This document shows, in pieces, positions 1 to 64,000 of a stretch of DNA of 64,000 nt. How positions within the stretch are numbered: the first letter of the stretch is position 1; every line of letters begins with the position of its first letter. The notes under the pieces were generated by a model. The model was not told the DNA's origin and made no database searches. It saw only the letters and a program-made list of their open reading frames with translations. Made by a program: the position numbers and the translations under genes. Location: the NCBI GenBank assembly GCA_017499595.2, contig CM039006.1, positions 2,604,001-2,668,000 on the forward strand, read 5' to 3'. This stretch comes from Psilocybe cubensis (taxonomy: Eukaryota).

Positions 1-349
1 GGATCATGTCTTTCCTCATTGCAGGATATTTATGAAGCCCCCAGGGTCAGCTGCAGCTTTCATCATCCTAGTATCCCTCTACTTGTATTATTTTTAATGC
101 AGTGTGGGAAAAAGTCTGAACTGAGCATATTTCGGCCATGCTGCATCAACTTAAAATCGCAATCTATAGATACTTTCTCAAGTCGGCATACCGGCTGCTT
201 GCTTTCGACTGTCTGTGGAGTTATTGTAATCGATAGTATCATCCATTCTCCGCGCACACCGTATCTAATGCTCGGCCCAAGTTTATACGAAAGGCTATGC
301 TATGAACCTTCCAGAGCAGCCTCAGGCAAATTAGCGCCTAGTAACCTCC

Positions 350-1301
350 TCAAGCCAATTGTAATTGTCTGTTCTTTCTGCGACGGCAAGACTGTGACTC
401 TTCCAGGGTAGCCAAGTGCCACGCGGGAACAAGGTGGTTAGGATCATGCACGCGATTGGTTCCGCGAACCTGGATCGCAGAGATACGGATGATGCGTGCA
501 GTGGCCATGCCTAAATAATGGGCCGGTTAACTCACCAACTTGCGAGGAACAAGCTAAGGAATAGATACGCACAGGAGACTGCAGCGACAGCCAAGAATCC
601 GATTTCCAGAGGAATGATGATGCCTTGCACAGGGCCATTGAACGCGAAGAGTTTGACCGAAGAAATGATCAGCAAGAAGATGCAGTTCACTGATTTTATT
701 AGTTAGAGTAAAACATTTAGAAATGGGGTTCATTACCGCTGTTAATGGATGCACAGAAAGTGGCGCAAATGTAATGTGTTATAGCAGTAGTGGGGGTGTC
801 CCCGTCCTTATTCTTTTGACTAGAGGATTTGGAATTTCTGAGAAAGTAATTAGCATGCTGGCTAACGTCTGGGAAATAAATACAAACAGTGATTTGACAA
901 TGGTCAACGCCCACAATGAGAACCATCCAGACATAAACTCTTTATACAGAACTGGATTCACGCATCAGAAGGCGAGGAGTCCTGTTGGCACAACGCACTT
1001 ACCCTTTATCTCGTCGCGGTATACTAGGCTAAGCCCAAATACAATGCACGCCAGCGCCAGGTGAAAGAACTGAGCAATAAATGCGATACCTATGACGATT
1101 CTGAGAATATTGATAATAAAGAAAGCTGTCTATGTGCTCACGGGTGTAGGTAGATCTGTGCGACAATGGATCTGACAGTCTGCTGAATCCACAAGCACCT
1201 GAATCCGAGTCGCCGATCTGAACTTCAGAGTCTTTCTTTGCTGTGATTTCATTGTTCTCGCTCAGAAGCGGAGTCTCTTGTGCTACGATATTGTTGTCCA
1301 T
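350..1301 (-). CDS. Hypothetical multi-exon membrane protein, tandem paralogue 1
   Basis: Spliced reading MDNNIVAQETP...STYTR|IAFIAQFFHLALACIVFGLSLVYRDEIK... ends HLVPAWHLATLEESQSCRRRKNRQLQLA*. It is colinear with the paralogue at 1879-8159 (shared LSH(R/K)STY, PAWHLATLEESQS and intron positions). Confidence 0.6.
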
Positions 1302-1878
1302 TGAGGATTCGACACTGTGGTTCTTATGTTGGGTAAAAGTGAAGGACGTGGCTCAGTGATGGGTTTTGAGAACCTGAGGCTGTACTGAACTGAGCCATGA
1401 ATACAAACATTCCACGATCCACCAGTTCCGGCCGAAATAATGCGTTGAACAGATAAGTTAGTTAGCCAGTTAAAAGTCCTCACTTACCTCTCTCGTCTCT
1501 TCTATGGCGACGGTCCTGTGAGATCGCGTTGCGTTTTATGGTCGGCACCAATCAGCTTCATTTTGAAATTATTTTCGGGTCATGCGGCATGTCTCGGAGT
1601 ATGAATAGCGCAGATATGTTTAAACTCCGAATGGCCGGTAAATTAAAGCCGAAGCCTTGGCCGGGTTTTGGCAAATCCACGGAGTTATATACTCCATATT
1701 CAGTACTCAGATTCAAATGGACTTATCGTGTATGTCCTCATCGTCGTGCGCAGGGAAGATCAGATTGAACAGTCACATTTGTACAGTACAGAAGCTATAC
1801 TAGGAACCTTCTAGAGCGCCCCCCCCCCCCTCCTCCCCCGAGTCAGGCAAGCCTTGAGATTGGCACCTCCTGCCACTC

Positions 1879-4800
1879 TCAAACCAATTGTACTTGTCCG
1901 TCAGTCCTACGACAGAACGATTGCGACTCCTCCAGAGTAGCCAAGTGCCATGCCGGGACAAAATGGTTAGGATCGTGGACGAGCTCGGTCCCGCAAGCCT
2001 GCGTGGCAGAGAGGCGGATGATGCGGGCTACCGCCATGCCTAGATAGTGGGCAGAGTGACGAGTCAAAATAATATTACTACTGCTGCAACAGACAGACTG
2101 GGGCGTAAATATTAAATACGTACATGAGATTGCAGCGACAACCATGAACCCGATGCTCAGGGGAGTGACGATGCCACGCACGGGGTCATCGAACACCAAG
2201 GGGTTGTCGGAGTGCATGATCGTTAGTATGAGGTAGGTGCAGCGTGCTGATATTTTAGTGGTAAGTGTATAATAAATTGCTGAAGGACAGGCGTTCCTTA
2301 CCGGTGTTGATGATTGCGCAGATATTGGCGCAGGTGTAATGAGTTATAGCAGTAGCTTTCGGCTTTGTACCAGAGCCAGAGCCAGAGGACGCGGAGAAAC
2401 TAGGAAAGCAGTTATCAATTATCAGTTATCATTACTGTTAGCTGGGTTCTGGGGGGAATGGATACGAAACATGAACGATGAAATGATCATCAACAGTAAC
2501 CACGAGTAGATCATCCCAGTCCATAGGTATATGTGCTGAGCTATATTGAACGACAATCAGTAATGAAAGTAGCTCAGTACGATAGATACAAACTGTATAT
2601 TTAGTAGATACCTAATGAAAGTAGCTACGTTAAGAGTAAGTAAGTGAATCAAATGTAAGTAAGATAGCTGGCACACACCTCAGTACGATAGATACGAACT
2701 GAGGTGGTGCCATTTCGTCGAAAGGAATATAAGTGAAATGGCTTGAATGTAACAAGTAACTAAATATGAATGTAACGAAAAATGGTCCATAGTCCAGACC
2801 GCCGTCACGAGGACGCGCCGGTCAGTTTGCTATTCCAACACTCCCCCTCAAACTGCGGCGCGTAAACCCATCGCGTTTGCAAAGTGCTTCGCTTTCGCGC
2901 TCGGAAGAGCCTTTGTGAGAGTGTCGGCGGTTTGATCGTCCGTGGGGCAGTAAATAAGTTTAATGGAGCCGGAGTCGATGATATAACGAATAAAATGGTA
3001 ACGAATGTCGATATGCTTCGTGCGTGCGTGATATTGTCCTCCGTGAGCGAGAGCGATGGCCGATTGATTGTCGCCGTAGAGTGTGGTGGGGTGTACTACC
3101 TTGATATCGAGTGCGCTAAAAATATCGTTGACGAGGCTGCGTAACCACATGGCTTCCTTTGAGGCGTGGGTAGCGGCCACGTATTCGGCCTCGGCTGTCG
3201 ACAGGGTGACCAACTCCTGCTTTTTTCGACGACCACGACACAGCTCCTCCATCCACCACGAACACGTACCCTGAAATCGCCCTCCTGTGGTCTTGCGACG
3301 CCCCATCTGCGTCCACGAAACCCACCATGTCCCTCTTCTCACCGCCATACGTCAACGCCAAGTCTCGGGTGCCCTTGAGGTACCGAAAAATCTTCTTCAC
3401 CGCCTCCCAGTGAATCCACGCCGGATTGTCGACAAATTGCGCCACGGTGTTCGTTGCGAACGTGATGTCGGGTCGCGTTCCCATTGACGCGTACATGAGC
3501 GAGCCCACTGCTTCACGATAAGGTACGTTTTTCATCCGTGCGATGTCTGCGAGAGCGGTCGGACATTGTGACCTGGCAAGTGGCTGACACGGGTCCATGG
3601 GAATTGCACTCGGTTTCAGGTCGTCGAAGTTGAAGCGCGTCAAGATGGTGTCAATATACGCGTCCTGGGAGATGGAGACGGTTTTATTGGCGGTGTCGCG
3701 AGTGATTTTGAAGCCAAGGAGCCATTTGCATTCACCAAGGTCCGTAATCTTGTGTTTCTTGTTGATTTCGACCTTAAACTGCGCAATTAGTGGCGTTGAA
3801 CTCCCCGTTACCAGGCAATCGTCGACGTGTACCCCCACGATGACGATTTCGCTGTCCACCACCTTCACGAACACACCCGGATCCGCCTCCAACACCCTAA
3901 ACCCCAACTCCCCCATCGCCTTTTTCAGCGCCTCGTACCAATTCCTCGCACCCTGCTTCAACCCGTAGAGTGCCTTGTGAAGGCGATACACGTAGCGACG
4001 TGAGTCCGTTGCAAATCCGCGTGGCTGCTCGAGGTAAATGACCTCGTCTTCATCCAGGTTCGAGTTCAGGAACGCGCTATCAAAGTCGATGCTTTCGAGT
4101 GGCCATCCGTTGCGGTTAGCGAGTGCGATCAGGTATCGGAAGGTGGGCAGGCGTGCAACGGGTGCGAAGGTCTCGGTGTAGTCCACGCCATGGATTTGGG
4201 TAAATCCGCGTGCGACGAGACGAGCCTTGTACTTGTCAATCTCGCCTGCGGCATTCTTCTTGATGCGTAGGACCCATTTGCTGCCGACGACGTTAGCGTT
4301 TGGTGGGCGTTCAACCATCTTCCATGTCCCGTTCGCCTCGAGTGATGCAAGCTCGGCTTTGATCGCGGCCTCCCATTTCGGCCAGTCAGATCGCCTTCTT
4401 GCTTCATCGTACGTCGGGTTCAACCCCTCGGCTGCATCCATTGCAGTCGCCATTGCAAAATCCATCGCCTCAACAATGTCCCATGCGTCCGCCAACAACC
4501 CTTCATCACCCACACCCTCAACACCAGCCTCGCCTTCCTTATTCTTCTCAGAAACCTCTGGGACAACCTGGAGACCGCGCGGGAACTGGCTTGCTGCAGG
4601 TAAGTTGCTAGCTTTTGCAACTCCCTGCCGAATGTCTCTGATGTACGTGCTCTCCTTTCGCAGCCGTGTACTTCGACGTAGCTCGGGTTCTGCTGTAGCG
4701 GGAGTGTCGGTGTCGGGTTTGGGGATATTTGGGGACACGTGGCGCTTGGAATCGTCCTCGTGCTCACTGTCTGACTCCCCCTCAAGCGGTGCGTGTTCCA

Positions 4801-7800
4801 ATACAATCTCGTCCGGGATAAATCTGATGCTTCGTTCGACTATCACAGATCTTTTCTCTGCGTAGTACACACGGTGCCCGTGACTTTCCTCGTCGAACCC
4901 GACCCACTTCCCTGGCTTCGCTCGGCCATCAAGCTTCGAACCACTGGTGTCGTGCACCCACACATCACAGCCCCATGGAGGAATGTTGGAGATATCCGGC
5001 TTCTCGCCTGTCAAGACCTCATACGGAGTCGACTCGCCAAGCGCCTTTGTTGAAGTGCGATTCTTCAAATAAACCGCATGGTGCAAGGCCTCACCCCACA
5101 AGAATTTCGGTAGGCCGCTATCGTGTCGCATGGCACGCACTTTGTCGAGGAGGGTACGATTGAGGCGTTCCGCAACGCCGTTGTATTCGGGGGTGTCGTG
5201 TACGGTGAGTCTTCGAGTGGTGCCGGCTGCCTTAAGATGGGCTGAGAATTCATTACTCAGATATTCTCCTCCTCGATCGCTGTGGAGCTTCTTGATGGGG
5301 GCGTCAAACTGGGTCTTCAGCCAAGCCTCGAACTCACAGTAGTGCTCAAAGACTTCATCCTTGGTGCGCATCAGGTAAATCTTCGTGTACCGAGTGTAGT
5401 CATCTGTGAAGCTGACAAAGTAAGACTTATGGCTAATAGTCTCCACAGGCGCATCACCCCACACATCCGAATGGATTTCCTGGCCAAGTTCCGTGGCCTG
5501 CTCCTCCACCCGCTCTCTTGCTATTGGCTTGCGATGGGCCTTCCCCCACTCGCACGATGGGCAAAACGACGGCTTGCTGTCCTCGTCAAGCTTGACTCCA
5601 GTCACCAGGCCCTTCTTGACGAGCTTCCGCACTGCGTCATGGCTGATGTGCCCCATCCGGCGGTGCAATTCATCAATGGTCAACACCTCGACAACGCGCC
5701 CAGCGTATCCTGCCACCTCTGGACGTGCTGTGAACACACGGTAAAGTCCGTTCTGCACCTCAATCTTCCCCAGCATCTCACGCGATCTGTTGTAGATCCG
5801 ACAGAGTGCTCCTGAAAACACGATGGTGCCGCCCGCCTGTGCAATTCGGCTGATGGAGACCAGGGTAACCCCCATCTTTGGGGCATAAAGGACATCACGG
5901 AGCAACTGCTTTGTTGCGGGCCCGTCACCGTTAGGTATGTCAACGTACATATCTCCCTTGCCAGTCGCAAAGAACTGACGCTTATCGGCAGCTGTGATAG
6001 GCTTCGGGTCGGTCTCGACAAAATTAACGAAGCGATGTCGGTGTCCGGACATGTGGCGTGTAGCACCCGAGTCATACAAATCCATATCGACAAGGGTCTG
6101 CTTTTGGGTAAGGGTGGCAGAGGTGAATGTGCTGTGAGCTTCATCTGTAGCAGTGAGGGACAGGACTGCTCGAGAGGTAGGTGCGTAAATTTCCTCCCAT
6201 TCATCATCAGAGTCATCAGAGTCTGACACAGATTGCAGACCCGGAATCTCTTCATCACTGTCCTCATCACCGGAGTCACTAACTGACTGGAGGGCTGGCA
6301 TGCCATCCAAGTCAGCATCGGAGATGGGATCATACTCGGAGCAGCTGGAAATGAGCTCGAGAATATCGGCGTCGGAGAGGGAGAATTCGGATGAGGAAGA
6401 ACAGGTGAGTTCCTCAGACAAAGCATCGAATTCATCATCTGACGTGGTCATGGCCATCCAACCTTCCTCGTCCCCATCATTCTTTGCACTAGCCGCTGTC
6501 TCCTTCCCCTTCCCCTTGTCGCCTCCGCCTCCACTGCTCTCCTTGCCCTTTCCCTTGGGCTTCGAGCCACTCGGGCCTTGCCCTGCCCTACCACCACCCT
6601 CCGCCCAGCACTCGGACTTGAAGTGCCCACGCTTCTTGCAGTTGTGGCACTCAACATTCTTCTTCCACCCACCCTTCCTCCCACATGAACCTCCCGCGTC
6701 TCCATGAAAGGCCGAGTTTTCTTCTCGCCTGCTGGTACCCTTCTGGCCCAGCGCACGACGGTCGTACTCTTCGGTCACCGTGTGCATCAACTCATCAGCG
6801 GATAAAGTCGTGCCGATGACGCTTGACGTGGCGTTTACGGCTGATATGTAGGGGTCGTAGGAAGATGGGAGAGATCCCATGATGATCGCGTAAAAGTCGT
6901 CATCCGTTGGCGGCTGTCCCATGGCTGCCAAATCTTCGCGCATCAAGCGCAACTTGTTGAAATGTGCTCGCACATCTCCACGCTCGGGGCAGTGTTCCTG
7001 CTGTAGCCGGCGTCGCAAATCCACGGAGACCATCCATGATTTGTTCTCGAAGTCTCTTGTGAGAGCATCCCAAATATCGAAGGCAGATCCCTTGCCTTGA
7101 ATCTTCATAAAATGTGAGTCCGAAATCGTTGCCGCAATCTGTTGCTTAACGATTGCCTCTCCTTGGTTCCAGGCCTTCAGCTCCTTTCGCCATTCCGCAT
7201 CAAGAACTGCCTGCTCGTTAGTGAGCGGCTGATTTGGGACACAAGTGATGGGGTCTGGCGGAGCTACTGCGGTGCCGTCGACGTGCTCGAGTTTGCCACT
7301 CGCGTCAATGGACCATAAGAAGCGTTGCTTATAGATCACCCAGTTCTTGCCCGCCTCGTCGAGCTTGGGGATCTTCATGAAGTCATCGCTTAGTTTAGAA
7401 ATAGAAGACATGGTTGACAGTAATAAGTGGAGAGTTTTGCTGAGGGTAAATAGGTCACTGGTTGGTTGAGTAGAATGAATGCTGGATTGATTCAGTGTCT
7501 CTCGGGGCCCATAACCTAATGAAAGTAGCTCAGTACAATAGATACGAACTGTATATTTAGTAGATACCTAATGAAAGTAGCTACGTTAAGAGTAAGTAAG
7601 TGAATCAAATGTAAGTAAGATAGCTGGCACACACCTCAGTACGATAGATACGAACTGAGGTGGTGCCATTTCGTCGAAAGGAATATAAGTGAAATGGCTT
7701 GAATGTAACAAGTAACTAAATATGAATGTAACGAAAAATGGTCCATAGTCCAGACCGCCGTCACGAGGACGCGCCGGTCAGTTTGCTATTCCAACAATCA

Positions 7801-8159
7801 GGACGCAGGAAGGAGTTGTGTGCGCTCGATCCATGGACTAACCCAGCGAGTTCTTGTCGTATGCTAGGCTGAGTGCACATATGATACAAGCGAGAATAAA
7901 ATGGCAGAACTGGGCAATATACGCGATCCCTACAACGATACTAAATCACCTTTCCTTTGACAAAGCGGACTATCTGCTCACAGGCGTAGGTAGACTTGTG
8001 GGACAAGATGTCCAACAGGCTAAGGGATCCGAGTTTGCAGCTGCCCGCACTGGCACCTGAATCGACTTTCTCTGCTGCAATACTAGTATTATCGCTCATA
8101 TCATTCATGTCGCCCGGAAACGGAGTCCGAGTCTCCTGTGAGACGCTCTTTGTGTCCAT
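1879..8159 (-). CDS. Hypothetical membrane protein, tandem paralogue 2, with the copia element inserted in intron 2 (possibly inactivated)
   Basis: 5' exons at 8159-7840 (MDTKSVSQETRTP...STYAW|IAYIAQFCHFILACIICALSLAY). 3' exons at about 2540-1879 (...PAWHLATLEESQSFCRRTDGQVQLV*). Homologous to 350-1301 once 2561-7796 is removed. Confidence 0.6.
2561..2840 (-). repeat. 3' LTR of copia element
   Basis: TAATGAAAGTAGCT...TATTCCAACA on +. By eye it differs from the other LTR at 2 positions. Confidence 0.97.
2848..7411 (-). CDS. Copia gag-pol polyprotein with a +1 frameshift in RNase H at 3221-3226
   Basis: Zinc knuckle CHNCKKRGHFKSEC, protease LYDSGATRHM, HHCC LHRRMGH..CPSC, integrase IHSDVWG/SDRGGEY/NGVAER, RT VHVDDC. 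The RNase H continues as KKQELVTLSTAEAEY...TKHIDIRYHFIR in ORF 2848-3348. Confidence 0.95.
7517..7796 (-). repeat. 5' LTR of copia element
   Basis: Near-identical copy of 2561-2840, adjacent to the PBS. Confidence 0.97.
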
Positions 8160-8184
8160 GAAGCTAGTTATTCTGTCCTGCGCT

Positions 8185-8219
8185 TGTTGTTGTTGTTGTT
8201 GTGATGGTGGTGGTGGTGT
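8185..8219. repeat. Compound (GTT)n(GGT)n microsatellite
   Basis: gttgttgttgttgttgtgatggtggtggtggtg just upstream of the paralogue 2 start codon. Confidence 0.8.
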
Positions 8220-10090
8220 GTAAAGAAGGAAGGACGTGGTTCAATGATGAGTATTGTTATGGCTGTGAATTTGCTATACGGTGCTATTTTTGCAGTCTGT
8301 TCCAGCTGACACATTGAAGCCCCCTCACCGGACTGTCAGGATCAGGCGGAGATTCAAATAGTTGCAATTTAAAAAGTCGTGAATACTACTGGTACACCTT
8401 ACACTCTCTGTACACCTCAATCTTCACACACACATCTCAAACGGTTGAAAAACAGGAGATGCAGATGCCACATTGGTGGTTCGTGACGGTGTAGGTGGAG
8501 GGCATCTGGGCATCTGGAAGACCAGGAAACTGGTTTTGAAGGCTGTAATTTTGCATACGTGTACAGGCATTGGAAGCTGGGGCAGGGATGTGTGTTGATA
8601 TTTATGTTGATATCGCATGTATGTAGAAGGAATGGAAATTGGCATTTGATGCCGTGTTAACTGGATAAACGGCTAAAGATCATCAAACTAAGCACCCTTC
8701 CAAGCAACATTTTCATGATAATTTTGCATATTCGTATACCTATGTACAGTAAACACTTTAATCTACTTTAAAGCGTAAAAATTTTTTGGAAAAGAAACAG
8801 AGTCTTGAGTCGAGAAACGGGAATTTAAATCTCTACATCACTTTTGAATCCCTCGGATGATCACATCAGTAGAAACTAGCAGTGCACCCGTGCTTTGCAT
8901 GCAAATACGGGACAATTTATCATGTTATTTCCCCAGTGTTGCAATATTTTAAGGCCCTTCAGGCCCAATTAAAGTGTTTTTCAGCCTCTATTACAACGTT
9001 TTTAGTTTCGGAGCCTCCAAAATAAAATCCATCTACGTATCTACGTATTTTTAGACCAATAGGTAGACTACATTATTAAAACCAGTGGGGCACATCTGGG
9101 GTCTAGGGAGGATCATATGGGGGTCCATGTACACATTTGTGCACTTGTATGCGGGCCAGGATATGTGAATGACATGTACTACGAGTCCTGAACTTGAAGC
9201 TTCTGAGTCCCATACTCAAACCGCGCGGTATTACCAGCAAAAATGAACTCAATCGAAACATAGCCGATTAGCGCCGGCTAAAAAGGCGCAACGGGATGTT
9301 GCAGGTCCCCTCTGAGAGAGGATTCGTAAAATTTGAGAGGTGTTTGTGTAATTTTCCCTTGACGTTGCATTGAAATTCACGTTCAGTGCGCATCCTTGAG
9401 ACGCCCTTGATACTGTGCAACTTGAAGCTTGAAGCTTCAAAGAAAAGACTCTTCGGACTAAAACCGCCACACCATGCTGCCCCTCGGTTCATTCAGGCGC
9501 GGCACCGCTTTCTCTTCATATATAAACAGCAAAATCAAGCAGAACCGGGTTCTTCAAAGTTGAAGAGCCATATTCAGTGTTACCTTGAGGTCAAAGTTTC
9601 CATTCAAACTTACTCATCAGGGACCCAGAATGGGGTCTATCGTGCAGATCTTTGTTCCCCCAAGCCCTTCCGAGTCTCAGCAAAGTTCTTGCCAAGTGAT
9701 GTCATATGAGCAATATATGAGGGTCAATATCACCAAGTCTAGCTAACGTGTCAATGCCCTGCCTACTGCTAGACACACTTACCTTCTCGGCCGATAGATT
9801 GTATTTAGAACGCAAGAGTCGTCGTCGGTTGGCAGATATTCGGCAGAAAGGTGTGTCGAGGTGGGTTAACTTTTTTACAACTTTTTTCAAAAAAAGGCGG
9901 ACAGGGGTTTGTTTGTCGGATAATAGCGGCCGATCATCAAGCCATGCGATCGATGTGATTTCGGTTGCTTCCGACACATACAGACGCAAATTTTGGCTCT
10001 TCTTGAGAGGCAATGGCGATGTTGCGATTACTTGCAAGACCACTCACCCGTACTTCCATCTCACCACCGCTCCATCGTTTTTCGAGGACA

Positions 10091-12039
10091 ATGGCCACTG
10101 CAAATACCCCAGACTTCGTGCGTATCTGTGTCGACATCTATACACCCCCCTCTCTCAGTGATGCTGATGTGCTGTCCAACAATAGAACAAGGTCCTCTAC
10201 CAGCCTTTGGCGGAGATCGACCCCGAGGTCAAGAACATCATCGACAAGGAGACATGGAGACAGTTTACCGGTCTTGAGCTCATCGCTTCGGAGGTGCGTC
10301 TCTGGTTGTCTTCAATGCGTTTATCACCCTCCTAATCCTGGAATGCTGTAGAACTTGACCAGTCAGGCCACCATGGAGGCCAACGGTTCCATCTTGACCA
10401 ACAAGTACTCGGAGGGTCTCCCAAATGCCCGTTACTATGGTGGTAACGAGTACATCGATGAACTCGAGGTGCTTTGCCGCAAACGTGCTCTCCAGGCTTT
10501 CAACCTCGACCCCGCAAAGTGGGGCGTCAACGTTCAGCCTTACTCGGGTAGCGTACGTAGCTCACTCTCTATAGTGGACTCTTCTACTCACGAACAACAC
10601 CTATCTTGTGATTCATATTCTACAGACTGCCAAGTGGGTATTATTCCTGCGGAACGGATCTCCGTTCTTGAAGCTGACCATCGTTCCTTTTCAGCTTCGC
10701 TGCTCTCACCGCTCTAATTCAACCCAACGACCGCCTCATGGGTCTCGGCCTTCCAGATGGCGGACATCTCACCCACGGATACTATGTACGTGTCCTCCTA
10801 CCCTTCCTTGAGGCCTTTACGAAAGAAAATTAACGATATATCACGTGCATTACTTAGACCGCGAAGAAGAAGATGACCGCTTCGTCCATCTACTTCCAGT
10901 CTCTTCCTTACGCCATCACCCCCCAATCCAACCTTATTGACTATGCTGGACTCGCTGCCCAGGCAAAGATCTTCAAGCCCAGACTTATTATCTGCGGTGC
11001 CTCTGCTTACCCCCGTGACTGGGACTACGCTGAGCTGAAGAAGACGGCAACCAAGGAGGGTGCATGGCTCATGGCTGATATCGCCCACACCAGCGGTCTC
11101 ATTGCTGCTCAGGAGCTCAACAACCCCTTCGAATACTGCGATGTTGTCACTACCACTACGTGCGCTCTTTATTTCCATTTTGCGCATCGAGATATTAATA
11201 GTTCGCGATCAGCCACAAGACTCTTCGCGGTCCCCGTGCCGGTTTGATTTTCTTCAGGAAAGACCTCGAGAATGCTGCTGACCTCGAGAAGCGCGTCAAC
11301 GATGCTGTCTTCCCTGCTTGCCAGGGTGGACCCCACAACAACGTGCGCATAATTTTTTCTTGATTATTTCCTTGTATTGAACATGAGCCTCTCTTATTAA
11401 TAGACCATCGCTGCCATCGCCACCGCTCTCCTCCAAGTCTCGAAGCCCGAGTGGAAACTCTATGCCAAGCAGGTCATCTCCAACGCTCGCACACTCGCCG
11501 CTGCTCTCGTGTCCCACGGCTACAGACTCCAAACTGACGGTACCGACAACCACCTCGTCCTCTGGGATCTTCGCCCCATTGGTCTTACCGGCAGCAAAGT
11601 CGAGAAGGTCTGCGATCTCATGGGCATCACCATCAACAGTACGTCTTTATCGCTCTTTCTCACTTGTAATCAAAAAACAACCTCTTATATTTCCATTTTT
11701 TCAGAGAACGCTGTTTCCGGCGACGCGTCCGCCCAGGTCCCCGGTGGAATCCGTCTCGGCACATCCGCGCTCACCTCGCGCAACATGAAAGAGGAGGACA
11801 TCAAAGTCGTCGCCGAGTTCCTGCACCGCGCTGTGCAGCTCTCGCTCCTGCTCCAGAAGGAGGCCGGCTCGAAGCTGCTCAAGGACTTTGTCCGCGTCGC
11901 GACTGTGCCCCAGGAGGGCCTCGAGGGGTACAAGCAGGTGAAGCAACTCAGGGAGGAGGTCATCGCGTTCGCTAGCAAGTGGCCGCTTCCTGGTGTCGAC
12001 GTCACGACGCTCACTAAGCCCGAGGGCCTGCATGAGTAA
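10091..12039 (+). CDS. SHM2: Serine hydroxymethyltransferase, cytosolic type (multi-exon)
   Basis: Motifs [69 protein letters not shown] (PLP lysine), [24 protein letters not shown]. No mitochondrial leader seen. Confidence 0.96.
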
Positions 12040-13494
12040 AAAAAAACATGCAACAATCGGTGCCTTTATACCCGTTGTCCATTTAGCCCTCGACTTTCCG
12101 GTTCTCTTCTATCCCATCGGTCCTGGTCCAGGTCATGGTTCTGGTTTATTTTTGTTTCCCCCTCAAAAGAAGATTCAACGATCAACTCTTCACTGACTGA
12201 CTTGTAGATTCTATCATTGTCTTTACAATTAGAAGATGCAACACCCCGTTTATAGACGGACTTCAACATTGTCCGGCCCCCCCACCCATTGCTTATATCT
12301 TTCCTCTTTGTATTTCTAGTTGACGCATACCACGAATCTTACTTGACATCTATAAAAAAAAAGCATAATGTATATATTTCATGGCTATGACTCCGTTGTT
12401 ATTGAGTGTGCATGTGGTTCTGAAGGTGAGCGTAGGAATTTCGTATTTGTTTTTGGGCTGTTTTCGCTACTTTCAATGTTCCATGGCAAACCTGTGTGAA
12501 GGAGCTTTTCGAGTTGTTCGACGCGTGAAAGCCGCACAAATGCCAATGGCGCTATATATTGTAATTTATAAATTATAATAGGGCAGGAGCTTATGCATAA
12601 TATGAAGAGGGTCATGTCTCATGATGAGTTAAGAAATCGTACCGATGTGAATGGAATACTATCGCTTTCCCCTTCAATCAGTCGGTAGATTTGGGATACT
12701 GATTGCTGGTTGCTGAGCGCTGAGTACGAGTGTTCATGTTCTTCCTGTGCCGGAGGCACCCCTGACCTGGCCCATGTCATCAGGTGTTTTTCTGCGGAAA
12801 AGCGAGTGGCCCAAATGGAGAAGAACAACGTCCGCGTGCGGAGACACAACCGATGGAACTTTCAAGCCTTTTGTATCGGTGTAGGTTTGAGATAAAGTAA
12901 AACGCCGTATATGTGCCTGTCCGTCTTTCTTTTGGTTCTTCAAGTCATTAACGAGCTCTTTCCGATGAGCGTGGGAAAGAGATGGAAATTCCCGAACGTC
13001 CAGTCTGACTTGAGAAAGATTTTGTCGACTCAGTAGTTTTGGTGAGCTAGAAACTTCATCTCTTGCGCGCTATACGATCTACTTCTCACGTTCAAGCTGT
13101 ATATCATAGTTTCAGTGTTAGAACTTGACTGAAAGAAAGTAAGACCTTCATGCGGAAATCAAGTAGATCTGCCGTTTCCATGTTGCATTTTACCTGACCC
13201 ATGTGGAGGAGTATTCATTCTCCGGGGGGAAAATTGACAAAGAAAAAAGTCAGATAATGGGTGTCATTATGTCCAGAGCTGCTTATTTCTGCTGTGAGGT
13301 TGTCTCGTGTGGAAACTGACACGGGGTTATCCCTTTGTCCTATTGGCACCATTCGCACTTTGAAGTAATTACTAATAAACGGTCACCCTGGCCGTGTAAA
13401 AATAGCACACGCATGTTTCTAATCGCCGTAATATATGATAATATCAGGCCTTACAGTCATTTTTATTGATAATACCGTTGTATTGTAGTGCCAA

Positions 13495-14286
13495 TTGTCA
13501 TCAATAAACGACTGTTACTACTGTCCATTGACAAGCAGCCCATGTCTTTGGCGACTCTGCAGGTCTGCACACAGAAGCAGCGTCGATTGTCAATCAGCTC
13601 CTGATGGACAATTTATTAGCCCTACACAAGGAAGAAGCATTCGTTCAAATTGTCCATCACCTCCTGATGGACAATTTGATAATGACCTCCTTAGGGTACC
13701 TTGTTTGGAAAAAAGGGTGTGGCATTTCCTGGACTTGTCCATCATCGCACAAGTATACGTGGTTTGTATAGGACTTACTATATGCAGTATGATTTCTTGT
13801 TGTCAATCAATTTTCTTCATAACGCCAGGTATTGCCATTGTCAATCATCTTGTGGGTATTAAAATGTTTTTCCATGATTCATTATACGCAACGTTCTGCA
13901 CCTTTGTCGATCAATTCTTGGTGAGGCTCAGTTTGTTTCATTATTCAACGCGCAACATCAATTTGTCAATCACACCAGTGGCGTGTAATGGCCCGTCATC
14001 CCTTTCTTTCTCCTGGCCTATTGTCCATCATTGGTCATATCGGTGCCTAAATTTGTGCCTCGTTTGTCCATATAGGTTGTAGAACTATAGTAATCTTGTA
14101 CATCACCCTACAGCACATTTTTGGCGCATGCCCCCGTCCATTCAATTGTCGATCAGGCTCAGTGCTATATATACCTTTTACCTGTCAATTATTTAGCGCC
14201 ATGCAAAGCTGCAAGCGCTATTGTCAATCACAACGGATTTATGCCACGCGGCCAGCTTGAACGCTACTTGTATCATTTGTCAATCA
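13495..14286 (+). repeat. Left subterminal array of 10-bp motif TTGTC(C/A/G)ATCA
   Basis: Copies at 13587, 13650, 13735, 13800, 13838, 13904, 13963, 14021, 14146, 14221 and 14277, two inverted copies at 13602 and 13665, plus degenerate copies. Confidence 0.9.
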
Positions 14287-14374
14287 CACGCTATTTATAG
14301 AGAGCCCATCCTCGGATACATGACCTGATTTCTATAAAGGCCCACAGTTGAGGTTAAGGGATGCCTTCATCATC

Positions 14375-14728
14375 ATGAATCTTCGTTCAAGCACCAGTAT
14401 GTTTTTTATTTGTTTGCTCTCTCCAAGCGCATCCTAACAAATGCGGTATTGAATCTATAGGGAGGCTGAATGCTACACCAATTGGCCTTTTGATACCGCC
14501 TTTTCCAGATGATGGCGTCCTTTACTTAAGCCACAGGCAAATAGAGTATGTATTTGCTGAATCCTTCCTGACAGTTATCTATCTCTCATATGTACGACTA
14601 GACAAATTGCTTTGATATGTATTCAAGAACAAATCCGGACTGGTCAGCTTAAAATCCACGATAAATTAGATTTGAAAAGCCCAGATGTTGATGAGGGCCC
14701 CCGGCCAGAAGCTGCAAATAGAACGTAG
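14375..14728 (+). CDS. Putative 77-aa three-exon microprotein upstream of the transposase (not in ORF track)
   Basis: ATG at 14375. GTATGT..TAG introns at 14397-14460 and 14546-14601 keep the frame: MNLRSSTRRLNATPIGLLIPPFPDDGVLYLSHRQIEQIALICIQEQIRTGQLKIHDKLDLKSPDVDEGPRPEAANRT*. TATAAA at about 14333. Confidence 0.45.
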
Positions 14729-14923
14729 ATTTGATTAGTAATTGGCAATTGGCCACTACCATAATGGACCAATCAACGTTTTTGAACCCTTCTGAAATGT
14801 CCATCAGCGAGATAAAGCTTTCGTAACCAAGACAATCAACCTACCTTCATTCTATCTAAAGTTCATACCCACATATTTTGTTACTTTCCCTCCCCAGGAT
14901 CCATCCTTCAGAGTTTCGAAGCC

Positions 14924-17900
14924 ATGGGACGACAACGCAAGCAGAAGAATTTTCAAGTCGATGAATACGAATCGCCAGACGAGAAACTTGCCAAAGAGGC
15001 ATTGAAAGGAGACGTACATACAGACTATCTAGGGAAAAAACAGCAAACAGTTCGTCTTTCTCTGCCTGTTGGAGTTGATCCCAAACCTTTCCCTCCATTG
15101 ATGTCCAACGACTCCCCAACACCAACCCTTGATTGGGTGTTGCAAAATGAAACTCCATTTCGTGTGTTTGATGGTGATATTGAAATACAAGAAATGGAGG
15201 ATTGTGAGCTGGAGGCTTTGGGGATAATTAAATACTTTCGACGCACAGAAATCCCGTCCGAGCAATCAGACATAATTGAAAATCCTCAAAAAAAAAGGAA
15301 AACCCATTCGGTGAAGTGGATCTTACTTATTTACATCAGCTTTGTCTCTGATATTCCCCATGATGTGTTCTAACTTCTAGACACATCCGATTCATTTCTG
15401 GACCCCACACATTGACTCCTATGTTGACGAGCTGCTACGATTAGAAGCACCCGCTGGACCCATGGACCAATGCAGCAACACATCATGCACTGCTTTATTA
15501 GATTGTGCTTTATTTCGTTGTAGGGATTGCTGGGGCGGAGCTCTGCTATGTGCGGATTGTATAGTATCATTGCATAAGCAGAATCCGCTCCACAGAATAG
15601 AGGTTTTTCTATCTACAATTCCACAGTTATCTGGTCGCTTACCCATTATTTATCTCAGCATTGGACCGGTACATACTTCAGAAAAATATCTTCAAAATCA
15701 CTGGGTCTCCGCATCCAACTTGGCCATGCCGACGGTATTTGCGAGGTCCCCATCCCTGCGTTCAATGATAGCTTTGTCATAATATCAGTGAATGGGATCC
15801 ACGAAGTGGCTCTGGACTACTGTGGATGTACTATGGCACAATCTAGACCCACTCAACTGCTCCGTTCACGTCTATTCCCCTCTACAGTCAGCGACCCTAA
15901 AACTGCTGCGACCTTTGAAGTTCTCGAATACTTTCAGTTGCTTTCATTCAATACAAAGTCTTCTGGTTTTGAATTTTATCAAACTTTATCAAGGTTGACG
16001 GATAACACGGGAACAAAACCACCTCCAGTAAGAACTTCGTACTAACATTTATTTTCCAATGGCGCTAATGCTTAAGCTTTTGAGGATTGTTATCCTGTCT
16101 TTATGCGCATCGTAAGAGAATGGAGACATGTTAGGTTGCTTAAGCGCATGGGGCGCGGCCATGCAGAATCGGGCGTTGAAGGGACAAAAGAGGGAGAATG
16201 TGCTGTTTTGTGCCCCGCGTGCCCTCATCCGGGTATCAATATTCCGGAAAACTGGCAAGAGCGCCCAGAATCTGAGCAGTGAGAGTTTTATTGCTTTTGT
16301 CTATCACTGTCTTAAATTTACACTCTTATAGATGGATTTATTCACTATTTATTGGAATAGATGCAAATTTTCGACTCAAGAGAATGAATGTATCAAATGA
16401 CGATCGAGATCCCCCTTTAAACCATGGCTATGCTTACATGGTTGAAAGTAGGAAGTTCAGAGAATACTTGGACACTTACGACTCAAAAATTCCCGATGAG
16501 AAAAGTAATTGCAATAATCATGACGCTATCAAATCTGCAAGCATTCGAGGTGGAAAAGGAACAGCCGCCAGTGGGTTAGGCACTATTGAATGCAGTCGAC
16601 ACGATATGAAGCGTCCAGTATCCGTTGGAGACCTTCAAAAGGGCGAAAGGTATGTATTTGATAAACTGTAAAAGTTATCCATCAATCTCTTACCATCTTA
16701 TCAAATTGTCCATCATTCTTGCTCGTAATCACCAATTACGGAACATTGAGATATGTTAATATGGATTACTTTTTTCTGTCAAGCATCGCATTCATACTTC
16801 TCCATCGCTTGGTGGTATCTTATGACATTGCTTGCCAGTGGTGGTGTAATCTGATGAAACGGTGTTTAGTATATCCTCCAAACTCACTTTCAACTTTGAA
16901 TCTAGACATTGTGTACTTGGTACCAAAATTTCACCTTCCAGCGCATATCCCAAAGTGTCAAACCTCTTTCTCATTCAATTTCACTCCTGGAGTTGGGCGC
17001 ACTGATGGCGAGTCTCCTGAACGTGGTTGGTCATCAGCAAATGGAATTGCCAGTAGCACAAAGGAAATGGGGCCAGGATCTCGGAACGATACCCTGGATG
17101 ACCATTTCGGGGATTATAACTGGCGCAAAATCATTGGAATGGGTAGGAAACTTACTATTGCTTTTTGACATATCTCATGCTTCAATTTACAGCCAACACA
17201 TTTGTACGCAAGGCCAAAGAGGCCATTACCGCTCGGGAGGAGCACGTAGAGGCTTTCATTGAATTTGATGCTGCCTTACCGGTAGAAGTCACTACGGAGT
17301 GGACACGGCTATGTCAAGCATGGGAAAAGGATTCTAGCCAAATAAACCCATATGTCATTCCAAAAGGAAAGGGAAAAGGCGGTGAGTAATCGAAAAAGGG
17401 TACTAGAATTCCCTGATATTCAACTCCGATTGATAGCCACTGTAACTGAAAGGGATGTGCGACTAAAGCTTGCCGCTGAGGATGCAGCCTCCCTGGCTAG
17501 GGGAGACGCCATACAAGTGCACGATGATATTAGTCCAAGCCTTCTTATATATCAGGGACTCCAATTTGAGGAACTTCAGTATGTTCTGGTTACCTGTTAC
17601 AAACCTCAGCCACTTACTAATTTATCTACAAGGCACCGTATTACACATGATAGCTCCAAACTCGGACTTCACGCTACCAGTTTACAACAGTCAAGGATAT
17701 TGGAACGGTCCAACTCCCTCCGACGTCGCATAGATGCCTGGATATCCATCCAGCATTTATACATGCCTGTCGTAGCTTCGATCCGCTCGCGTGATGATGC
17801 GGGAGCTACAGAACCAGTTGCTGTGCAGGATATAAAGCTTTTCCTCCCCTCATTCAACACTGTTACTCTCCAATGTTCACACTTGTTGCTAAAATGCGAG

Positions 17901-18682
17901 TGGGAGTATCGAAATGCACAAGCCGAAGAAACTCTAACATCACTCCGGGCACTTCTGTTGCTGCGGTCGCATATGTACAAGTCAAAACACCAACATTCTC
18001 GTGGCCAACGCATGCAAACTCGAAGTCAAAAGCTACTATCAGATGTCCAAGATAAAATTAATTATTTGGTGAAGACATATAGGAGGATACATACAGCATT
18101 AGAAAACCTGTCTCCAAGTCTCATTGAAACCTCGTGGCGCACTGTGTATCGCCCTCTTCTTGACGAAGACGTGGCTGGTCTGACATCATTGGACGATTCT
18201 GGTAGCGAAGGCAGGAAGCAATTGTCATGGATTTGGAAAGTCCAAGGAACTGGCGCTGACGCCGATGCATGCACCCAAGCAGGTAAGCAGACCATCCGCA
18301 AGAGTACTATAACTTAATTTTGCCGTTTCTTATTTCAGCTTTACGTGTAGAGTGGTGTAAGTCGCGTGCGAGGGCTCATCGTTGGCAAGAGGAGTGCATT
18401 TTGCTTGCTGAAGAAATGCGCCGGGTTATAGGCTATTTTGAATGGAAGAAAAATCAGTGGAAAAATTGCGTGGCAGCAGTCCAAGCACAGTACAGTGCCG
18501 ATTCAGAGTCCGTAATACCAATGCAGCAGGAACTTTGCAACGGAAAAGTTGCTTACGCACATCGACAACAAGCAATTTGTGGAGATATCATGCTACGTTG
18601 CCAGAATGAATGGCAGGGTCTTTCACACTTGCTAACACATATGGAAGGGCGGAATGCATGGGTTATGGTAGAATGTCATTAA
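14924..18682 (+). CDS. CxC2 cysteine-cluster + KDZ transposase (multi-exon)
   Basis: FRCRDCWGGALLCADCIVSLHKQNPLHRIE|HWTG, LGLRIQLGH, NGIHEVALDYCGC, CPACPHPGINIP. Catalytic-type motifs GIDANFRLK, CSRHD, DLQKGER|YVNMDY, VSYDIACQW, PKFHLPAH, GRTDGESPERGWS. C-terminal RVEWCKSRARAHRWQEEC..EEMRR. Confidence 0.93.
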
Positions 18683-18836
18683 CGTGTGTAGTCTCTTTTC
18701 AATAATCAAAAATTCTACCATAATTAAGAGTTCAGTTTGCGGGGCTAAAAGCTTTTGATAAATTCTGTCCTTCTTGGTATGTACGATTTTCAAGGCCCAA
18801 GTCAATTTATTTTTCAAGTTAGAGACAGACGACAAG

Positions 18837-19842
18837 TCAAAATATACGTGATATAAAACATTCAAGAATTGACGTGTGGAAAAAACGGAGCAGTTTACAT
18901 TTCAAGACGATATGTTTGAAGATCTGACGGACCATCTTAGAGTGCAGCACTGTCTGTTTCATCAGAAGTGGGGCCAGAAGCAGTGGTATCCGGAATATAC
19001 ATGCTTCGGAGGGGGGATGGACCAAGTTCTCCAGAATGGTGCCTAAAGGCGGCGCACTTGATCGTTGGTTCCTGCGACCTCACAATCTTAGACCTGGGGG
19101 TAAGTAAAGACTAAATCTCAGAAAAGAACAGCTATACCATTCTTTGCTGACATCCTGCAGCAAATTCCGCCAAGAGCTGCGCATCTTTAAGAACGTCTTC
19201 ATCCTCCTGGAGCCGAAAGACCTTCTTGCGTTGGGCCTCAAGGTATCTTTGCGCTTGAATTTGGCGTTCGTTGACTTTCTCCTGATGTTTGGCCTCCTGT
19301 TTCTTACCATGGATTTCTTCTTCATGTCGACGAACTGTCTCGTCGCAAAACTCTTTCCAGTGTAAGGTGGCAGGATGACACCAAACTCCAGCAAAACACA
19401 ATTCAATAAATATTCTCTATTGAGCCTGTTAGAGAAATCATGGACGGATTTGAAAACACGAAGATACGCACCCGACGAGTGATTTGCCTTCGATGAGCAA
19501 CAGCTTCCAGATCATCCTTGTCTGTTGGTATCTCTGGCCATAGGGTGAACCACACAGAGTAGAAACGGTTGAGGAAAGCCTTCCTCTCCCCAATCCTCCA
19601 CGCTTGCATGTAGTAGGGGCCTGCCTCCTCAGTGAGCTTGAATTGTGCGGCTGCAACGGTGCGTGATATCATCTTGCGACGAGGTTGGATAGTGACAGGC
19701 TTTAAAAACACATTAGAAGCGTGTCATTCTTGTCGGTTGAAACTGAGATGCTTACCGGGTAGGGGTGTAACACCTTGGACTGCAGTGAGTTGTCCCTACT
19801 TGTAGTTTTATCCTTCTTGACGTTGCGTGTTTTGGGCATCAT
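18837..19842 (-). CDS. KDZ-element cargo gene A, hypothetical (3' end uncertain)
   Basis: Spliced exons MMPKTRNVKK...HPYP|PVTIQPRRK...KAFLNRFYSVWFTLWPEIP...|RIFIELCFAGVW...coiled-coil-like EEEIHGKKQEAKHQEK. GT-AG introns. Confidence 0.55.
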
Positions 19843-20355
19843 AAAGCAGTTGCGATGGAAGTGAAGAGTGAGGAACACACACTTGACGATTGCGTGGATT
19901 ACCCGCCTATAAACCCGTGTACAAGGTTCGTACTCCTCTTGAAGTCCATTTGATGGACAATTGCCAAAGGAATGACAGGAATTGCCTGTCATGCTTGAAG
20001 AATTGTCCATGGGCGCTTCAGTAATTGATGGACAATTGTTGAAGGTGATGGATAAGTCAAGCGCACATGTACCTCAATGACGTAGTATCGGTTATTGGTA
20101 CACCCGACCCGGTCTATGATTCGTGGGAAGGTTGGCTGAAACATACAATAACATAGAAATGGTGTAGATAATGATACAAGCTATGTATGGATTCTTTAAA
20201 GTCATATTTGGAATCAGAATAATAATCCCTTTCAAACAATACCTCTTTGAGGACAGTTTTCTACAGTTGCTAGTAAAAGTTAGAAGAATCCGTGGTTCAG
20301 TCACAACTTGACTACGTTTCACAAGGCAACGCACACTTTGTCCTGTACCACCACT

Positions 20356-21047
20356 ATGGGTAGACCCAAAAAATACAAAACCGACGAAGAACTAAAAGCT
20401 GCCAATCGTGCCAAAGCAAAACGGCATTATTATAAGTAAGTTTATTCAGCCAGGCAAGTAAACTACAGCGTACTAATTAATATTCAACTGTTTTCCTAAC
20501 AATACAGAGAGCGAGGCAAGATTTTGACGGAAAGACGTGGGACATACAAAGAATGCCACCCAGACCTGTACGTTGGATATTTTCATATAGTGCTATTGAC
20601 ATACTAAAGATATCTATCCTAAGCTCTGAAATTCCGGAAAAAAGAGGGAGTGTCGTAACCCATATAGAATTAGAGAAACCGGAACCCCTTGGAGTGTGGA
20701 TGGATCAATGTTGGAGACTCCAGCGACGATTTTGGCGCTTCATCGGAGAAGATCAGAAGTCATTTCTGGATACCATATGCCAGAAGTTCATAGACACCGA
20801 AGACGATACAGAAATCGAAGAGCATCTCGCCACATTACACAACTTTGAGACATCCATTCAGCGTTATAAGGGAAAGATTCTACAGATTTCAGGCGTAGAA
20901 AAGCCTCTCCTCCAGGTTCAAGAGATAGAAAGGCAGATTCATACATTGATAACTTACTTACAAGACATACTATGCCTTACTCTCTTCGACCACTCTAGCT
21001 TCCAAAAAGCCTTTACTTTTCGCCAGTTTGACTATCAAAAGGTGTAA
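20356..21047 (+). CDS. KDZ-element cargo gene B, small basic protein with N-terminal AT-hook-like GRPKK
   Basis: MGRPKKYKTDEELKAANRAKAKRHYYK|ERGKILTERRG..|SEIPEKRG...WMDQCWRLQRRFWRF...FDYQKV*, with two introns. Confidence 0.7.
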
Positions 21048-21222
21048 ATAGGACTCTTATATCATATCACACATTTTCACTTTGGATGCAAACATGATAT
21101 TTTTTAAGCACGGTATATACACATAAATGGAGGCAGTCCCAGCACAACAAGCAAACAGATAGGTACGACACGATAATAGCAGGTGGGACAGCAAGGTGAT
21201 AACAAACGGGAGCAAAAGATGA

Positions 21223-22797
21223 CTAGACCCCTTTGACTTCAACGTTTCCCGCATCAAGAGCCTCTTGGAAGGCGGCATAAGCAGCTGCCTCATTACTGTA
21301 CCTCCTGTAGACGGATCCCCTGACTCCAGTGACAAGGGGGGAGACATTGTGCCTATAACTGTTTCAGAACAAAAAAGAGAAAAATCTCATTGAAATTACG
21401 TACCAGCCAGTAAACACACCAACTCGCTTTCCCTTAGTCACAACATAGTAAGGCTCCGGAGTATGGAAATGAATCTGCATTTGGCAATTAGGACAAAATC
21501 CTGTGTGAGCGGCTGCAACGGGGGCGGCTGCAACAGGAGCAGTTGCGACGGGGGCGGCTGCGATGTGGTTGGCTGTGACGGGGGCTGCGGCTGCGACGTG
21601 AGCAGTTGCAATAGGAGCAACTGCGATGGGGGCTGCGACGTGGGCGGCTGCAACAGGAGCAGTTGCAACGGGGGCGGCTGCGACGTGGGTGGCTGCAACA
21701 GGAGCAGTTGCAACGGGGGCGGCTGCGATGTGGTTGGCTGCGACGGGGGCTGCGGCTGCAACGTGAGCAGTTGCAATAGGAGCAACTGCGATGGGGGCTG
21801 CGACGTGGGCGGCTGCAACAGGAGCAGCTGCGACGGGGGCGGCTGCGATGTGGTTGGCTGTGACGTGGGCTGCGGCTGCGACGTGAGCGGTTGCAACAGG
21901 AGCAACAGGAGCAACTGCAATGGGGGCTGCGACGTGGATGGCTGCAACAGGCGCAGCTGCAACGGGGGCAAATGCAACAGGAGAGGCTGCAACAACGGCC
22001 TCTGCAACGTGGTTGGCAGCTACGCCAGATAACGCCATATCATCAGGTATATCAGAAACGTAGGAAATGTTGTCTTCATCGTCGCTGTCCTCAACAAAGA
22101 TACAAGCATTATCACTGGTGAGAGGATCTTCCTCACCATGTGATGCATGGGTTGCAGCTTGGGCGGGAATCAATACCAGAAAGCGTATATTAAGGTGCAT
22201 GTTACGGGACTTACCTGTTGGAACACCAACCTGCTCCATGAATAGTGCATCAATTACCGCATTACGCTCGGCGGCACGGTTGTCAGAGAGACCTAGAAGA
22301 TAAATCAGTCAGAGGGAAGCAGCTCCAGTCGGTGCTTGAACTGACGGATAGCTTCGGTTGGTCCTGCATCTGATCGAGTATATATCAGTTAGAAACGGAA
22401 GTGTATTGGTTAATATTAATACATACAATTATCTGGGACGGTGTGAATATCTATAATGGGGAAGAGAAAACTTATTCAATGGAATAGGCGCGCCCCCATG
22501 AAGAAGACTTACCAATGGATGTTGCGTTGTTGGGACAAACATTTGAATTGAACCCAATGATGCCAAAACGACGAAGGCAGAAGACAATGGCCACAATGAG
22601 ATTGCCCATTGGGATGTCTTCCACACCGTTGTGACTGACTATCGTATCAGTTAGTAACGCTGAATCAGTGGTTTGACAGGATGATTACCGGGAAGCTCCA
22701 ATGCTTCAAGAGCGGCACTAATAGTGTCTACATTCAATTCCATTGCATCTGTATTGTCGGCGTTGTTCTGGATGCTTGTGAGCAAGGGAGGTGTCAT
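21223..22797 (-). CDS. KDZ-element cargo gene C: Ala-rich repeat protein with C-terminal RNase H1 N-terminal (hybrid-binding / caulimovirus viroplasmin-like) domain
   Basis: Multi-exon, starting MTPPLLTSIQNN. An Ala/Pro/Val/His repeat is followed by CPNC and PYYVVTKGKRVGVFTGW|HNVSPLVTGVRGSVYRRYSNEAAAYAAFQEA, which matches the YxVxxGxxxGVYxxWxxxxxxVxG...xxFxxxxxAxxF pattern. Confidence 0.78.
21505..22025 (-). repeat. Coding minisatellite (~15-bp units with higher-order repeats) encoding APVAA/AHVAA/NHIAA
   Basis: Repeated ggctgcaacaggagc / ggctgcgacgtg / gcagttgc units. The block AAAHVAAPIAVAPIATAHVAAAAPV.ANHIAAAPVA recurs. Confidence 0.9.
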
Positions 22798-23152
22798 TTT
22801 TGGAGCTCAGTGAGTGGGATATTTGGAAGGTTGAGTTGGGGGATATATGGGAAGATTGCCCTTATTTGAATCGATGGACAACTATACAGTAGCTCGGTAA
22901 ACGGCGGAGAAGCCGAATTGGTAAGCCAAGCCACAGATCGGATGTAGATTATGGAAGCTACGAGCGGCAGTGCTGGGGAAAGGGCCGCTGAAGGAGGGAG
23001 CACCCATTCAGCCCAGAGGAGTACTCGATATACATTGTAGGCGCCTCAAAAAATATATTTGGTATATGTTGCTGATATATTCTTAGATCACTTATTCTTG
23101 GAACATATCACCGGCACTTTTAATATCTGTGACATTGTTTTTCCGTGCCAAG

Positions 23153-26100
23153 ATGCCGCCAACGCCGTGGGCCACGCCCGACCAAATCGAGTTCATGTCT
23201 ACTTGGTTACCACAGTTCCAGGATGCTCAGCGTAATAAAAATATAGCCGATTTCTGGGTGAAGTTATATGCCAAATTCTTCTTAAGGTGGAAAGGGCCTG
23301 AAGATGAAGTTCAACCCGATTTGGTTCAGCTAAAGAAACGTAAAAAAGACAACAGAAAGTTACCTCAAACATCGACGCCTATTGAGTTAGATCATGCTGC
23401 ATGGATTAAGCTACGGAAGACGGTGAGATCCATAGCTTTTTTTTCTGATTTGATTCAATCAATGTCTAACGAATACCCTTTTTGTCCAATTCCATGTCTA
23501 ACGAATTCCATTTTTGACCGATTCCATGTCTGACGAATTCCATTTTTGACGAATTCCATGTCTAACCAATTCCATGTCTAACCGATTCTAGCAAATCGCT
23601 AACTGGTTTAATAACCGGGGCAAAGGAAGCGAGAACCGACGCCAAGGCCCCGCCATAGTGATTGGATCTGCAGGGCCCAGTCAACGCGCCCTCTCTGAAC
23701 TGAATGTCTACTCGAAGCGGTACTACAATGAAAAAATATGTTCTCTCGTGGAAAAAGAACTCGAAAAACAAGGCGGCCCCGCCCACATTGCTCTTATCAA
23801 TAAATGTATCAGTGAGGCATGGGCCATGGAGTCCGAAGATGTCAAAGAGGAGATTCGCGCAGAGACAAAGAGGTTGAAAGAGTTACTGAAGGAAGATCGC
23901 TCTGGGAATAGCGAGCAACCGACTCCTCAGGAATACGCCAAGTACGTTTGTTTTGGCTGCGTTGATTCAATTATTATTGATGAATTACTAACCAATTACA
24001 TGATTTAGAGCGATTATGGAAGCTCCTGGTCAAATTACAAACTTTCTTCAAGAAATGTACAAACGCACTGGCTGGTGCTTGAGTCTCCTAGCTGGCGGCC
24101 CTGATCCCTCGCGTCAAGGAAAGATTCGTACAATCAGCATCCATATGGGAAAGGACAAATTCGACCAGTTTTACTCGTGTGCCTATCCAGACTTTCAGGA
24201 AAATGTTTTGGGTTCGTACCGCAGCTACTTATACAATGTATATTGTGAGTATGGTTTCTATTAAATGAATATACAGAGACTCACAAAGTGTTATATATAT
24301 AGCTCAGAAGGATAGAGATAATCGCGCCCTCTCTGAAACGGAGCCTATAGCGAGTATGAAAACAGATAAAGGTGGGATCATGGACGACTGCGAAGACAAT
24401 TCCGGTCCTACCGTTCAAATCGAGGTTGAAAAACCAACACTGGTAGGAAATGAAGACGGCCCCAATTTGATGGATCCTGACGGCCGGAATGATATACCAG
24501 CTGCGGCGACCGAGGATACACCAGCTGTAGCGACCGAGGATACACCAGCTGCAGCGACCGAGGATACACCAGCTGCAGCGACCGAGGCAACCGTTACCTC
24601 CACAATCAGGACCACGGAGCCATGTAATGGTGTTACGCAGACTCCTGCAACTCCTGCAATAGAAATACTGGGTCATGGCCTTGCTATTGATGGAAACAAT
24701 ACCAACGCTCAACAATGTTCCGACAGTGGCCCAGATGATAGCCGCCCAGTGTCTTTGGTAGATCCCCCAAATGGAAAAGCGATGGACGGAGACAAATTGT
24801 ATGCAGAAGAAGACAAGGTGCTTTCGTTCATGGAATTGTTGAACGTGGATGGGGGTTACGACCCAGAAAGAGACCCATTGCTTCAAATTTCTATGAACAA
24901 TGTGTTTTTTTCAAACCATCAGTTTGTGGGCAGTACACAGGAGAACAGAGCATTTCAAGTACCTATAACAGCAACGCCAATGGCCTGGGTTCCGCGTCCC
25001 AAAGATAACACTTCCTTTAATGTACAAGCACCTGTAAATTTGTTTCCACCCATCCCAACGTCGACAAACAATCCAAATGGTCACAGTCTGCCTTTTTATC
25101 ACCAAGAGGGCCTCATTACTCCTGTGTATGCTCCGACGGCTGGATCTTACCTTTCAGCCCAGCCGGCAGTGATGACAGAGCAACCGATTGCTCCAGGTCT
25201 TTTCCCAACACTGCAGTCGGCATTCACACCTCCCTGCGCACCGTATTTTGTTCAACCAGAAATGATGCCAACAATATCCAATCAAAATTGGGCTCATTCA
25301 AACACTTTGTCGGCAGTAACACCACCTGTGCCTGAGCAACTGGGGTCCTCGACACTGATGGACCATTGTGAACCCCAAAATCTGCCATCGTTGAGATTTT
25401 CTGATGCCCTGTCGACGGGCATGCCAAATACTGGGTATACCAACCCTGATATATTCCCCCAGTTTGTCCAAGCGACTCCTAGTCTGTATGGGTCTGGCCA
25501 CCACAACGTCACAATACCCCAGATAGTTCAAGCACATGTAGGTGTCAGTGCCTCTGGCGTTGCACAGGAATCGAGAACGTCATCACCCACTAGCCAGCTA
25601 GATCTCAGGGCCTCAATGCACTCCCCGCAATCACGCCCATCTGCTTCTGAGAAACAAGAAAGAATTCCGGTAACAGGGGGGCATCCAACACCTCGGGACA
25701 CAGTATCCGACAATACCAACTGTACAACAGCAACAGGGACAATGATAGTCCCCACCCCAGCCCTTGAATCTGTTGCTCATGCTTCGCAAACCCCTGTCTT
25801 GAACGAAATGAATGCTGAAATGCAGCACGTCGTCGGGGATGGTGGCCGTCGAGCTCGCAAGGCCGCAAGTTCAAGGAATGTCCCTATGCAGCAAATGTGG
25901 AGAACAGCAGCATTTGAGCACCTTATGATGCCTGAGATAGATACGGAGAAATGGAAATCATGTGTAAAGGCATGGGTTGCATTTGAGGATTCGCAATGCA
26001 ATGCCATCGAAACCAGTTCGGTAAGTAATTTTAGAACAGTAACAGAATATCAACGCTTACAATAATACCAGCTCCGATTCCCAGCTGCGATGAGGCCAGC

Positions 26101-26497
26101 GGTCCTGACCAAATGGTTATCGACTCGTAAGTACGGGAATGTCCCTGATATTGGAGCCAAATTTGGGGATGAGTGGGTAATGTGGTGGAATAACAGTCAG
26201 CCTAAATGGAGGCAGAGCTCGGAGGCTGGTAAGCTTCCACGATGTCTGTCTATTGCAGGAGGGAAAGACAGCATCAACATGTTGAAGAAAGGAGGTCCAA
26301 ATGGATTGGTAACGGTGATGATTGGGTTGAGGTGGTGGGCAAAACAGCGACACTCCGACCCTAGATGGGAAGAAGCCGTTGAAGACATCCTTGCTGTATT
26401 CCAAGCATTCCAAGGAGGCGGTAAAGTGACTAAAAAGCGTAAGGGGGACGAGGAAAACATCGAGGCAAAGCCGAAAGTGAAAAGGAGGAAGACATGA
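23153..26497 (+). CDS. KDZ-element cargo gene D: large protein with HMG-box-like segment, long low-complexity middle, Trp-rich C-terminal domain and terminal NLS
   Basis: MPPTPWATPDQIEFMSTWLPQF..FWVKLYAKFFLRW; ELNVYSKRYY...INKCISEAWAMESEDVKEEIRAE (HMG-like); TGWCLSLLAGGPDP; WVMWWNNSQPKWR...KGGPNGLVTVMIGLRWW; KPKVKRRKT*. Confidence 0.8.
23461..23589 (+). repeat. Tandem ~15/30-bp repeat in intron 1 of cargo gene D
   Basis: Alternating ATTCCATGTCTAACGA and ATTCCATTTTTGACCG-like units directly before the 3' splice site. Confidence 0.85.
24496..24588 (+). repeat. 24-bp coding tandem repeat x4 (PAAATEDT)
   Basis: ccagctgc(g/a)gcgaccgaggataca units. Confidence 0.9.
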
Positions 26498-26632
26498 TTA
26501 TGATGTTGCTCTTTCTCTTTGTCAGTTCCCACGCGACCCATCTAATGTTTTTTTGCGCGGTTCTTTTGAACAAAAGCTAAGTTTAATATACTCTCTTGGA
26601 ATAAAATGCAATTTAAAACTGATACCCATGGG

Positions 26633-27354
26633 AGATGGACAATCCGGTTGTGATCAATAAAGTTCAGTGGGTGAATATCTGTTCAGGTCCTGGCAAATGA
26701 GCGGTTTGATTGACAAAGAATGGAGTGGATCGATGAAAGGAATTGGTAATCTGCTGAATTTATGCGGCAAATGGACAAATGAAGAGGGAGTGCCGCTAGG
26801 TATTGGAGAGCGCCATAAGGTGTCCCTCTAGGTCTTTTGTTGATGGATAAATCTCCTTGCAAAAGGGTGAGCGGGATAGATGGACAATTGGCGCACATTT
26901 TGAAATATCTGACGAACTGACCAGTACGCCCTCCCAATGATGGACAAAGGGTATGGCAGATGATATTACCAACGTTCAGCAGACATTGACAAAGTGGATG
27001 CGGATGAATGAAAATAGATCGACAACCGCACTATGTATGGATGAGCCACCATAGGCCATAAATGATGGACAACGTCATGATATTGCACATGGGGCATTTA
27101 TACATGAATGCACTGTAGAGGATTGGTAAATATAGCGGACATGATGGACGAGTTAACAGGTAGATGGATCATGTAACTATGGACAACGTACTGGAAATGG
27201 ATAATCCAAGAGGTATGGTCCGATGGACAAAAAGGATATTTATTGATTGAGAAGTACCACCTATAGACAGAGCGGCTACCATCGACAAAAGCTATGAGTA
27301 TCAAAAATGTGGCTGGAGCAGGCATGGTATAGTATGGTCGGTGGACATCGACAA
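26633..27354 (-). repeat. Right subterminal array of motif (T)GAT(G/T/C)GACAA, the inverse of the left array
   Basis: Copies at about 26633, 26707, 26769, 26841, 26878, 26938, 27015, 27063, 27142, 27177, 27221, 27279 and 27345. Confidence 0.88.
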
Positions 27355-28174
27355 TCTCATTGCGTATAAACAATTCCAAAGGCATTGGTAGGTATGCGAA
27401 TTATGAATGAAGATTGTTACTGTACTGCAATGGTTTATACATTATCACGGTTGTATCTGGTGATAATATACATACGATTGCATTCTACAAGGCAATGTAA
27501 GCGATTGAACTAATAAACTGAGTTTTACTAACTTGTTTCTTCTTGAAGTAACGAAGCTTTCAGATAACAACTGTAGATGATCTGGGTATTTTCATGGGTG
27601 TCGTGGCTCGCTGGGTTACTTTAGGCATTCAAACTTCAAACCGCTTTACCGTGATTTATCGATATAAATAGGTTTCACTGACTTGGAAAAACCAGATGAA
27701 TACCAACTATCCATGTCAAGATACCTAGAACACCAAACCATGAACATCTGAACCATGGATAGTATACTTGGGATTTCAGTCGAGATTTGTAATTATTGGA
27801 AAAGAAAACCTCCTTTCAATGGCAGTAGGGGAGCATTTACACTTACAGCTGGTATTATTCGCATTTGAGACTCAATGGATTGTGAGTACCTGCATCTCTA
27901 AATCGACGCGAGTTCAGAGATATAATATGGAGTGGTCATAAGGAGGCCCAATCCTCTGAAACTAGATAACCAGTTCACCGGATACTTAGTTATTTTTGGA
28001 TTTTTCTCTAGATGGTGTAATTATATCCTTCTCCCTCCTGGTTACGAGCTTATACATACATTGTGAGCTCCTAGAAATCGTATAAAACCTATAGAAAAGA
28101 GGATGAGTGATACTAAGATCCTTCAAGTGGTTCTACTCAGCTCAGTACTCCTAGTCCTCTGCAAACATTAGCGC

Positions 28175-28757
28175 ATGATGTTTTCAAAGTTCAACCTGAT
28201 CAAGGCCATTGCCATGACCATTGCTTTGGCTGTCGGCACTCAGGCTGCCCCCAGCAATGCTTCGCCTGCTTTGGTCAGTAGTATCTCTACAGTCTCTGAC
28301 ACTCTGTGCTTTATAGAACAATTTTAACACATTTCTATACAGGTCGCACGCGACACAGAGGCAGCGTCGGTAGACGGGCACCTTTTCGTCTGCGTCAATG
28401 CCCAATTTGTCCCGCCATGCAACAACTTCAATTTCAATGACGGACAATGCATCAACTTTGTTGCGCCTTTCCAGGACAGCATCTCGAGCTTGGGACCTGA
28501 CCCGGGGTTCACCTGCATTGTCTTCAAGTCAGTGTTGATCCAATTATTCGCCATTTAATTATTGACCATGTTTCAAGGGACTCCAACTGCTCTGGAGAGA
28601 GCCTCGACGTCTCCAACCCCGGTATTTCCGACCTTTCTCAGGGCACCGACCTCAACGACCAAATCTCCTCTTTCCAATGCTTCGCAAACTGGTTAGTTGC
28701 TCATTTCTGTTATTTGTGCCATTTTAATTGGATAATAACTTTGGGTTGACATACAGA
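28175..28757 (+). CDS. Small secreted Cys-containing protein, beta/gamma-crystallin-like, copy 1
   Basis: MMFSKFNLIKAIAMTIALAVGTQAAPSNASPAL|VARDTEAASVDGHLFVCVNAQFVPPCNNFNFNDGQCINFVAPFQDSISSLGPDPGFTCIVFK|DSNCSGESLDVSNPGISDLSQGTDLNDQISSFQCFAN*. It has a signal peptide and two (N/Q)DxISS crystallin-type motifs. Confidence 0.75.
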
Positions 28758-30034
28758 TTTTGCTCTGAAGGATTTAAGGATTACAATGTGCTGTTTGAGT
28801 GAGGGATTGAGGCCTCCCTTATAATATAGCCTCAAACATTTGTCGAAATAAGAAATACATATGTTGTAAATTGTCTGATCTGTCGGTTCAGTGATGCCAG
28901 ATATATCACTTGTGTCATCATAAGTGCATTTTTATGAGACGACTCTCCTATGACTGAGTAAATGGATTAAATTTACGGTTAGATGGTTCCTGGTATATGA
29001 CAGGAATCAATACAGGAGAAGTCGGAGGCCAATGTCGAAGCAAATACGCCTTTAAAGATTACTCTCACTCTCCCTCTCCTACAATCTAACATAGCATTTA
29101 ATAATACACGACCATAACTCTTCTGTTTAGGTGCAAGAGAACCATGGAACCTGGACCTTCCTGAAATTTAAATCAGGAAAAATTAAATTTACCGCCTTTT
29201 ATTTCAATCCATCCCAACCGGTCAATTCTTTTCATACAAAATGCTAACTCACTGGCATAACAAAGGCGACAAACTTTCCTTGCTAGCTTAATCTCTATTT
29301 TGTGACCGACGTCGGGCGATTTGTCAGTGGGAACCTCATGCACAAAAGTGCGACGGAGTTTTTCACTTGATATCATTGGCACCATCCGCACTCAAAATAG
29401 AATCAAAGAAACCAATTGGTCAGTAAAAAATAGCACACGCATGTTTCTAACTCCCGCATCTCTGCCAAAAATGCAGTTACATGGTATTGTATCGAGTCCT
29501 ACTGGCCACATTTTCTTGATATTAAAATGCTGTTATTTAGAAAGCTGCTGTACTATTGGCTATGGTTATGATCTGTTGAAAACGAAACTCGCCTGATCAT
29601 GAGTATCTAACTTAGAAAAATAAAAATCTTAATGAGCCTGGTGGTACTACCACAATTTTTGTGGATTTACAGAGCACAATACTGTTCCGAATGGTCAGGA
29701 GAGGTAGCATTTAACTCGCCACTGGTTATACCCGTACTCTGACTCGATGCTTTGCAAACAACTTCATCTGTAAAGTCGGAGTTAACCCATGAATACCGAG
29801 TCATAGGTCGGTACAGCGTACTGAAACGAGATGAAGAGTATCCCAGATATCGGACCATGCTCGTATCTTTTTGTTAATGATGTATTTCCATTGTCCTTAT
29901 TCCACATTCCGGTCCAAGTTTGAAGAGAAGTGTGGCCGTTAAGAAATCGTATAAGAGGTACAGGTCAGACAAAGGGTAATACTCAGATCCTTCCTGCGGT
30001 TCTACTCAGTCAACCTTTTACACATTAACGCACA

Positions 30035-30511
30035 ATGTTCTCCAAGTTCAATCTCATCAAGGCCATTGCCATGATCACCGTTTTGGCTGTTGGCGCTAGC
30101 GCTGCCCCCAGCGTCGCTGTATCTGATCTGGTTAGTGTTCATTCGATATTCCTTTTTTTATACATGATTTAATACATGCAACACAGACTGTACGTGAAAC
30201 AGAGGCAGCGTCAGTAGATGGGCACCTCTTTGTCTGCGTCAATGCAAATTTCGTCGCACCCTGCAACAATTTCAACTTCAATGACGGCCAGTGCATCAAC
30301 TTTGTTGCGCCTTTCCAGGACAGCATCTCAAGCTTGGGGCCTGATCCAGGCTTTACTTGCATCGTATTCAAGTCAGTATTAGACCAATACTAGCCACTTT
30401 ATTGTCTGACTCTGTTAAAAGGGACTCCAACTGCTTTCCAGTGCTTTGCAAACTAGTCAGTTTTTATTTTCTGTCGGTCATCATAATGGATGATAACGGG
30501 CAACATACAGG
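30035..30511 (+). pseudogene. Copy 2 of the crystallin-like secreted protein with an 80-nt frameshifting deletion in exon 3
   Basis: Exon 2 is nearly identical to copy 1. Exon 3 reads AACTGC|TTTCCAG and lacks the equivalent of 28591-28670. Confidence 0.7.
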
Positions 30512-30948
30512 TCACTGGTTATTTTAATGGTCATATTATACTGGTCAAGGGACTGAGGATCCCTTATATAACAACCTCACTGTCTGATGTAACAATATAT
30601 ACATTTTGTTTGATATGCCAGTCTTGAGATCGCATCGTTATCACGGAGAAAGATTGACGCAAGGTTGAACACCGGTTACGTTCGGACTTCAAAAAGTGGG
30701 ATTAGTCAGAAGGATCGGCATATTAAAAAGTAGACCAGCAAGACACAGTGGTTCGTGCGCACAAAGCAAAAAGCTTCGAACTTTTACGACTTTTCACGTC
30801 TGTTCTTTTTCAAGCCCATTCAAAAATGGTGTATATTAAGTATGCGTGCTTTAAATCGTGTGTTTAATGTCCCTGATTTATTCAATACCTAGGACGCTTG
30901 ATACTACGAATCCTAAATGACGAGCCGTATACTATATACAATACACAT

Positions 30949-31888
30949 TCAGTAATCGTTGGAGTTTCTGTCTCCTGGATCAATTCTGTAATGCGCGCAG
31001 AGGTCCCACATTTCTCCTCCCTGTACACCAAGCTTGAGCTTATGCTAATCCGTCTTCAACATCAAAAGGCTTACCTGCTTGCCGTTTTCACCACCTGTAT
31101 TACACTTGTCAACGGGCTGCCTTAAGTTATTGTTGCAAGCCGAGTCAACCGTCCAGGTGCACCTAAGGTCCCCGTTAGCAAATAAACTGCTGGAAGGCTT
31201 TTCATGCAAGGAAGAACTTCTTACCCGTTGGTCATTTCCATGAAGACTAAAACGGTGATTCCCGAGAAGTTATCGAGGTATCGAGTCTGGAAGATACAAA
31301 GTTAGCAAAAATAAGGAACTGCACCGTAAAGTTGTCATTCTCACCCAGAGATTTTGACCACTAGACAAGGTGCGTCCTATGGCCTTCGTACTGAGAAAGG
31401 CGATTAGAATTAACCCTTAAAGGCAGAACAAGCTAACTAACTTGCAGAAGTGGTCGATTGAGCTTGTAAGGGCTGCTCTTTGCACCTGTTAAGCATCATA
31501 TGACGGGTTATGTTTTGGTTAATTTTTTCGCTCAATCGAGTCACTTACAGCTCTGCCTTTATTATAGCACATAATTGCTTGCGGGTTGTCTCTTGCCTCG
31601 ACCACAGCAGTCTCATTTGCATAGGGAGTAACTGAATGTTTTAATTGTTTGCATGAGAAGATGTCCAGAAGGTTTAAAATATCTAGCTTACCTGGAGTAT
31701 TATACCCGCTCTCGAGGACAACCCAATCGTACGTCTAGAGCATGGCATGTTAGCATATATTCATTCTTGTTAAACAATGACAATTAACGTACAGGTTCTG
31801 GAGTACTTTCCGCTGGAGCGGCAACGGCGACGGCAAAGGTGGATGTAACGACCCCAAGGAGGGCAACTAAGGTCATATATGCTTTCAT
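30949..31888 (-). CDS. Small secreted cysteine-rich protein (many short exons)
   Basis: MKAYMTLVALLGVVTSTFAVAVAAP signal peptide. Internal IMCYNKG and SSIDHFC. C-terminus CNNNLRQPVDKCNTGGENGKQ|GGEMWDLCAHYRIDPGDRNSNDY*. Confidence 0.7.
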
Positions 31889-33152
31889 TGTTGCTCTTGA
31901 AATCTTGTTGAATTGCGACTTGAAAATTCCTCTCGTTCTGTGGCTCTCATATAGTTTACAGGGATTCCATAACAGGTAATCCCAGAAAGTTGCATGCACA
32001 CATCTCAACACGCATTTGTCAACTTGTTATGCGTTGGTTAGGCTGCGGATATTCGGATTTGCACTATACCGAGGCGCCCGTTGACTTGCTCCCCAGGTTG
32101 GGACATTGTCGTGCATTTTTGGCCTAGCCTTGGCAATGTTTTGAGTGATGTTTGAAGCCTTTACGTACGGATCGGATGACAATGAAGGTCTTGGCACTCG
32201 TTTCGGATTTCATGTAGCGAGTATAGTGACTTTGCATGCGAGAGTCGGCTTGGTTATTTGAGCAACCTCTATGACTATACCTTCAACCCGAAAGATTCTT
32301 ATCGATCACGGTATCAAGGAAAATTAGTCGGTTAGACGTTGGTCCATCTAGAACCTCCTCCAAAATTTTCAAAATCATCATGATCCCTTCCTAACATCAA
32401 CGTGAATAAGTAATTTTCTTTGTAATAACTGGTCCTCGAGTAGTTTGTGGACATGACCTGACTTACGTACTCTCGAGTCAGCAGACGTAAATCATCACAA
32501 ATACACATCCACTACTTCCCCGGCAACTCCCCAAGTTCTCAAGGGGAAGGTCTTTATTCATGATCCATGCCCCAGACTGTCCTGTTAATTTCGAGTTATG
32601 ATTTGTATTTATCCACATCAGGTTCCAGGAACAACAATAGACCTTATTGGCGAGCACTAAGGCCTAACTCCTAGAGTTTCTTGGTTTCTTATTGTTAATG
32701 TATTGCTAGGGAATGTCATCGAATTCTTCATGACGAAAGTTAAAGTTTTTCTTGTCCTGGGTAACCTACGATTCTAACTGCTCTTCTCAAAGGCTGCTGA
32801 AGATGTAGTAAAATTCTTTATGATGGAGCTTGTTCTCCAACTGATACCGAGTACTTCCAAACGGTCACGATGATATCGAAATGATTTTGATTGATATTAA
32901 TTTCAAAGAACGTCGTGCGCAGCTGATGTTCGACTTACGTTCATCAATTGTAAGAACCTCTGGCGGGTGGCTCGGTAGGTATGAGTCCTTACTCATCGCA
33001 ATTACCCTTCAATGTTCGGTTCTTCTGAGGTTTAAGATTCGCTTACCAGTTTCGGATATCCACCAAGGTATATAAGCCAGACTTGCACTTCCCAAGTTTT
33101 ATCACAGTTAAAGATTTTTCTACTGCTGTAGTTCACCACTGAAGATTTATCC

Positions 33153-34064
33153 ATGAAGCCTTCATTTGTTTTTGCAACGTTGCTGGCCGCTGTTAGCTCT
33201 GCGCTTGCAGGCGTGGTCTCGACGACAATCATCGATAGCATTGATCCGGCGAAGGTATGCCCTGCGCCAACATCATGATATGGGGAATCCGTTCTCATTA
33301 CTTATATACGACAGTGGATCTCTGTGGAAAGTGGAGAAATTGACCACAATGGTAAGGACTTACAAGTCTATTTCGGGATTTGAACACTAAAATGATAATA
33401 AATCTAGCCCTTGGAACTGTTGCGAACAGCACTGGAGTCTCTTTGGAAGCCAGAGGAGGAACCCCTGTTGTCCACTGCTACAACTTCGGAACTTCGGTAT
33501 GCATGCCTTTTCTTCAGAAAATATAGTGCTTATACAATATTATTCAGACCTCCCGTACTATTCTGGTTACCGTTATTGATGATTTCTGCAAGTAAGCGCC
33601 CACGAGCAACATAGCCCCTATTTTTACTTACACAAAGATCAGCAATCGACTAATCGGCCTGACGGCTCGCCCCGGGGTCGAATACTGGGTACGTGTGTGA
33701 CACCTTGCAACTTTTTTTAAGCTTAACCAACGGTTGCAACAGTCTCGCTATAATTATGGGCCAGTGACCACATATGTTTCCCTCACTATGACTGGGTAAG
33801 TTGCCCAGCGTATCGACGTTGTAAAAATTAGATCTAATGGGAATCCAAGCTGCTCGCCATGGGTTGTTGACTCTGCATGCAACATCAATCTCAGGCGACC
33901 CGTCGACGGATGCAACACCGGTGGAGTGAACGGGAAACAGGTTGGTGTAACCACGAATATCGCTATATGCATTGATTTTGATTTCTCATTGACAGGGTGG
34001 ATGGATGACCGACGATTGCGCTTCCTGGAGGACAGACCCAGGCAGCAATGGTAGCGACGTATAA
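33153..34064 (+). CDS. Small secreted cysteine-rich protein, divergently oriented paralogue of 30949-31888
   Basis: MKPSFVFATLLAAVSSALA signal peptide. Internal VHCYNFG and TVIDDFC. C-terminus CNINLRRPVDGCNTGGVNGKQ|GGWMTDDCASWRTDPGSNGSDV*. Confidence 0.72.
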
Positions 34065-34289
34065 AAATCTTGACTGACTGGGATCGTATACTTCTACATA
34101 TGCTGGTCCACGCTGCGATCGTGTAAAAGGTCCCAGGATAAATAACTTGTTGATAAACGATGCCACCGTTTTACAACCTCTCCATCGCTCCAGAGAAACA
34201 GGAAATTTGAATTTAATGCGTTTCCGCCTGTCGAATAAAGTACAAAGTGTGAATTTTACAATGAAAATGATACCGTCAATTACACGACT

Positions 34290-36710
34290 CTACGAGCTCT
34301 GTTTCTTGGGAAGAAATCCAAAGAACTTCCCCCTTTTCTCTTTTTTGGCTATTGCCTCCCGCACCTCATGTTCGATCTCTGCATCACTAATATGGCCTCC
34401 CAAAGAGTACCATGTTACTGCCATCATGCCCAACACAGCAGTTAGCACACACCTAAAGCAACAGACAGTATAAGCGCCTATTTACGGAGAGGTATTATTA
34501 AAGAAATTACCCAGCCATTGCACCGATGCCTTTAGGGTGCCAACCCAGCTTCTGAGGGAAGGGACCCAGAGGCAGTCCAGTAAGGTCTGTCGCTGATGCA
34601 ATCCCGGCGGCGTTTCCAGATATAGGTTTCCCCAGCGCTTGACAGTGGTCGTACATAACCTGTGGTACATTTTCGCGGAGCGCTTGGGCTTGCAAAGGGG
34701 CTTCAACCAGCTGAATAGCCAAGCCGACTTCGAGGTGCCATTCGATGTGACCTTCCATGCAAATGTAAGCATGGTATAAATATTTTTAAAAAAATGAATA
34801 CGCACAGTGGAAGAACCAGACTCCTGGGTTATCAGCCACAACGCGTAGCGTAGCCGAATTCATTGACGGGATTTGGATAGTATCTCGTCGGATGGGATTT
34901 TTCTGTCCTTCTACGATGGGGGGATTGAGAGCAGGATCATTAGAAGTATAATCCTGAGATCTCCCGACTATCATTGGTTTATGTCCGTGTAAATGGCTAA
35001 GGCGTGCGGCAAATTTGTAAGAACATTATCAGAAAGAGAGAGGGAGAATACTAACAAAGGGTGCTTTCCGGCGTCTCCGTTTTTCACAATAATATCGACG
35101 ACGTCCATATGTTCGATCACAAAGCTGAGGGGTCCATACGCGCTTTGAGCAGTTGCATTGGGCCCCAAAGTCATCGTAGAAAATATAGCGGGGACCAAGG
35201 GCGAGTTGTACGTAATTTGGTTGAACATGGCGTGATTTGTCCCGTCGTTCATGGTATCGAAAGTAACCTCAAGTTCAATCGTCTTAGTCGCGACAGGCTG
35301 GGCTATCTCAATAATAGGGACAAGAGAAAGGTCGTCTACATCGTGATATTCGTTCACGAATCCGAGGTCGGTGAGGGGTGCTGAGGAGTCGTAGGTTATT
35401 GAAGATGTGATATCTGAAAACCGGGTCAGTGTTATCTGTATTTGACAGAGTATATTTATTACTGACTGGGATTCAGGGTGTCGGGGACAGTGTCGAACAT
35501 GTCTGTATCCATGTTTGCGTGGATCACCCAATTACTCGTTGTGTCATTTCTTGCCGTAACCAGAACGGAGTACCTCTGGGCCACTGTAATACTCAGTAGA
35601 TCGATAGGTGATTCCTGCACATCAGTCTACAGTGAGAATGAAAATATACAAATTATCAGCATGAAGTCGATTATTAAAAATGCACACAAACGTACACCAT
35701 CGACTTCAATTATCCTCATGTCGTGCCCGTCGATCCAAAAAAAGAAGGCTGAGAATGCAGAAGTATTGACGATACGAAGTCGGTACGTTTTGCCAGGTTC
35801 AAAGGGGAGCGTTGCATTTTCGTTGAATCCTACTGCTGATGTAACAGATGATGGACTGGAACCAGCAACAGGCCCAAGATAGGTCGAATTTTGTGCAAAA
35901 TAGATCAAGGCAGAATCTAAGAGAGTGCATTAGCCAATACAATTTCCGACGTGCTTGTCCGGATAACTTACCAGGCACAGGTTCAGCTCCACCTGGATTG
36001 GCGATGTTGACGAATTGTTTGATGAGCACGGAGTGTTCGTCGTGATACCAGTCACCTAATACGACTGTAAATTCTTCATCATACGAGTGAACCTCTTTCG
36101 GCGGATGAAGAACCACTGGTGCTCGCAGTCCGTCGACGTATTGGCCCTGAAGAGACGTAAGATTGGGGGTAAAATGTTGCATAAGAATGCCCTACCGATG
36201 CATGAGCATGGACCCAATATGTTCCCCATTGTCCCGATGAATTTATAGGTACGACATAGTCGAATTGTCCACCAGGAGGGATGCCACTAGCGAGAATATT
36301 AGTCATGGGTGTTCAATACTATAGCTAAAGCAGTCGTTACCATTCAGAGACACCTTGAGCGCCGTCCATCCACGAAGTCGAATTGAAGAACATGCCATGA
36401 TGATGGAGGGTGGTCGGCTGGTCAATCGAATTGGTTACGTGAACCAGCAATGAATCATCCGTAGAAACGGAGATTGGGGGAGGCCTTGAAAAATAAAGCA
36501 AAAGAGTTAGTTCGTAGGCTTTACTGTATTTATTGAATATACTGACGGCCATGTATTGTTAACACCTATAACCCGACGTTCAAACAAGCCGTCTGGGTTA
36601 GCATTCTGGATATAGGTGATATTCCACCATATTTCTTGGACACCTGCAATGACGGGTAGCGCCCAAAGTGCCAGAAAGATTGGCGCAGCGACAATACGGC
36701 TAAACGCCAT
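34290..36710 (-). CDS. FET3: Multicopper ferroxidase (Fet3-type, AA1_2)
   Basis: Signal peptide. Copper motifs LHHHG, YWVHAH, GKHP|xHLHGH and ADNPGVWFFHC|HIEWHLEVGL. C-terminal transmembrane helix. Divergent to an FTR1 gene. Confidence 0.95.
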
Positions 36711-36880
36711 CCGTTGTGTAGGAGAAGAAGAGGGGAGAACAGGGGGATTCGGAACAGAGAAAAGTTCTCAAATTCGACTTATCCCTTTTGAATGTGGTTC
36801 TAGTTCGTAAGATGAGAATCGGGGCACGCGCAAGGCAGACAAACTAAAAATAGCGCTCGGCAACAGGTTGCCTGAATGTA

Positions 36881-37300
36881 ATCTGATAAGGAATGGAGGA
36901 TCGTGTGACTAGAAAGATCATCAATAGGCTAAATCCCATGCAGCAAGGACGTCAGAGGATAGAACCGGAGCATGTACCTTTCAGGTTAACTTTTCCATCG
37001 TTAGCCACACGCCGAAGCGAATGATTTCCGCTGGAAAGAATGGTTAACACCAGATTGTTGGATGCATAAGAGACTCAACCCTCCTCTGCGTTTCATTCAA
37101 AATGGATCGCTTATGTCCAATAATTCCGTGGAGCAATTTATCAAATCTTCTGGAACGAAATATGACAGGCTATGGGATAACAAGGTAAATGTTGGGTGAG
37201 AGACACAGGCGGATATTATGGCGGCCATCTTATCAGATGACTAGATCTTATCAGATTGGACCCTACACGCTGCAGCAACGAGGGTCTTCCGTTATCAGAT
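36881..37300. promoter_or_regulatory. Iron-responsive GATA boxes (ATCWGATAA; SreA/Urbs1/Cir1-type) in the bidirectional FET3-FTR1 promoter
   Basis: ATCTGATAA at 36881; TTATCAGAT at 37230, 37248 and 37292. Confidence 0.85.
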
Positions 37301-37479
37301 TACCCATGAGCTTATGAGAATTTAACTGAAAACAGTTTAAGCCCCGCATTGCTCCTCGGGTAGAAGTTCCTGACTTACATTTCTACTCCGAATAGGACTT
37401 CCAAATTTCTCATTTATGGCACTAAGTATGGCTTAAACGTCCTTCCGAACCCACCTCCCAGTTCCTGCACAAGGTTGAG

Positions 37480-39174
37480 ATGGCGAGAAATTTGTTCTCA
37501 GTCCCTATTTTCTTCATCGTCTTCCGCGAGACGCTGGAGGCAGCCATAATCGTTTCTGTTCTCCTAGGCCTGGCAGAGCAGATCGTACATGACGACAACT
37601 CAGATGACTCGCGGGCACCAGCGGCGACAACGCCATCCACACCCTCTGAAGAGGATAAACAGTCGGCCAGCGAAATCTCTGATTCCAGTCCCGCTGGCAA
37701 CGACGCAGTTCAGCGCCGACGTCTCGTTCGTAAACTACGCATTCAAGTGAGCTTATATGGAAATAATTACCCTTTAAAGTATGCTAAGTCGTCCTAGATT
37801 TTCTTGGGAGCTGGCCTTGGCCTCTTCATAGCGCTAGCAATTGGTGCCGCGTACGAAGTTCACCCCTATAGAATTTAAACTTCGCTAACGTCGAGTTTTC
37901 TCCCTACATAAAGATTTATCGCGGTATGGTTTACAAAGGCTTCTGACCTCTGGTCCAAGTCGGAGGAACTATGGGAAGGTTCGTTCACCTACAATGGATA
38001 GGTAGACGCAACGCTAACTTGCGACCACCATAGGTATCTTCGAACTTATCGCGTCACTCATGATATTTGTCATGGGCATTACAATGCTCAAGATGGACAG
38101 AGGCAATTACTTTTTCATTCCTTTTGAAGCATGCTATTTCATTGACCACGTCCATTTAACAGCCAAGGCAAAATGGCGCGTCAAGCTATCTCGCGCGTTT
38201 GAGGGAAAACGTAAGACTTGTGAGAAATCGTGTCATGTAATGCATATTAAATTTCATCCAGAGGCCGACGGCAAAGCTCGAACTGGGAAATGGGTGCTTT
38301 TCATCTTGCCGCTCATCACTGTCTTAAGAGAAGGTAGGAGCATTCAATGCATGCCTCAAGCCATGCTCACAGTCTTGCCGTATTAAGGTCTAGAGGCCGT
38401 GATCTTTGTTGGCGGAGTATCGTTGGGACAACCTGCGACTTCGATTCCTATTGCCGCCATCGTGGGGCTCGTATGCGGATTCGCATGTGGACTTGTCATC
38501 TATGAATTTGCGAGTCGCTCCAGTACGTTTTCCTTGTTGTGCCTTTCTTAATCATATTAATTTCCATTTCTTCATAGCTTTGACTATCTTCCTTGTGGTC
38601 ATGACCAACTTCCTGATGTTAATTGGCGCTGGCTTGTTTAGCAAGGCAGTGGGGGCTTTCCAAGAGAATGCTTTCAACAGGTTGCTTGGCGCAGACGTCG
38701 ATGATGCAGGCGGTGATGGCCCAGGGTCATACCTTGTCCAAGGGAATGTGTGGCATCTTGACTGCTGCAACCCAGACAGCAAGTTCGATGGCGAAGGTTG
38801 GACCATTTTCGGAGCCATTTTTGGGTGGACTAATAACGCCACCTGTAAGTACATCCCTTCCAACACGTCAAAAAATATACTGACTCCTTGAAGTGGGAAC
38901 CGTGCTGTCTTACGTGTTCTATTGGCTGGCAGTCATCGTTGCCCTGATCTATATTAAATTTAAAGAGGTGAGACGCGCTCTCTAGACATGTCGACATGCT
39001 CATACTTACAATTTAACATGAACGCAGGGAAGGACTACACTCATGGGACAAGAATCTGCAGCTGGTGTTCGCAGAAGAAGAGCGAGGGAAATCAAAGAAA
39101 TTGAAGCCAACGAAAAGGCAACTGAGTCACCACAAGAAGGCTCCTCCCCTGACGTAGCCACTCTTCCTCGCTGA
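37480..39174 (+). CDS. FTR1: High-affinity iron permease Ftr1
   Basis: FSVPIFFIVFRETLEAAIIVSVLL, SEELWEG, ITVLREG|LEAVIFVGGV (two RExxE motifs), VWHLDCCNP, FGAIFGWTNNAT. Confidence 0.96.
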
Positions 39175-39466
39175 TTCCCTCCCATTCCTCCTTCCATTCC
39201 CTCAAAATGTCCATTTCTGTACTGTATTCGGTCCTACAAATATGAATCGTTCTAAAATGAGATGAAAATAACTTTTTCGATATTTTTTTTCGCGTGTGTG
39301 GTCCTATAGTAAACGTCACTCCGGATAAACTGAAGATTCGGGATAGTGTCTACAGCGCGTAGCCGGAAGTATGGTTTCAATATGACATCGGTGTGGGAGA
39401 GGTGAAGCATTCTACTTTAAATGCCTAATTCCACCCATTGAAAAAAATCACATCGGCTATGAGTCG

Positions 39467-40051
39467 CTTATCAGATAAGATGATCCAATGAGAACATCTC
39501 CGTGAGATTTCGTTTTGCGGCATTACGCTTCTGAACGTCCAGCAAACCTTAGATCAAGCCTGAAAGTTGAGCCGTGTCGACAGGTCTCGCACGACCCATT
39601 GGTGTTCTTAAGCGCGTGAAGCCCTCGAACTCGCAACCTAATGTGAAAAACGGTATACATAGATTGATATTCGGAATGGAGTCCGACGTTCGCTCCGATG
39701 GTGTCATTATTTCGCGTGGCTCTCATCGCCCACCCCATACTTTCAAAAGATGAGGATGCTCTGTGAGACTTGAATCCCACAATTCACTGTAATAAAGCAA
39801 TATCAGATTCACTTATTAAACCACAAGAACGGGAATCGATGTCACTTCAAATCTCAGTAGCTTTTGCTTTCCGATGTTTCCATTCCAGTGATAGTTCTAT
39901 GACCCTTTACCTGACCTACCCGCTACCAGTGGTATGGATCCAATGAAGAACATCGCCAGCATTGCGCCCCCAATGGAATACTGGGATAGCGCAATCATAG
40001 CGTTCAGTTTCAGTTTGCAAGCTAGCATACCATCTTATCTTATCTGATAAG
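39467..40051. promoter_or_regulatory. Two palindromic double-GATA boxes upstream of the P-loop gene
   Basis: CTTATCAGATAAG at 39467-39479 and CTTATCTGATAAG at 40039-40051. Confidence 0.7.
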
Positions 40052-40198
40052 AATTGTCACTCATTTGCTTACGTGTTGCCGCATGGCGCAATTAAGCGAG
40101 CAGTGAGATAATGATAAATCACTGGTTTCCTTCCTCCCTCTACTTCCGCTTCTTGCCCTGGCGTTACACTGAGCAATCCTCTGAGCTCGGTTTCTGCA

Positions 40199-42195
40199 AT
40201 GGAGGATAGTATAAGTACAAGCGCCGAAAGTGTGCGCACATTGTACCAAGCGCACGGCGACAAGAGCAAGGACAAGCTTCAGGAGGTCCAAGCCTGGCAG
40301 TGGGAGCGCGAACAGTACGTCTAGCATCTGAATCCTTACGATTTAAACTAACTGAAAGATACCGCAGGAAAGAGAATTCAGATGTAATAGCTGGACCAAG
40401 TTCAGGAAATTCTACAGTTGGAGCTGTACCGCACGAACCCAGCGAGATCCATGTACATGCTCTCGTCCTTCCATCACCACCGTCCAGCCCAGGGCCTAGT
40501 CGAAGTCCTTCTGTCGACAGCGTTTCAGAGTCCTCTTTACCATCAGTATCTTCATCTTTCTTCTTCTCGTCGTCGGCACCTGGAAGCCCAGGGCGCTTCT
40601 CGCACCCAGGGTCGTACCCCTCGTCTCACCCACATTCGGAACATGGGAATGACCACGAGCACCAACACTACGAACAGGACTATGGATCGGGTCTCATAAT
40701 CCCCTCACTTGCTCTCCCGGAGGCACTTCGGCGACCGACGCCATTCGGCCAGACGCTTGGAAACCTGAAGATACTCGTCCTCGGTGGACAGGGTGCGGGG
40801 AAGAGCTTCCTTACCGGGCTTCTGCTGGAGGATAACGAAGACGTCGTCGATGTTGGGACATGGGATGATTGGAGTGGCAGCAAGAATGCGTATGGGAAGG
40901 TGTTGAGGGCCTCTACGGATTGGTTTGAACGCCGTGAGATCTTTGGACAGGAGAGGTACGAACCGACGAAGAATGTGGAGATTGTCGAGTTACCGGGATA
41001 CTCGCATGATGCTGATGTGAGTTCATTCATAATTGTTCTAGCTTTTATTTGTCGTGCTAAAGTTTTATCAGGCAGCTGAACTCATAAATCGACTCAAAGC
41101 AATTATCGAGGTTCCATTCCGTGCATTACAGGACGCGCTAAACCCTGAGGGCACACCGTCAGCTGTAATCGCCAATATGCTAGCTGCCCCAACCTCCCCA
41201 CTGTACACGGCTATGGTGTTTCTTCTCCCTTCACGTGAGTTATCTACTTCTCACTGATTATTCGTTCTATAATTACACCTCATACTAATTCTTGGTTGTT
41301 GGACCATGTAGCACCGACACCACTTGACAAAGAAATTATCCATGCTCTGTCAACGCACATCCCTCTAATAGTACTTCCACGCCTATCGTCCTCTTCTATT
41401 GCAGCATCTACCCCCCACTCTTCTTCTTTTGGCTCTCAACGAGCGAAATTGTCAGCTTTCCGACCACCTACGGCTGTCTCTCTTCGTGCGGGCCTGTTCC
41501 ACTCACCTGAGACCGTTAGCCTGTTGAGAAAGGAGGCAGTGGAAAGATTTTTACGATGGTGGGAGGTGGAACGGGCGGTACAAGGTATCTTAGAAGGGAC
41601 GTTTGACGGTGTGAGCTGGGGAGTTGAATCCAGGGGAGTGGGGGGCAAACGAAGACCGAGTAACGGAAGTTCTCCCTACCGTGAGGAAGGAGAGGGAGAG
41701 GAAGGAGAGGGCGTGGAACGATGGAGTAAGGAGAAGTGGGAGTCTGAATGGATGGGCGACTACTCCCGAGATGTCGCGCTTCGCATCAGGGAAAGCAGGA
41801 ACAGCGGTACAGTAAAGGATGAGACAGTGGGAACTCAGATGAGGAGGAAACTTGAACGGCGGAGTACTGTTTCCTCGAAGACCTTTACTACTCAGAACGA
41901 CAGCAAACCCGAGGAGGTGAACAGTGAGAGGTCGCGACCCCAGCGACAATCGCAATCTCATGATTGTCATCCTCAACCTCTTCCCCCGCCTTTTGATCCC
42001 TTGCATCTTCCCTCACTTCTCATGTTCTCCTTTTCGCTCCTGGGTCCTTTGAAAGCTAGACTGGGAGAGACCATTCGTGGGCTTGCGGATTTCTTGACGT
42101 TTGGAGATGCCAAAGTTCAGCTCGCGGTCGGGTTGACGGGAGGATTCTGTGTTGGAGTTGGACTAGGTGTGTGGGCGTCGGGGAGAGGGTGGTAA
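40199..42195 (+). CDS. Hypothetical P-loop (septin-like GTPase-fold) protein with Ser-rich N-terminus and C-terminal membrane anchor
   Basis: KILVLGGQGAGKS Walker A; VEIVELPGY (G3-like); THIPLIVL; hydrophobic C-terminus LAVGLTGGFCVGVGLGVWASGRGW. Four exons inferred. Confidence 0.7.
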
Positions 42196-42585
42196 CGATC
42201 CTCTTTGCATTGAAATGAACTCCAGTACCAAGTTAGGTTGAATAACATGGGCATTAACGATTTTATGTGACATTCATGACGATGACTGCTTTCTTTTGCT
42301 TTTCAGGGGCTTGATCATTACTATCTGCCAGTGCTTTTATCAATTCCATAGTTTCCCTGTATTTATATCATCGTGGAGCTTTTTTGTAACTAACCTTTTG
42401 TATTAATACTATGTTTCATACTGCTCAAAATCTGTGTATTTGTTCGTGTGGTCGTACATACTGTGGATCTTTTATTTTTACAAATTTTACATCCATAGAT
42501 CACGAATCCACGATTCACTGTAATCTGCCCTTAGATTAGTTGCTCGCGCGTGATGGAAAAGGGTGTCAATCATGGAAAGAAACCG

Positions 42586-44816
42586 TTAGTGGTCTTCCTC
42601 CATGCTGTCTCTAATTAACTGCTCTGCTGAAGAATTTCTGGGTTCTATTGTGCATTTAAAAGGGTATGGGTATCTGAAAGAAAGACGTTAAAAAAGACTT
42701 CAGCAATTTATTTACGCGACAGGAGTTAAGAATGAATTACGAGATGAATCCGCTCGTGAATTTAGCCTCAAGTTTTATAGGGTTCCCGAATTCGTCGATG
42801 GCTGGCTTTATATCGTACACTGCCAGTGTCGACGCTACAATCAAGTACAAAGAGTTGTCGCTTAGATGTCTCCCGGGGCAGATACTGGAGTTAACGTGCA
42901 TTAGTGCATTTTCAAATGATATGGGCAATTGAATCATTTTTTATTGCTCACCGGCGTCCAAAGCCAAACGCTGCACACTCGGGGCTTCTGACAGTGTGAT
43001 CTAACTTCCCATCCTTCAAGTAGCGCTCGGGCTTGAATTCCATCGGGTCGGGAAAGACCTCTGGGTCGTGCAAGATGCTCCTACGTCAGGATGTTATTTT
43101 TGCCCTAGTGCAAGCTGCGGCCTCCTAAGATGGACGCACCATCCGTTTGGCATCACCACCGTTCCTCGTGGGATGAAATATCCATCGTATTCGTCGTCAT
43201 GAGTGGTCATATGAGCTATAGCTATAGTTAATAGAGCATTAGAAATGTCACAGTTTAATGTTAAATCAACGGAAATCAGATACCTAAGGGCAAGACTTGG
43301 TTCCATCGCATGCTTTCCTTGACAATAGCATTGATATACGGCAATGAATCGCAGTCTCCATAATCTGGCAGACGATAGGGACCGACTACGGCGTCCAGCT
43401 CTGCATGCGCCTTCTTCAGTGCTTCCGGGTACATTGCCATGGCCAAAAATAACGTCTGCACTGTCGAGACAGTCTAGAATGGGGCCAATTAATTAGCCTT
43501 TGAGTCTTGACAGTACTTGTTACCTACAGTGTCTGCTCCAGCTGGTCCAAGATAAGAGTCAGCCGTCAACGTCACTTTTCAGTAAATGGGTGTGTATAAA
43601 TACCAATATACGCGACGGATGTCGCGTGCTTCGCAATTTGTCTTTCCTCGGAGTAGAGGGGATCATCCTTTTCAGGCAAACGACTGATCAGCGACGTTGT
43701 GACCGAAGGGACCACCTCTCTGTCGTTTGTCTATCCAAATGGTATATTGTCAGTTATCGGTAATTTTAGGAGGAAAATATGCACCTACAAGTTCATTTTC
43801 AATGTACTCAAATGGCTTGTTGATTACATCGTTGTTGAGCCTACTCCAGTACGCAGCCTTCCTTTTGAAACTAGCTCCTGGGAACCAGGACGGAATATAG
43901 AGCAAAGCGGGAATTAGATCAACTAGGTATGAACCGGGTATCGCTGTTTCTACAAGGCCTTGTAGTGCCTCTTCTGCATTTGATATATACGGATCCGATG
44001 TGTCTTCAACAGTGATACCATACGTTATGCCCATGATGATGGCTGCAAACGTGCTATAAAAAGATATTTCTCAGCGATCAATATAGTGAATCTAAGTCAT
44101 TTAAGTTACTCACTGCCGTACGTGATGCATAAAATTCTCTGGGGATTGTTGAAGTCGGCGAAGAAAGCCCCGAACTTCTCGTATCTGGATCGGGTTGTAC
44201 ATATGAACCATGTTGCGGTGAAAATGCTCATTGAAAGCCTTTCTGTGCCGTCTCCACCATTGTCCATACGGAATAAACGCCATGCTGTACCCCCAGTTCA
44301 TCCTGTTGTAGTGTATTAACGGAACCTTTTCATTGTTGCCAAAGATGTAGGCTTACAGTTCAACAACCATGGGCATCCGCACTCTGTCCGAATAGTTTGA
44401 AGATCGCTTATCGAGGAGGTCGTTCGCTCGCTCGAGAGATCCTAGGATCAGAATCGGTTGACCGAGGACTTCCATATATATCATATCGCCTGTTGAGAAA
44501 GAGGTAATTAGTTGCAATCAATAACAGCGACATAATGATAGGGGATGTACAACTTGCCATATTTCTTAGTCCATTGATCATATACAATATGAGGGCTGTC
44601 CGCAGGGTGGGGAACGTCAAATAGATTTCCGATTATAGGGTATCCTTTGGGTCCCGGGGGTGGAGGAAGATTCTTGGGGTTGCGCTTGCGTTTTCTGGAT
44701 TTATCAACAACCGCCTTCACAGTAAGCACATAGCCCAGCGCAACAGCGCTTGAAGTAAGCAGCGGGTAGGCCGATAGCCTCTCAAAAGCCGTGGATAACA
44801 ACTCAACCAAGGGCAT
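42586..44816 (-). CDS. Cytochrome P450 (CYP64-clan / CYP5144-like, multi-exon)
   Basis: N-terminal anchor plus PPGPKGYPIIGNL; YGQWWRRHRK; KESMRW (ExxR); FKPERY; AFGFGR|RICPGRHL heme cysteine. Confidence 0.93.
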
Positions 44817-46278
44817 CGCAGCAAGGGAGAAGTAGCGCCTTGTCCTGTAGAACCAGGGTCCAGTATTTATCCTCGTAGTTGACAGACAAGACAGCGAAAG
44901 TGTTCATCACAGCTCCAAAGTTCTATTCGGGTACCCTGGAGCGGGTGCTATCTCACATTCATGCGGTACAGCGTCTGGCAGACTAGGGCCGAGAAAACCT
45001 GTGGCAGATGTTCAAAATAGAAAAGTTGAACTGAATGCTTTGAGACTTATCGATGACGCTACCCTTGCATAATATTCCACGTGAAAAGTCTGGGGAGAGA
45101 TCCTGACTGTCTGGCTGATACAGTGTGGGTAAAGAAAGCACGTCAGTGGCAGAAAAGATCGTAATTGGCGTACAGTGGTGGCAACTCCTATTAGACCTGC
45201 TATCTGTGACAACAGCAAGACAATCCTCTCAATCTCCGCTTAAATCTCAAGTGGCGGGAAGAAGACATGGGCGCTTCGAACTTGTAGAAACTCAGGTGCT
45301 GGTAGTAGTCAAAAACCAAAAAAGTACATTGTGGGAGGGAAAGGCACCCTCCATTACGTTTTCTTCCCCTCAACTTTCAGGAACTGTCCGTCTACACTTT
45401 TTTTACGTTTTCCAAGTGTCAACGGGCGGCCATCGCCAGGCAAGTCACATTCAGAAGACGTTAACGTCTATGCAGCGAATGCCGCTCGTCTTACTCGTCA
45501 CCCACGCCTCTGACCTTGCATAGAAGGCATGAGACGTGTTCGCTTATGATTTTAAGATAGATTTTTTAGATTGTTAACGCATTATCCATCAATCATCTGG
45601 GTGCTCCATTCTAACTTGAATATTTTGGATGATATTCTTCTGATGATTTCTCAAAAAGTACGTCTGGAGACGGGGATCAGTGCCATTGTGCAGAAAAATA
45701 TCAGGTGGACTGATGAGAGATAATTGGATAGGTGTGAGATCCTGTGGGATTTGCTTAGAGGAATATAGACATTCCGCGAATAGCGTACACGATGTGTAGT
45801 AGCTTCTCCATGTGAGAAACATATACCTTCTTTACCACTCCAGACAAGGGATGTTTGGACGTTGAGGCAGAGATCAAGAATAAAGTCGTCAGCACTTTTG
45901 CCCGCCGTATGTGCAGCCCAAGCTCAAGTCACGTGACGTAGACTCTGATGATAGTTTATTTGGCATTATTACCGTAAGAAATCAAGATCAAACTCAGGAC
46001 AAACACTTCACGCTTGGGTTTTCGTTCTTTTCCGTTTCGTCCATGATCAATTTCAGCCTGATAAATATCAACCTCCAGCTAATATTTATGCACTATCAAA
46101 AGCAAGTTGTGACTCATAGATGGACTCCCGATGTTGTTGGATCCCATTTCGATCCTGTTTGACTTGGAGACGTCAATAATTTGTTCTTTTGAATGCCAAG
46201 ATTGGTCCCCACTGTAGGTACGTTCAGGCAACCTCTCTTAATTTTTCCAAAAACTATATAATCCAATATCTTACTCCT

Positions 46279-46675
46279 TTAGCAATAAACGCCGTAGCTT
46301 TGGTACTGCGCAACGGATGTAGAAACACATACTCCAGCTTGGTCGGTGTTGAGTCGTTGAATTACACCGCCGTGCTGATCGTTTTGCGGGTAGAGACTAA
46401 CGTGGCACTTTCCAAGAGCCTGGGTAATGACGATTGAAGACTGCTTGGGATTGAAATTTCCCTTGCACGATTTCCCAGGGCTTAAGCTGCAAGAAATGGT
46501 GGTCCCAGAGCCGCATGCTGGTGTGTTCGAATCAGTTTCTAGCTCATTGACATCCTCTCGGGTAAACACTGCACCTACCCGCTCCAACTGTGGCCACGTT
46601 AAATGCGACGTTGTTTGCCATCACCTGGCTGATCGCAATCCATGACGCAAGGGCTGCAATGTATATCAACTTCAT
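46279..46675 (-). CDS. Small secreted Cys-rich protein (needs a 37-nt intron or a frameshift)
   Basis: Signal peptide MKLIYIAALASWIAISQ lies in one frame. The six-Cys body (CGSGTTISC..SCKG..KCHVSLY..VCVS..YGVYC*) lies in another. Confidence 0.5.
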
Positions 46676-47519
46676 GGTGTTGTCGTTGTACTTTGGTTGG
46701 TTCCCGAAAGGCTGCTCAGATGCGCGATTACGTTCGGATCGAAAATAATTCTCTGCTTTATTGTTGGAGCGCCTGTTCAGTGTTTGCATGGACAGCCACA
46801 CATTCTTCCGCATTAACTGATATCTTCTAAACACAATCTAGATCGTTGATTTGATCCATCTGCCTCGCCTACCTATTAACTTGCACTAACTTGACTAATT
46901 TGGCTATGATGGAGGTACACAACTCGACACTAAACCACTAAAGACCTGTCTTACGCTCTAGTGAATGCCAAGAAGTGCTAGCTACCAGGGCGTTCCCCAT
47001 TATTGCTTCCATGCGCACGCCAAATAAAACCTGTTTCCCTTTAGCTTCTACCATCGCTGCACTTTGACGTTGACCTGACGTTATGGTATGCCACTCACTT
47101 TGCACCGTTCATTGTCAGGTTGATAAGCTCGTGGAGATACATGATGGCGTGTGTCTAAGGTTTACTGGAGTCCTCGAACCACTGGTCTATATTCCATTCG
47201 CGTTTCTCGCACATTATCAGCTCTATGAGAAGCGGGTCCTGTTTTTACTTCACATGATTTTCAGAAAACTAGTTATGAGTTAATAGTGAGAGTATGAGTT
47301 TTTAAGAGAAGCCTAGGATACAGAGTGCCTAATACCCGTTGGACGACGTTGGACGAATAGAGTGCCACAATTTACACCAAATTAGTGTGAATCTATAAAA
47401 ACTTACTATTGCGGAAGTAAACCAACAACTGGGTTTGAAGGGGGGTAAATTTTCGCTGTAGCTAAAATGCAGGAGATAGAAAAAAAATCTTGATCCACTG
47501 TCACCGTTACATTGCATAA

Positions 47520-49340
47520 ACTATGCATACTTCTAAACCAGATATGTCCGAGTAATCAAGCATCTTGCATGCGACTTTAGTGGGTCTCATGAGTGTGCGC
47601 CACACCGATCGCAAAGTCACTAGCTTCAAAATCATTAAGTTTTCTTTACGGATGAGGGTTGTAAGCATCATACCTCATTATCTCTTGGGGACGCAAATAC
47701 GGAACTTGCGGGTCAGCGGCTTCTCTGAGGTTCACAAGCATACGACTCGCAAAAACAGACGACATGGCAATTGAAAATCCAATTGGCGCCTCCACCATAC
47801 CAAGCTATATATTGGATTTATCAATTACGTTGCAGGAGACAGTAGATATGACGTACAGGCGCCTTAGCCCACCATACGATACACAGTATGTAGGTGACAG
47901 AGATTATATTGCCGCGGGTATTTATTCAAAACAGATTGGCAATGTTTTACGATGAATACTGACATGAAGAAATAAAACACGGAGTCACGGATGAGAATTG
48001 ACATCAAAGATCGGCTGCGGCGGAGGAAAGATCCAGTCGACTTCATAGTCCGAAGGGCAATGTTAAGAGCCATAACGCAAAGAAGGCTCTCGAACGAGAG
48101 TGCAGGGATCCAGAACCGAGAAAACCTATGGTTTGACGTTCTAGTGACGCAAAAGGTCCCTTCCAAAACATTGACAGCACTCGCTGAGGGACTATCAGAG
48201 AATATTCTATAGCTACGATTTTCATCTGCAGGCTTACTGGGAGGGATACCTTCCGTAATGATCCATGCACCTAGTGAGGATATAACCAAAAATAACATCG
48301 CCATTGGAACCAATATCCTTCTTTGCAATGAATATAAAGCATATATTCGCATCTGCAAGATCACTTAAAACCTGGTCAGCACTGAGTATTGAAGCAATTA
48401 CACGATAAAAATATACCCTGAGTGATCATGACTCCTATCAATCCACTCCAGTACTCCCAACGTATAAACCTTGTGCCTGATAGTATAGTTATTAGATTTC
48501 AGGTACACCGGAATGATGTTGGATAAGATACTTACAACTATGAAACACAGGCTACAAGTAAGATCTATGAAACGAGTCGAGTTCAAAAATTCATACCCAC
48601 AACTTTACGGCCAATTAAATTGACAATGTAGGGAAGAATAAACGAAAAACTTACTGCATCAGTGACACGCAGCGAGAAAAATCCTGTCCCAGACCTTCAG
48701 GCAACACAATACAAAGTCCCGAAAGCTAATACCATACCGTAGAGTCCGACTCTTCGGTTTGAATTAGGGTTAGTACATGATTTCGTTCAGCTATTTGCAG
48801 ATCACCAACATGAAGGTAGCCAACGTATAGTAACGGTTCTGACAGGGTATGCAGATGAGAGCCAAACGGATTAGGTGGAACGCAATGGACAGACCAATAG
48901 GTAGAGAACCTTGATTGAAGTCCATTTGCTTTTCTGCAGCGTCACGAGAATGAGAAAATCTGGAATCATTCACTTAGCGCAAACAACACACCCATATCTG
49001 CTCGACCTTTGAAAAGAAATTGTGATTGCACCGTTATCGATTAATTGGTTGTAAGATATATTGGACTCATACTTCGTTTCCAAAGGTCAGCACTAGAAAT
49101 CTTTCCGTTAATGTCAACAGTCCAAGTTTAGACATTGAGCATACCATATTCATAGAAGAATATTGCGTTTGCTGCGACTTTATGCAACCGCGGGAAACGC
49201 AACTGATGAGTTTAAAATCATACTTGAAATTCAAGTTGTCGCCTACGACGAGTGTATTGCAAGACCTTGATAATTCGTAGGTCCTCAACAACAAAATCTG
49301 GTACTGTTACACTCGCGGACACCAGCGCGACCGAGGCCAT
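47520..49340 (-). CDS. DUF6533-like fungal multi-pass membrane protein, paralogue 1 (ends approximate)
   Basis: VAANAIFFYEY|VLTFGNE|VEQIW; ILQMRIYALY; FWIPALSFESLL; ILIRDSVFYFF; PIGFSIAMSSVFASRMLVNLRE. Confidence 0.65.
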
Positions 49341-50159
49341 ACCTATATAGAAAATGTGGCAAATGAACTGAGGGAGCGTAAGGGATGAACCTTGCAGAGG
49401 TGCGCACGAACTATAAGTACCGCCGATGCAATTAAGATTACCCCGGACCTTCAGTTCTCTTCCTGTAGTCTACGAGAAATGAGGCTAAGAATGGATAACC
49501 TGATGGACGTTGACGGATGATCAGGATAAGACGTTAAATACTTGGGTGCAAATAGCACGAGACCATATACACAGCGCGACTAGAAAGGCGATTGTAAACA
49601 GCAACGCGGATGAACTGTCCATCTACTGGGTCCAAAAAAAGCGTGATACTTGTAAGAATAGCCTGCAGGGCCCAGCGCCCAGGGGAGGTAGGATCGTAGG
49701 AGAAGTTGGTAAATGTGATTTCTGCTGGCATGGCCGTACAGGTCATTCAACGTTAGGAAGCGATCCAACGAAGGGTTTTGGCTGTGGCAGATGAACAAGG
49801 GTCTTCGATGAAGTTGGAAGAGAGCATGGACGTCTTTTAAAAATTGGAACAAGTACAGGGGATCTTTTCCTATTGATGAGTTTGTTAATAACTTATTGTG
49901 GTCGATATATGCCCGGAGATAGATTATGTACCAAACAACGTTGGCAAGCATTCGGCATACGTGCTGCAAAATCTGAAGGGCATACACGGCTTCTCACAAC
50001 TATTTTCAGCACCTGTTTTGAAAAGGGACTTACCTTGCACCGTTCTGCAGTTCCCGATCGTAACTCCAGGGGATTAGACTTGGAAGCGACCTCTTCAATG
50101 TATCACAGTATTTTCAAAAGTACCCCATGTAAGCCTTTACGCAATCACAATCATTCCTT

Positions 50160-52270
50160 CTATGCTTTTATGCAACGAAGATCCATCAAGATGTTGACCA
50201 CTATTTGTTGTGGTGTGGTTCTGAATTTGAAAGAGTGACCTTGCGATTGTTCAACGGTTTCGTCTCCTTTTGGATCGTTGAGAACGGTAGGTGGTGAAAA
50301 TTCCTCAAAGCCGAACTGTATGCATGGTGACCATATACCGTCGGCGTTGACGTCGAAGTGTAGCCCAGGGGTCCAGCGCATTGCAAACTTAGTTGTGAAT
50401 GTCAGGAGAGGAACAGTCTCGGCTCCCCGATCAGTCGGATGCTGTCGGATGATGGCTTCCGGCAACGCTCGGCCGTTAAATTGGACTAGTGTCAATGTCG
50501 GCCGAAACCTTACTTTGCAAGCGCCGCGGCTTGACACCGTTCACCGTTACCAGTGTTTCCTCCCGCGATACGTATGTTGATGATGGTATACATTGTCTCT
50601 AACCTAATAGTATACATCTATAGCGGCAGCGGAACGTAGATTGAACAAAATTCGACTTGTAAGTACCGATGATACAGTAATGGAAAAACCAATGGGCGCC
50701 TCGACAATCGGTAGCTTTGCGGAAGTCAAAAATCAAACAAGAGTCATATCCTGAAAACAATATTGCCTACCGGAGAGTACGCCCACCATGCTATGCACAG
50801 TATGTATGTGGCTGATATACTGAAATCCAGGAACTTTAGTAAAGCGGATCGTGGATATTTTGTAAAAAAATACTGACATGAAGAAATAGGCTATAGAATC
50901 ACGAATCAAAACTTGCATCAGGGTATGACTTCGCCAAAGATAATCTCCTCTCGATTCGAAGGATTTTGATGCAGCATATATGGCCATTCCTGAGAGTAGA
51001 GTTTCGAACAAGAGCGCTGGTATCCAGAACCGCGAAAAATTGTGGTTGGTGTTAGATGGAATGCAATATATGCCTTGCGGAATTTTTACTGCGTTTACTT
51101 CTACACCACAAACTGAGTAATGTCGCCGAGAACCGACATGATGATGCGTACCAGCTGGGATTCCCATTGTAATAATCCATGCACCGAACGCAGAACACAC
51201 AAGAAAGCAGGAAATCATCATTATAAGAATTCTCTTGTTCAGCGAATATAATGCATAGACTCTGGTTTGTAAAATGACTAACCATTTATCAGCGTGGATA
51301 ACTTTCATATGCATACTCGGAACGTTACCTTGAGTCATTACAATGTATATCAGCCCGCTCCAAAACTCCCAGGCGACATATAATCTACCTGAAGATCAAG
51401 TTAGACCTCTACATGCATGATTTAATTTGAATGAACCGACAACTATGAGAGAGCGGAAAATTTTATCAGATTATATAGCAAAAAGAATGGATAGCCCTTA
51501 CAACTACATTCACGGAGTGATAGAATTAGTATTTTAGCAGACATCGGTCAGGTAATACAACGTACTGAATCGGTTATGTGACTAGAAGAAAACCACGCTG
51601 TTAAGCACGTCAGAGCTGTATCAAGCATCATAATGGATGAATCATACTGTGAAGTCCAAATCTAAAAGACCAAGGCATCAGTACTTCAGTTTCAAGAGTT
51701 CTTGATGAATCGATGTGTCACTGATACTTACGCAAATGTGGCAAAAGTGTAGTATCTGTTCTGCGGTTAAGTAACTTTTATAAGACTATATAAAACACTT
51801 TGGCGACAATTATGCAACGAGCCGTACCGCGATGAACAGAACTTTGATAAAAGACCACTTGCTTTTCTGGGAAACACGAGTACATTTGAACGTCATGGAC
51901 AGCCTGAAAAAGTTGAACACATACCCAAATTTGTTCGTACTTCGCCATGCAACGATCATCAATTTTAACACCCAACGCTTCGTTGTTACAACGTACCTCC
52001 AGCTCCAATGTCAACACTGGGTATCATCATCAGTTCGGGCCGAGATTCCGAGATGGGGACGAAAAATACATACAGTAGTCGTAGAAAAAAATAGCATTTG
52101 CTGCCACTGCAAGGATCCTTTAATCAGTTTCATCGTTCTGTTTGGGTAACAGGTGTGAACGTACACCTCGTGTACTGTAGAATCTTGATATCTCGGAGCA
52201 GAACAGTGACGAATTCGACAGACTCTGGATTATCAAGCGTTATTGACTTGGCTCGACTTATCAGTGACAT
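50160..52270 (-). CDS. DUF6533-like membrane protein, paralogue 2 (ends approximate)
   Basis: VAANAIFFYDY|VLTLELE; ILQTRVYALY; FWIPALLFETLL; VLIRDSIAYFF; PIGFSITVSSVLTSRILFNLR. Confidence 0.65.
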
Positions 52271-54415
52271 TCTTGAGGCGGATGATCAGGAAGCTATCCT
52301 GGGAGGGATGTCAAGGGGGCGAATCCGAGTCCTGGAAACGCTGGATCTAATATTTATACGGGCAATTGCTGTCTCCCGAGACAGCTGTGTCAGATCAAAT
52401 AATTACGGAATATCTTCTTCTTCCATTGGCTAGTCCAATTGCGGCGCTCGTATATGAACTTAGAAGACCATTACAACGGTAAACATACTAGTCATGATTA
52501 TGTGTAGACCCGAGGAGGGCCATTCCAAAGGTTCGTTCTAGACATGTTAAAACTGTTTTGAGCTAAGTATAATCAGAACATGGGGAACGCTTTCAACATC
52601 CCCCTTGTAATGTTTCGATACACGTTTCCAAATACCTGTGCGCCGCAGGACTGCAGATCCTCATGTTGACGGGCACAGCTGTAGGAAGAAACTAACTCGC
52701 TCAAGGATGTCAGGAAACGGTGCCAGGTGGTAACTCCCTCAAAGATGACCCACATTCGCTGTGCTGAGTAACGGCGATGCCCCTATGCCCATCTGATCAA
52801 ATGCGAGGCTAATGTCCGTAGTACCCCTTAGTTCGGATGTCGACCTGCACAGAAGTAAAATGGAATTATTTGGAGAGAGCTGAGTGGTGAGGGAATAGGG
52901 ATCCTTCAAATTCAAAACGGAAAGTTCGTTAGACTCAACATACGCAACGATGCATGACAAGGATCTTCTTCAGCGAACAGAGGCGCTTTGCAGCTTCCAC
53001 GTTGCCTTGGCGCAATGTCATTACTGCCGAAGCGCTACGTATTTTGATTATTTATAGCACACATACTTAATTCATTCCCGCGATTCAAACGCTATGACAA
53101 ACCAGACAAAACAGAGAGAGGTCATCCTTTCACATCGCTTATTCTCCCCTTATATATAATCGTTTTTTGTACGTCTTATCTTGTATATTTACCGCCCGTA
53201 GTACTCTTGTCTTACAGTCTGAGGCAAGCGCTTAATGTTCATGAGCCTCAATACCTGTTTGTGAAGTGTAATATCAGTACTAATAGTAATACTATATATA
53301 TGTGTACATCCTCTACCGTCATTATCATTTCCACCGAAGTGTTATGGTTGTCAGGATCTTTAATTTAATATAAAAACTTAGCGCCCCCGACCGGGCCCGA
53401 CTCGGCAGTCAGCAATGTGTATTCTGTAATCAGAAAATAAGATTGTAAGGTCGCAGGAATCTTCAGGCAGGCGATGGTAGTCAATAACCCTAGTCACAGG
53501 AGTTATGACTCAGAGTCAATGACCATCAATATGATTTACTAACGCGTAACCAAATAGCTGGTACAGAATACACTGCAAAAATCTCGCCCCTCTTGGATAC
53601 AGATAGTACAATGCATGTAGCCGTGACCACTTCCTTCCAATCCCTTCTTCAAAACCGTCGTATGAAGGTGAGAGTCGGGCGACAGAAATTACAATCCTTT
53701 TAGAAATCAAAGATTGTTAACGCTTAAGACGAATAAGGTATCTATCTAAGTGGCTGCCACACGCTACGCTCCTCTCTATTCCAACAACTTCTCGATGCCC
53801 TTCCTATTCTACAAAACAGATCTTTTTATAATATTCTCCATTTCACCTATATTCCTTTCTATCTAATCGTTTCTCTATTCTCCTTCTAAAAACGTCACAC
53901 AAATCATTAATAATGCAAACATACACCTACAGCTTATCCTCTAGATAGACAAACCCTGATACTTGGTGCATAGTAGATACCCTAGCGTAGAAAGGTGAGG
54001 AACGCTCACCCGTGCGTCTTAGCACATAGATTGCTTGCTGCACGATAATAAATAGATTACAAAAAAAAGTGGCTGCTCGTTCTGTACAACGTCATATTTC
54101 CAGGTTCCTACCAAATACGCTGGGTTGATGAGAACGGCATTTGCCGGCACGCCGCACACCACTTGATGATGCCGGATCAATGCCGGAATTGGAGTTCATA
54201 AACGGTCATTGCTTGTGCGAGCACTGTCAGTATAACAGACAAACCATCATTTTCAAAAAGGTTTGCAATTGCAAGTGATATAAAAAGACAGTTAAATGGA
54301 TAATATACCAATTTTTTGTGATTTCTAAGGAAAGAAAACCTTGCGACGACGAAATTCTTTACTACGGTGGTTGAATGGCTACGTCTGAATATCGTTTGTT
54401 CTGGAGGAGCTAGAG

Positions 54416-54829
54416 TTAAATCTTGAAACAGTTCGATGCGTTTCCGCCCGTGACCTGTTGTACAAGAGCATTGTCATTAATAATAAATAAAGTATAGCAG
54501 ATGCCAATAAAATGTCTCTGGTGACTTACCACACCTGCATTGCAGCAGCCAATGACCTGCCGGTCAGACCCGCAGAGGGATGTAAGCTGAGCACAATTAA
54601 CTAGCAAGATTTAATAGATGTTCCTGAAGGATGATTGGTAATTATATGCAAACTTACTCCCTGCACCGCCCAACGTGGTCGACAAAGGGTTTAAAATGAA
54701 GCCACAGCATGTAAGTACGCATGCGCTTCCCATATCACTAGAGGGTACAGTGGCAGCGGCAGCCATGTAGAAAAAGGTAGTTTGCAAGCTAAGTGCAGCA
54801 GAAAGGGTCCAGGCGCTGATTAGTTTCAT
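54416..54829 (-). CDS. Hydrophobin-like secreted protein with atypical Cys spacing
   Basis: Three exons. Signal peptide followed by 8 Cys in the order C-CC-C-C-CC-C: C-X3-CC-X17-C-X6-C-X8-CC-X12-C. Confidence 0.65.
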
Positions 54830-55131
54830 ACTACAATTTGCTCTGGATGTTGCCTGGAGGAAAGTATTGTGCTGATAGTAGTGCTTTAGTCTCAAGAATG
54901 CCTCCTATTTAACCATCTCAGGATTTGGAGCTTTACTCATCAAGGCGTTTTAAACTACAATTACTGACGTAAAGAAGTTTTAATAGACTTCACTGGATCG
55001 AAGCAAATAGACGAAATACATAGGATATGGCTTGGATACTGGAGTTTATGATCTCCAAAACAGTCATTTCTGACGCATATGTATACAGTTAAATGTCGTG
55101 TTATTGCTACTGAAAGTCCTGGTCAAGTGTT

Positions 55132-57350
55132 TCAAAGTTTGGCTTTCAATCCTTTAAACCAACTCTTCGAATTCTTTGCGCGAGATTCGTACTGCTCTTG
55201 TAACACGCGACGAAGTACCTTTCCAGTAGGTGACTTGGGAATCTCATCGACGACTTCGATACCTCCTCTGAGCCATTTATACTTACTTAGGTTAGCCTTG
55301 TGCCAGCGGTCTAGCTCCTTGATAACCTTCTCCTTACCCCAACCTTTCTTCTGATCTTTGCCGGTTGCGCTAAGTACTACCCAAGCTCTTGGTATCTTTT
55401 CGTCGTTAGTACGTCCACCACTTACGCCCGCAACTGTAGCATCAATAATGATTCCTTCCGGATGCGAGAGCAGACAATTTTCGATTTCCACCGGGGAAAC
55501 TTGGGAGCCAGATACCTTCAGTGTATCCTGAATAATATATTAGCTAAGTTTGTTGTCTTCAAGTTAAGGTTCAGGGTATTTTACTCACTTTTGCCCTATC
55601 AGCAAACCAGAAGTTTCCGTTTTCATCAACCCTGAATCGATCACCTGTTCGTAACCATCCTCCCACAAACGTCTCGCTGTTGGCTTTGGGATTGTTCCAG
55701 TATCCGATGGAAATATTTTCAGAGCGCAGCCAAAGATACCCTTCTTCGTTTACGTTGCAATCAATATCGGAGGACGGCAGTGTGGATGACGGAGGGACAG
55801 CTTCTTCATCCTTCAGAAGTCGCGCTTCCATTCCAGGCAGCAAAACTCCGGTGGAACCCTCAATGCGTCTGAGTCTACCATCAAGCATTCCATCTAGCGG
55901 CTGGACCATGGCGCCGATAGTCTGTCGATGGTTAAAATAAATAACGGGAGTTTGAATGAGAAAGAAAGAGTCATACAGCTTCTGACATTCCGTACCCTTC
56001 CGTCAAATTTACCTCCGCTGATGTGTGTTTCATTAATTTCTTTGCGAGGTTGGGTGGTAGATAGGCCGCGCCACACATGATACTTGATACACTACCCAGG
56101 TCAGCTTTGTCGATATTGGGATGATTTACAAGTTGATGGATGAGAGAAGGGATCATGGTTAGGGCAGACACCTTATATCTAAATGATGTCAGCCTGTATT
56201 AAGATAGCCGGATATAGTTATGAAGATATTATCTACCTGGAAATTGCGTCGAGAGCGACATCGGCATTCCATTTTGGAAGGATAAGGAGCGTGTTTGGAA
56301 CGAAAGTGCACCGAAAACTATACGCATGGAGTCCGTACGAATGGTGCAGTGGTAGGATGGCAAGCGTCACAGGAAGACCATCTGGGCTAGGAGGAGCAGG
56401 AGGCTGCCGCAGAGGACATTATTAACTACATTCCGTAGTAAACCTGAACATATTCTTACCGTGTAAACCTGTACTGTGGCCTCGAAGAGTGTTAATGCCT
56501 GTGCCATGGCGTAGATAAGATTCCCGTGTGATATCATGACAGCTAAGAAACGATGATCATTGAAATTATTGCAATGAATACTTCAATGTGAAGGTAAACA
56601 CCTTTGGGAAGGCCACTTGTTCCACTGGAGAACACGAGGTATGCCAAAGTTCTTCCTGTTGCAGGCTGTATCGGAACCGTCTTGATACTGCGCTTTCGTA
56701 CAGTCTCTATGATCCCTGACAATGATATTCGAGTTTGGTTTCGAAGGTTGGACTTGGTTCCGTTGGGTTTGAGAATATGAATGTAGTCGAGCTTCAATCC
56801 AACCTTCTCTGCTACAGGAAGCACTGAGGAAAGAAGCTTTTCATCAACGAAGAGGCGTGTGGCCTTTGACAATGTCAGTGCATGGGTAAGTTCGAAGGGT
56901 GTACTGTAGGGTGAGATTGGGGCAAACGGTATAGTTGAACGCAGACATGCGTGGATGACGGTAATGTATTCCTAAGGTGAGCTTATTGTAAGCGGGATAT
57001 GACTCTCTTCAGCTAATAGCACTGACCGATGAGTTTTCGCCCATAATTCCAATAATCTCCTTGCCACCCTCTTGGTTGACATCCCCGACGCCGACGCCCT
57101 CATCCCAGCCCTGCAAGCCTAGACCCCCTTGCTTTACAGGTGCACTAAGACCAGTACTCAAGTCGTCGATGTTTCTAAGGTAGTCATCATACATCAGGCG
57201 TCTGGGGAGTCCATCCTTATTTAGGGTACCAAGATCGATGTGTACTGTAAAGTTTGGCCATGCTGTCTGATCCGGCCTCTTGAAGAAGAAATTGTGAGCG
57301 TTTGAAGCTGGAAATGGGGCGGGATTGGGGAACATGGAGTTGAGATACAT
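55132..57350 (-). CDS. Peroxisomal acyl-CoA synthetase, 4-coumarate/phenylacetate-CoA-ligase-like
   Basis: LVFSSGTSGLPK, LPLHHSYG, GYGMSEA, WLRTGD, ADRAK|DTLKV, IPKSPTGKVLRR. C-terminal PTS1 -AKL. Confidence 0.92.
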
Positions 57351-57938
57351 ATTGGTGGACGGTGAGGAGGACAGAGATCTATCGATGTGGGGAATTTAAA
57401 TGAGATTGTGGGGAATATCACTGGTAGCCGGAGCAGGTATACTTTGGAGAAAGATGGTAACAATTACATGAAGACAGCTTTCTCCTTGGTCTGTCTTTAT
57501 ATCGTATGCACACGGACGAGATGCCGATGTGTCACCCATCGGATGCATACTATAAGCACTGTTCCATCTTCCCTTCTGGTAAGTATTACGATCGGAATAT
57601 AACGAAAAGCTATCTTTACATGCCACTTACCTGTGATCGTTGTTTGACTATATTGCTACACAACTATAGCATGTTCTTCTACTAGTAGTACAAACCCCTC
57701 AGTGCATTTGAAGTAGACGTGTAGCACTATACTGAAGTCAATTGGAATAAATATGCTGGAAGAGAGTCGCTTAGAAAGCTGCGAGAACGCCAACGGAAAC
57801 GACACCCGAAATGATTCAGGGGTCGAACCTATGAATAGACTTCTCTCGGGGAGGACACTCGGATGGGTTGATGGCCGAGGAAATCAGGATCTATGTCAAC
57901 AACTGATTATGTAATTTATAAATAGCTTTTAACCCAAC

Positions 57939-58022
57939 GGGCACATGGTGTAGTTGGTTATCACGCTCGCTTAGCATTTCATGATATGCGAGAGGTGTTG
58001 GGTTCAATTCCCAATGCGTCCA
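57939..58022 (+). tRNA. tRNA-Ala(AGC) with a 10-nt intron (57977-57986)
   Basis: Acceptor stem GGGCACA/TGCGTCC-A with G3:U70. Anticodon arm CTCGC-TTAGCA[intron]T-GCGAG. T-arm TTGGG-TTCAATT-CCCAA. Followed by a T-run. Confidence 0.92.
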
Positions 58023-58278
58023 ATTTTTCCTTGGTCTTTCAAGGTCTTCCAAAAGGAACCAACAAGTGCCTTAGAGGATGTTTCAACGTTGAGACCAATT
58101 TTTGCGTCTCAAATCATGTATACATGAGATTTTGAGTCTCCAATCTACGAATCGGAACTGAGGGAGACCCCAATAGCGTGTCCTGGCTAAACACAATCTT
58201 TGGGTCTTAAATCTTTAGGTCTCAAATCAACGAAAGGGACGAGAAAGGACTGTCGCGAGGTTCGCGAAGACACACACT

Positions 58279-58305
58279 TGTTGGGTTCAATTCCCAGTGC
58301 ATCCA
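58279..58305 (+). repeat. Duplicated 3' fragment of tRNA-Ala (T-arm and acceptor 3' strand)
   Basis: TGTTGGGTTCAATTCCCAGTGCATCCA versus the tRNA's TGTTGGGTTCAATTCCCAATGCGTCCA (25/27). Confidence 0.85.
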
Positions 58306-58540
58306 TAGTTTTTGCACTTTGATACCTTCAAACAGGAATGGATATGAACGCCCCTGAGGCCGTTTCCACGCTGATCTTCTCGAGGTGATAATTGCTAACA
58401 CGATCCAAATGTCTTGGGTTAGGAATAAAATAAAACTTCCAAGAACCATTTAGGCATGATTTATTCTGGTTGAACCCAACACATTTGGGCTAAAGTTGAG
58501 TGTTTCTTGGTAGCTTAAAAATTGTTGCTTTAAAATCAAA

Positions 58541-59299
58541 TCAATACATTCTTGCCATAGCTGTAACGACCTTTTCTCTGACGCCATTCTCCCAATCGTC
58601 CCAACATAAACCCAATACGACGCTGTCAACACCAGGACACCCTGCTCTTGGATCGCCCCCTCTTAATTGCCTCCCATTTCCAGCACTAACGGCCACTTTT
58701 CCAGGAGGAAATACGCGGTTCCACCTCAAGACCGTTTCGAATACGAACCCCATTTGCTCCGCCGTACGCACGCTTGCCTTGTTCAGCCAATTCGCGCGCC
58801 AGGATACGCGCCGCAGGCCGAGTCCGCTCGACGCTGGTAGGTCCAGTGCATAGTGCAGCAGCAGCCCGACGGCGTGCGTGGTGACGTGCGTGCGCTGGAA
58901 CGGCGGGAAGACGATCGCGCACCCGATCTCGGTCTGTAGATCTGTGACGGATGTATGTGTGAGACCGATGATGCCCGCCACAGGCAGTGCGGCCTTGGTT
59001 TTGTCAAAGATGACAAAGGTGACTGATCCAGAGTCGGCGCGGATGTTCGCGAGGTAGCCGTTTGTGAACGCGTCCAAGTCTGCAAAGGGTTCCATGGGTA
59101 GCAGGTCGAATACCCGAGGATATGCTTGCATTTGTTTGAACACAGGAAGAGCATGCTCCGAAGGCTACAATGGTTGCGATATGTTACTGTAGAATGTATA
59201 ATGCTAGAAAGGACGTACAACGAGAGGTACGAGTTTAACCTTGTCGCTCTCTAGAAATGGAGGCAGAGGGAAGCAAAAGTTGCTATCCTGTGTGGACAT
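58541..59299 (-). CDS. GNAT acetyltransferase, RimJ/RimL-type
   Basis: MSTQDSNFCFPLP...|...TEIGCAIVFPPFQRTHVTTHAVGLLLHYALD...LGLRRVSWRANWLNKASVRTAEQMGFVFETVLRW. Confidence 0.9.
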
Positions 59300-59657
59300 T
59301 GAAGGAATATGTCGGGACCGTTCGGTAGCACCAACCAAGTGTTTGCTTTTAAGTCAGATAAGAAAATGAGTTGATGAGAAAATAATAATCCTAGCGGTGA
59401 TGTTAGATAATGTCAGATGGCTTCACTGCGGCTCAGCATTTGCGTCGTACTGCGGACATAGCGCGTGTTGTAGGTTCATATTCTATCGTCACGTCCGCAG
59501 CCGAGAAACTGCATGAAATATCTAGCTTGTGATGTCGCAAGTTAAGAGATAATCTTAGAAAACAATTAGCGGGAAATCTAAGTGTATATTTGCGCAGGCG
59601 GATATGCTTGAAGAGACAGACACTCGGTGCTGACTTGTTCCTGATAATTTCATGCAT

Positions 59658-60841
59658 TTAGTCCTCGAACAAACCCAAACCAGCTCCAAATACATCGTTG
59701 TACTCGTTCCGACCAAGTGCCTTGCTCAAAGCCGGGCGCACGACAAGAATTCCAGCGCATGCAAACCCAATGCATAGCGTCACAAGCAGTAGAAAATCTC
59801 GTGCTTGAGATGTCCATCAGCAAGATGTGGGATAAGATAACTGGCACGGGGGAACTTACATATTCCATCCTCCTGTATTACTCGATGTTTTGTACACGCA
59901 TCAATATCGGCAGAGACCCGTCTGTGTCTTTTGCGGGTCTTCTTCATGATGCTCTTGAGTTTGATCTGGCTGTTGTTGGTCACGTCTGTCATTGGATTAT
60001 TATCTTGGTCGCCTTTCGGCTCTTGATCCACTGCTCTTCCCTTTCCCTTTTCCTGAGCCGAGTAACGAGGAGGGTACGCGGTCGTGGTGACTGTAGATTC
60101 GGTTGCAGAGGAACGGTCTGCCAACGATACCGTGGAGCTGCCTCCCGAACTTCCAATGCTGCTCGTGCTAAATCCGTCTTCCACAAGAGTAGGCCACGGG
60201 AGTCGTGCGCTTTTCGGGAGACCACTCAAGGGTGTACGAATGTCGTTGGTGGAAAGTGAGATCCCAGATGACGAACTCGCACTGGATTGAGAAACGGAGG
60301 AGCTTCTGGATATCAGTGATGGGCCCTCAGTACCAAGAAATGGTGTGGTGGCAAAGCGCGCATCCTCTATAACCGTCATAGCTGTCGCTGTGGGAGACTC
60401 CTGTTCCAAGTTGTAGTCTGAACTCGAAGGAGATGGAACACCACGGCTATCACTTAGCAGAGGACTGATGACAGTGTTTTCCCCAAAAGATGTCGCAGAT
60501 ATAGCTTGCCGCTGGACCCTTGGTAGACTAATGACAGAAGCAGAGCTGGAACTCGAAGAGAGGGACCCTGGCATTACGATAACAATATCATCGCCCTCGT
60601 CCTCAATGCCCTCGTGCGGCCGATTACCGCGTTGACTTTGCTGCGTGGTTGTTGGGCTGAGAAACCCCATGTTCTGTTCCTGTACATCCAGCTTACCCAG
60701 CTCGCCCTTCACGCTCTCCTTTTCATGGTCGAGGCCTACCATGGTGAAAGATGTTAATAGAGAAGGTGACGACGAAAGCGACGACAATCTGGATTCGGTG
60801 TTCGTTGACTCGGAGGGTAATATGGACTCTGAGACTGTCAT
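59658..60841 (-). CDS. Ser-rich low-complexity protein with a C-terminal transmembrane segment
   Basis: Long Ser-rich ORF. A GTAAGT..AAG intron near 59860-59805 gives the tail SRDFLLLVTLCIGFACAGILVVRPALSKALGRNEYNDVFGAGLGLFED*. Confidence 0.6.
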
Positions 60842-61539
60842 GGGTATTCCTAGTGGTATTAGATGTGATAGTAAGTGGACCAAGGATATATTTCCTGAGA
60901 GTTCGCTGCGAAGGTGGTGGCCCAGGAGAAAGAAACGAGGACGATAACACGCCGCCGACACACGATGCGCCGCGTGTTGATCTGACGTCGTAGTGGCTAT
61001 ACTTCCCATCACACAGTGCCGGCACATCATATTCTGTAAAATAAAAAGGAGTTTACAGTCTTACACTCAAATTGATACCCGGTATGTTAAAATTAAGAAG
61101 GTCTGCAGGTTCTGGACTTATAAAAACTAAAAAGCGACCTTCAAGTTGCGCTCATACAAAAACGTGCAGGACGAGTGGTATCCCTAACAGCTTTTTGCGA
61201 CTGCCAAACTCTTCTGGATAACCCAAGAACAACCTCACCACGCTGTAAAGGATGAGGTTTATGGCACAGTCATCAATGATCTCATTGAGCGTAATATCTA
61301 ATTCCTAAATTTTTTGTAGTAAAATTCCGACTAATTGGCGTCGTTGAGGTGGGGCGTCACGGTTGTATTAAATTCTTTACAGTTCAATTGGCGCAAGACT
61401 CGGAGGAGGGCGCTGTGAGCCATCCTTACACCGGACTACTTTTACTGAGGGAGCAATCTCCGACGACAATCAAAGTGACCTTGCGGTTTAAGGCTTCAAG
61501 GTTGATCAGCTTCCAGGGAACGCGAACATATATACTTGC

Positions 61540-62779
61540 TCAGACATTAGACAATCTCGATTTATTCTCCGAGATAAGCTCTCCTTTGGGTGTTTGGAAC
61601 TTCAATGTCGTAATCTTGCGCGATTTCGACCAAATGATCGATGTGTCTGCAGCCAGGCAGACTCGAGCAACCATAATCGTAGGTGCAATACCCTGGAGTA
61701 GATGCCTCAGTTTATTTTTCTCATGGTTGATAGGTCACTGACCGCAATTGGGGTGAGAATTGCCGACGAGTAGTCCTGCAGGGCGGTTAACTGGGGCCTT
61801 GAGCCGTCATTTGGAATGACAACGGATATGGCTTGTAGGATAATGGCCAGAGAGTACACTGCCACGGATTGTATCATGATCTCAAGAATATTCTTGAACC
61901 GTCCAGTCGAGTCTGGTGCACCTTCCTTGGCTACAGCCTTGACTCTGGATCCGATGAGGATTGTGGCTGTCAGACTCGTCGCTGCGGAAAGAAAATATCC
62001 CGAGGACTGCAGGTTATTTGGGAGCATCGAATCTGACGGTCGCGAATGTGCACTCATAACGAAAAGGGTGATTAACGCGGCGACGAAAATTCCTACGAAA
62101 AATTCATCTGAGGAAAGCACGCAAAAACCTTGAGAATATGTAACCGACCAAGCTCCCCAATATACAGCATGAACGGTAACAAGATAGTACGATATGATCT
62201 GTTCCATACGTGAAAGCATCTCCATATCTAGGGGTAGATTACACCAATAGTTTATCTTCAGAGAACTGCACAGCTTACCTTGAGCCCGTCAGATATTAGG
62301 AGCATACCAAATACAAACATGTTCTTGACGGAGAGGATCCAGCGTGGAACAGTGTACAGAGAAGCAAACACAGTTTGCCTCGTATCCCCATTCTTCAAAA
62401 AGTACCACTGCAAAAGAGCCCAATTGAACCCCAGGCCCACAACGGCGAAGACATACAGCATGGTAATGGCGCTCATGACCACTCTTCCCCGGGATATTTT
62501 ACTAGTCACTACCAGGAGATTAACAATCGTCCATAGTCCTCTCGTGAACACACAGTGGACTCACCACAAACGTAAAGCGTCCCGAAATAAACGATCGTAT
62601 ACATGCCTATGACACAATGTGCATTAGAGAACAAGATTATATGCAGGTTTTGGGAAGAAAACCTTTAACCTACCCAGCATGAAAATGGCCAAAACCAAAG
62701 AGTTCAATCGCGATGCAACCTCCGCATATTGGATGGACTCCATGTCTGACGGTTTTGGCACCTGTGCCAGTGTTGACAT
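61540..62779 (-). CDS. Hypothetical multi-pass membrane protein (multi-exon)
   Basis: RLNSLVLAIFMLG|MYTIVYFGTLY; LLISDGL; SAATSLTATILIGSRV; ILEIMIQSVAVYSL; GIAPTIMVARV. Confidence 0.7.
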
Positions 62780-63272
62780 CGATGCGTGGTGGACTGCGGG
62801 AGCACCATCAAATCCAAGCGTGGTGGCATCTTATATCAAGTCCAAGTCATTCCGGGGACTCAGAACATGTGAACTTTACTATAGAGACAAACACTCGATG
62901 TCAATCTTTAATCTACCGAGCTCACTGATAAGATGACGACGGCCCGCAAATTCTTTGATCACAAGCTCGTCGCTGTCCATTAGATCGCAGTAATCCCCCA
63001 CATTCTATTGGTCGATACTTTGGAGTCAAATGGATCAGTGCCGTTTACGTTGATGCAGATCATTGATTGACAACGTTACCAGTTTGTTTAACTCAAGGGG
63101 TCGGCGCTGATGTCACATTGTAGATGTGTAATATTAATAACACAACGAGATTCTGTTCACAAAGCACAGTAGATGTGTATCCAAAAAGCCGACAGATTGA
63201 TTGGTGAAAATGTAAACAATACTATCAGGATTCAGGTACGATCCCATTATTACTATCACTTCCACTCCAGGC

Positions 63273-64000
63273 CTACAGAGTTAACGTCTGCGCGGACTTG
63301 AGCACGGCAGCCTCAGGAATGAGGATAGCCCACTCTCCGTTGAGATCAGGAACAGTGAGCGTCCACTCTTTCTCTTCCTCCTCAAACTCGAACTCAGCCT
63401 TGAGGACGGCGAGGTCAGTGATGAACTGGTTGGTGGCGGTATCAAGCTTCCCGATAACACCTTGCTTGACATCAGCGGCGGCGAGTACGGCATCGGAATA
63501 GAAATAGTCGATTTTGACGAGGTCGTTAGCTGCGGTCTTGCTGGCAGTCGAGACTTGGTAGGTGACGGGGTCAACGAAAAGGAATCCCTTGGGAGGAGCA
63601 ACAGGGGTCTTGTTGGTCTTCACCGTGATAGCGTTAGCAAGAGTAGCATTGATTTCAACCTCGAAGGCACCAGCCGCCTACATCAAAAGTTCTGAGTTAA
63701 TAAACTTGAACGCATTTCGATTCTCTGGACTTACGTTGGCGGGGTAGATAATGTCGGTCTTTCTGTTACCAGCAGGAGTAGCGATAGCAGCGTCAAAGGC
63801 TCCTGTAATTTCGTCTTCATCTGGTAATGGGGATATATCAACGGCCCGTGGAAATAGACAGTGGATGCTACTCACCCTTCTTACCCTCAGCAGCCGCTGT
63901 GGTTGAAGCTGCAGGCGCAGCAGCGGAAGTGGAAGAGGCAGAGGCGGAAACAGAGGAAGAGGCGGATGCTGCCGTCGAGGAGGCTGCGGGATTCGCAACC
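63273..64000 (-). CDS. 3' part of a hypothetical protein continuing beyond the window
   Basis: Ala/Ser-rich linker, then DEITGAFDAAIATPAGNRKTDIIYPAN|AAGAFEVEINAT...FLFVDPVTYQV...KIDY...GKLD...EFEFEEEEKEWTLTVPDLNGEWAILIP. Strong codon bias. Confidence 0.7.

Follow-up and report, generated by a model that had tools for sequence, protein, structure and literature searches.

A 14-kb multigene DNA element of Psilocybe cubensis with the hallmarks of a Kyakuja-type KDZ transposon

Positions 13445 to 27462 of a 64-kb stretch of Psilocybe cubensis DNA (the whole of which is called the window here) very probably make up a single, autonomous DNA transposon that belongs to the KDZ superfamily and is of the Kyakuja type, a reading to which we give a probability of about 0.88 and in which the clade call rests on structural hallmarks, not on a transposase phylogeny. 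The 14-kb element is a discrete unit, present or absent between strains. At least two genomic sites carry it, and at each of them the target is duplicated over 7 bp. Its features, with positions counted from the first letter of the window, are as follows.

13445..27462, + strand: whole transposon, 14,018 bp, with 5'-CA...TG-3' ends and without a terminal inverted repeat
13438..13444, no strand: left copy of the target-site duplication (ATAATAT, 7 bp), from the empty-allele joint and the second site
27463..27469, no strand: right copy of the target-site duplication (ATAATAT, 7 bp), from the shared 7-mer and read evidence
13587..14286, - strand: left subterminal array, 13 TGATNGACAA sites
14924..18682, + strand: transposase gene JR316_0010227, 9-10 exons, about 1,085 aa
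16297-16306 and 16706-16715: two further TGATGGACAA copies, in transposase introns of the homology-guided model
18937..19839, - strand: gene A, JR316_0010228, 240-246 aa, partly coiled-coil-like
19951..20035, + strand: two exact TGATGGACAA copies, in the divergent A/B promoter region
20356..21047, + strand: gene B, about 195 aa, with hand-inferred exons at ~20356-20435, 20508-20567 and 20624-21047
21223..22239, - strand: gene C, start codon uncertain
23153..26497, + strand: gene D, JR316_0010230, 988 aa, conserved in its N- and C-terminal regions, between which lies a low-complexity middle
26633..27230, + strand: right subterminal array, 7 GATNGACA(A) sites

Element boundaries and strain polymorphism

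The limits of the element follow from an empty site and a second insertion, both found in sequencing runs of other strains labelled P. cubensis. In one contig each of two strains (X8 and X9), position 13435 is joined straight to 27461; such contigs are better proof of presence than of absence, and in both strains depth is zero in 21/21 bins between 13604 and 27274. Eight raw reads of a third strain (X13) carry the same 13435/27461 joint, which skips 14,025 bp, that is, the element plus one copy of the duplication, and which leaves nine letters ambiguous in the X8 and X9 contigs and the X13 reads alike. Raw reads of X13 further reveal a second insertion site flanked by TGAGGAA, where ten reads end in ...CAGTGAGGAA before 13445 and 14 go on as TGAGGAACC... 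behind 27462, the flanking sequence being absent from the 64-kb window. This second site sets the first base of the element at 13445; ATAATAT is the sole shared 7-mer with adjoining CA..TG. The element starts with CAGGCC at 13445 and ends with CTGGTG at 27462. The target duplication measures 7 bp at both of the two insertion sites seen (ATAATAT here, TGAGGAA at the second). The termini carry no inverted repeat, as their end-against-end local score of 15 compares with a shuffle mean of 11.4 and maximum of 20, and the two ends agree at 5 of their first 10 bases and at 9 of their first 20.

The first-pass annotation had proposed a single self-contained large DNA transposon at 13445-27575 and had suggested looking for an empty site and for further copies of its ends. 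The proposal is borne out by the loss of the whole 14 kb, with its five genes, as a block in two strains, by the empty joint in X8, X9 and X13, and by the recurrence of the same ends at a second site in X13 with its own 7-bp duplication; the start it gave is exact, whereas its end lay 113 bp too far.

Polymorphism and intact frames together suggest that the element was recently mobile. That it is a fossil, which moved once and whose segregating copies are no longer mobile, is an unlikely though serious alternative: there are few copies (a single cluster member of this transposase subfamily in the annotated genome and, at an element depth in X13 close to that of the flanks, about two copies per dikaryon), and the empty allele sits on a diverged haplotype, with 37-38 differences over 1,017 bp of the right flank, so that the polymorphism could be old. 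Against this, none of the five reading frames is broken, ends and arrays are undamaged, and 3,813 of the 4,276 X13 reads that map to the stretch with its flanks show 99% likeness or more even though two element copies contribute. Neither Rfam nor a tRNA scan had a match in 12000-30500. A run guessed to be RNA (X10) covers only the neighbouring gene at 11000-12334 and says nothing on element expression.

Transposase, companion genes and subterminal arrays

Homology-guided models took the place of ab initio splice models, which some weak splice sites, such as GTTTTT and a GAG acceptor at 16086, made unreliable. The transposase model is a single uninterrupted CDS of 1,085 aa whose introns are canonical GT..AG, and reads from an N-terminal region through a CxC2 zinc cluster (PF18803; Pfam E 4.4e-41, profile positions 2-107 of 107) and a KDZ catalytic core (PF18758; E 1.6e-19 and 2.3e-39 on two exons, profile positions 1-217) into a long C-terminal region. 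An apparently uninterrupted CxC2+KDZ transposase had already been recognised from its DANF, YDIAC and GESPE motifs, which stand at residues 394, 520 and 582, and the Pfam domains and the open model confirm it. The protein aligns end to end with P0006 (707/1,085 residues identical), and P0003 is 94% identical to the queried transposase exon. Both marks of KDZ superfamily membership, the catalytic domain and an N-terminal CxC-type cysteine cluster, are present.

Besides the transposase the element holds four genes, A to D, and not about five as first counted; the -,+,-,+ strand alternation described for them holds, and the reading frames are open in 5/5 element genes. Gene A lacks a Pfam domain, is 85% identical to its paralogue JR316_0007622 and 32-36% identical to a homologue on a metagenome contig (L001), and its similarity to the N-terminus of gene D is not significant (E 1.0). 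Gene D likewise matches no Pfam family at E<=0.05: the "HMG-like" label once attached to it goes back to a one-exon match of 16.7 bits, against a cut-off of 25.4, that is gone on the full-length protein. P0001 is 100% identical to the queried gene D exon, and the paralogue P0002 is 77% identical overall, with the differences mostly in the middle. Relatives of gene D were found in P. cubensis only (2 matches among 330 candidates), so that it could be a recent acquisition; its structure model has a mean pLDDT of 30, too poor to judge the fold, and its C-terminus has no usable match in the ESM Atlas.

The gene B product combines a basic N-terminus (MGRPKKYKTDEELKAANRAKAKRHYYK) with a 120-aa helical bundle and belongs to a family of 102 cluster representatives at E<=0.001, with Agrocybe pediades and Pholiota molesta among the named members; its relatives align to the N-terminal exon at 20356-20436. 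AlphaFold2 confidently predicts an all-helical protein (mean pLDDT 85, core about 97). Foldseek returned no PDB fold match to this model at E<=0.001, PDB sequence searches with the B profile and with gene D gave nothing below E 0.001, and the best ESM Atlas scores for gene B, to viral hypothetical proteins, reach only 0.80 or less; a homodimer prediction (score 0.03) is evidence neither way. The AT-hook-like character suggested for the gene set comes down to a GRP at the start of B that is not conserved in relatives. A bZIP assignment for the B family was rejected, as the Pfam bZIP models do not match at E<=0.05 despite one Agrocybe member being named "BZIP domain-containing".

Gene C encodes an acidic N-terminus, an Ala/Pro/Val repeat with a 15-nt period (21478-22039) and, at its C-terminus, a candidate RNase H1 N-terminal (Cauli_VI, hybrid-binding) domain, which an intron cuts in two and which is seen as half-matches only. 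These cover profile positions 1-18 (15.7 bits) and, on the next exon, 19-43 (14.2 bits), each under the 21-bit cut-off; with the exons of this 44-residue domain scored separately, the halves sum to about 30 bits. The gene C homologue on L001 is 44% identical and has its Cauli_VI domain split alike. No ORF or annotated protein of the element has a Pfam match to Tet_JBP, in keeping with the earlier statement that no TET/JBP gene is recognisable. Pfam would miss a TET/JBP of the PE type that had diverged strongly; we consider such a hidden gene unlikely, since B is confidently predicted to be all-helical and A, C and D are without a predicted beta-rich domain.

A 10-bp motif with the core GATGGACAAT forms arrays in both subterminal regions and is oriented toward the nearer end, so that the mirror orientation reported earlier stands (11/13 sites on the - strand at the left, 7/7 on the + strand at the right). 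The 64-kb window contains 21 matches to TGATNGACAA (0.86 expected), 20 of them within the element, and ten exact matches to TGATGGACAA (0.27 expected), all between 13602 and 27072. Two inverted pairs with 5-bp spacers, 13587/13602 and 13650/13665, belong to the left array, and degenerate motif copies extend the right one to about 27352. Both arrays lie in gene-free end regions, as had been noted, the size of which had been put at ~0.8 kb but is ~1.5 kb at the left (13445-14923, the array taking ~0.7 kb) and ~1.0 kb at the right (26498-27462, the array taking ~0.6 kb).

Two related loci bear on the origin of the companion genes. At a diverged paralogous locus in the same genome, JR316_0007621, 7622 and 7624 are the counterparts of 10227, 10228 and 10230 (transposase, A and D), with 85-86% identity on the queried exons. 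The 8-kb contig L001, a single locus from a metagenome scan with a narrow B alignment, carries a related transposase (4988->1383, 51-85% identity per exon), homologues of A (6152->5847) and B (6885-7555), a C-like split Cauli_VI domain (8014->7747) and, between 98 and 926, seven GATGGACA sites that all lie on one strand (1.45 expected); its transposase gene is inverted relative to A-B-C, and gene order is not fully kept. The linkage of the transposase with A, B and C, together with the core motif, thus has a counterpart in this diverged relative. In Agrocybe pediades, a B homologue and a KDZ homologue are both listed with a longest contig of 29,030 bp, which is suggestive only. Because the paralogous locus keeps transposase, A and D, and L001 links transposase, A, B, C and the end motif, the accessory genes are supported as more than a random neighbourhood, in agreement with the dedicated gene set first proposed.

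One could instead hold that the transposon is real and A-D are recently captured host passengers without a role in its life cycle. DNA transposons do capture host genes, and passive TET/JBP transfer is discussed in PMC12730594 (section 4.1); A, B and D each lack a recognised domain, and for D no relatives were detected beyond P. cubensis. We nevertheless find this improbable, as the A, B and C homologues adjoin a KDZ transposase on L001 at only 29-44% identity, which argues for long co-inheritance, A and D are kept beside the paralogous transposase, conservation of D is much stronger in its N- and C-terminal regions than in between, and copies of the end motif are present in the A/B promoter region as well.

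Place among KDZ transposons

The first-pass annotation took KDZ transposases to be known mostly from gene neighbourhoods without mapped ends, a view outdated by published accounts of Kyakuja (PMC12730594) and of Cryptococcus KDZ1-3 (10.1101/2024.08.15.608186). According to the main text of the former, Kyakuja-1_LB and Kyakuja-2_LB of Laccaria bicolor have 7-bp target-site duplications, 5'-CA..TG-3' termini and no TIRs (Kojima 2025, PMC12730594). The P. cubensis element shows the same three features, and it shares with these and the other TET+ Kyakuja families described there a KDZ transposase, an Agaricomycete host and a multi-gene make-up (PMC12730594). Those families were chosen for their AG-type TET/JBP, whereas the P. 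cubensis element encodes no detectable TET/JBP dioxygenase and has A-D instead; TET-less Kyakuja families may stand in the supplements of that paper (Table S1, Data S1), outside the text compared. The element also has oriented 10-bp arrays, and the word "subterminal" is absent from the main text of Kojima 2025 (PMC12730594).

As described in the texts compared, Cryptococcus KDZ1, KDZ2 and KDZ3 (Huang et al.) resemble the element in being large (9-11 kb) and of low copy number, with mapped ends, extra ORFs without known domains, and mobility and strain polymorphism on record; they differ in their CxC1 domain, Dileera clade, 236-241-bp TIRs and 8-bp duplications (10.1101/2024.08.15.608186; PMC12810828) and in having two accessory coding genes against four, for which we found no relation to A-D. 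Zisupton belongs to the same superfamily and is set apart by TIRs and 8-bp duplications (Bohne et al. 2012 as summarised in PMC12730594) and by a CxC4/SWIM architecture (10.1101/2024.08.15.608186).

Membership in Dileera, Zisupton or an unnamed KDZ clade has little probability. The assignment to Kyakuja is made from structural features, and the CxC type alone cannot settle the clade, as the CxC1-bearing Cryptococcus KDZ1-3 fall in Dileera (10.1101/2024.08.15.608186). Yet the 8-bp duplications, usually with TIRs, of Zisupton and Dileera are not what the element has: in the published descriptions, duplications of 8 bp are given for Zisupton and for the Dileera element Zisupton-1_PGr, and TIRs for Zisupton and Cryptococcus KDZ1-3, while the 7-bp duplications at 2/2 sites, the CA..TG termini and the absence of a TIR are as published for Kyakuja. 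Hardly credible at all is a deletion or rearrangement between short repeats in place of transposition, for although the joint microhomology of 9 bp (TGATAATAT) is longer than the 7-bp duplication, the TG in which the element itself terminates accounts for the two extra letters (TG), identical, base-exact ends abut unrelated sequence at the second X13 site (TGAGGAA), and nowhere in X8 and X9 is any of the 14 kb present.

Proposed mechanism and significance

In maize, both subterminal regions of the CACTA element En/Spm are filled with a short motif in many copies, which are oriented to the ends and bound by TNPA; the element encodes a transposase and a second protein, and has CACTA TIRs and 3-bp duplications. 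Its anatomy is like that of the Kyakuja-type transposon described here, although the transposase superfamilies are unrelated, and protein binding to the subterminal repeats, proven for En/Spm, is for the P. cubensis element our inference. The transposase would bind the repeat arrays and pair the two ends, via its CxC2 zinc cluster or together with an accessory protein, for which the basic-region protein of gene B is the best candidate; cleavage at the CA/TG termini and integration with a 7-bp stagger would then complete a cut-and-paste cycle. Through the internal motif copies, this binding protein would also be able to control genes of the element itself. Genes A-D may be long-standing companions of the lineage (A, B and C across genera, D so far only in Psilocybe), with putative regulatory, architectural or anti-silencing roles.

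A more far-reaching reading is that of a Kyakuja lineage without TET in which a conserved companion module (A, B and C, plus D in Psilocybe) shares labour with the transposase, B binding the oriented GATGGACAAT arrays of both ends and the copies at its own promoter in the manner of TNPA, and the hybrid-binding C and others countering host silencing in place of the TET/JBP dioxygenase of sister lineages. As a whole this scheme is speculative and we hold it doubtful; if true, the element would be among the most gene-rich self-regulating cut-and-paste transposons of eukaryotes, and its accessory protein family would be previously undescribed.

For a decade Kyakuja was recognised from transposase and TET/JBP gene neighbourhoods only, until ends were set in late 2025, and then for TET-carrying families only. 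The structural hallmarks were published in December 2025 (PMC12730594). The P. cubensis element is a well-mapped additional member of a family already known, its ends first described in 2025; no paper with both Psilocybe cubensis and KDZ was among the matches listed in a literature search. Within the literature compared, so far as its text goes, neither a subterminal repeat motif that is oriented and shared with a diverged relative nor a companion module (A, B and C) travelling with the transposase is described. The element is a TET-less Kyakuja mapped to the base and naturally polymorphic; with its empty site, its second insertion and its undamaged genes, it is a practical candidate for testing KDZ transposition. 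For Psilocybe genomics, it means that a 14-kb structural variant is a mobile element and not host gene content.

Boundaries, insertion sites and surroundings

Sequencing runs were screened for sampled words of window 9445-19444, which returned at least 0.8 of the words in seven runs and about 0.3 in two others that share the organism label; runs X8, X9, X13 and the RNA-guessed X10 were compared with window 11000-30500. X8 and X9 represent empty-site strains: one contig of each (depth 83 and 46, respectively) joins the left flank to the right, from 13435 to 27461, skipping 14,025 bp with nine ambiguous letters (TGATAATAT) at the joint, and depth is zero in all 21 of 21 bins from 13604 to 27274. 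In X13 the same empty-site joint is carried by eight raw reads, with the element itself at full depth, and a second insertion is flanked by the 7-mer TGAGGAA: ten reads match inward from 13445, preceded by ...CAGTGAGGAA, and 14 match up to 27462 and then continue into TGAGGAACC.... Because the second-site flanks differ at the adjoining base from the flanks here, on both sides, the element spans exactly 13445-27462 (14,018 bp), beginning with CA and ending with TG. In the window it is flanked by ATAATAT, the only 7-mer common to both end regions with adjoining CA..TG; comparison of the two ends with each other returned no inverted repeats. Depth on the element in X13 (~19-42 per bin) equals that of its flanks; from this and the reads of the empty and second sites, we infer about two element copies per dikaryon. 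The empty site in X8 and X9 and the second insertion in X13 thus bear out the first-pass annotation's proposal of a self-contained, bounded large DNA transposon.

The surroundings hold several features of their own. Close to the insertion site, on its left, a 25-nt sequence (13398-13422) has an identical copy 16 kb away at 29426-29450, and the 33-nt stretch beside it (13327-13359) is 76% identical to 29360-29392, all in non-coding DNA outside the element. Over the left neighbor gene (11000-12334), X10 yields a 1,707-nt contig with three GT..AG introns (53, 61 and 66 nt), the transposon lying ~1.1 kb past the end of this transcript contig. Farther left, on the minus strand, a Ty1/copia LTR retrotransposon (2561-7796) with 280-bp, 99.3% identical LTRs (2561-2840 and 7517-7796) and a single open 1,482-aa gag-pol frame (Retrotran_gag_2, rve, RVT_2) looks young and intact. 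To the right, two tandem paralogous small genes (28165-28591 and 30022-30435) are 78% identical; a joint from 28669 to 30434, skipping 1,764 bp between them with seven ambiguous letters, occurs in X8, X9 and 22 X13 reads, and a reciprocal joint going back from 30418 to 28575 in five X13 reads. These joints look like unequal crossing-over or copy-number variation of a small gene rather than a transposon.

Transposase, companion genes and oriented end arrays

The window is fungal, and translations from it are identical to proteins named Psilocybe cubensis JR316_0010227, 0010228 and 0010230.

Features of the element
13587-14286, mostly minus strand: left array, 13 motif sites, 11 of 13 on the minus strand
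14924-18682, plus strand: transposase gene, exons with Pfam CxC2 and KDZ matches
18937-19839, minus strand: gene A, JR316_0010228, 240-246 aa by model
20356-21047, plus strand: gene B, from family and first-exon homology and translation
about 21223-22239, minus strand: gene C, Ala/Pro/Val repeat and split Cauli_VI domain
23153-26497, plus strand: gene D, JR316_0010230, 988 aa
26633-27230, plus strand: right array, seven of seven GATNGACA sites on the plus strand

In the transposase exons Pfam recognizes CxC2 (E 4.4e-41) as well as KDZ (E 1.6e-19 and 2.3e-39, jointly spanning profile positions 1-217), and pieces of the gene align between residues 4 and 1085 of a paralogue, P0006 (1,085 aa). A gene model guided by homology, with GT..AG introns, its junction at 16029-16086 adjusted by eye and its splice sites weak at 15603 and 16086, yields an open 1,085-aa coding sequence that is identical to P0006 at 707 of 1,085 residues and retains the DANF, YDIAC and GESPE motifs; the annotated model (P0003) has 876 aa and omits some of these exons.

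Four companion genes follow, rather than the roughly five first proposed, in the predicted alternating -,+,-,+ order. Neither the gene A protein nor the full gene D protein matches any Pfam family, and the HMG-like label given to the latter is not supported, one exon reaching 16.7 bits where the cut-off is 25.4; the predicted structure of the gene D protein was too poor in quality for use. The AT-hook-like label is likewise unsupported, whereas the expected lack of a TET/JBP gene holds for the whole element in the Pfam search. The first exon of gene B is short and encodes MGRPKKYKTDEELKAANRAKAKRHYYK, and its main exon belongs to a family in which 102 cluster representatives score E<=0.001 (nine of them E<=1e-10), with named members from Agrocybe pediades and Pholiota molesta among the ten clusters checked; the domain is predicted with confidence to form a helical bundle (mean pLDDT of 85 overall, ~97 in the core) without a PDB match at E<=0.001. 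Gene C carries its Ala/Pro/Val repeat with a 15-nt period and, at the C-terminal end, an RNase H1 N-terminal (Cauli_VI) domain interrupted by an intron, neither half reaching the 21-bit cut-off (15.7 and 14.2 bits). In gene D, a 16-bp tandem repeat of ~7.6 copies (consensus ATGTCTAACGAATTCC) fills intron 1 (23462-23588).

The 10-bp end motif TGATGGACAA occurs ten times in the 64-kb window (0.27 expected), always within 13602-27072, and with its fifth base free 21 times (0.86 expected), 20 of these inside the element. The strand bias of the two arrays directs the motif at the nearer end on both sides, in agreement with the mirror orientation noticed initially; the two plus-strand sites on the left pair with neighbors as inverted pairs (13587-13611 and 13650-13674). 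Of four more exact copies, two lie in transposase introns (16297 and 16706, located by the homology-guided model) and two between genes A and B (19951 and 20026). Within the right array, five X13 reads skip 77 bp (27220-27298), which suggests that the two X13 element copies differ by one repeat-spacing unit. The subterminal regions of En/Spm are bound by TNPA, and their likeness to the arrays described here is one of anatomy only.

Conservation of the gene set

The empty site lacks all 14 kb, so that all four companion genes travel with the element in P. cubensis. Elsewhere in this genome, a different contig of 3.5 Mb carries a paralogous locus made up of JR316_0007621 (transposase, with 86% identity over the queried exon), JR316_0007622 (85% identical to gene A of the element) and JR316_0007624 (D, 85% identical on the exon and 77% overall), with the locus-tag spacing of 10227/10228/10230. 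When metagenomes were scanned with sequences closely related to one B-family cluster, a single contig emerged, L001 (8,014 bp), with a related KDZ transposase.

Homologous features of metagenome contig L001
4988 to 1383, minus strand: transposase, 51-85% identical per exon to the window transposase
6152 to 5847, minus strand: A homologue, 36% identical
6885-6965 and 7157-7555: B homologue, cluster representative E 8.9e-12, 29% identity
contig end, minus strand: C-like gene, Cauli_VI split at the same place, 44% identical to the last exon of C

The L001 transposase gene has the reverse orientation with respect to A-B-C, and order is therefore kept for the module, not for the whole element. In its first 1 kb the contig holds seven GATGGACA sites in one orientation (1.45 expected), which have the core GATGGACAAT in common with the window arrays, and GTGTCCAT occurs twice in the A/B intergenic region of L001. 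The same region (~6150-6760) consists of two direct copies of ~300 bp, each with two TGGTTTGTCCGTTTG and one GGTGTCCATTACG, the latter having TGTCCAT in common with the end motif. For gene D, the cluster search found no homologue outside P. cubensis, and L001 ends before D could be assessed. In Agrocybe pediades the longest contig listed is 29,030 bp for the B homologue and for the KDZ homologue alike, which hints at linkage as in the element. Together, the accessory module is co-inherited with the transposase, and the central interpretation of one transposon with its own gene set is supported, the underlying observation being confirmed.

Relation to known KDZ elements and proposed mechanism

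Zisupton and the Dileera element Zisupton-1_PGr both have 8-bp duplications (PMC12730594), and Cryptococcus KDZ1-3, 9-11 kb long, combine TIRs of 236-241 bp and 8-bp duplications with a CxC1 domain and additional ORFs without known function (10.1101/2024.08.15.608186; PMC12810828). The element presents every structural hallmark reported for Kyakuja in PMC12730594, namely 7-bp duplications, CA..TG termini and no TIRs, and is assigned to this group by structure. With ends in print for both Kyakuja and Cryptococcus KDZ1-3, the earlier premise of KDZ elements without mapped ends is out of date. Neither the oriented end motif nor the A-B-C module appears in the consulted text of the Kyakuja and Cryptococcus KDZ papers.

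The element is a discrete unit that occupies two insertion sites with 7-bp duplications, and it has an intact transposase and oriented arrays conserved in a relative. We propose that a sequence-specific protein, either the transposase via CxC2 or an accessory such as B, would bind the arrays and draw the ends together, that the KDZ core would cut at CA/TG and integrate with a 7-bp stagger, and that the internal motif copies would permit autoregulation. By its structure the element is a further, unusually well delimited member of the Kyakuja group that can probably still move, and represents a known kind of element rather than a new one.

Follow-up and report, generated by a model that had tools for sequence, protein, structure and literature searches.

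Two arrays of a short, oriented sequence word lie just inside the two ends of a 14,018-bp insertion in the genome of Psilocybe cubensis, and we consider it probable from their sequence and arrangement that both serve in cis as end-recognition regions of a Kyakuja-type cut-and-paste transposon that moved recently. The insertion occupies positions 13445-27462 of the 64,000-nucleotide stretch of DNA that was analysed (hereafter the window), and its features are collected in Table 1. Oriented copies of the word are confined to both subterminal regions, which is the property that marks this functional class.

Table 1. Features of the element and its target site, in window coordinates
Feature	Position	Strand	Details
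Complete KDZ DNA transposon, Kyakuja-type by its traits	13445..27462	+	5'-CAGGCC...CTGGTG-3', no terminal inverted repeat (TIR)
Left target-site duplication copy, ATAATAT (7 bp)	13438..13444	.	From empty-site joint and repeat-pair search
Right target-site duplication copy, ATAATAT (7 bp)	27463..27469	.	From the same comparison
Left terminus, CAGGCCTTACAGTCAT...	13445..13473	+	TGATAAT at 13467-13473; homologous to the relatives' tip nearest the KDZ gene
Right terminus, inward reading CACCAGATACAACCGTGATAAT	27441..27462	-	Homologous to far-end terminus CACC(A/T)GAGTATGGCAGA of L040, L073 and L024
Left subterminal array, consensus aTTGTC(A/C/G)ATCA	13522..14287	+	14 inward (+) and 3 outward (-) core sites
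Right subterminal array, consensus tTTGTC(C/A/G)ATc	26635..27354	-	13 core sites, all - (inward)
Tail-to-tail inverted pair, TTGTCAATCA GCTCC TGATGGACAA	13587..13611	.	5-bp spacer
Second tail-to-tail inverted pair, TTGTCCATCA CCTCC TGATGGACAA	13650..13674	.	63 bp further inward
KDZ transposase gene, about 8 exons	14924..18682	+	Cys-rich exon 15384-15599; CxC2 15695-16012; KDZ 16339-17120
Accessory gene B	19083..20073	-	No Pfam family; conserved in relatives
Accessory gene C	20299..21056	+	No Pfam family; conserved in relatives
Accessory gene D	21289..22308	-	Ala/Pro/Val-rich tandem-repeat core 21509-21994
Accessory gene E/F	23087..26497	+	988-aa protein; conserved C-terminal domain 26066-26494

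Extent, mobility and genes of the element

The ends of the insertion are fixed to the base by contigs and reads from four other runs, all four of which leave the window insertion site unoccupied. The empty-site joint passes from 13435 to 27461 and skips 14,025 bp (14,018 + 7), with 9 ambiguous bases, and in run X7 read depth is zero in every bin from 13904 to 27125. Among the 45 pairs of 7-bp repeats found, ATAATAT is the sole 7-bp direct repeat that flanks a CA..TG interval. The same element is present at a second locus in three of the four runs (X5, X9 and X11); there, foreign flanks adjoin it to the base, on the left before 13445 and on the right behind 27462, and the duplicated target is TGAGGAA, so that the target duplication is 7 bp at two independent insertion sites. 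Among the pieces listed, the element is 0.09-0.25% divergent from the window copy (12/13,603 in X5; 34/13,642 in X9), and the flanks in the same comparison, again among the pieces listed, are 1.1-3.6% divergent. The window copy moved recently within the species. Set by the empty site and the second insertion, these ends give the arrays the subterminal position that the original prediction had proposed by likeness to CACTA and hAT elements.

KDZ is the only transposase family that a Pfam search found in the element. The catalytic domain (PF18758) is recovered from two adjacent exons within 16276-17165 (E 1.6e-19 for profile positions 1-100 and 2.3e-39 for 98-217), the CxC2 domain (PF18803) matches over the full profile from 2 to 107 (E 4.4e-41), and the Cys-rich exon aligns to relatives. 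When the exons are mapped against the relative P0010, stops occur only where the alignments cross introns, and to judge from this map the transposase gene looks intact. The gene is inverted relative to those of related loci: it points away from the near end whereas theirs point toward it, and no inverted repeats able to explain the inversion are present at the expected borders.

None of the accessory proteins has a recognisable domain. Gene B has tblastx matches in ten related loci (L001, L002, L013, L016, L018, L028, L040, L067, L068 and L073), and E/F is conserved and collinear in six (L016, L028, L040, L068, L073 and L051). The E/F protein is identical, over the part tested, to a Psilocybe cubensis hypothetical protein, and it has a paralogue of 85% identity. 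Searches returned no family for it and no informative look-alike, the 598-aa ORF has no PDB relative, and the Atlas matches are unnamed Basidiomycota clusters only. No Pfam match to TET/JBP occurs among the element's 105 ORFs of at least 55 aa.

Structural searches were likewise directed at the transposase. Foldseek matches of a full-length P0010 model (pLDDT 71) amounted to coiled-coil noise (best E 0.05), a model of the CxC2 exon (pLDDT 82, pTM 0.75) had neither a Foldseek match (best E 0.69) nor a match among 48,161 chains (best Z 2.6), and a profile search of PDB sequences with the transposase returned nothing (best E 0.32). In these searches, the predicted CxC2 domain (pLDDT 82) bears no likeness to a solved DNA-binding fold.

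As described in PMC12730594, Kyakuja elements combine an N-terminal Cys cluster and a KDZ transposase with a 7-bp duplication, 5'-CA..TG-3' termini and no TIRs, and they span 9-31 kb with several genes. The window element agrees with that account in its KDZ domain and Cys cluster, its 7-bp duplication, its CA..TG ends, its lack of a TIR, its size and its multiple genes, but differs from it in being without a TET/JBP gene. These traits, together with a by-eye likeness of the left tip to the 5' termini of Kyakuja consensuses from the literature (GAGCCCATTCAGTCAT, CACACCTTTCAGTCAT and CAGGGCAGTTAGT), match a Kyakuja-type element. Other assignments were considered and rejected. The 7-bp duplication at two sites and the lack of a TIR depart from the Zisupton/Dileera/Cryptococcus KDZ1-3 type, which has 8-bp duplications and long TIRs. 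Membership in CACTA/En-Spm (CMC) is contradicted by the tips CAGGC and CACCA, the 7-bp duplication and the presence of KDZ as the only transposase found, and membership in hAT by the finding of no 8-bp duplication, short TIRs, hAT dimerisation domain or BED domain in the element. Over their first 400 nt, the published Kyakuja consensuses named above also show repeated short words when inspected by eye.

Word arrays and tips of the window copy

Exact copies of TTGTCNATCA number 21 on both strands of the window against 0.84 expected, an enrichment of about 25-fold (100 dinucleotide shuffles; sd 0.79, largest 3). All but one of the 21 lie inside the 14-kb element, and 16 fall within the terminal 900 bp of either end: 13 at the left (11 on +, 2 on -) and 3 at the right (all on -). 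The 12,218-bp interior holds 4 copies (16297+, 16706+, 19951- and 20026-) and the 49,982 bp outside the element a single one (63064-), which bears out the claim that the word is scarce elsewhere in the window. The corresponding densities are 8.89, 0.33 and 0.02 per kb for ends, interior and outside, respectively, and the ends are thus about 400-fold denser than the window outside the element, contrary to the equal density in other DNA that had been named as grounds for dismissing the arrays.

The copy numbers given in the original prediction need partial revision. It had placed about a dozen copies on + between 13495 and 14286; 11 exact copies are indeed on that strand, but the copy at 13495 is degenerate because it lacks the central N, and two exact copies are on -. 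At the right end, where all copies are on -, the count of about a dozen holds for a shorter core only (12 copies of TTGTCNAT, 13 of TGTCNAT), as TTGTCNATC occurs seven times and the exact 10-mer three times.

Counted by the 7-nt core TGTCNAT, there are 17 sites at the left, between 13522 and 14284, and 13 at the right, between 26635 and 27353. The predicted mirror-image, inward-facing orientation is confirmed: 14/17 of the left sites are on + and 13/13 of the right sites on -. Beyond the core TGTC.AT, which is invariant by site selection, the T, C and A that flank it show conservation too. Distances of the sites to the nearest end run from 78 to 834 bp at the left and from 110 to 822 bp at the right, so that each array occupies about the outer 830 bp. 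Spacing is irregular, as the original prediction had it (36-85 bp at the left, 18-114 bp at the right), and shows no phasing at the 10.5-bp helical period (mean resultant length 0.12 and 0.31, respectively). The right end has no counterpart to the two tail-to-tail inverted pairs of the left end.

In the window copy, the stretches that separate the sites are unrelated, also as predicted, and Tandem Repeats Finder reports nothing in either array even at a score of 30, which rejects a tandem repeat or satellite. A stop-free frame of 197 codons spans the left array, a length reached by 0/500 mononucleotide shuffles. The sites are nevertheless spread over all three reading frames, and what they translate to amounts to Cys-rich junk, so a coding repeat was rejected as well.

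The element starts with CAGG and finishes with GGTG (5'-CA..TG-3'); the homologous near-end tip in six relatives (L040, L005, L001, L068, L004 and L073) starts GAGGCC and reads GAGGCCAATACGTCGTTTTGAT. The terminal 160 bp of the two ends have no inverted match (blastn, word 7, E 1e-3), so this copy has no TIR, in keeping with the suggestion that its ends are marked by motif arrays instead of long TIRs. Related elements have both, however, with imperfect TIRs of 50-134 bp alongside their arrays, and arrays therefore need not suffice for end recognition. Neither a 7-bp nor an 8-bp perfect duplication was found to flank CA..TG in the relatives L016, L040 and L073; their exact ends are approximate, being taken as the point where homology between loci begins.

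Arrays and words in related loci

An alignment of eight sequences was used to search for related loci, and the comparison covered 80 of them. Among the 23 metagenomic loci that have at least 1,200 bp past a complete KDZ 3' end, a 3-kb interval beside the transposase gene contains an array of at least 7 copies in 16 and of at least 10 copies in 12. No arrays (0/23; largest 4) were found in gene-body controls, and Markov shuffles gave at most 5 copies. As far as these loci show, analogous arrays associate with KDZ genes as the original prediction required; 7/23 loci have no array adjoining the gene. Clear mirrored arrays flank the gene set in 4/20 long loci, with 33/24 copies at the two ends in L016, 17/15 in L040, 19/18 in L044 and 23/18 in L073 (null at most 3); 14/20 have no mirrored pair. 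Some of the loci without arrays or a mirrored pair may be relics or run past the contig.

The relatives (L013, L016, L002, L040, L073, L044 and others) resemble the window in carrying genes B to F with KDZ, homologous tips and dense, mirrored arrays. They differ in the words used, in a higher copy number, which reaches 40 at an end, and in their imperfect TIRs. At each end of these elements, the array lies past the outermost gene, on its 3' side, and the right array of the window likewise follows the 3' end of a gene. The window array keeps its inward polarity despite the inverted transposase gene; judged by position and polarity, the arrays follow the ends of the elements and not their genes. 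Spacing in relatives is partly periodic (about 19 and 36-38 bp in L016; 30 and 34 bp in L044; 14, 28 and 37 bp in L073), which shows that arrays grow by local duplication.

The word itself differs between lineages. It is TTGTCCAT in the window and TTATCCAT in the sister locus L013 (65% identity), where 7/31 sites read TTGTCCAT; L016 and L002 use TTATACAT, and other clades ATTTGTAAATG, TTATnGATGGG, an ATGCAT-type word or GGGAACaACAAA. Mirrored arrays recur in at least 5 different word classes. Motif labels need 10 changes on the transposase tree, compared to a shuffled mean of 18.1, and a value as low occurs in 0/200 shuffles; by this measure the word tracks the transposase tree. Shared ancestry alone predicts that motif classes cluster on the tree, and hence this result is no proof of co-evolution.

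Candidate end-recognition mechanism and its alternatives

If the arrays serve in end recognition, an element-encoded protein would bind the 13-17 copies per end of the approximately 10-bp word TTGTC(C/A/G)ATCA many times over. The first candidate for this binder is the transposase, acting through its N-terminal Cys-rich/CxC2 region, and the second is a conserved accessory protein comparable to TNPA of En/Spm. Binding would mark the two ends, pair them and set the catalytic domain onto their tips, CAGGCC... and ...CTGGTG, which are short and conserved. In this way, binding to the arrays would replace the long TIR that is missing from this copy, and we infer that it would be required for transposition.

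Arrays of this kind could instead serve in transcriptional or chromatin control (as a promoter, enhancer, insulator or nucleation site for silencing), wherein a host or element factor binds them and regulates the element's genes with no part in cutting or joining. The left array lies upstream of the transposase gene, 637 bp from its start codon, the four interior copies lie near gene boundaries, and the subterminal sites of En/Spm double as promoter control, all of which would suit a regulatory role. Nevertheless, we judge it unlikely, given that in relatives the outermost gene at each end has the array on its 3' side rather than upstream of it, that the right array of the window also follows a gene's 3' end, and that the mirrored orientation to the ends is kept though the transposase gene is inverted.

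The identity of the binder raises another alternative, in which a host protein such as a chromatin or repair factor is recruited to the arrays, where it aids or targets transposition or tethers the element. Neither the fold searches, which gave CxC2 no DNA-binding assignment, nor the accessory proteins, which have no recognisable domain, speak against a host protein, but the word differs sharply among closely related element lineages. Such divergence is expected if an element-encoded binder diverges along with its word and is hard to fit with a conserved host factor, which makes this reading improbable. It is no more probable, finally, that the arrays are functionless by-products, namely decayed, neutral local duplications of terminal sequence. 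The partly periodic spacing in L016, L044 and L073 is what such duplication would leave, yet in the window the inter-site sequence is unrelated and without a detectable tandem repeat while the flanking T, C and A are conserved, mirrored arrays stand at both ends in at least 5 word classes, and an active copy retains them. End recognition by an element-encoded protein is the reading that we favour.

KDZ elements are abundant, large and cargo-carrying, and they occur in mushrooms, rusts and Cryptococcus. According to PMC12730594, Kyakuja elements are without TIRs, which raises the question of how their ends are recognised, and oriented motif arrays offer a concrete, testable answer. The available text of that report makes no mention of subterminal repeats or binding sites. 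The mobile basidiomycete elements KDZ1, KDZ2 and KDZ3 of Cryptococcus (9-11 kb) are like the window element in being large and in joining a CxC-type Cys cluster to a KDZ domain, and unlike it in having TIRs of 139-241 bp, duplications of 4-8 bp (mostly 8 bp) and a CxC1 domain; arrays are not mentioned in the accessible parts of the two sources (PMC11343200; bioRxiv 10.1101/2025.05.19.654958). The literature covered, which did not extend to the texts of Iyer et al. 2014 and Bohne et al. 2012, describes no such arrays for KDZ elements.

We tentatively propose, as a generalization that could well prove either right or wrong, that private arrays of an 8-12-bp word (13-40 copies over 0.8-1.3 kb per end) are a general and as yet undescribed hallmark of Kyakuja and perhaps of all KDZ elements, that they provide the primary means of end recognition and that they co-evolve with their binder. 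If this is true, TIRs would be free to decay or vanish, sister lineages would become mutually blind 'incompatibility groups', and the series from TTGTCCAT to TTATCCAT to TTATACAT in one clade would be a snapshot of a specificity shift. Oriented motif arrays give a practical handle on KDZ elements in fungal genomes, both for setting their limits and for finding non-autonomous derivatives, and the word-change series is natural material for the evolution of transposase-DNA specificity. With its recent movement, base-exact ends and no stop inside the mapped transposase exons, the window copy is well placed to serve as the basis of a transposition assay.

Similar arrangements are known from two other groups of transposons. 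In the multi-gene element En/Spm (CACTA), TNPA binds subterminal repeats of a 10-12-bp word that are present in both orientations over a few hundred bp at both ends, and tail-to-tail pairs occur. In Ac/Ds and other hAT elements, hexamer repeats are irregularly placed over about 250 bp per end and are bound by an N-terminal zinc domain of the transposase; the two ends are asymmetric, and the elements have 8-bp duplications, short TIRs and a hAT dimerisation domain. The window element is like the hAT group in its short words, irregularly repeated at each end, and in the asymmetry of its ends. With En/Spm it has in common its several genes, the many copies of a short word at both ends and in both orientations, and the tail-to-tail pairs, and by analogy an accessory protein may bind them. 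It differs from En/Spm in having a KDZ rather than a CMC transposase, a 7-bp rather than a 3-bp duplication and no 13-bp CACTA TIR, and its arrays are longer than those of En/Spm, at about 830 bp with 13-17 sites and up to 40 in relatives.

Boundaries and recent movement of the element

Public sequencing runs were used to compare the insertion site, and a search with the left flank yielded nine runs containing it. From the twelve runs listed, we compared four over 11500-29500: three that contain the flank and one raw-read run chosen by its species label. In 4/4 runs, position 13435 is joined to 27461, with nine bases ambiguous; this joint leaves out 14,025 bp and represents an empty site. Run X7 has zero depth in all bins from 13904 to 27125 and thus lacks the element, and runs X5, X9 and X11 carry it at normal depth. 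In the latter three, contigs or reads part from the window sequence directly before 13445 and directly after 27462 and continue into one shared pair of foreign flanks (left, ...CAGTGAGGAA; right, TGAGGAACC...). These exit points, together with the empty site, delimit an element of 14,018 bp. It begins with CA, ends with TG, has no detectable terminal inverted repeat (TIR), and is bordered by a 7-bp target duplication at both insertion sites (ATAATAT in the window and TGAGGAA at the other locus).

Over the pieces listed, X5 has 12 differences from the window copy in 13,603 bases of the element and X9 has 34 in 13,642, whereas the flanks are 1.1-3.6% different. This suggests that the element moved after the alleles had diverged. 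The motif arrays belong to a precisely delimited, recently moved copy. Some 2 kb downstream, the DNA flanking the insertion site recurs as an exact 25-nt match and a 520-bp match of 74.6%; the insertion thus hit one member of an older local repeat.

PMC12730594 describes Kyakuja elements as having 7-bp duplications, 5'-CA..TG-3' ends and no TIRs. Published accounts give 8-bp duplications for Zisupton and Dileera, and TIRs of 139-241 bp with duplications mostly of 8 bp for Cryptococcus KDZ1-3. The window element agrees with Kyakuja in every feature tested, but differs in lacking a TET/JBP gene, for which no Pfam match exists among its 105 ORFs of at least 55 aa.

The window contains a single KDZ gene, which lies between the arrays. 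This gene encodes a protein that combines a KDZ transposase domain (E 1.6e-19 and 2.3e-39) with a CxC2 cysteine cluster (E 4.4e-41), and stops occur only where alignments cross introns. The Cys-rich exon of the gene is kept in relatives such as protein P0010. The database protein P0001 (844 aa) lacks this exon and ends before the last one, and its gene model is probably incomplete. No recognisable domains were found in the accessory proteins, and the gene E/F product is identical to a protein named in the source as a Psilocybe cubensis hypothetical protein. In gene E/F, a tandem repeat that separates the two N-terminal reading frames is probably intronic.

Features of the window (window numbering)
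Feature	Coordinates	Strand	Detail
Copia-type polyprotein	3119-7567	-	1,483 codons
Flank repeat, insertion site	13398-13422; 28073-28591
Element	13445-27462
Open frame over left array	13489-14079	+	197 codons
TTGTCNATCA, left group	13587-14286	11 +, 2 -	n=13
Tail-to-tail site pairs	13587-13611; 13650-13674		5-bp spacer
Transposase gene	14924-18682		about eight exons
Cys-rich exon	15384-15599		RCxDC...C..C...H
TTGTCNATCA, interior	16297, 16706	+	exact
TTGTCNATCA, interior	19951, 20026	-	exact
Exon used as query	17346-18314		323 aa
Last transposase exon	18338-18679
Tandem repeat	23462-23588		16-bp unit ATGTCTAACGAATTCC x 7.6
TTGTCNATCA, right group	26707-27072	-	n=3
Flank repeat, downstream	29426-29450; 29942-30435
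Multicopper oxidase and FTR1 genes	35630-38888

Motif arrays at the two ends

The 64-kb window contains 21 matches to the 10-mer TTGTCNATCA, where 0.84 would be expected and 100 shuffles gave at most 3. The original prediction of about a dozen copies on each side holds on the left for the exact 10-mer, but on the right only for a shorter core: there, TTGTCNATC (n=7) and TTGTCNAT (n=12) predominate, all on the minus strand. The core TGTCNAT, with T preferred before it and CA after it, occurs at 17 sites on the left (14 plus, 3 minus) and 13 on the right (all minus). All but three sites point inward, as expected from the predicted mirror-image orientation. Core sites are 78-834 bp (left) and 110-822 bp (right) away from the exact ends of the element, and so both arrays occupy the outer ~830 bp.

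The motif is, as anticipated, largely absent from the rest of the window, with five of the 21 exact copies outside the arrays (four between them and one elsewhere). The four interior copies may be autoregulatory sites or remnants; one lies within an 18-nt stretch that is the perfect complement of 13665-13682. Tail-to-tail site pairs are present at the left end only, indicating that the two ends are not equivalent.

Neighbouring sites are irregularly spaced, 18-114 bp apart, in otherwise unrelated sequence, again as predicted, with no helix phasing in either array. Tandem Repeats Finder detected no repeat in the two arrays, which removes a tandem repeat from consideration. The left array is covered by a stop-free frame longer than those in 500/500 shuffles. 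None of the forward frames of the motif contains a stop, and this strand is pyrimidine-rich. Sites occur in all three frames of this fortuitous frame, which rules out a coding repeat, and its translation looks non-coding.

Arrays and tips in related loci

A query with the 323-aa exon retrieved 1,754 relatives (E <=0.001) among 1.84 billion representatives. Alignment of eight full-length relatives led to 196 confirmed metagenome-contig loci, of which the best 80 were used. Gapped 8-mers were then counted de novo in 900-bp windows, for which Markov shuffles never exceeded 5 copies, and dense clusters emerged in many of these 80 loci. In 23 of the loci, the KDZ 3' end is complete and followed by at least 1,200 bp of sequence; of these, 16 have a cluster of at least 7 copies within 3 kb of that end (at least 10 copies in 12/23), and 0/23 exceed 4 copies in the gene body used as a control. 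No cluster was found beyond the KDZ 3' end in the other seven (L021, L034, L038, L049, L076, L077 and L079).

Mirrored arrays are strong on both sides of the gene set in 4/20 loci of at least 10 kb among the best 80 of 196, weak in two, and absent in 14 (score <=3, as in shuffles); the window element scores 12/12. On another contig, L035, which carries a KDZ gene fragment, telomere-type TTAGGG repeats at the contig end (17145-17231) indicate a subtelomeric copy.

Motif words, mirrored arrays and TIRs of related loci
Locus	Word	Mirrored copies	Imperfect TIR
L013	TTATCCATcc
L002	TTATACAT
L016	TTATACAT	33/24	50 bp at 80%
L040	cATTTGTAAATGgg	17/15	134 bp at 89.6%
L068	cATTTGTAAATGgg	17/5, weak, interrupted by contig end
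L001, L005, L018, L067	cATTTGTAAATGgg
L073	TTATnGATGgg	23/18	113-147 bp at about 80%
L024	TTATnGATGgg
L044	ATGCAT-based	19/18
L053	ATGCAT-based	8/5, weak
L009, L051, L070	ATGCAT-based
L004	GGGAACaACAAA

The tips of the window element are homologous to those of relatives, both near the KDZ gene (CAGGCCTTACAGTCATTTTTATTGAT in the window, GAGGCCAATACGTCGTTTTGAT in six loci) and at the far end (CACCAGATACAACCGTGAT in the window, CACC(A/T)GAGTATGGCAGA in relatives). Unlike the window copy, relatives carry imperfect TIRs just inside the tips; no perfect target duplication was found in L016, L040 or L073.

Word classes cluster on a transposase tree of 47 rows, requiring 10 changes where shuffled labels average 18.1 (0/200 shuffles reached so low a number). 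The window transposase is sister to that of L013 (65% identity, support 99), in a clade that also contains L016 and L002 (support 96). Within this clade, the word points inward in every case and forms a stepwise series from TTGTCCAT through TTATCCAT to TTATACAT; 7/31 sites in L013 read TTGTCCAT. This clustering is consistent with co-evolution of the word and a putative binder, but does not prove it, since shared ancestry alone clusters labels. The ATTTGTAAATG-class word of L040, L068 and L005 resembles the TTGTCNAT of the window, but points outward when read in that sense; the matching strand is ambiguous because the word is nearly palindromic.

A candidate role in end recognition

A promoter function for the arrays is less likely. 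Genes B, C, D and E/F are collinear and conserved in L016, L028, L040, L068, L073 and others, in the order far end, F, E, D, C, B, KDZ, near end. In these relatives, the genes at the two extremes are directed outward, and thus both arrays lie beyond gene 3' ends, a position that speaks against promoter function. The window differs from all relatives examined (L013, L016, L040, L068 and L073) at one point of an otherwise collinear gene order, in that its transposase gene alone is inverted. Array polarity is unchanged, and no inverted repeats were found flanking the inversion. The window copy recently moved within the species despite this inversion.

Multi-copy subterminal binding sites define and pair the ends of En/Spm and Ac elements. 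By analogy, the best reading of our analysis is that the arrays serve as multi-copy putative binding sites that would define and pair the ends of the window element. Their subterminal position at the exact ends of a copy with no detectable TIR supports the original interpretation of the arrays as candidate end-recognition sites. The first candidate binder would be the Cys-rich/CxC2 region of the transposase; the second would be one of the conserved accessory proteins, in a TNPA-like role. Neither structure prediction nor fold searches pointed to an array binder.

Such arrays are a known kind of feature, but we found no description of them for this transposon superfamily in the literature searched. 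Full-text searches pairing Kyakuja or Zisupton with the term subterminal, which covered literature other than the founding papers (Iyer et al., 2014; Bohne et al., 2012), returned nothing relevant, and the text of PMC12730594 contains no mention of subterminal, short or internal repeats, repeated motifs or binding sites. Inspected by eye, the Kyakuja and Zisupton consensuses in its Table S1 contain repeated short words (e.g. CCCATCGGCCCA, GGGCCCA and GTCCCAAG) within their first 400 nt, and their 5' tips resemble that of the window element.

Elsewhere in the window, an apparently intact copia-type LTR retrotransposon polyprotein combines gag, integrase and RVT_2 in one frame. Host multicopper oxidase and FTR1 iron permease genes, the usual high-affinity iron-uptake pair, are adjacent.

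What the first reader, a model, noticed from the sequence alone, without database searches (positions are those of the whole stretch)
21223..22797. Cargo protein with a stand-alone RNase H1 N-terminal-like domain on an Ala-rich linker: possible silencing suppressor or targeting factor
After splicing, the C-terminus reads CPNCQMQIHFHTPEPYYVVTKGKRVGVFTGW-HNVSPLVTGVRGSVYRRYSNEAAAYAAFQEALDAG, with no RNase H catalytic domain. Established: this fold binds RNA:DNA hybrids and dsRNA in RNase H1, and also occurs in caulimovirus P6, a silencing suppressor. Inference: the transposon may encode an anti-RNAi factor or an R-loop-binding target-selection factor.
Basis: partly seen in the sequence, partly recalled or inferred. 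Interest (0 to 1): 0.7.

Follow-up and report, generated by a model that had tools for sequence, protein, structure and literature searches.

The report
Hybrid-binding-domain gene inside Kyakuja transposon
A recently mobile 14-kb mushroom DNA transposon carries, next to its transposase, a conserved gene whose protein has only the RNA:DNA-duplex-gripping handle of RNase H1 and no cutting domain, which suggests that this transposon lineage brings its own nucleic-acid-binding helper.

Summary
Window 21223-22797 (minus strand) is a 7-exon gene. Its spliced product is letter for letter a Psilocybe cubensis database protein of 414 aa.

- **Domain:** the last ~60 residues are an RNase H1 N-terminal / Cauli_VI hybrid-binding domain (PF01693, E 4.9e-10). 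A 51-nt intron (21353-21403) splits it.
- **Fold:** the AlphaFold model matches human HBD structure 3BSU best. No RNase H catalytic domain is present.
- **Rest of the protein:** the domain follows a 162-aa Ala/Val/Pro tandem-repeat linker.
- **Transposon context:** the gene lies inside a 14,018-bp Kyakuja-type KDZ transposon (13445-27462). The element has a 7-bp target duplication and CA..TG ends.
- **Mobility:** another strain has this site empty and holds a >99.7% identical copy at a different site.
- **Family:** the gene belongs to a family of C-terminal, HBD-only proteins found only in Agaricomycetes among the members looked up (108 clusters).
- **Conserved linkage:** independent metagenomic loci again show it beside a CxC2-KDZ transposase and the same divergently oriented neighbour gene. 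This makes it a conserved accessory gene rather than a one-off capture.

Binding of hybrids or dsRNA, and any anti-silencing or targeting role, remain inference. No RNA data were available. The domain annotation is already public; I found the transposon link in no paper that I could search.

The parts
21223..22797 (-). HBD-only accessory gene, from ATG to stop. Exons: 22797-22689, 22638-22513, 22450-22427, 22369-22346, 22292-22215, 22157-21404, 21352-21223.
   Evidence: Exons joined by coordinates translate exactly to P0002, 414 aa. P0002 is named as a P. cubensis hypothetical protein.
21353..21403 (-). Intron 6: 51 nt, GTACGT..TTATAG, phase 2 in the Trp372 codon. It splits the HBD.
   Evidence: Introns with GT..AG ends sit at the same position and phase in 5 of 6 metagenomic loci examined, L008 unclear. 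At least 28 of 108 homologues are read-throughs at this point.
22158..22214 (-). Intron 5: 57 nt, in frame, no stop. It is spliced in P0002 and retained in P0111.
   Evidence: Two database gene models differ here.
21226..21453 (-). Coding region of the hybrid-binding domain (residues 356-414), interrupted by intron 6.
   Evidence: PF01693 E 4.9e-10. AF2 pLDDT 83-98 with a beta-beta-alpha-beta-alpha order. Foldseek top hits are 3BSU chains.
21484..21495 (-). CxxC motif (Cys342, Cys345), about 12 residues before the domain.
   Evidence: Cys is present in 21 and 19 of 31 aligned family members.
21509..21969 (-). Tandem repeat that encodes the Ala/Val/Pro linker.
   Evidence: TRF periods 15, 63, 120 and 165 nt. 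Composition. AF2 pLDDT below 50.
13445..27462 (+). Kyakuja-type KDZ DNA transposon, 14,018 bp, ends 5'-CA..TG-3', no long terminal inverted repeat.
   Evidence: An empty-site contig joins 13435 to 27461 in runs X1 and X2. Copies with other flanks begin at 13445 and end at 27462. No terminal inverted repeat was found. The terminal features match Kojima 2025, section 3.2.1.
13438..13444 (.). Left target-site duplication, ATAATAT.
   Evidence: The second insertion in X2 has the 7-bp duplication TGAGGAA (table 7).
27463..27469 (.). Right target-site duplication, ATAATAT.
13490..14806 (.). Left subterminal repeats (TTGTCCATC / TGATGGACAATT motif).
   Evidence: 13 matches to the 12-mer against 0.44 expected; 0 of 100 shuffles reach 13. 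All 14 exact 9-mer cores in the 64-kb window lie inside the element.
26634..27340 (.). Right subterminal repeats of the same motif family, in the opposite orientation.
14816..18682 (+). Multi-exon transposase gene with CxC2 at 15578-16045 and KDZ at 16276-17168.
   Evidence: Pfam CxC2 4.4e-41; KDZ 1.6e-19 and 2.3e-39.
23153..26497 (+). 'Gene B': a large multi-exon gene transcribed divergently from the HBD gene, with the two ATGs 355 bp apart. No Pfam family.
   Evidence: Homologues of its N-terminal exons lie on the opposite strand upstream of the HBD gene in L001, L002, L005 and L006.

Best explanation
SHOWN.
- The locus is an intact 7-exon gene of a 14-kb Kyakuja-type KDZ DNA transposon that moved recently.
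- Its 414-aa protein has, in order: three short predicted N-terminal helices, the first being a family-wide motif (~'ITLtqLIdALxxLGI'); an acidic patch; a 162-aa disordered Ala/Val/Pro repeat linker; a CxxC motif; and a C-terminal RNase H1-type hybrid-binding domain (HBD). There is no nuclease domain.
- It belongs to a family of HBD-only proteins found so far only in Agaricomycetes. Independent loci again show the family linked to a CxC2-KDZ transposase and to the same divergently oriented neighbour gene.
- It is therefore a conserved accessory gene of this transposon lineage, not a chance passenger.

INFERRED.
- The domain binds A-form-containing duplexes (RNA:DNA hybrid, possibly dsRNA). It would use Tyr358, Trp372, Tyr387 and Arg388/Arg389, which align with Tyr, Trp43, Phe and Lys59/Lys60 of the human domain.
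- Because it cannot cleave, it would act as a non-catalytic reader or shield.
- Most likely sub-mechanism (about 0.3): it coats hybrids or double-stranded RNA made from the element and keeps them from host RNase H1 or the RNAi machinery. This would be an anti-silencing helper, analogous in purpose to the TET/JBP genes carried by sister Kyakuja elements.
- Alternative sub-mechanism (about 0.15): it tethers element proteins to R-loops for target choice.
- The N-terminal helices would dock a partner that is still unknown.
For: Gene and domain:
- The spliced CDS equals P0002.
- PF01693 scores 39.9 bits, E 4.9e-10.
- AF2 gives pLDDT 83-98 for residues 340-410, with beta 357-362, beta 367-370, alpha 372-379, beta 386-390, alpha 393-405.
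- Foldseek's top five hits are chains of 3BSU (human HBD with a 12-mer RNA/DNA). Probability is 1.00, TM on target 0.79-0.84 and rmsd 0.9-1.6 A.
- phmmer alignment to 3BSU puts W372 on the Trp and R388/R389 on the only KK of the chain.
- W43A and KK59/60AA are described as compromising RNA:DNA binding (PMC10639055, passages).
- In 31 spliced family members W372 is present in 31 of 31, Tyr358 in 30 of 31 and a basic residue at 389 in 29 of 31. Both 388 and 389 are basic in 19 of 31.

No nuclease: no RNase H catalytic family appears in any of 107 family members scanned; PF01693 appears in 72 of 107.

Element and mobility:
- Runs X1 and X2 hold an empty-site contig.
- X2 holds a copy with 21 differences in 8107 nt at another site, flanked by the 7-bp duplication TGAGGAA.

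Conserved linkage:
- L001 and L006 each carry the HBD gene, CxC2/KDZ ORFs 3.3-3.6 kb downstream (CxC2 E 2e-44; KDZ 2.8e-41) and gene-B homologues upstream on the other strand.
- 4 of 5 loci with at least 2.4 kb upstream have gene B.
- Transposase and HBD diverge in parallel. Window against L001 and L006 is 57% and 56% for CxC2 and 49% and 51% for the HBD exon. L001 against L006 is 81% and 80%.

Multi-copy in genomes: for example at least 5 in Mycena floridula, at least 4 in Tulosesus angulatus, and identical duplicates in Boletus edulis.

Analogy: Kojima 2025 (abstract) proposes that TET/JBP genes of Kyakuja elements help transposons escape silencing. This element has no Tet_JBP hit in any ORF tested.
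Against: - No binding, expression or phenotype data exist. No RNA-seq holder was found, so even splicing rests on gene models and on conservation.
- The sub-branch L001/L006/L008/P0011 has Leu or Pro in place of the Trp and VRH/PRH in place of the basic pair. It is nevertheless the branch in which transposase linkage was seen. Whatever the conserved role is, it may not need canonical hybrid binding.
- L005 has 3.8 kb downstream without a transposase hit, and L007 has 2.4 kb upstream without gene B.
- L001, L002 and L004 are near-identical sequences from sister samples. Only three independent long loci support the linkage.
- Foldseek E-values are only 3e-3 to 1e-2, because a small domain was searched inside a 414-aa model. 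phmmer to PDB is weak: 1qhk E 0.012 and 3bsu E 0.53.
- A single HBD fused to GFP stained diffusely in cells, unlike a triple HBD (PMC10639055 passage). One domain alone may bind weakly.
- The orientation of the transposase relative to the HBD gene differs between the window and L001/L006.
Confidence: 0.5

Rival explanations
1. Hitch-hiker. An HBD-only host gene family was picked up by KDZ elements and is simply carried along. It serves the host or nothing, and plays no part in the element's life cycle.
For: DNA transposons of this size often carry passengers. The element also holds other unexplained ORFs (19080-19723 minus strand, 20356-21047 plus strand) that have no counterpart in L001 or L006. 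L005 shows the HBD gene and gene B without a transposase within 3.8 kb. No functional data exist.
Against: Linkage to the transposase and gene B persists across copies whose HBD exons are only 49-51% identical. Both genes diverge in parallel. The domain stays conserved while the linker changes freely. Canonical RNase H1 proteins are not among the 108 nearest relatives, so this is not a recent capture of the host enzyme's first exon.
Confidence: 0.2
2. R-loop-guided target selection. The HBD reads RNA:DNA hybrids at transcribed DNA, and the N-terminal helices bring in the transposase, so that the element integrates near R-loops.
For: The domain and its contact residues are conserved. The architecture, a docking motif plus a flexible linker plus a reader domain, suits a tether.
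Against: Only two insertion sites are known (duplications ATAATAT and TGAGGAA). The window's copy lies in intergenic DNA 1.4 kb past an SHMT gene, which says nothing either way. No interaction with the transposase has been shown. The Trp-less sub-branch is still transposon-linked.
Confidence: 0.15
3. Endogenised caulimovirus fragment. This is the reading given to the similar capE gene of Pleurotus ostreatus, described as an 'endogenized plant viral sequence' captured by a helitron.
For: Pfam names the family after caulimovirus ORF VI. BFVD hits include several caulimovirid transactivator/viroplasmin proteins at probability 1.00. Castanera 2014 offered this interpretation (PMC4289320, passages).
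Against: Only the ~45-residue domain is shared, and it matches cellular RNase H1 (3BSU, 1QHK) at least as well. The gene has six fungal-type introns. All 28 named homologues of 30 looked up are from Agaricomycetes. No other P6 region or any other viral gene is present in the element.
Confidence: 0.03
4. Annotation artefact or decaying pseudogene within transposon debris.
For: The gene lies in repeat-rich DNA, much of it is low-complexity, and no transcript evidence was obtained.
Against: The reading frame is intact over 7 exons with canonical splice sites. The intron position is conserved in distant homologues. 108 homologous clusters have the domain at the C-terminus in at least 82. The copy in another strain is nearly identical.
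Confidence: 0.03

Closest known systems
Hybrid-binding domain (HBD) of eukaryotic RNase H1 (human, PDB 3BSU; yeast N-terminal domain, PDB 1QHK)
   Same: Same Pfam family, PF01693. Same beta-beta-alpha-beta-alpha fold; Foldseek gives probability 1.00 and rmsd 0.9-1.6 A. Residues that align with Trp43 and Lys59/Lys60 are kept as Trp372 and Arg388/Arg389 (mutant effects from PMC10639055 passages).
   Different: In RNase H1 the domain is N-terminal and feeds a C-terminal nuclease. Here it is the C-terminal end of a protein with no nuclease. It is preceded by a CxxC motif and a long Ala-rich linker, ends in a conserved 'G-x-V-x-V' tail, and is encoded by a transposon.
Caulimovirus P6 / transactivator-viroplasmin (the protein after which Pfam 'Cauli_VI' is named)
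   Same: It shares the same small domain, also without a nuclease (BFVD hits). That P6 suppresses RNA silencing is recalled knowledge and was not checked by any search.
   Different: Nothing outside the domain is shared. The fungal gene has introns, and its named homologues are all from Agaricomycetes. No evidence links it to viruses.
TET/JBP dioxygenase genes carried by Kyakuja, Zisupton and other fungal DNA transposons (Kojima 2025, PMC12730594; Iyer et al. 2014, not readable here)
   Same: An accessory gene carried with the transposase by Kyakuja elements of Agaricomycetes. Those elements have 7-bp duplications, CA..TG ends and no terminal inverted repeats, as here (section 3.2.1 read). They are proposed to help the element escape silencing (abstract).
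   Different: The protein is entirely different: a nucleic-acid binder, not an oxidase. This element has no Tet_JBP match. 'RNase H', 'Cauli' and 'hybrid' occur 0 times in that paper's main text.
capD-capE-capF block in the long helpo1.3 helitron copy of Pleurotus ostreatus (Castanera et al. 2014, PMC4289320)
   Same: A 10.7-kb block flanked by inverted repeats holds three genes. One is low-complexity (capD), one has pfam01693 (capE) and one is an RNase-H-fold nuclease called a putative transposase (capF) (passages). This is the same trio of gene types as gene B, the HBD gene and the transposase here.
   Different: The authors read the block as helitron-captured genes and endogenised viral sequences. 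I could not fetch that sequence, so whether capF is a KDZ transposase and whether the block is a nested Kyakuja element is untested.
Second, DNA-binding ORFs of other cut-and-paste transposons (for example the Myb/SANT protein of PIF/Harbinger-Nuwa elements, mentioned in Kojima 2025)
   Same: A non-catalytic nucleic-acid-binding protein encoded beside the transposase (passage).
   Different: The fold differs, and the presumed ligand is an RNA-containing duplex rather than the element's DNA ends. No role in transposase recruitment has been shown here.

Membership tests
Pfam PF01693 (RNase H1 N-terminal / Cauli_VI hybrid-binding domain) | Profile match above the curated gathering score | tested here: met
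   39.9 bits against a cut-off of 21, E 4.9e-10, profile positions 1-43 of 44. The paralogue P0003 scores 33.8 bits.
Pfam PF01693 (RNase H1 N-terminal / Cauli_VI hybrid-binding domain) | Three-stranded sheet with two helices (beta-beta-alpha-beta-alpha) that superposes on solved HBDs | tested here: met
   AF2 pLDDT 83-98. 3BSU chains rank 1-5 with TM on target 0.79-0.84; 1QHK ranks 6.
Pfam PF01693 (RNase H1 N-terminal / Cauli_VI hybrid-binding domain) | Residues aligned with the hybrid-contacting Trp43 and Lys59/Lys60 | tested here: met
   Trp372 and Arg388/Arg389 by the phmmer alignment. The Trp is present in 31 of 31 and both basic residues in 19 of 31 spliced relatives. The L001/L006 sub-branch lacks them.
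Pfam PF01693 (RNase H1 N-terminal / Cauli_VI hybrid-binding domain) | Binding of RNA:DNA hybrid or dsRNA | not testable with these tools
   Needs EMSA or anisotropy with the purified domain.
RNase H1 enzyme | RNase H catalytic domain C-terminal to the HBD | tested here: not met
   The protein ends 16 residues after the Pfam match. No RNase H catalytic family appears in 107 relatives scanned.
KDZ superfamily, Kyakuja-type DNA transposon (the surrounding element) | KDZ transposase domain with a CxC cysteine cluster | tested here: met
   PF18758 E 2.3e-39 and 1.6e-19; PF18803 CxC2 E 4.4e-41.
KDZ superfamily, Kyakuja-type DNA transposon (the surrounding element) | 7-bp target-site duplication, 5'-CA..TG-3' termini and no terminal inverted repeats (Kojima 2025, section 3.2.1) | tested here: met
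   ATAATAT flanks the window's copy. TGAGGAA flanks the copy in run X2. The ends are CAGG... and ...GGTG. No inverted repeat of 20 nt or more joins the ends.
KDZ superfamily, Kyakuja-type DNA transposon (the surrounding element) | Mobility: an empty site and copies at other sites | tested here: met
   One contig in each of X1 and X2 joins 13435 to 27461. The interior is present at over 99% identity with different flanks.
KDZ superfamily, Kyakuja-type DNA transposon (the surrounding element) | Transposase falls in the Kyakuja clade rather than the Zisupton or Dileera clade | not tested
   No reference transposase set was at hand. The assignment rests on terminal features only.
Viral suppressor of RNA silencing (functional class) | Suppression of silencing in a reporter assay, or sequestration of dsRNA or siRNA | not testable with these tools

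The most novel reading that the evidence does not exclude
A lineage of Kyakuja (KDZ) cut-and-paste transposons spread through mushroom-forming fungi encodes its own non-catalytic reader of RNA:DNA hybrids or dsRNA as a standing accessory gene, paired with a second conserved gene of unknown fold. This would be the first DNA transposon known to carry an R-loop/dsRNA-binding helper, and it would stand in the place that TET/JBP dioxygenases hold in sister elements.
Probability: 0.3. Interest if true: 0.75.

Novelty: new variant of a known kind. Interest (0 to 1): 0.55.

Why it matters
KDZ elements are abundant in mushroom genomes, but little is known about them beyond the transposase and, in some, a TET/JBP gene.

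This copy offers a precisely bounded 14-kb Kyakuja element that has moved between strains of one species. It carries a conserved three-gene core: transposase, HBD-only protein and 'gene B'.

An HBD without a nuclease is a natural, genetically encoded RNA:DNA-hybrid or dsRNA binder. If it serves the element, it links R-loop or dsRNA biology to the control of a DNA transposon. It also gives a testable counterpart to the anti-methylation cargo of sister elements.

The finding also suggests a re-reading of the 'captured viral' capE block in Pleurotus ostreatus.

If instead the gene is a mere passenger, the result is ordinary: a known domain in a hypothetical protein that public databases already label.

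Tried and rejected
- **RNA evidence:** The look-up of sequencing runs listed no RNA holder. The two runs guessed to be RNA (X3, X4) laid nothing on 12500-28500. This is no evidence on expression or splicing.
- **Own genome:** not held, so copy number and the paralogue's context could not be read.
- **First homologue search:** the read-through C-terminus against proteins of near length found nothing. The search by region found P0002 and P0003.
- **Gene B:** the Atlas gave no usable hit. The homologue search among longer proteins found none. No Pfam family was found at E up to 1, apart from a sub-threshold HMG_box hit (E 0.01, 16.7 bits against a cut-off of 25.4). That hit did not recur in the homologous ORFs of L001, L005 and L006, so I dropped it.
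- **N-terminal half of P0002:** no usable hit in the Atlas.
- **TET/JBP:** no hit in any of the element ORFs tested (22 ORFs window-wide; 19).
- **Terminal inverted repeats:** none of 20 nt or more joins the two ends.
- **Alternative right end:** an inner motif cluster at 19951-20037 first suggested the element might end at about 20.06 kb, which would leave the gene outside. The empty-site joint and the contigs rejected this.
- **Complex prediction:** self-association of residues 1-120, two copies, returned 'no answer'. It counts neither for nor against.
- **The search of earlier findings:** nothing by place, words or sequence.
- **Papers not held:** Iyer et al. 2014 and Cerritelli & Crouch 2009. 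Statements about them are recalled.
- **Supplement of Kojima 2025:** sequences are cut at 400 characters per cell. The term search found 0 occurrences of 'RNase' and 'Psilocybe'. It therefore cannot show whether published Kyakuja consensus sequences encode an HBD protein.
- **Literature searches for a described HBD-KDZ link:** searches found none, apart from the Pleurotus capE passage.
- **Domain tree:** 57 columns and 34 rows; 20 of 31 inner branches are unresolved. I use it only to say that transposon-linked copies do not all sit together.
Full report
**1. Observation**

The frame ending ...GVFTGW meets GTACGT at 21403. An acceptor TTATAG ends at 21353. The next exon continues HNVSPLVTGVRGSVYRRYSNEAAAYAAFQEALDAGNVEVKGV and then a stop. 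The intron is 51 nt, in frame, and contains a TGA.

I derived six introns by eye. Joining the seven exons by coordinates gave a 414-aa product identical to database protein P0002, named 'hypothetical protein JR316_0010229 [Psilocybe cubensis]'. Keeping the 57-nt in-frame intron 5 gave a product identical to P0111, a 433-aa UniRef entry already named 'Ribonuclease H1 N-terminal domain-containing protein'. The introns are 50, 62, 57, 53, 57 and 51 nt, and all are GT..AG. The gene and its domain label are therefore already in public databases.

**2. Domain**

- Unspliced, the two exons hit complementary halves of Pfam PF01693: profile 1-17 at 17.2 bits and profile 20-43 at 14.2 bits. The read-through with X at the stop scores 29.9 bits.
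- The spliced protein scores 39.9 bits, E 4.9e-10, over residues 356-398, which cover profile positions 1-43 of 44. The cut-off is 21.
- phmmer against PDB sequences finds only the yeast RNase H1 N-terminal domain (1qhk, E 0.012) and the human hybrid-binding domain (3bsu, E 0.53).
- An AlphaFold2 model built on a 31-sequence alignment has a low mean pLDDT of 56, because most of the protein is predicted disordered. Residues 340-410 reach 83-98. They form beta 357-362, beta 367-370, alpha 372-379, beta 386-390 and alpha 393-405.
- Foldseek against the PDB ranks five chains of 3BSU first. This is the human HBD bound to a 12-mer RNA/DNA. Probability is 1.00, TM on target 0.79-0.84 and rmsd 0.9-1.6 A over 43-47 columns. 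E-values are only 3e-3 to 1e-2, as expected for a 45-residue match inside a 414-residue query. 1QHK comes next.
- Against viral models the best hits include transactivator/viroplasmin proteins of several caulimovirids at probability 1.00.
- Pfam finds nothing else above its threshold in the protein. There is no nuclease.

**3. Architecture**

| Residues | Feature | Source |
|---|---|---|
| 1-120 | Acidic (pI 4.2), with predicted helices at 23-32, 47-60 and 100-112 | |
| 121-176 | Net charge -14 | |
| 177-338 | 49% Ala, 17% Val, 13% Pro; encoded by a tandem repeat (TRF periods 15-165 nt over 21509-21969); pLDDT below 50 | |
| 342-345 | CxxC motif | |
| 356-414 | The hybrid-binding domain, basic (pI 9.5) | |

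**4. Family**

An exhaustive HMMER search with the read-through C-terminus found 108 cluster representatives at E up to 1e-3, 6 of them at 1e-10 or better.

- Median length is 181 aa. In 82 of 108 the best matched stretch ends within 10 residues of the C-terminus.
- I scanned 107 sequences with Pfam: P0002 plus 106 of the 108 hits. Two giants of 1985 and 3037 aa were left out. 72 match PF01693 and none matches an RNase H catalytic family.
- 30 members were looked up by name and 28 carry one. All 28 are from mushroom-forming fungi: Psilocybe, Pholiota, Hypholoma, Gymnopilus, Candolleomyces, Tulosesus, Coprinellus, Mycena, Armillaria, Hypsizygus, Amanita, Boletus, Grifola, Fomitopsis, Laetiporus and Rhodofomes. 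That these belong to Agaricales, Boletales and Polyporales is from my own knowledge.
- Several genomes hold several copies. Mycena floridula has at least 5, Tulosesus angulatus at least 4 and Pholiota molesta at least 4. Boletus edulis has identical proteins under two accessions.
- An alignment of 31 correctly spliced members shows a shared short N-terminal motif (roughly ITLtqLIdALxxLGI; in P0002 'ELNVDTISAALEALELP'). After it come a variable low-complexity linker, a CxxC in about two thirds (21 and 19 of 31), the domain, and a conserved G-x-V-x-V tail.
- P. cubensis has a paralogue, P0003 (354 aa). It is 73% identical overall but 88% identical in the domain, and its repeat is shorter.

**5. 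The intron is old**

Many of the 108 hits are unspliced read-throughs that show Trp followed by YV or FV and an insertion. A rough pattern count gives 28 of this kind, 31 spliced and 49 unclassified.

In the metagenomic loci the intron sits at the same place and phase. The junctions are TG|GT...AG|G in L003, L005 and L007, CT|GT...AG|T in L001 and CC|GT...AG|C in L006. L008 is unclear. This stands in for the missing RNA-seq, but it is not transcript evidence.

**6. Residues**

The phmmer alignment to 3BSU puts Trp372 on the chain's Trp and Arg388/Arg389 on its only Lys-Lys, 16 residues later. This is the spacing of W43 and K59/K60. W43A and KK59/60AA are described as compromising RNA:DNA binding (PMC10639055, passages only).

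In the 31 spliced relatives, the Trp is present in 31 of 31 and Tyr358 in 30 of 31. A basic residue sits at 389 in 29 of 31, and both 388 and 389 are basic in 19 of 31.

Against a uniform function: the sub-branch L001/L006/L008/P0011 has Leu or Pro for the Trp and VRH or PRH for the basic pair.

**7. The gene lies inside a mobile Kyakuja-type element**

The window holds a KDZ transposase with a CxC2 cluster at 15.6-17.2 kb. A 12-nt motif occurs 13 times against 0.44 expected, and 0 of 100 shuffles reach 13. All 14 exact copies of its 9-nt core lie between 13.6 and 27.2 kb. They cluster at 13.6-14.8, 19.95-20.03 and 26.6-27.2 kb, and the two outer clusters face each other.

Laying the contigs of two DNA-like runs of the same species label on 12500-28500 settled the borders:
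- In both runs one contig joins 13435 directly to 27461. This is an empty site.
- In X2 three contigs at single-copy depth cover 13445-21551 (21 differences in 8107 nt), 21836-24558 and 24558-27369.
- The end contigs run into other flanks: ...CAGTGAGGAA before 13445 and TGAGGAACC... after 27462.

The element is therefore 13445-27462, 14,018 bp. It is flanked here by ATAATAT and in X2 by TGAGGAA. It begins CA and ends TG, and it has no long terminal inverted repeat. These are the features Kojima 2025 gives for Kyakuja: 7-bp duplications, 5'-CA..TG-3' ends and no TIRs (section 3.2.1 read in full). Zisupton and the Cryptococcus KDZ elements make mostly 8-bp duplications and have TIRs (passages). 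Transposase phylogeny was not tested.

The insertion lies in intergenic DNA about 1.4 kb past an SHMT gene. X1 also holds more diverged contigs over both the transposase and the 5' part of the HBD gene. One of them skips the Ala repeat.

**8. The linkage is conserved**

A scan of metagenome contigs with a 9-sequence alignment returned 8 loci. tblastn with all 68 element ORFs of at least 70 aa gave the hits below, and Pfam then confirmed the transposase ORFs.

| Locus | HBD gene | Gene-B N-terminal exons | Transposase |
|---|---|---|---|
| L001 (13.3 kb) | 5251-5691 | 4163-3900, opposite strand | CxC2 (E 2e-44) and KDZ (E 2.8e-41) ORFs within 9.5-12.7 kb |
| L006 (9.9 kb) | 4454-4988 | 3305-2112, opposite strand | CxC2 (E 1.9e-44) at 8877-9494, cut by the contig end |
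| L005 (9.1 kb) | 5110-5312 | 3309-2301, opposite strand | No hit in its 3.8 kb downstream |
| L002 | Present | Present | Ends 0.7 kb downstream |
| L007 | Present | None in 2.4 kb upstream | Flank too short |

Counts:
- A transposase is present in 2 of 3 loci with at least 3.8 kb downstream.
- Gene B is present in 4 of 5 loci with at least 2.4 kb upstream.
- L001, L002 and L004 are near-identical sequences from sister samples. The independent long loci are therefore three.
- Divergence runs in parallel. For CxC2, the window against L001 and L006 is 57% and 56%, and L001 against L006 is 81%. For the last HBD exon the figures are 49%, 51% and 80%.
- A 57-column domain tree is poorly resolved, but it places the window's pair apart from L001/L006 and from L005.
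- In the window the transposase is inverted relative to its arrangement in L001 and L006.

**9. Mechanism**

Shown:
- An intact gene.
- An HBD fold with the human contact residues conserved.
- No nuclease.
- Residence in a recently mobile Kyakuja-type element.
- Recurrent linkage with the transposase and gene B.

Inferred:
- That it binds RNA:DNA hybrids or dsRNA.
- That it does so for the element's benefit.

Sister Kyakuja elements carry TET/JBP genes thought to counter silencing (Kojima 2025, abstract), and this element has none. I therefore rank a shielding or anti-silencing role first, at about 0.3. R-loop-guided targeting follows at about 0.15 and a functionless passenger at about 0.2.

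A single HBD fused to GFP stained cells diffusely, whereas three in tandem marked R-loops (PMC10639055 passage). Avidity through a partner or through self-association may therefore be needed. A test of self-association of residues 1-120 gave no verdict.

**10. Literature**

Searches found no paper that links an HBD protein to KDZ elements. Kojima 2025 has 0 occurrences of 'RNase H', 'Cauli' or 'hybrid' in its main text. Iyer et al. 2014 could not be read, and its supplements may bear on this claim.

One precedent exists. In Pleurotus ostreatus, a 10.7-kb block inside one helitron copy carries capD (low-complexity), capE (pfam01693) and capF (an RNase-H-fold nuclease called a putative transposase) between inverted repeats. 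The authors read it as helitron captures and endogenised viral sequence (PMC4289320, passages). It may be the same kind of module, but I could not test that.

**11. Verdict**

The 'cargo of a KDZ element' claim is confirmed and strengthened to 'conserved accessory gene'. The functional ideas are untested. The domain annotation is not new. The transposon context and the family definition appear to be new. Interest is moderate.

Noticed in passing
window 3116-7567 (-): An uninterrupted 1483-aa Copia-type polyprotein ORF with gag, beta-barrel, integrase core, SH3-like and RVT_2 domains. It is probably a young LTR retrotransposon.
   Followed up: no
window 23153-26497 (+): 'Gene B' is transcribed divergently from the HBD gene and has no Pfam family. 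Its N-terminal exons are conserved next to HBD genes in L001, L002, L005 and L006. One exon gave a sub-threshold HMG_box hit that did not recur in homologues. A 'QIANWFNNR' stretch recalls helix 3 of homeodomains; this resemblance is recalled and untested.
   Followed up: partly
window 20356-21047 (+) and 19080-19723 (-): Two further ORF sets lie inside the element. One starts MGRPKKYKTDEELKAANRAKAKRHYYK. They have no Pfam family and no counterpart in L001 or L006. They may be lineage-specific passengers.
   Followed up: partly
window 19951-20037: An internal cluster of the subterminal motif, oriented like the right end, sits in the middle of the element. It may be the relic of an older, shorter element or an internal binding site.
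   Followed up: partly
L001 5494-5600; L006 4796-4895; L008 245-345: A sub-branch of the HBD family replaces the otherwise invariant Trp with Leu or Pro and the basic pair with VRH or PRH. It keeps the rest of the domain and the transposon linkage.
   Followed up: partly
proteins P0015 (1985 aa) and P0048 (3037 aa): Two very long proteins carry 13 and 7 matched stretches of the same domain. These are tandem arrays of HBD-like units. I left them out of the alignments.
   Followed up: no
window 21553-22039 and 22125-22497, as seen in run X1: A diverged copy in run X1 (one 1035-nt contig, about 85% identical at the 5' end) skips the Ala repeat and part of the middle exons (tables 5 and 8). The linker evolves fast between copies. 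This copy may be the P0003 paralogue.
   Followed up: no
window 10352-12039 (+): A multi-exon serine hydroxymethyltransferase host gene lies about 1.4 kb from the element's left end.
   Followed up: no
window 58541-59164 (-): An ORF with a GNAT acetyltransferase domain, Acetyltransf_3, E 8.9e-11.
   Followed up: no
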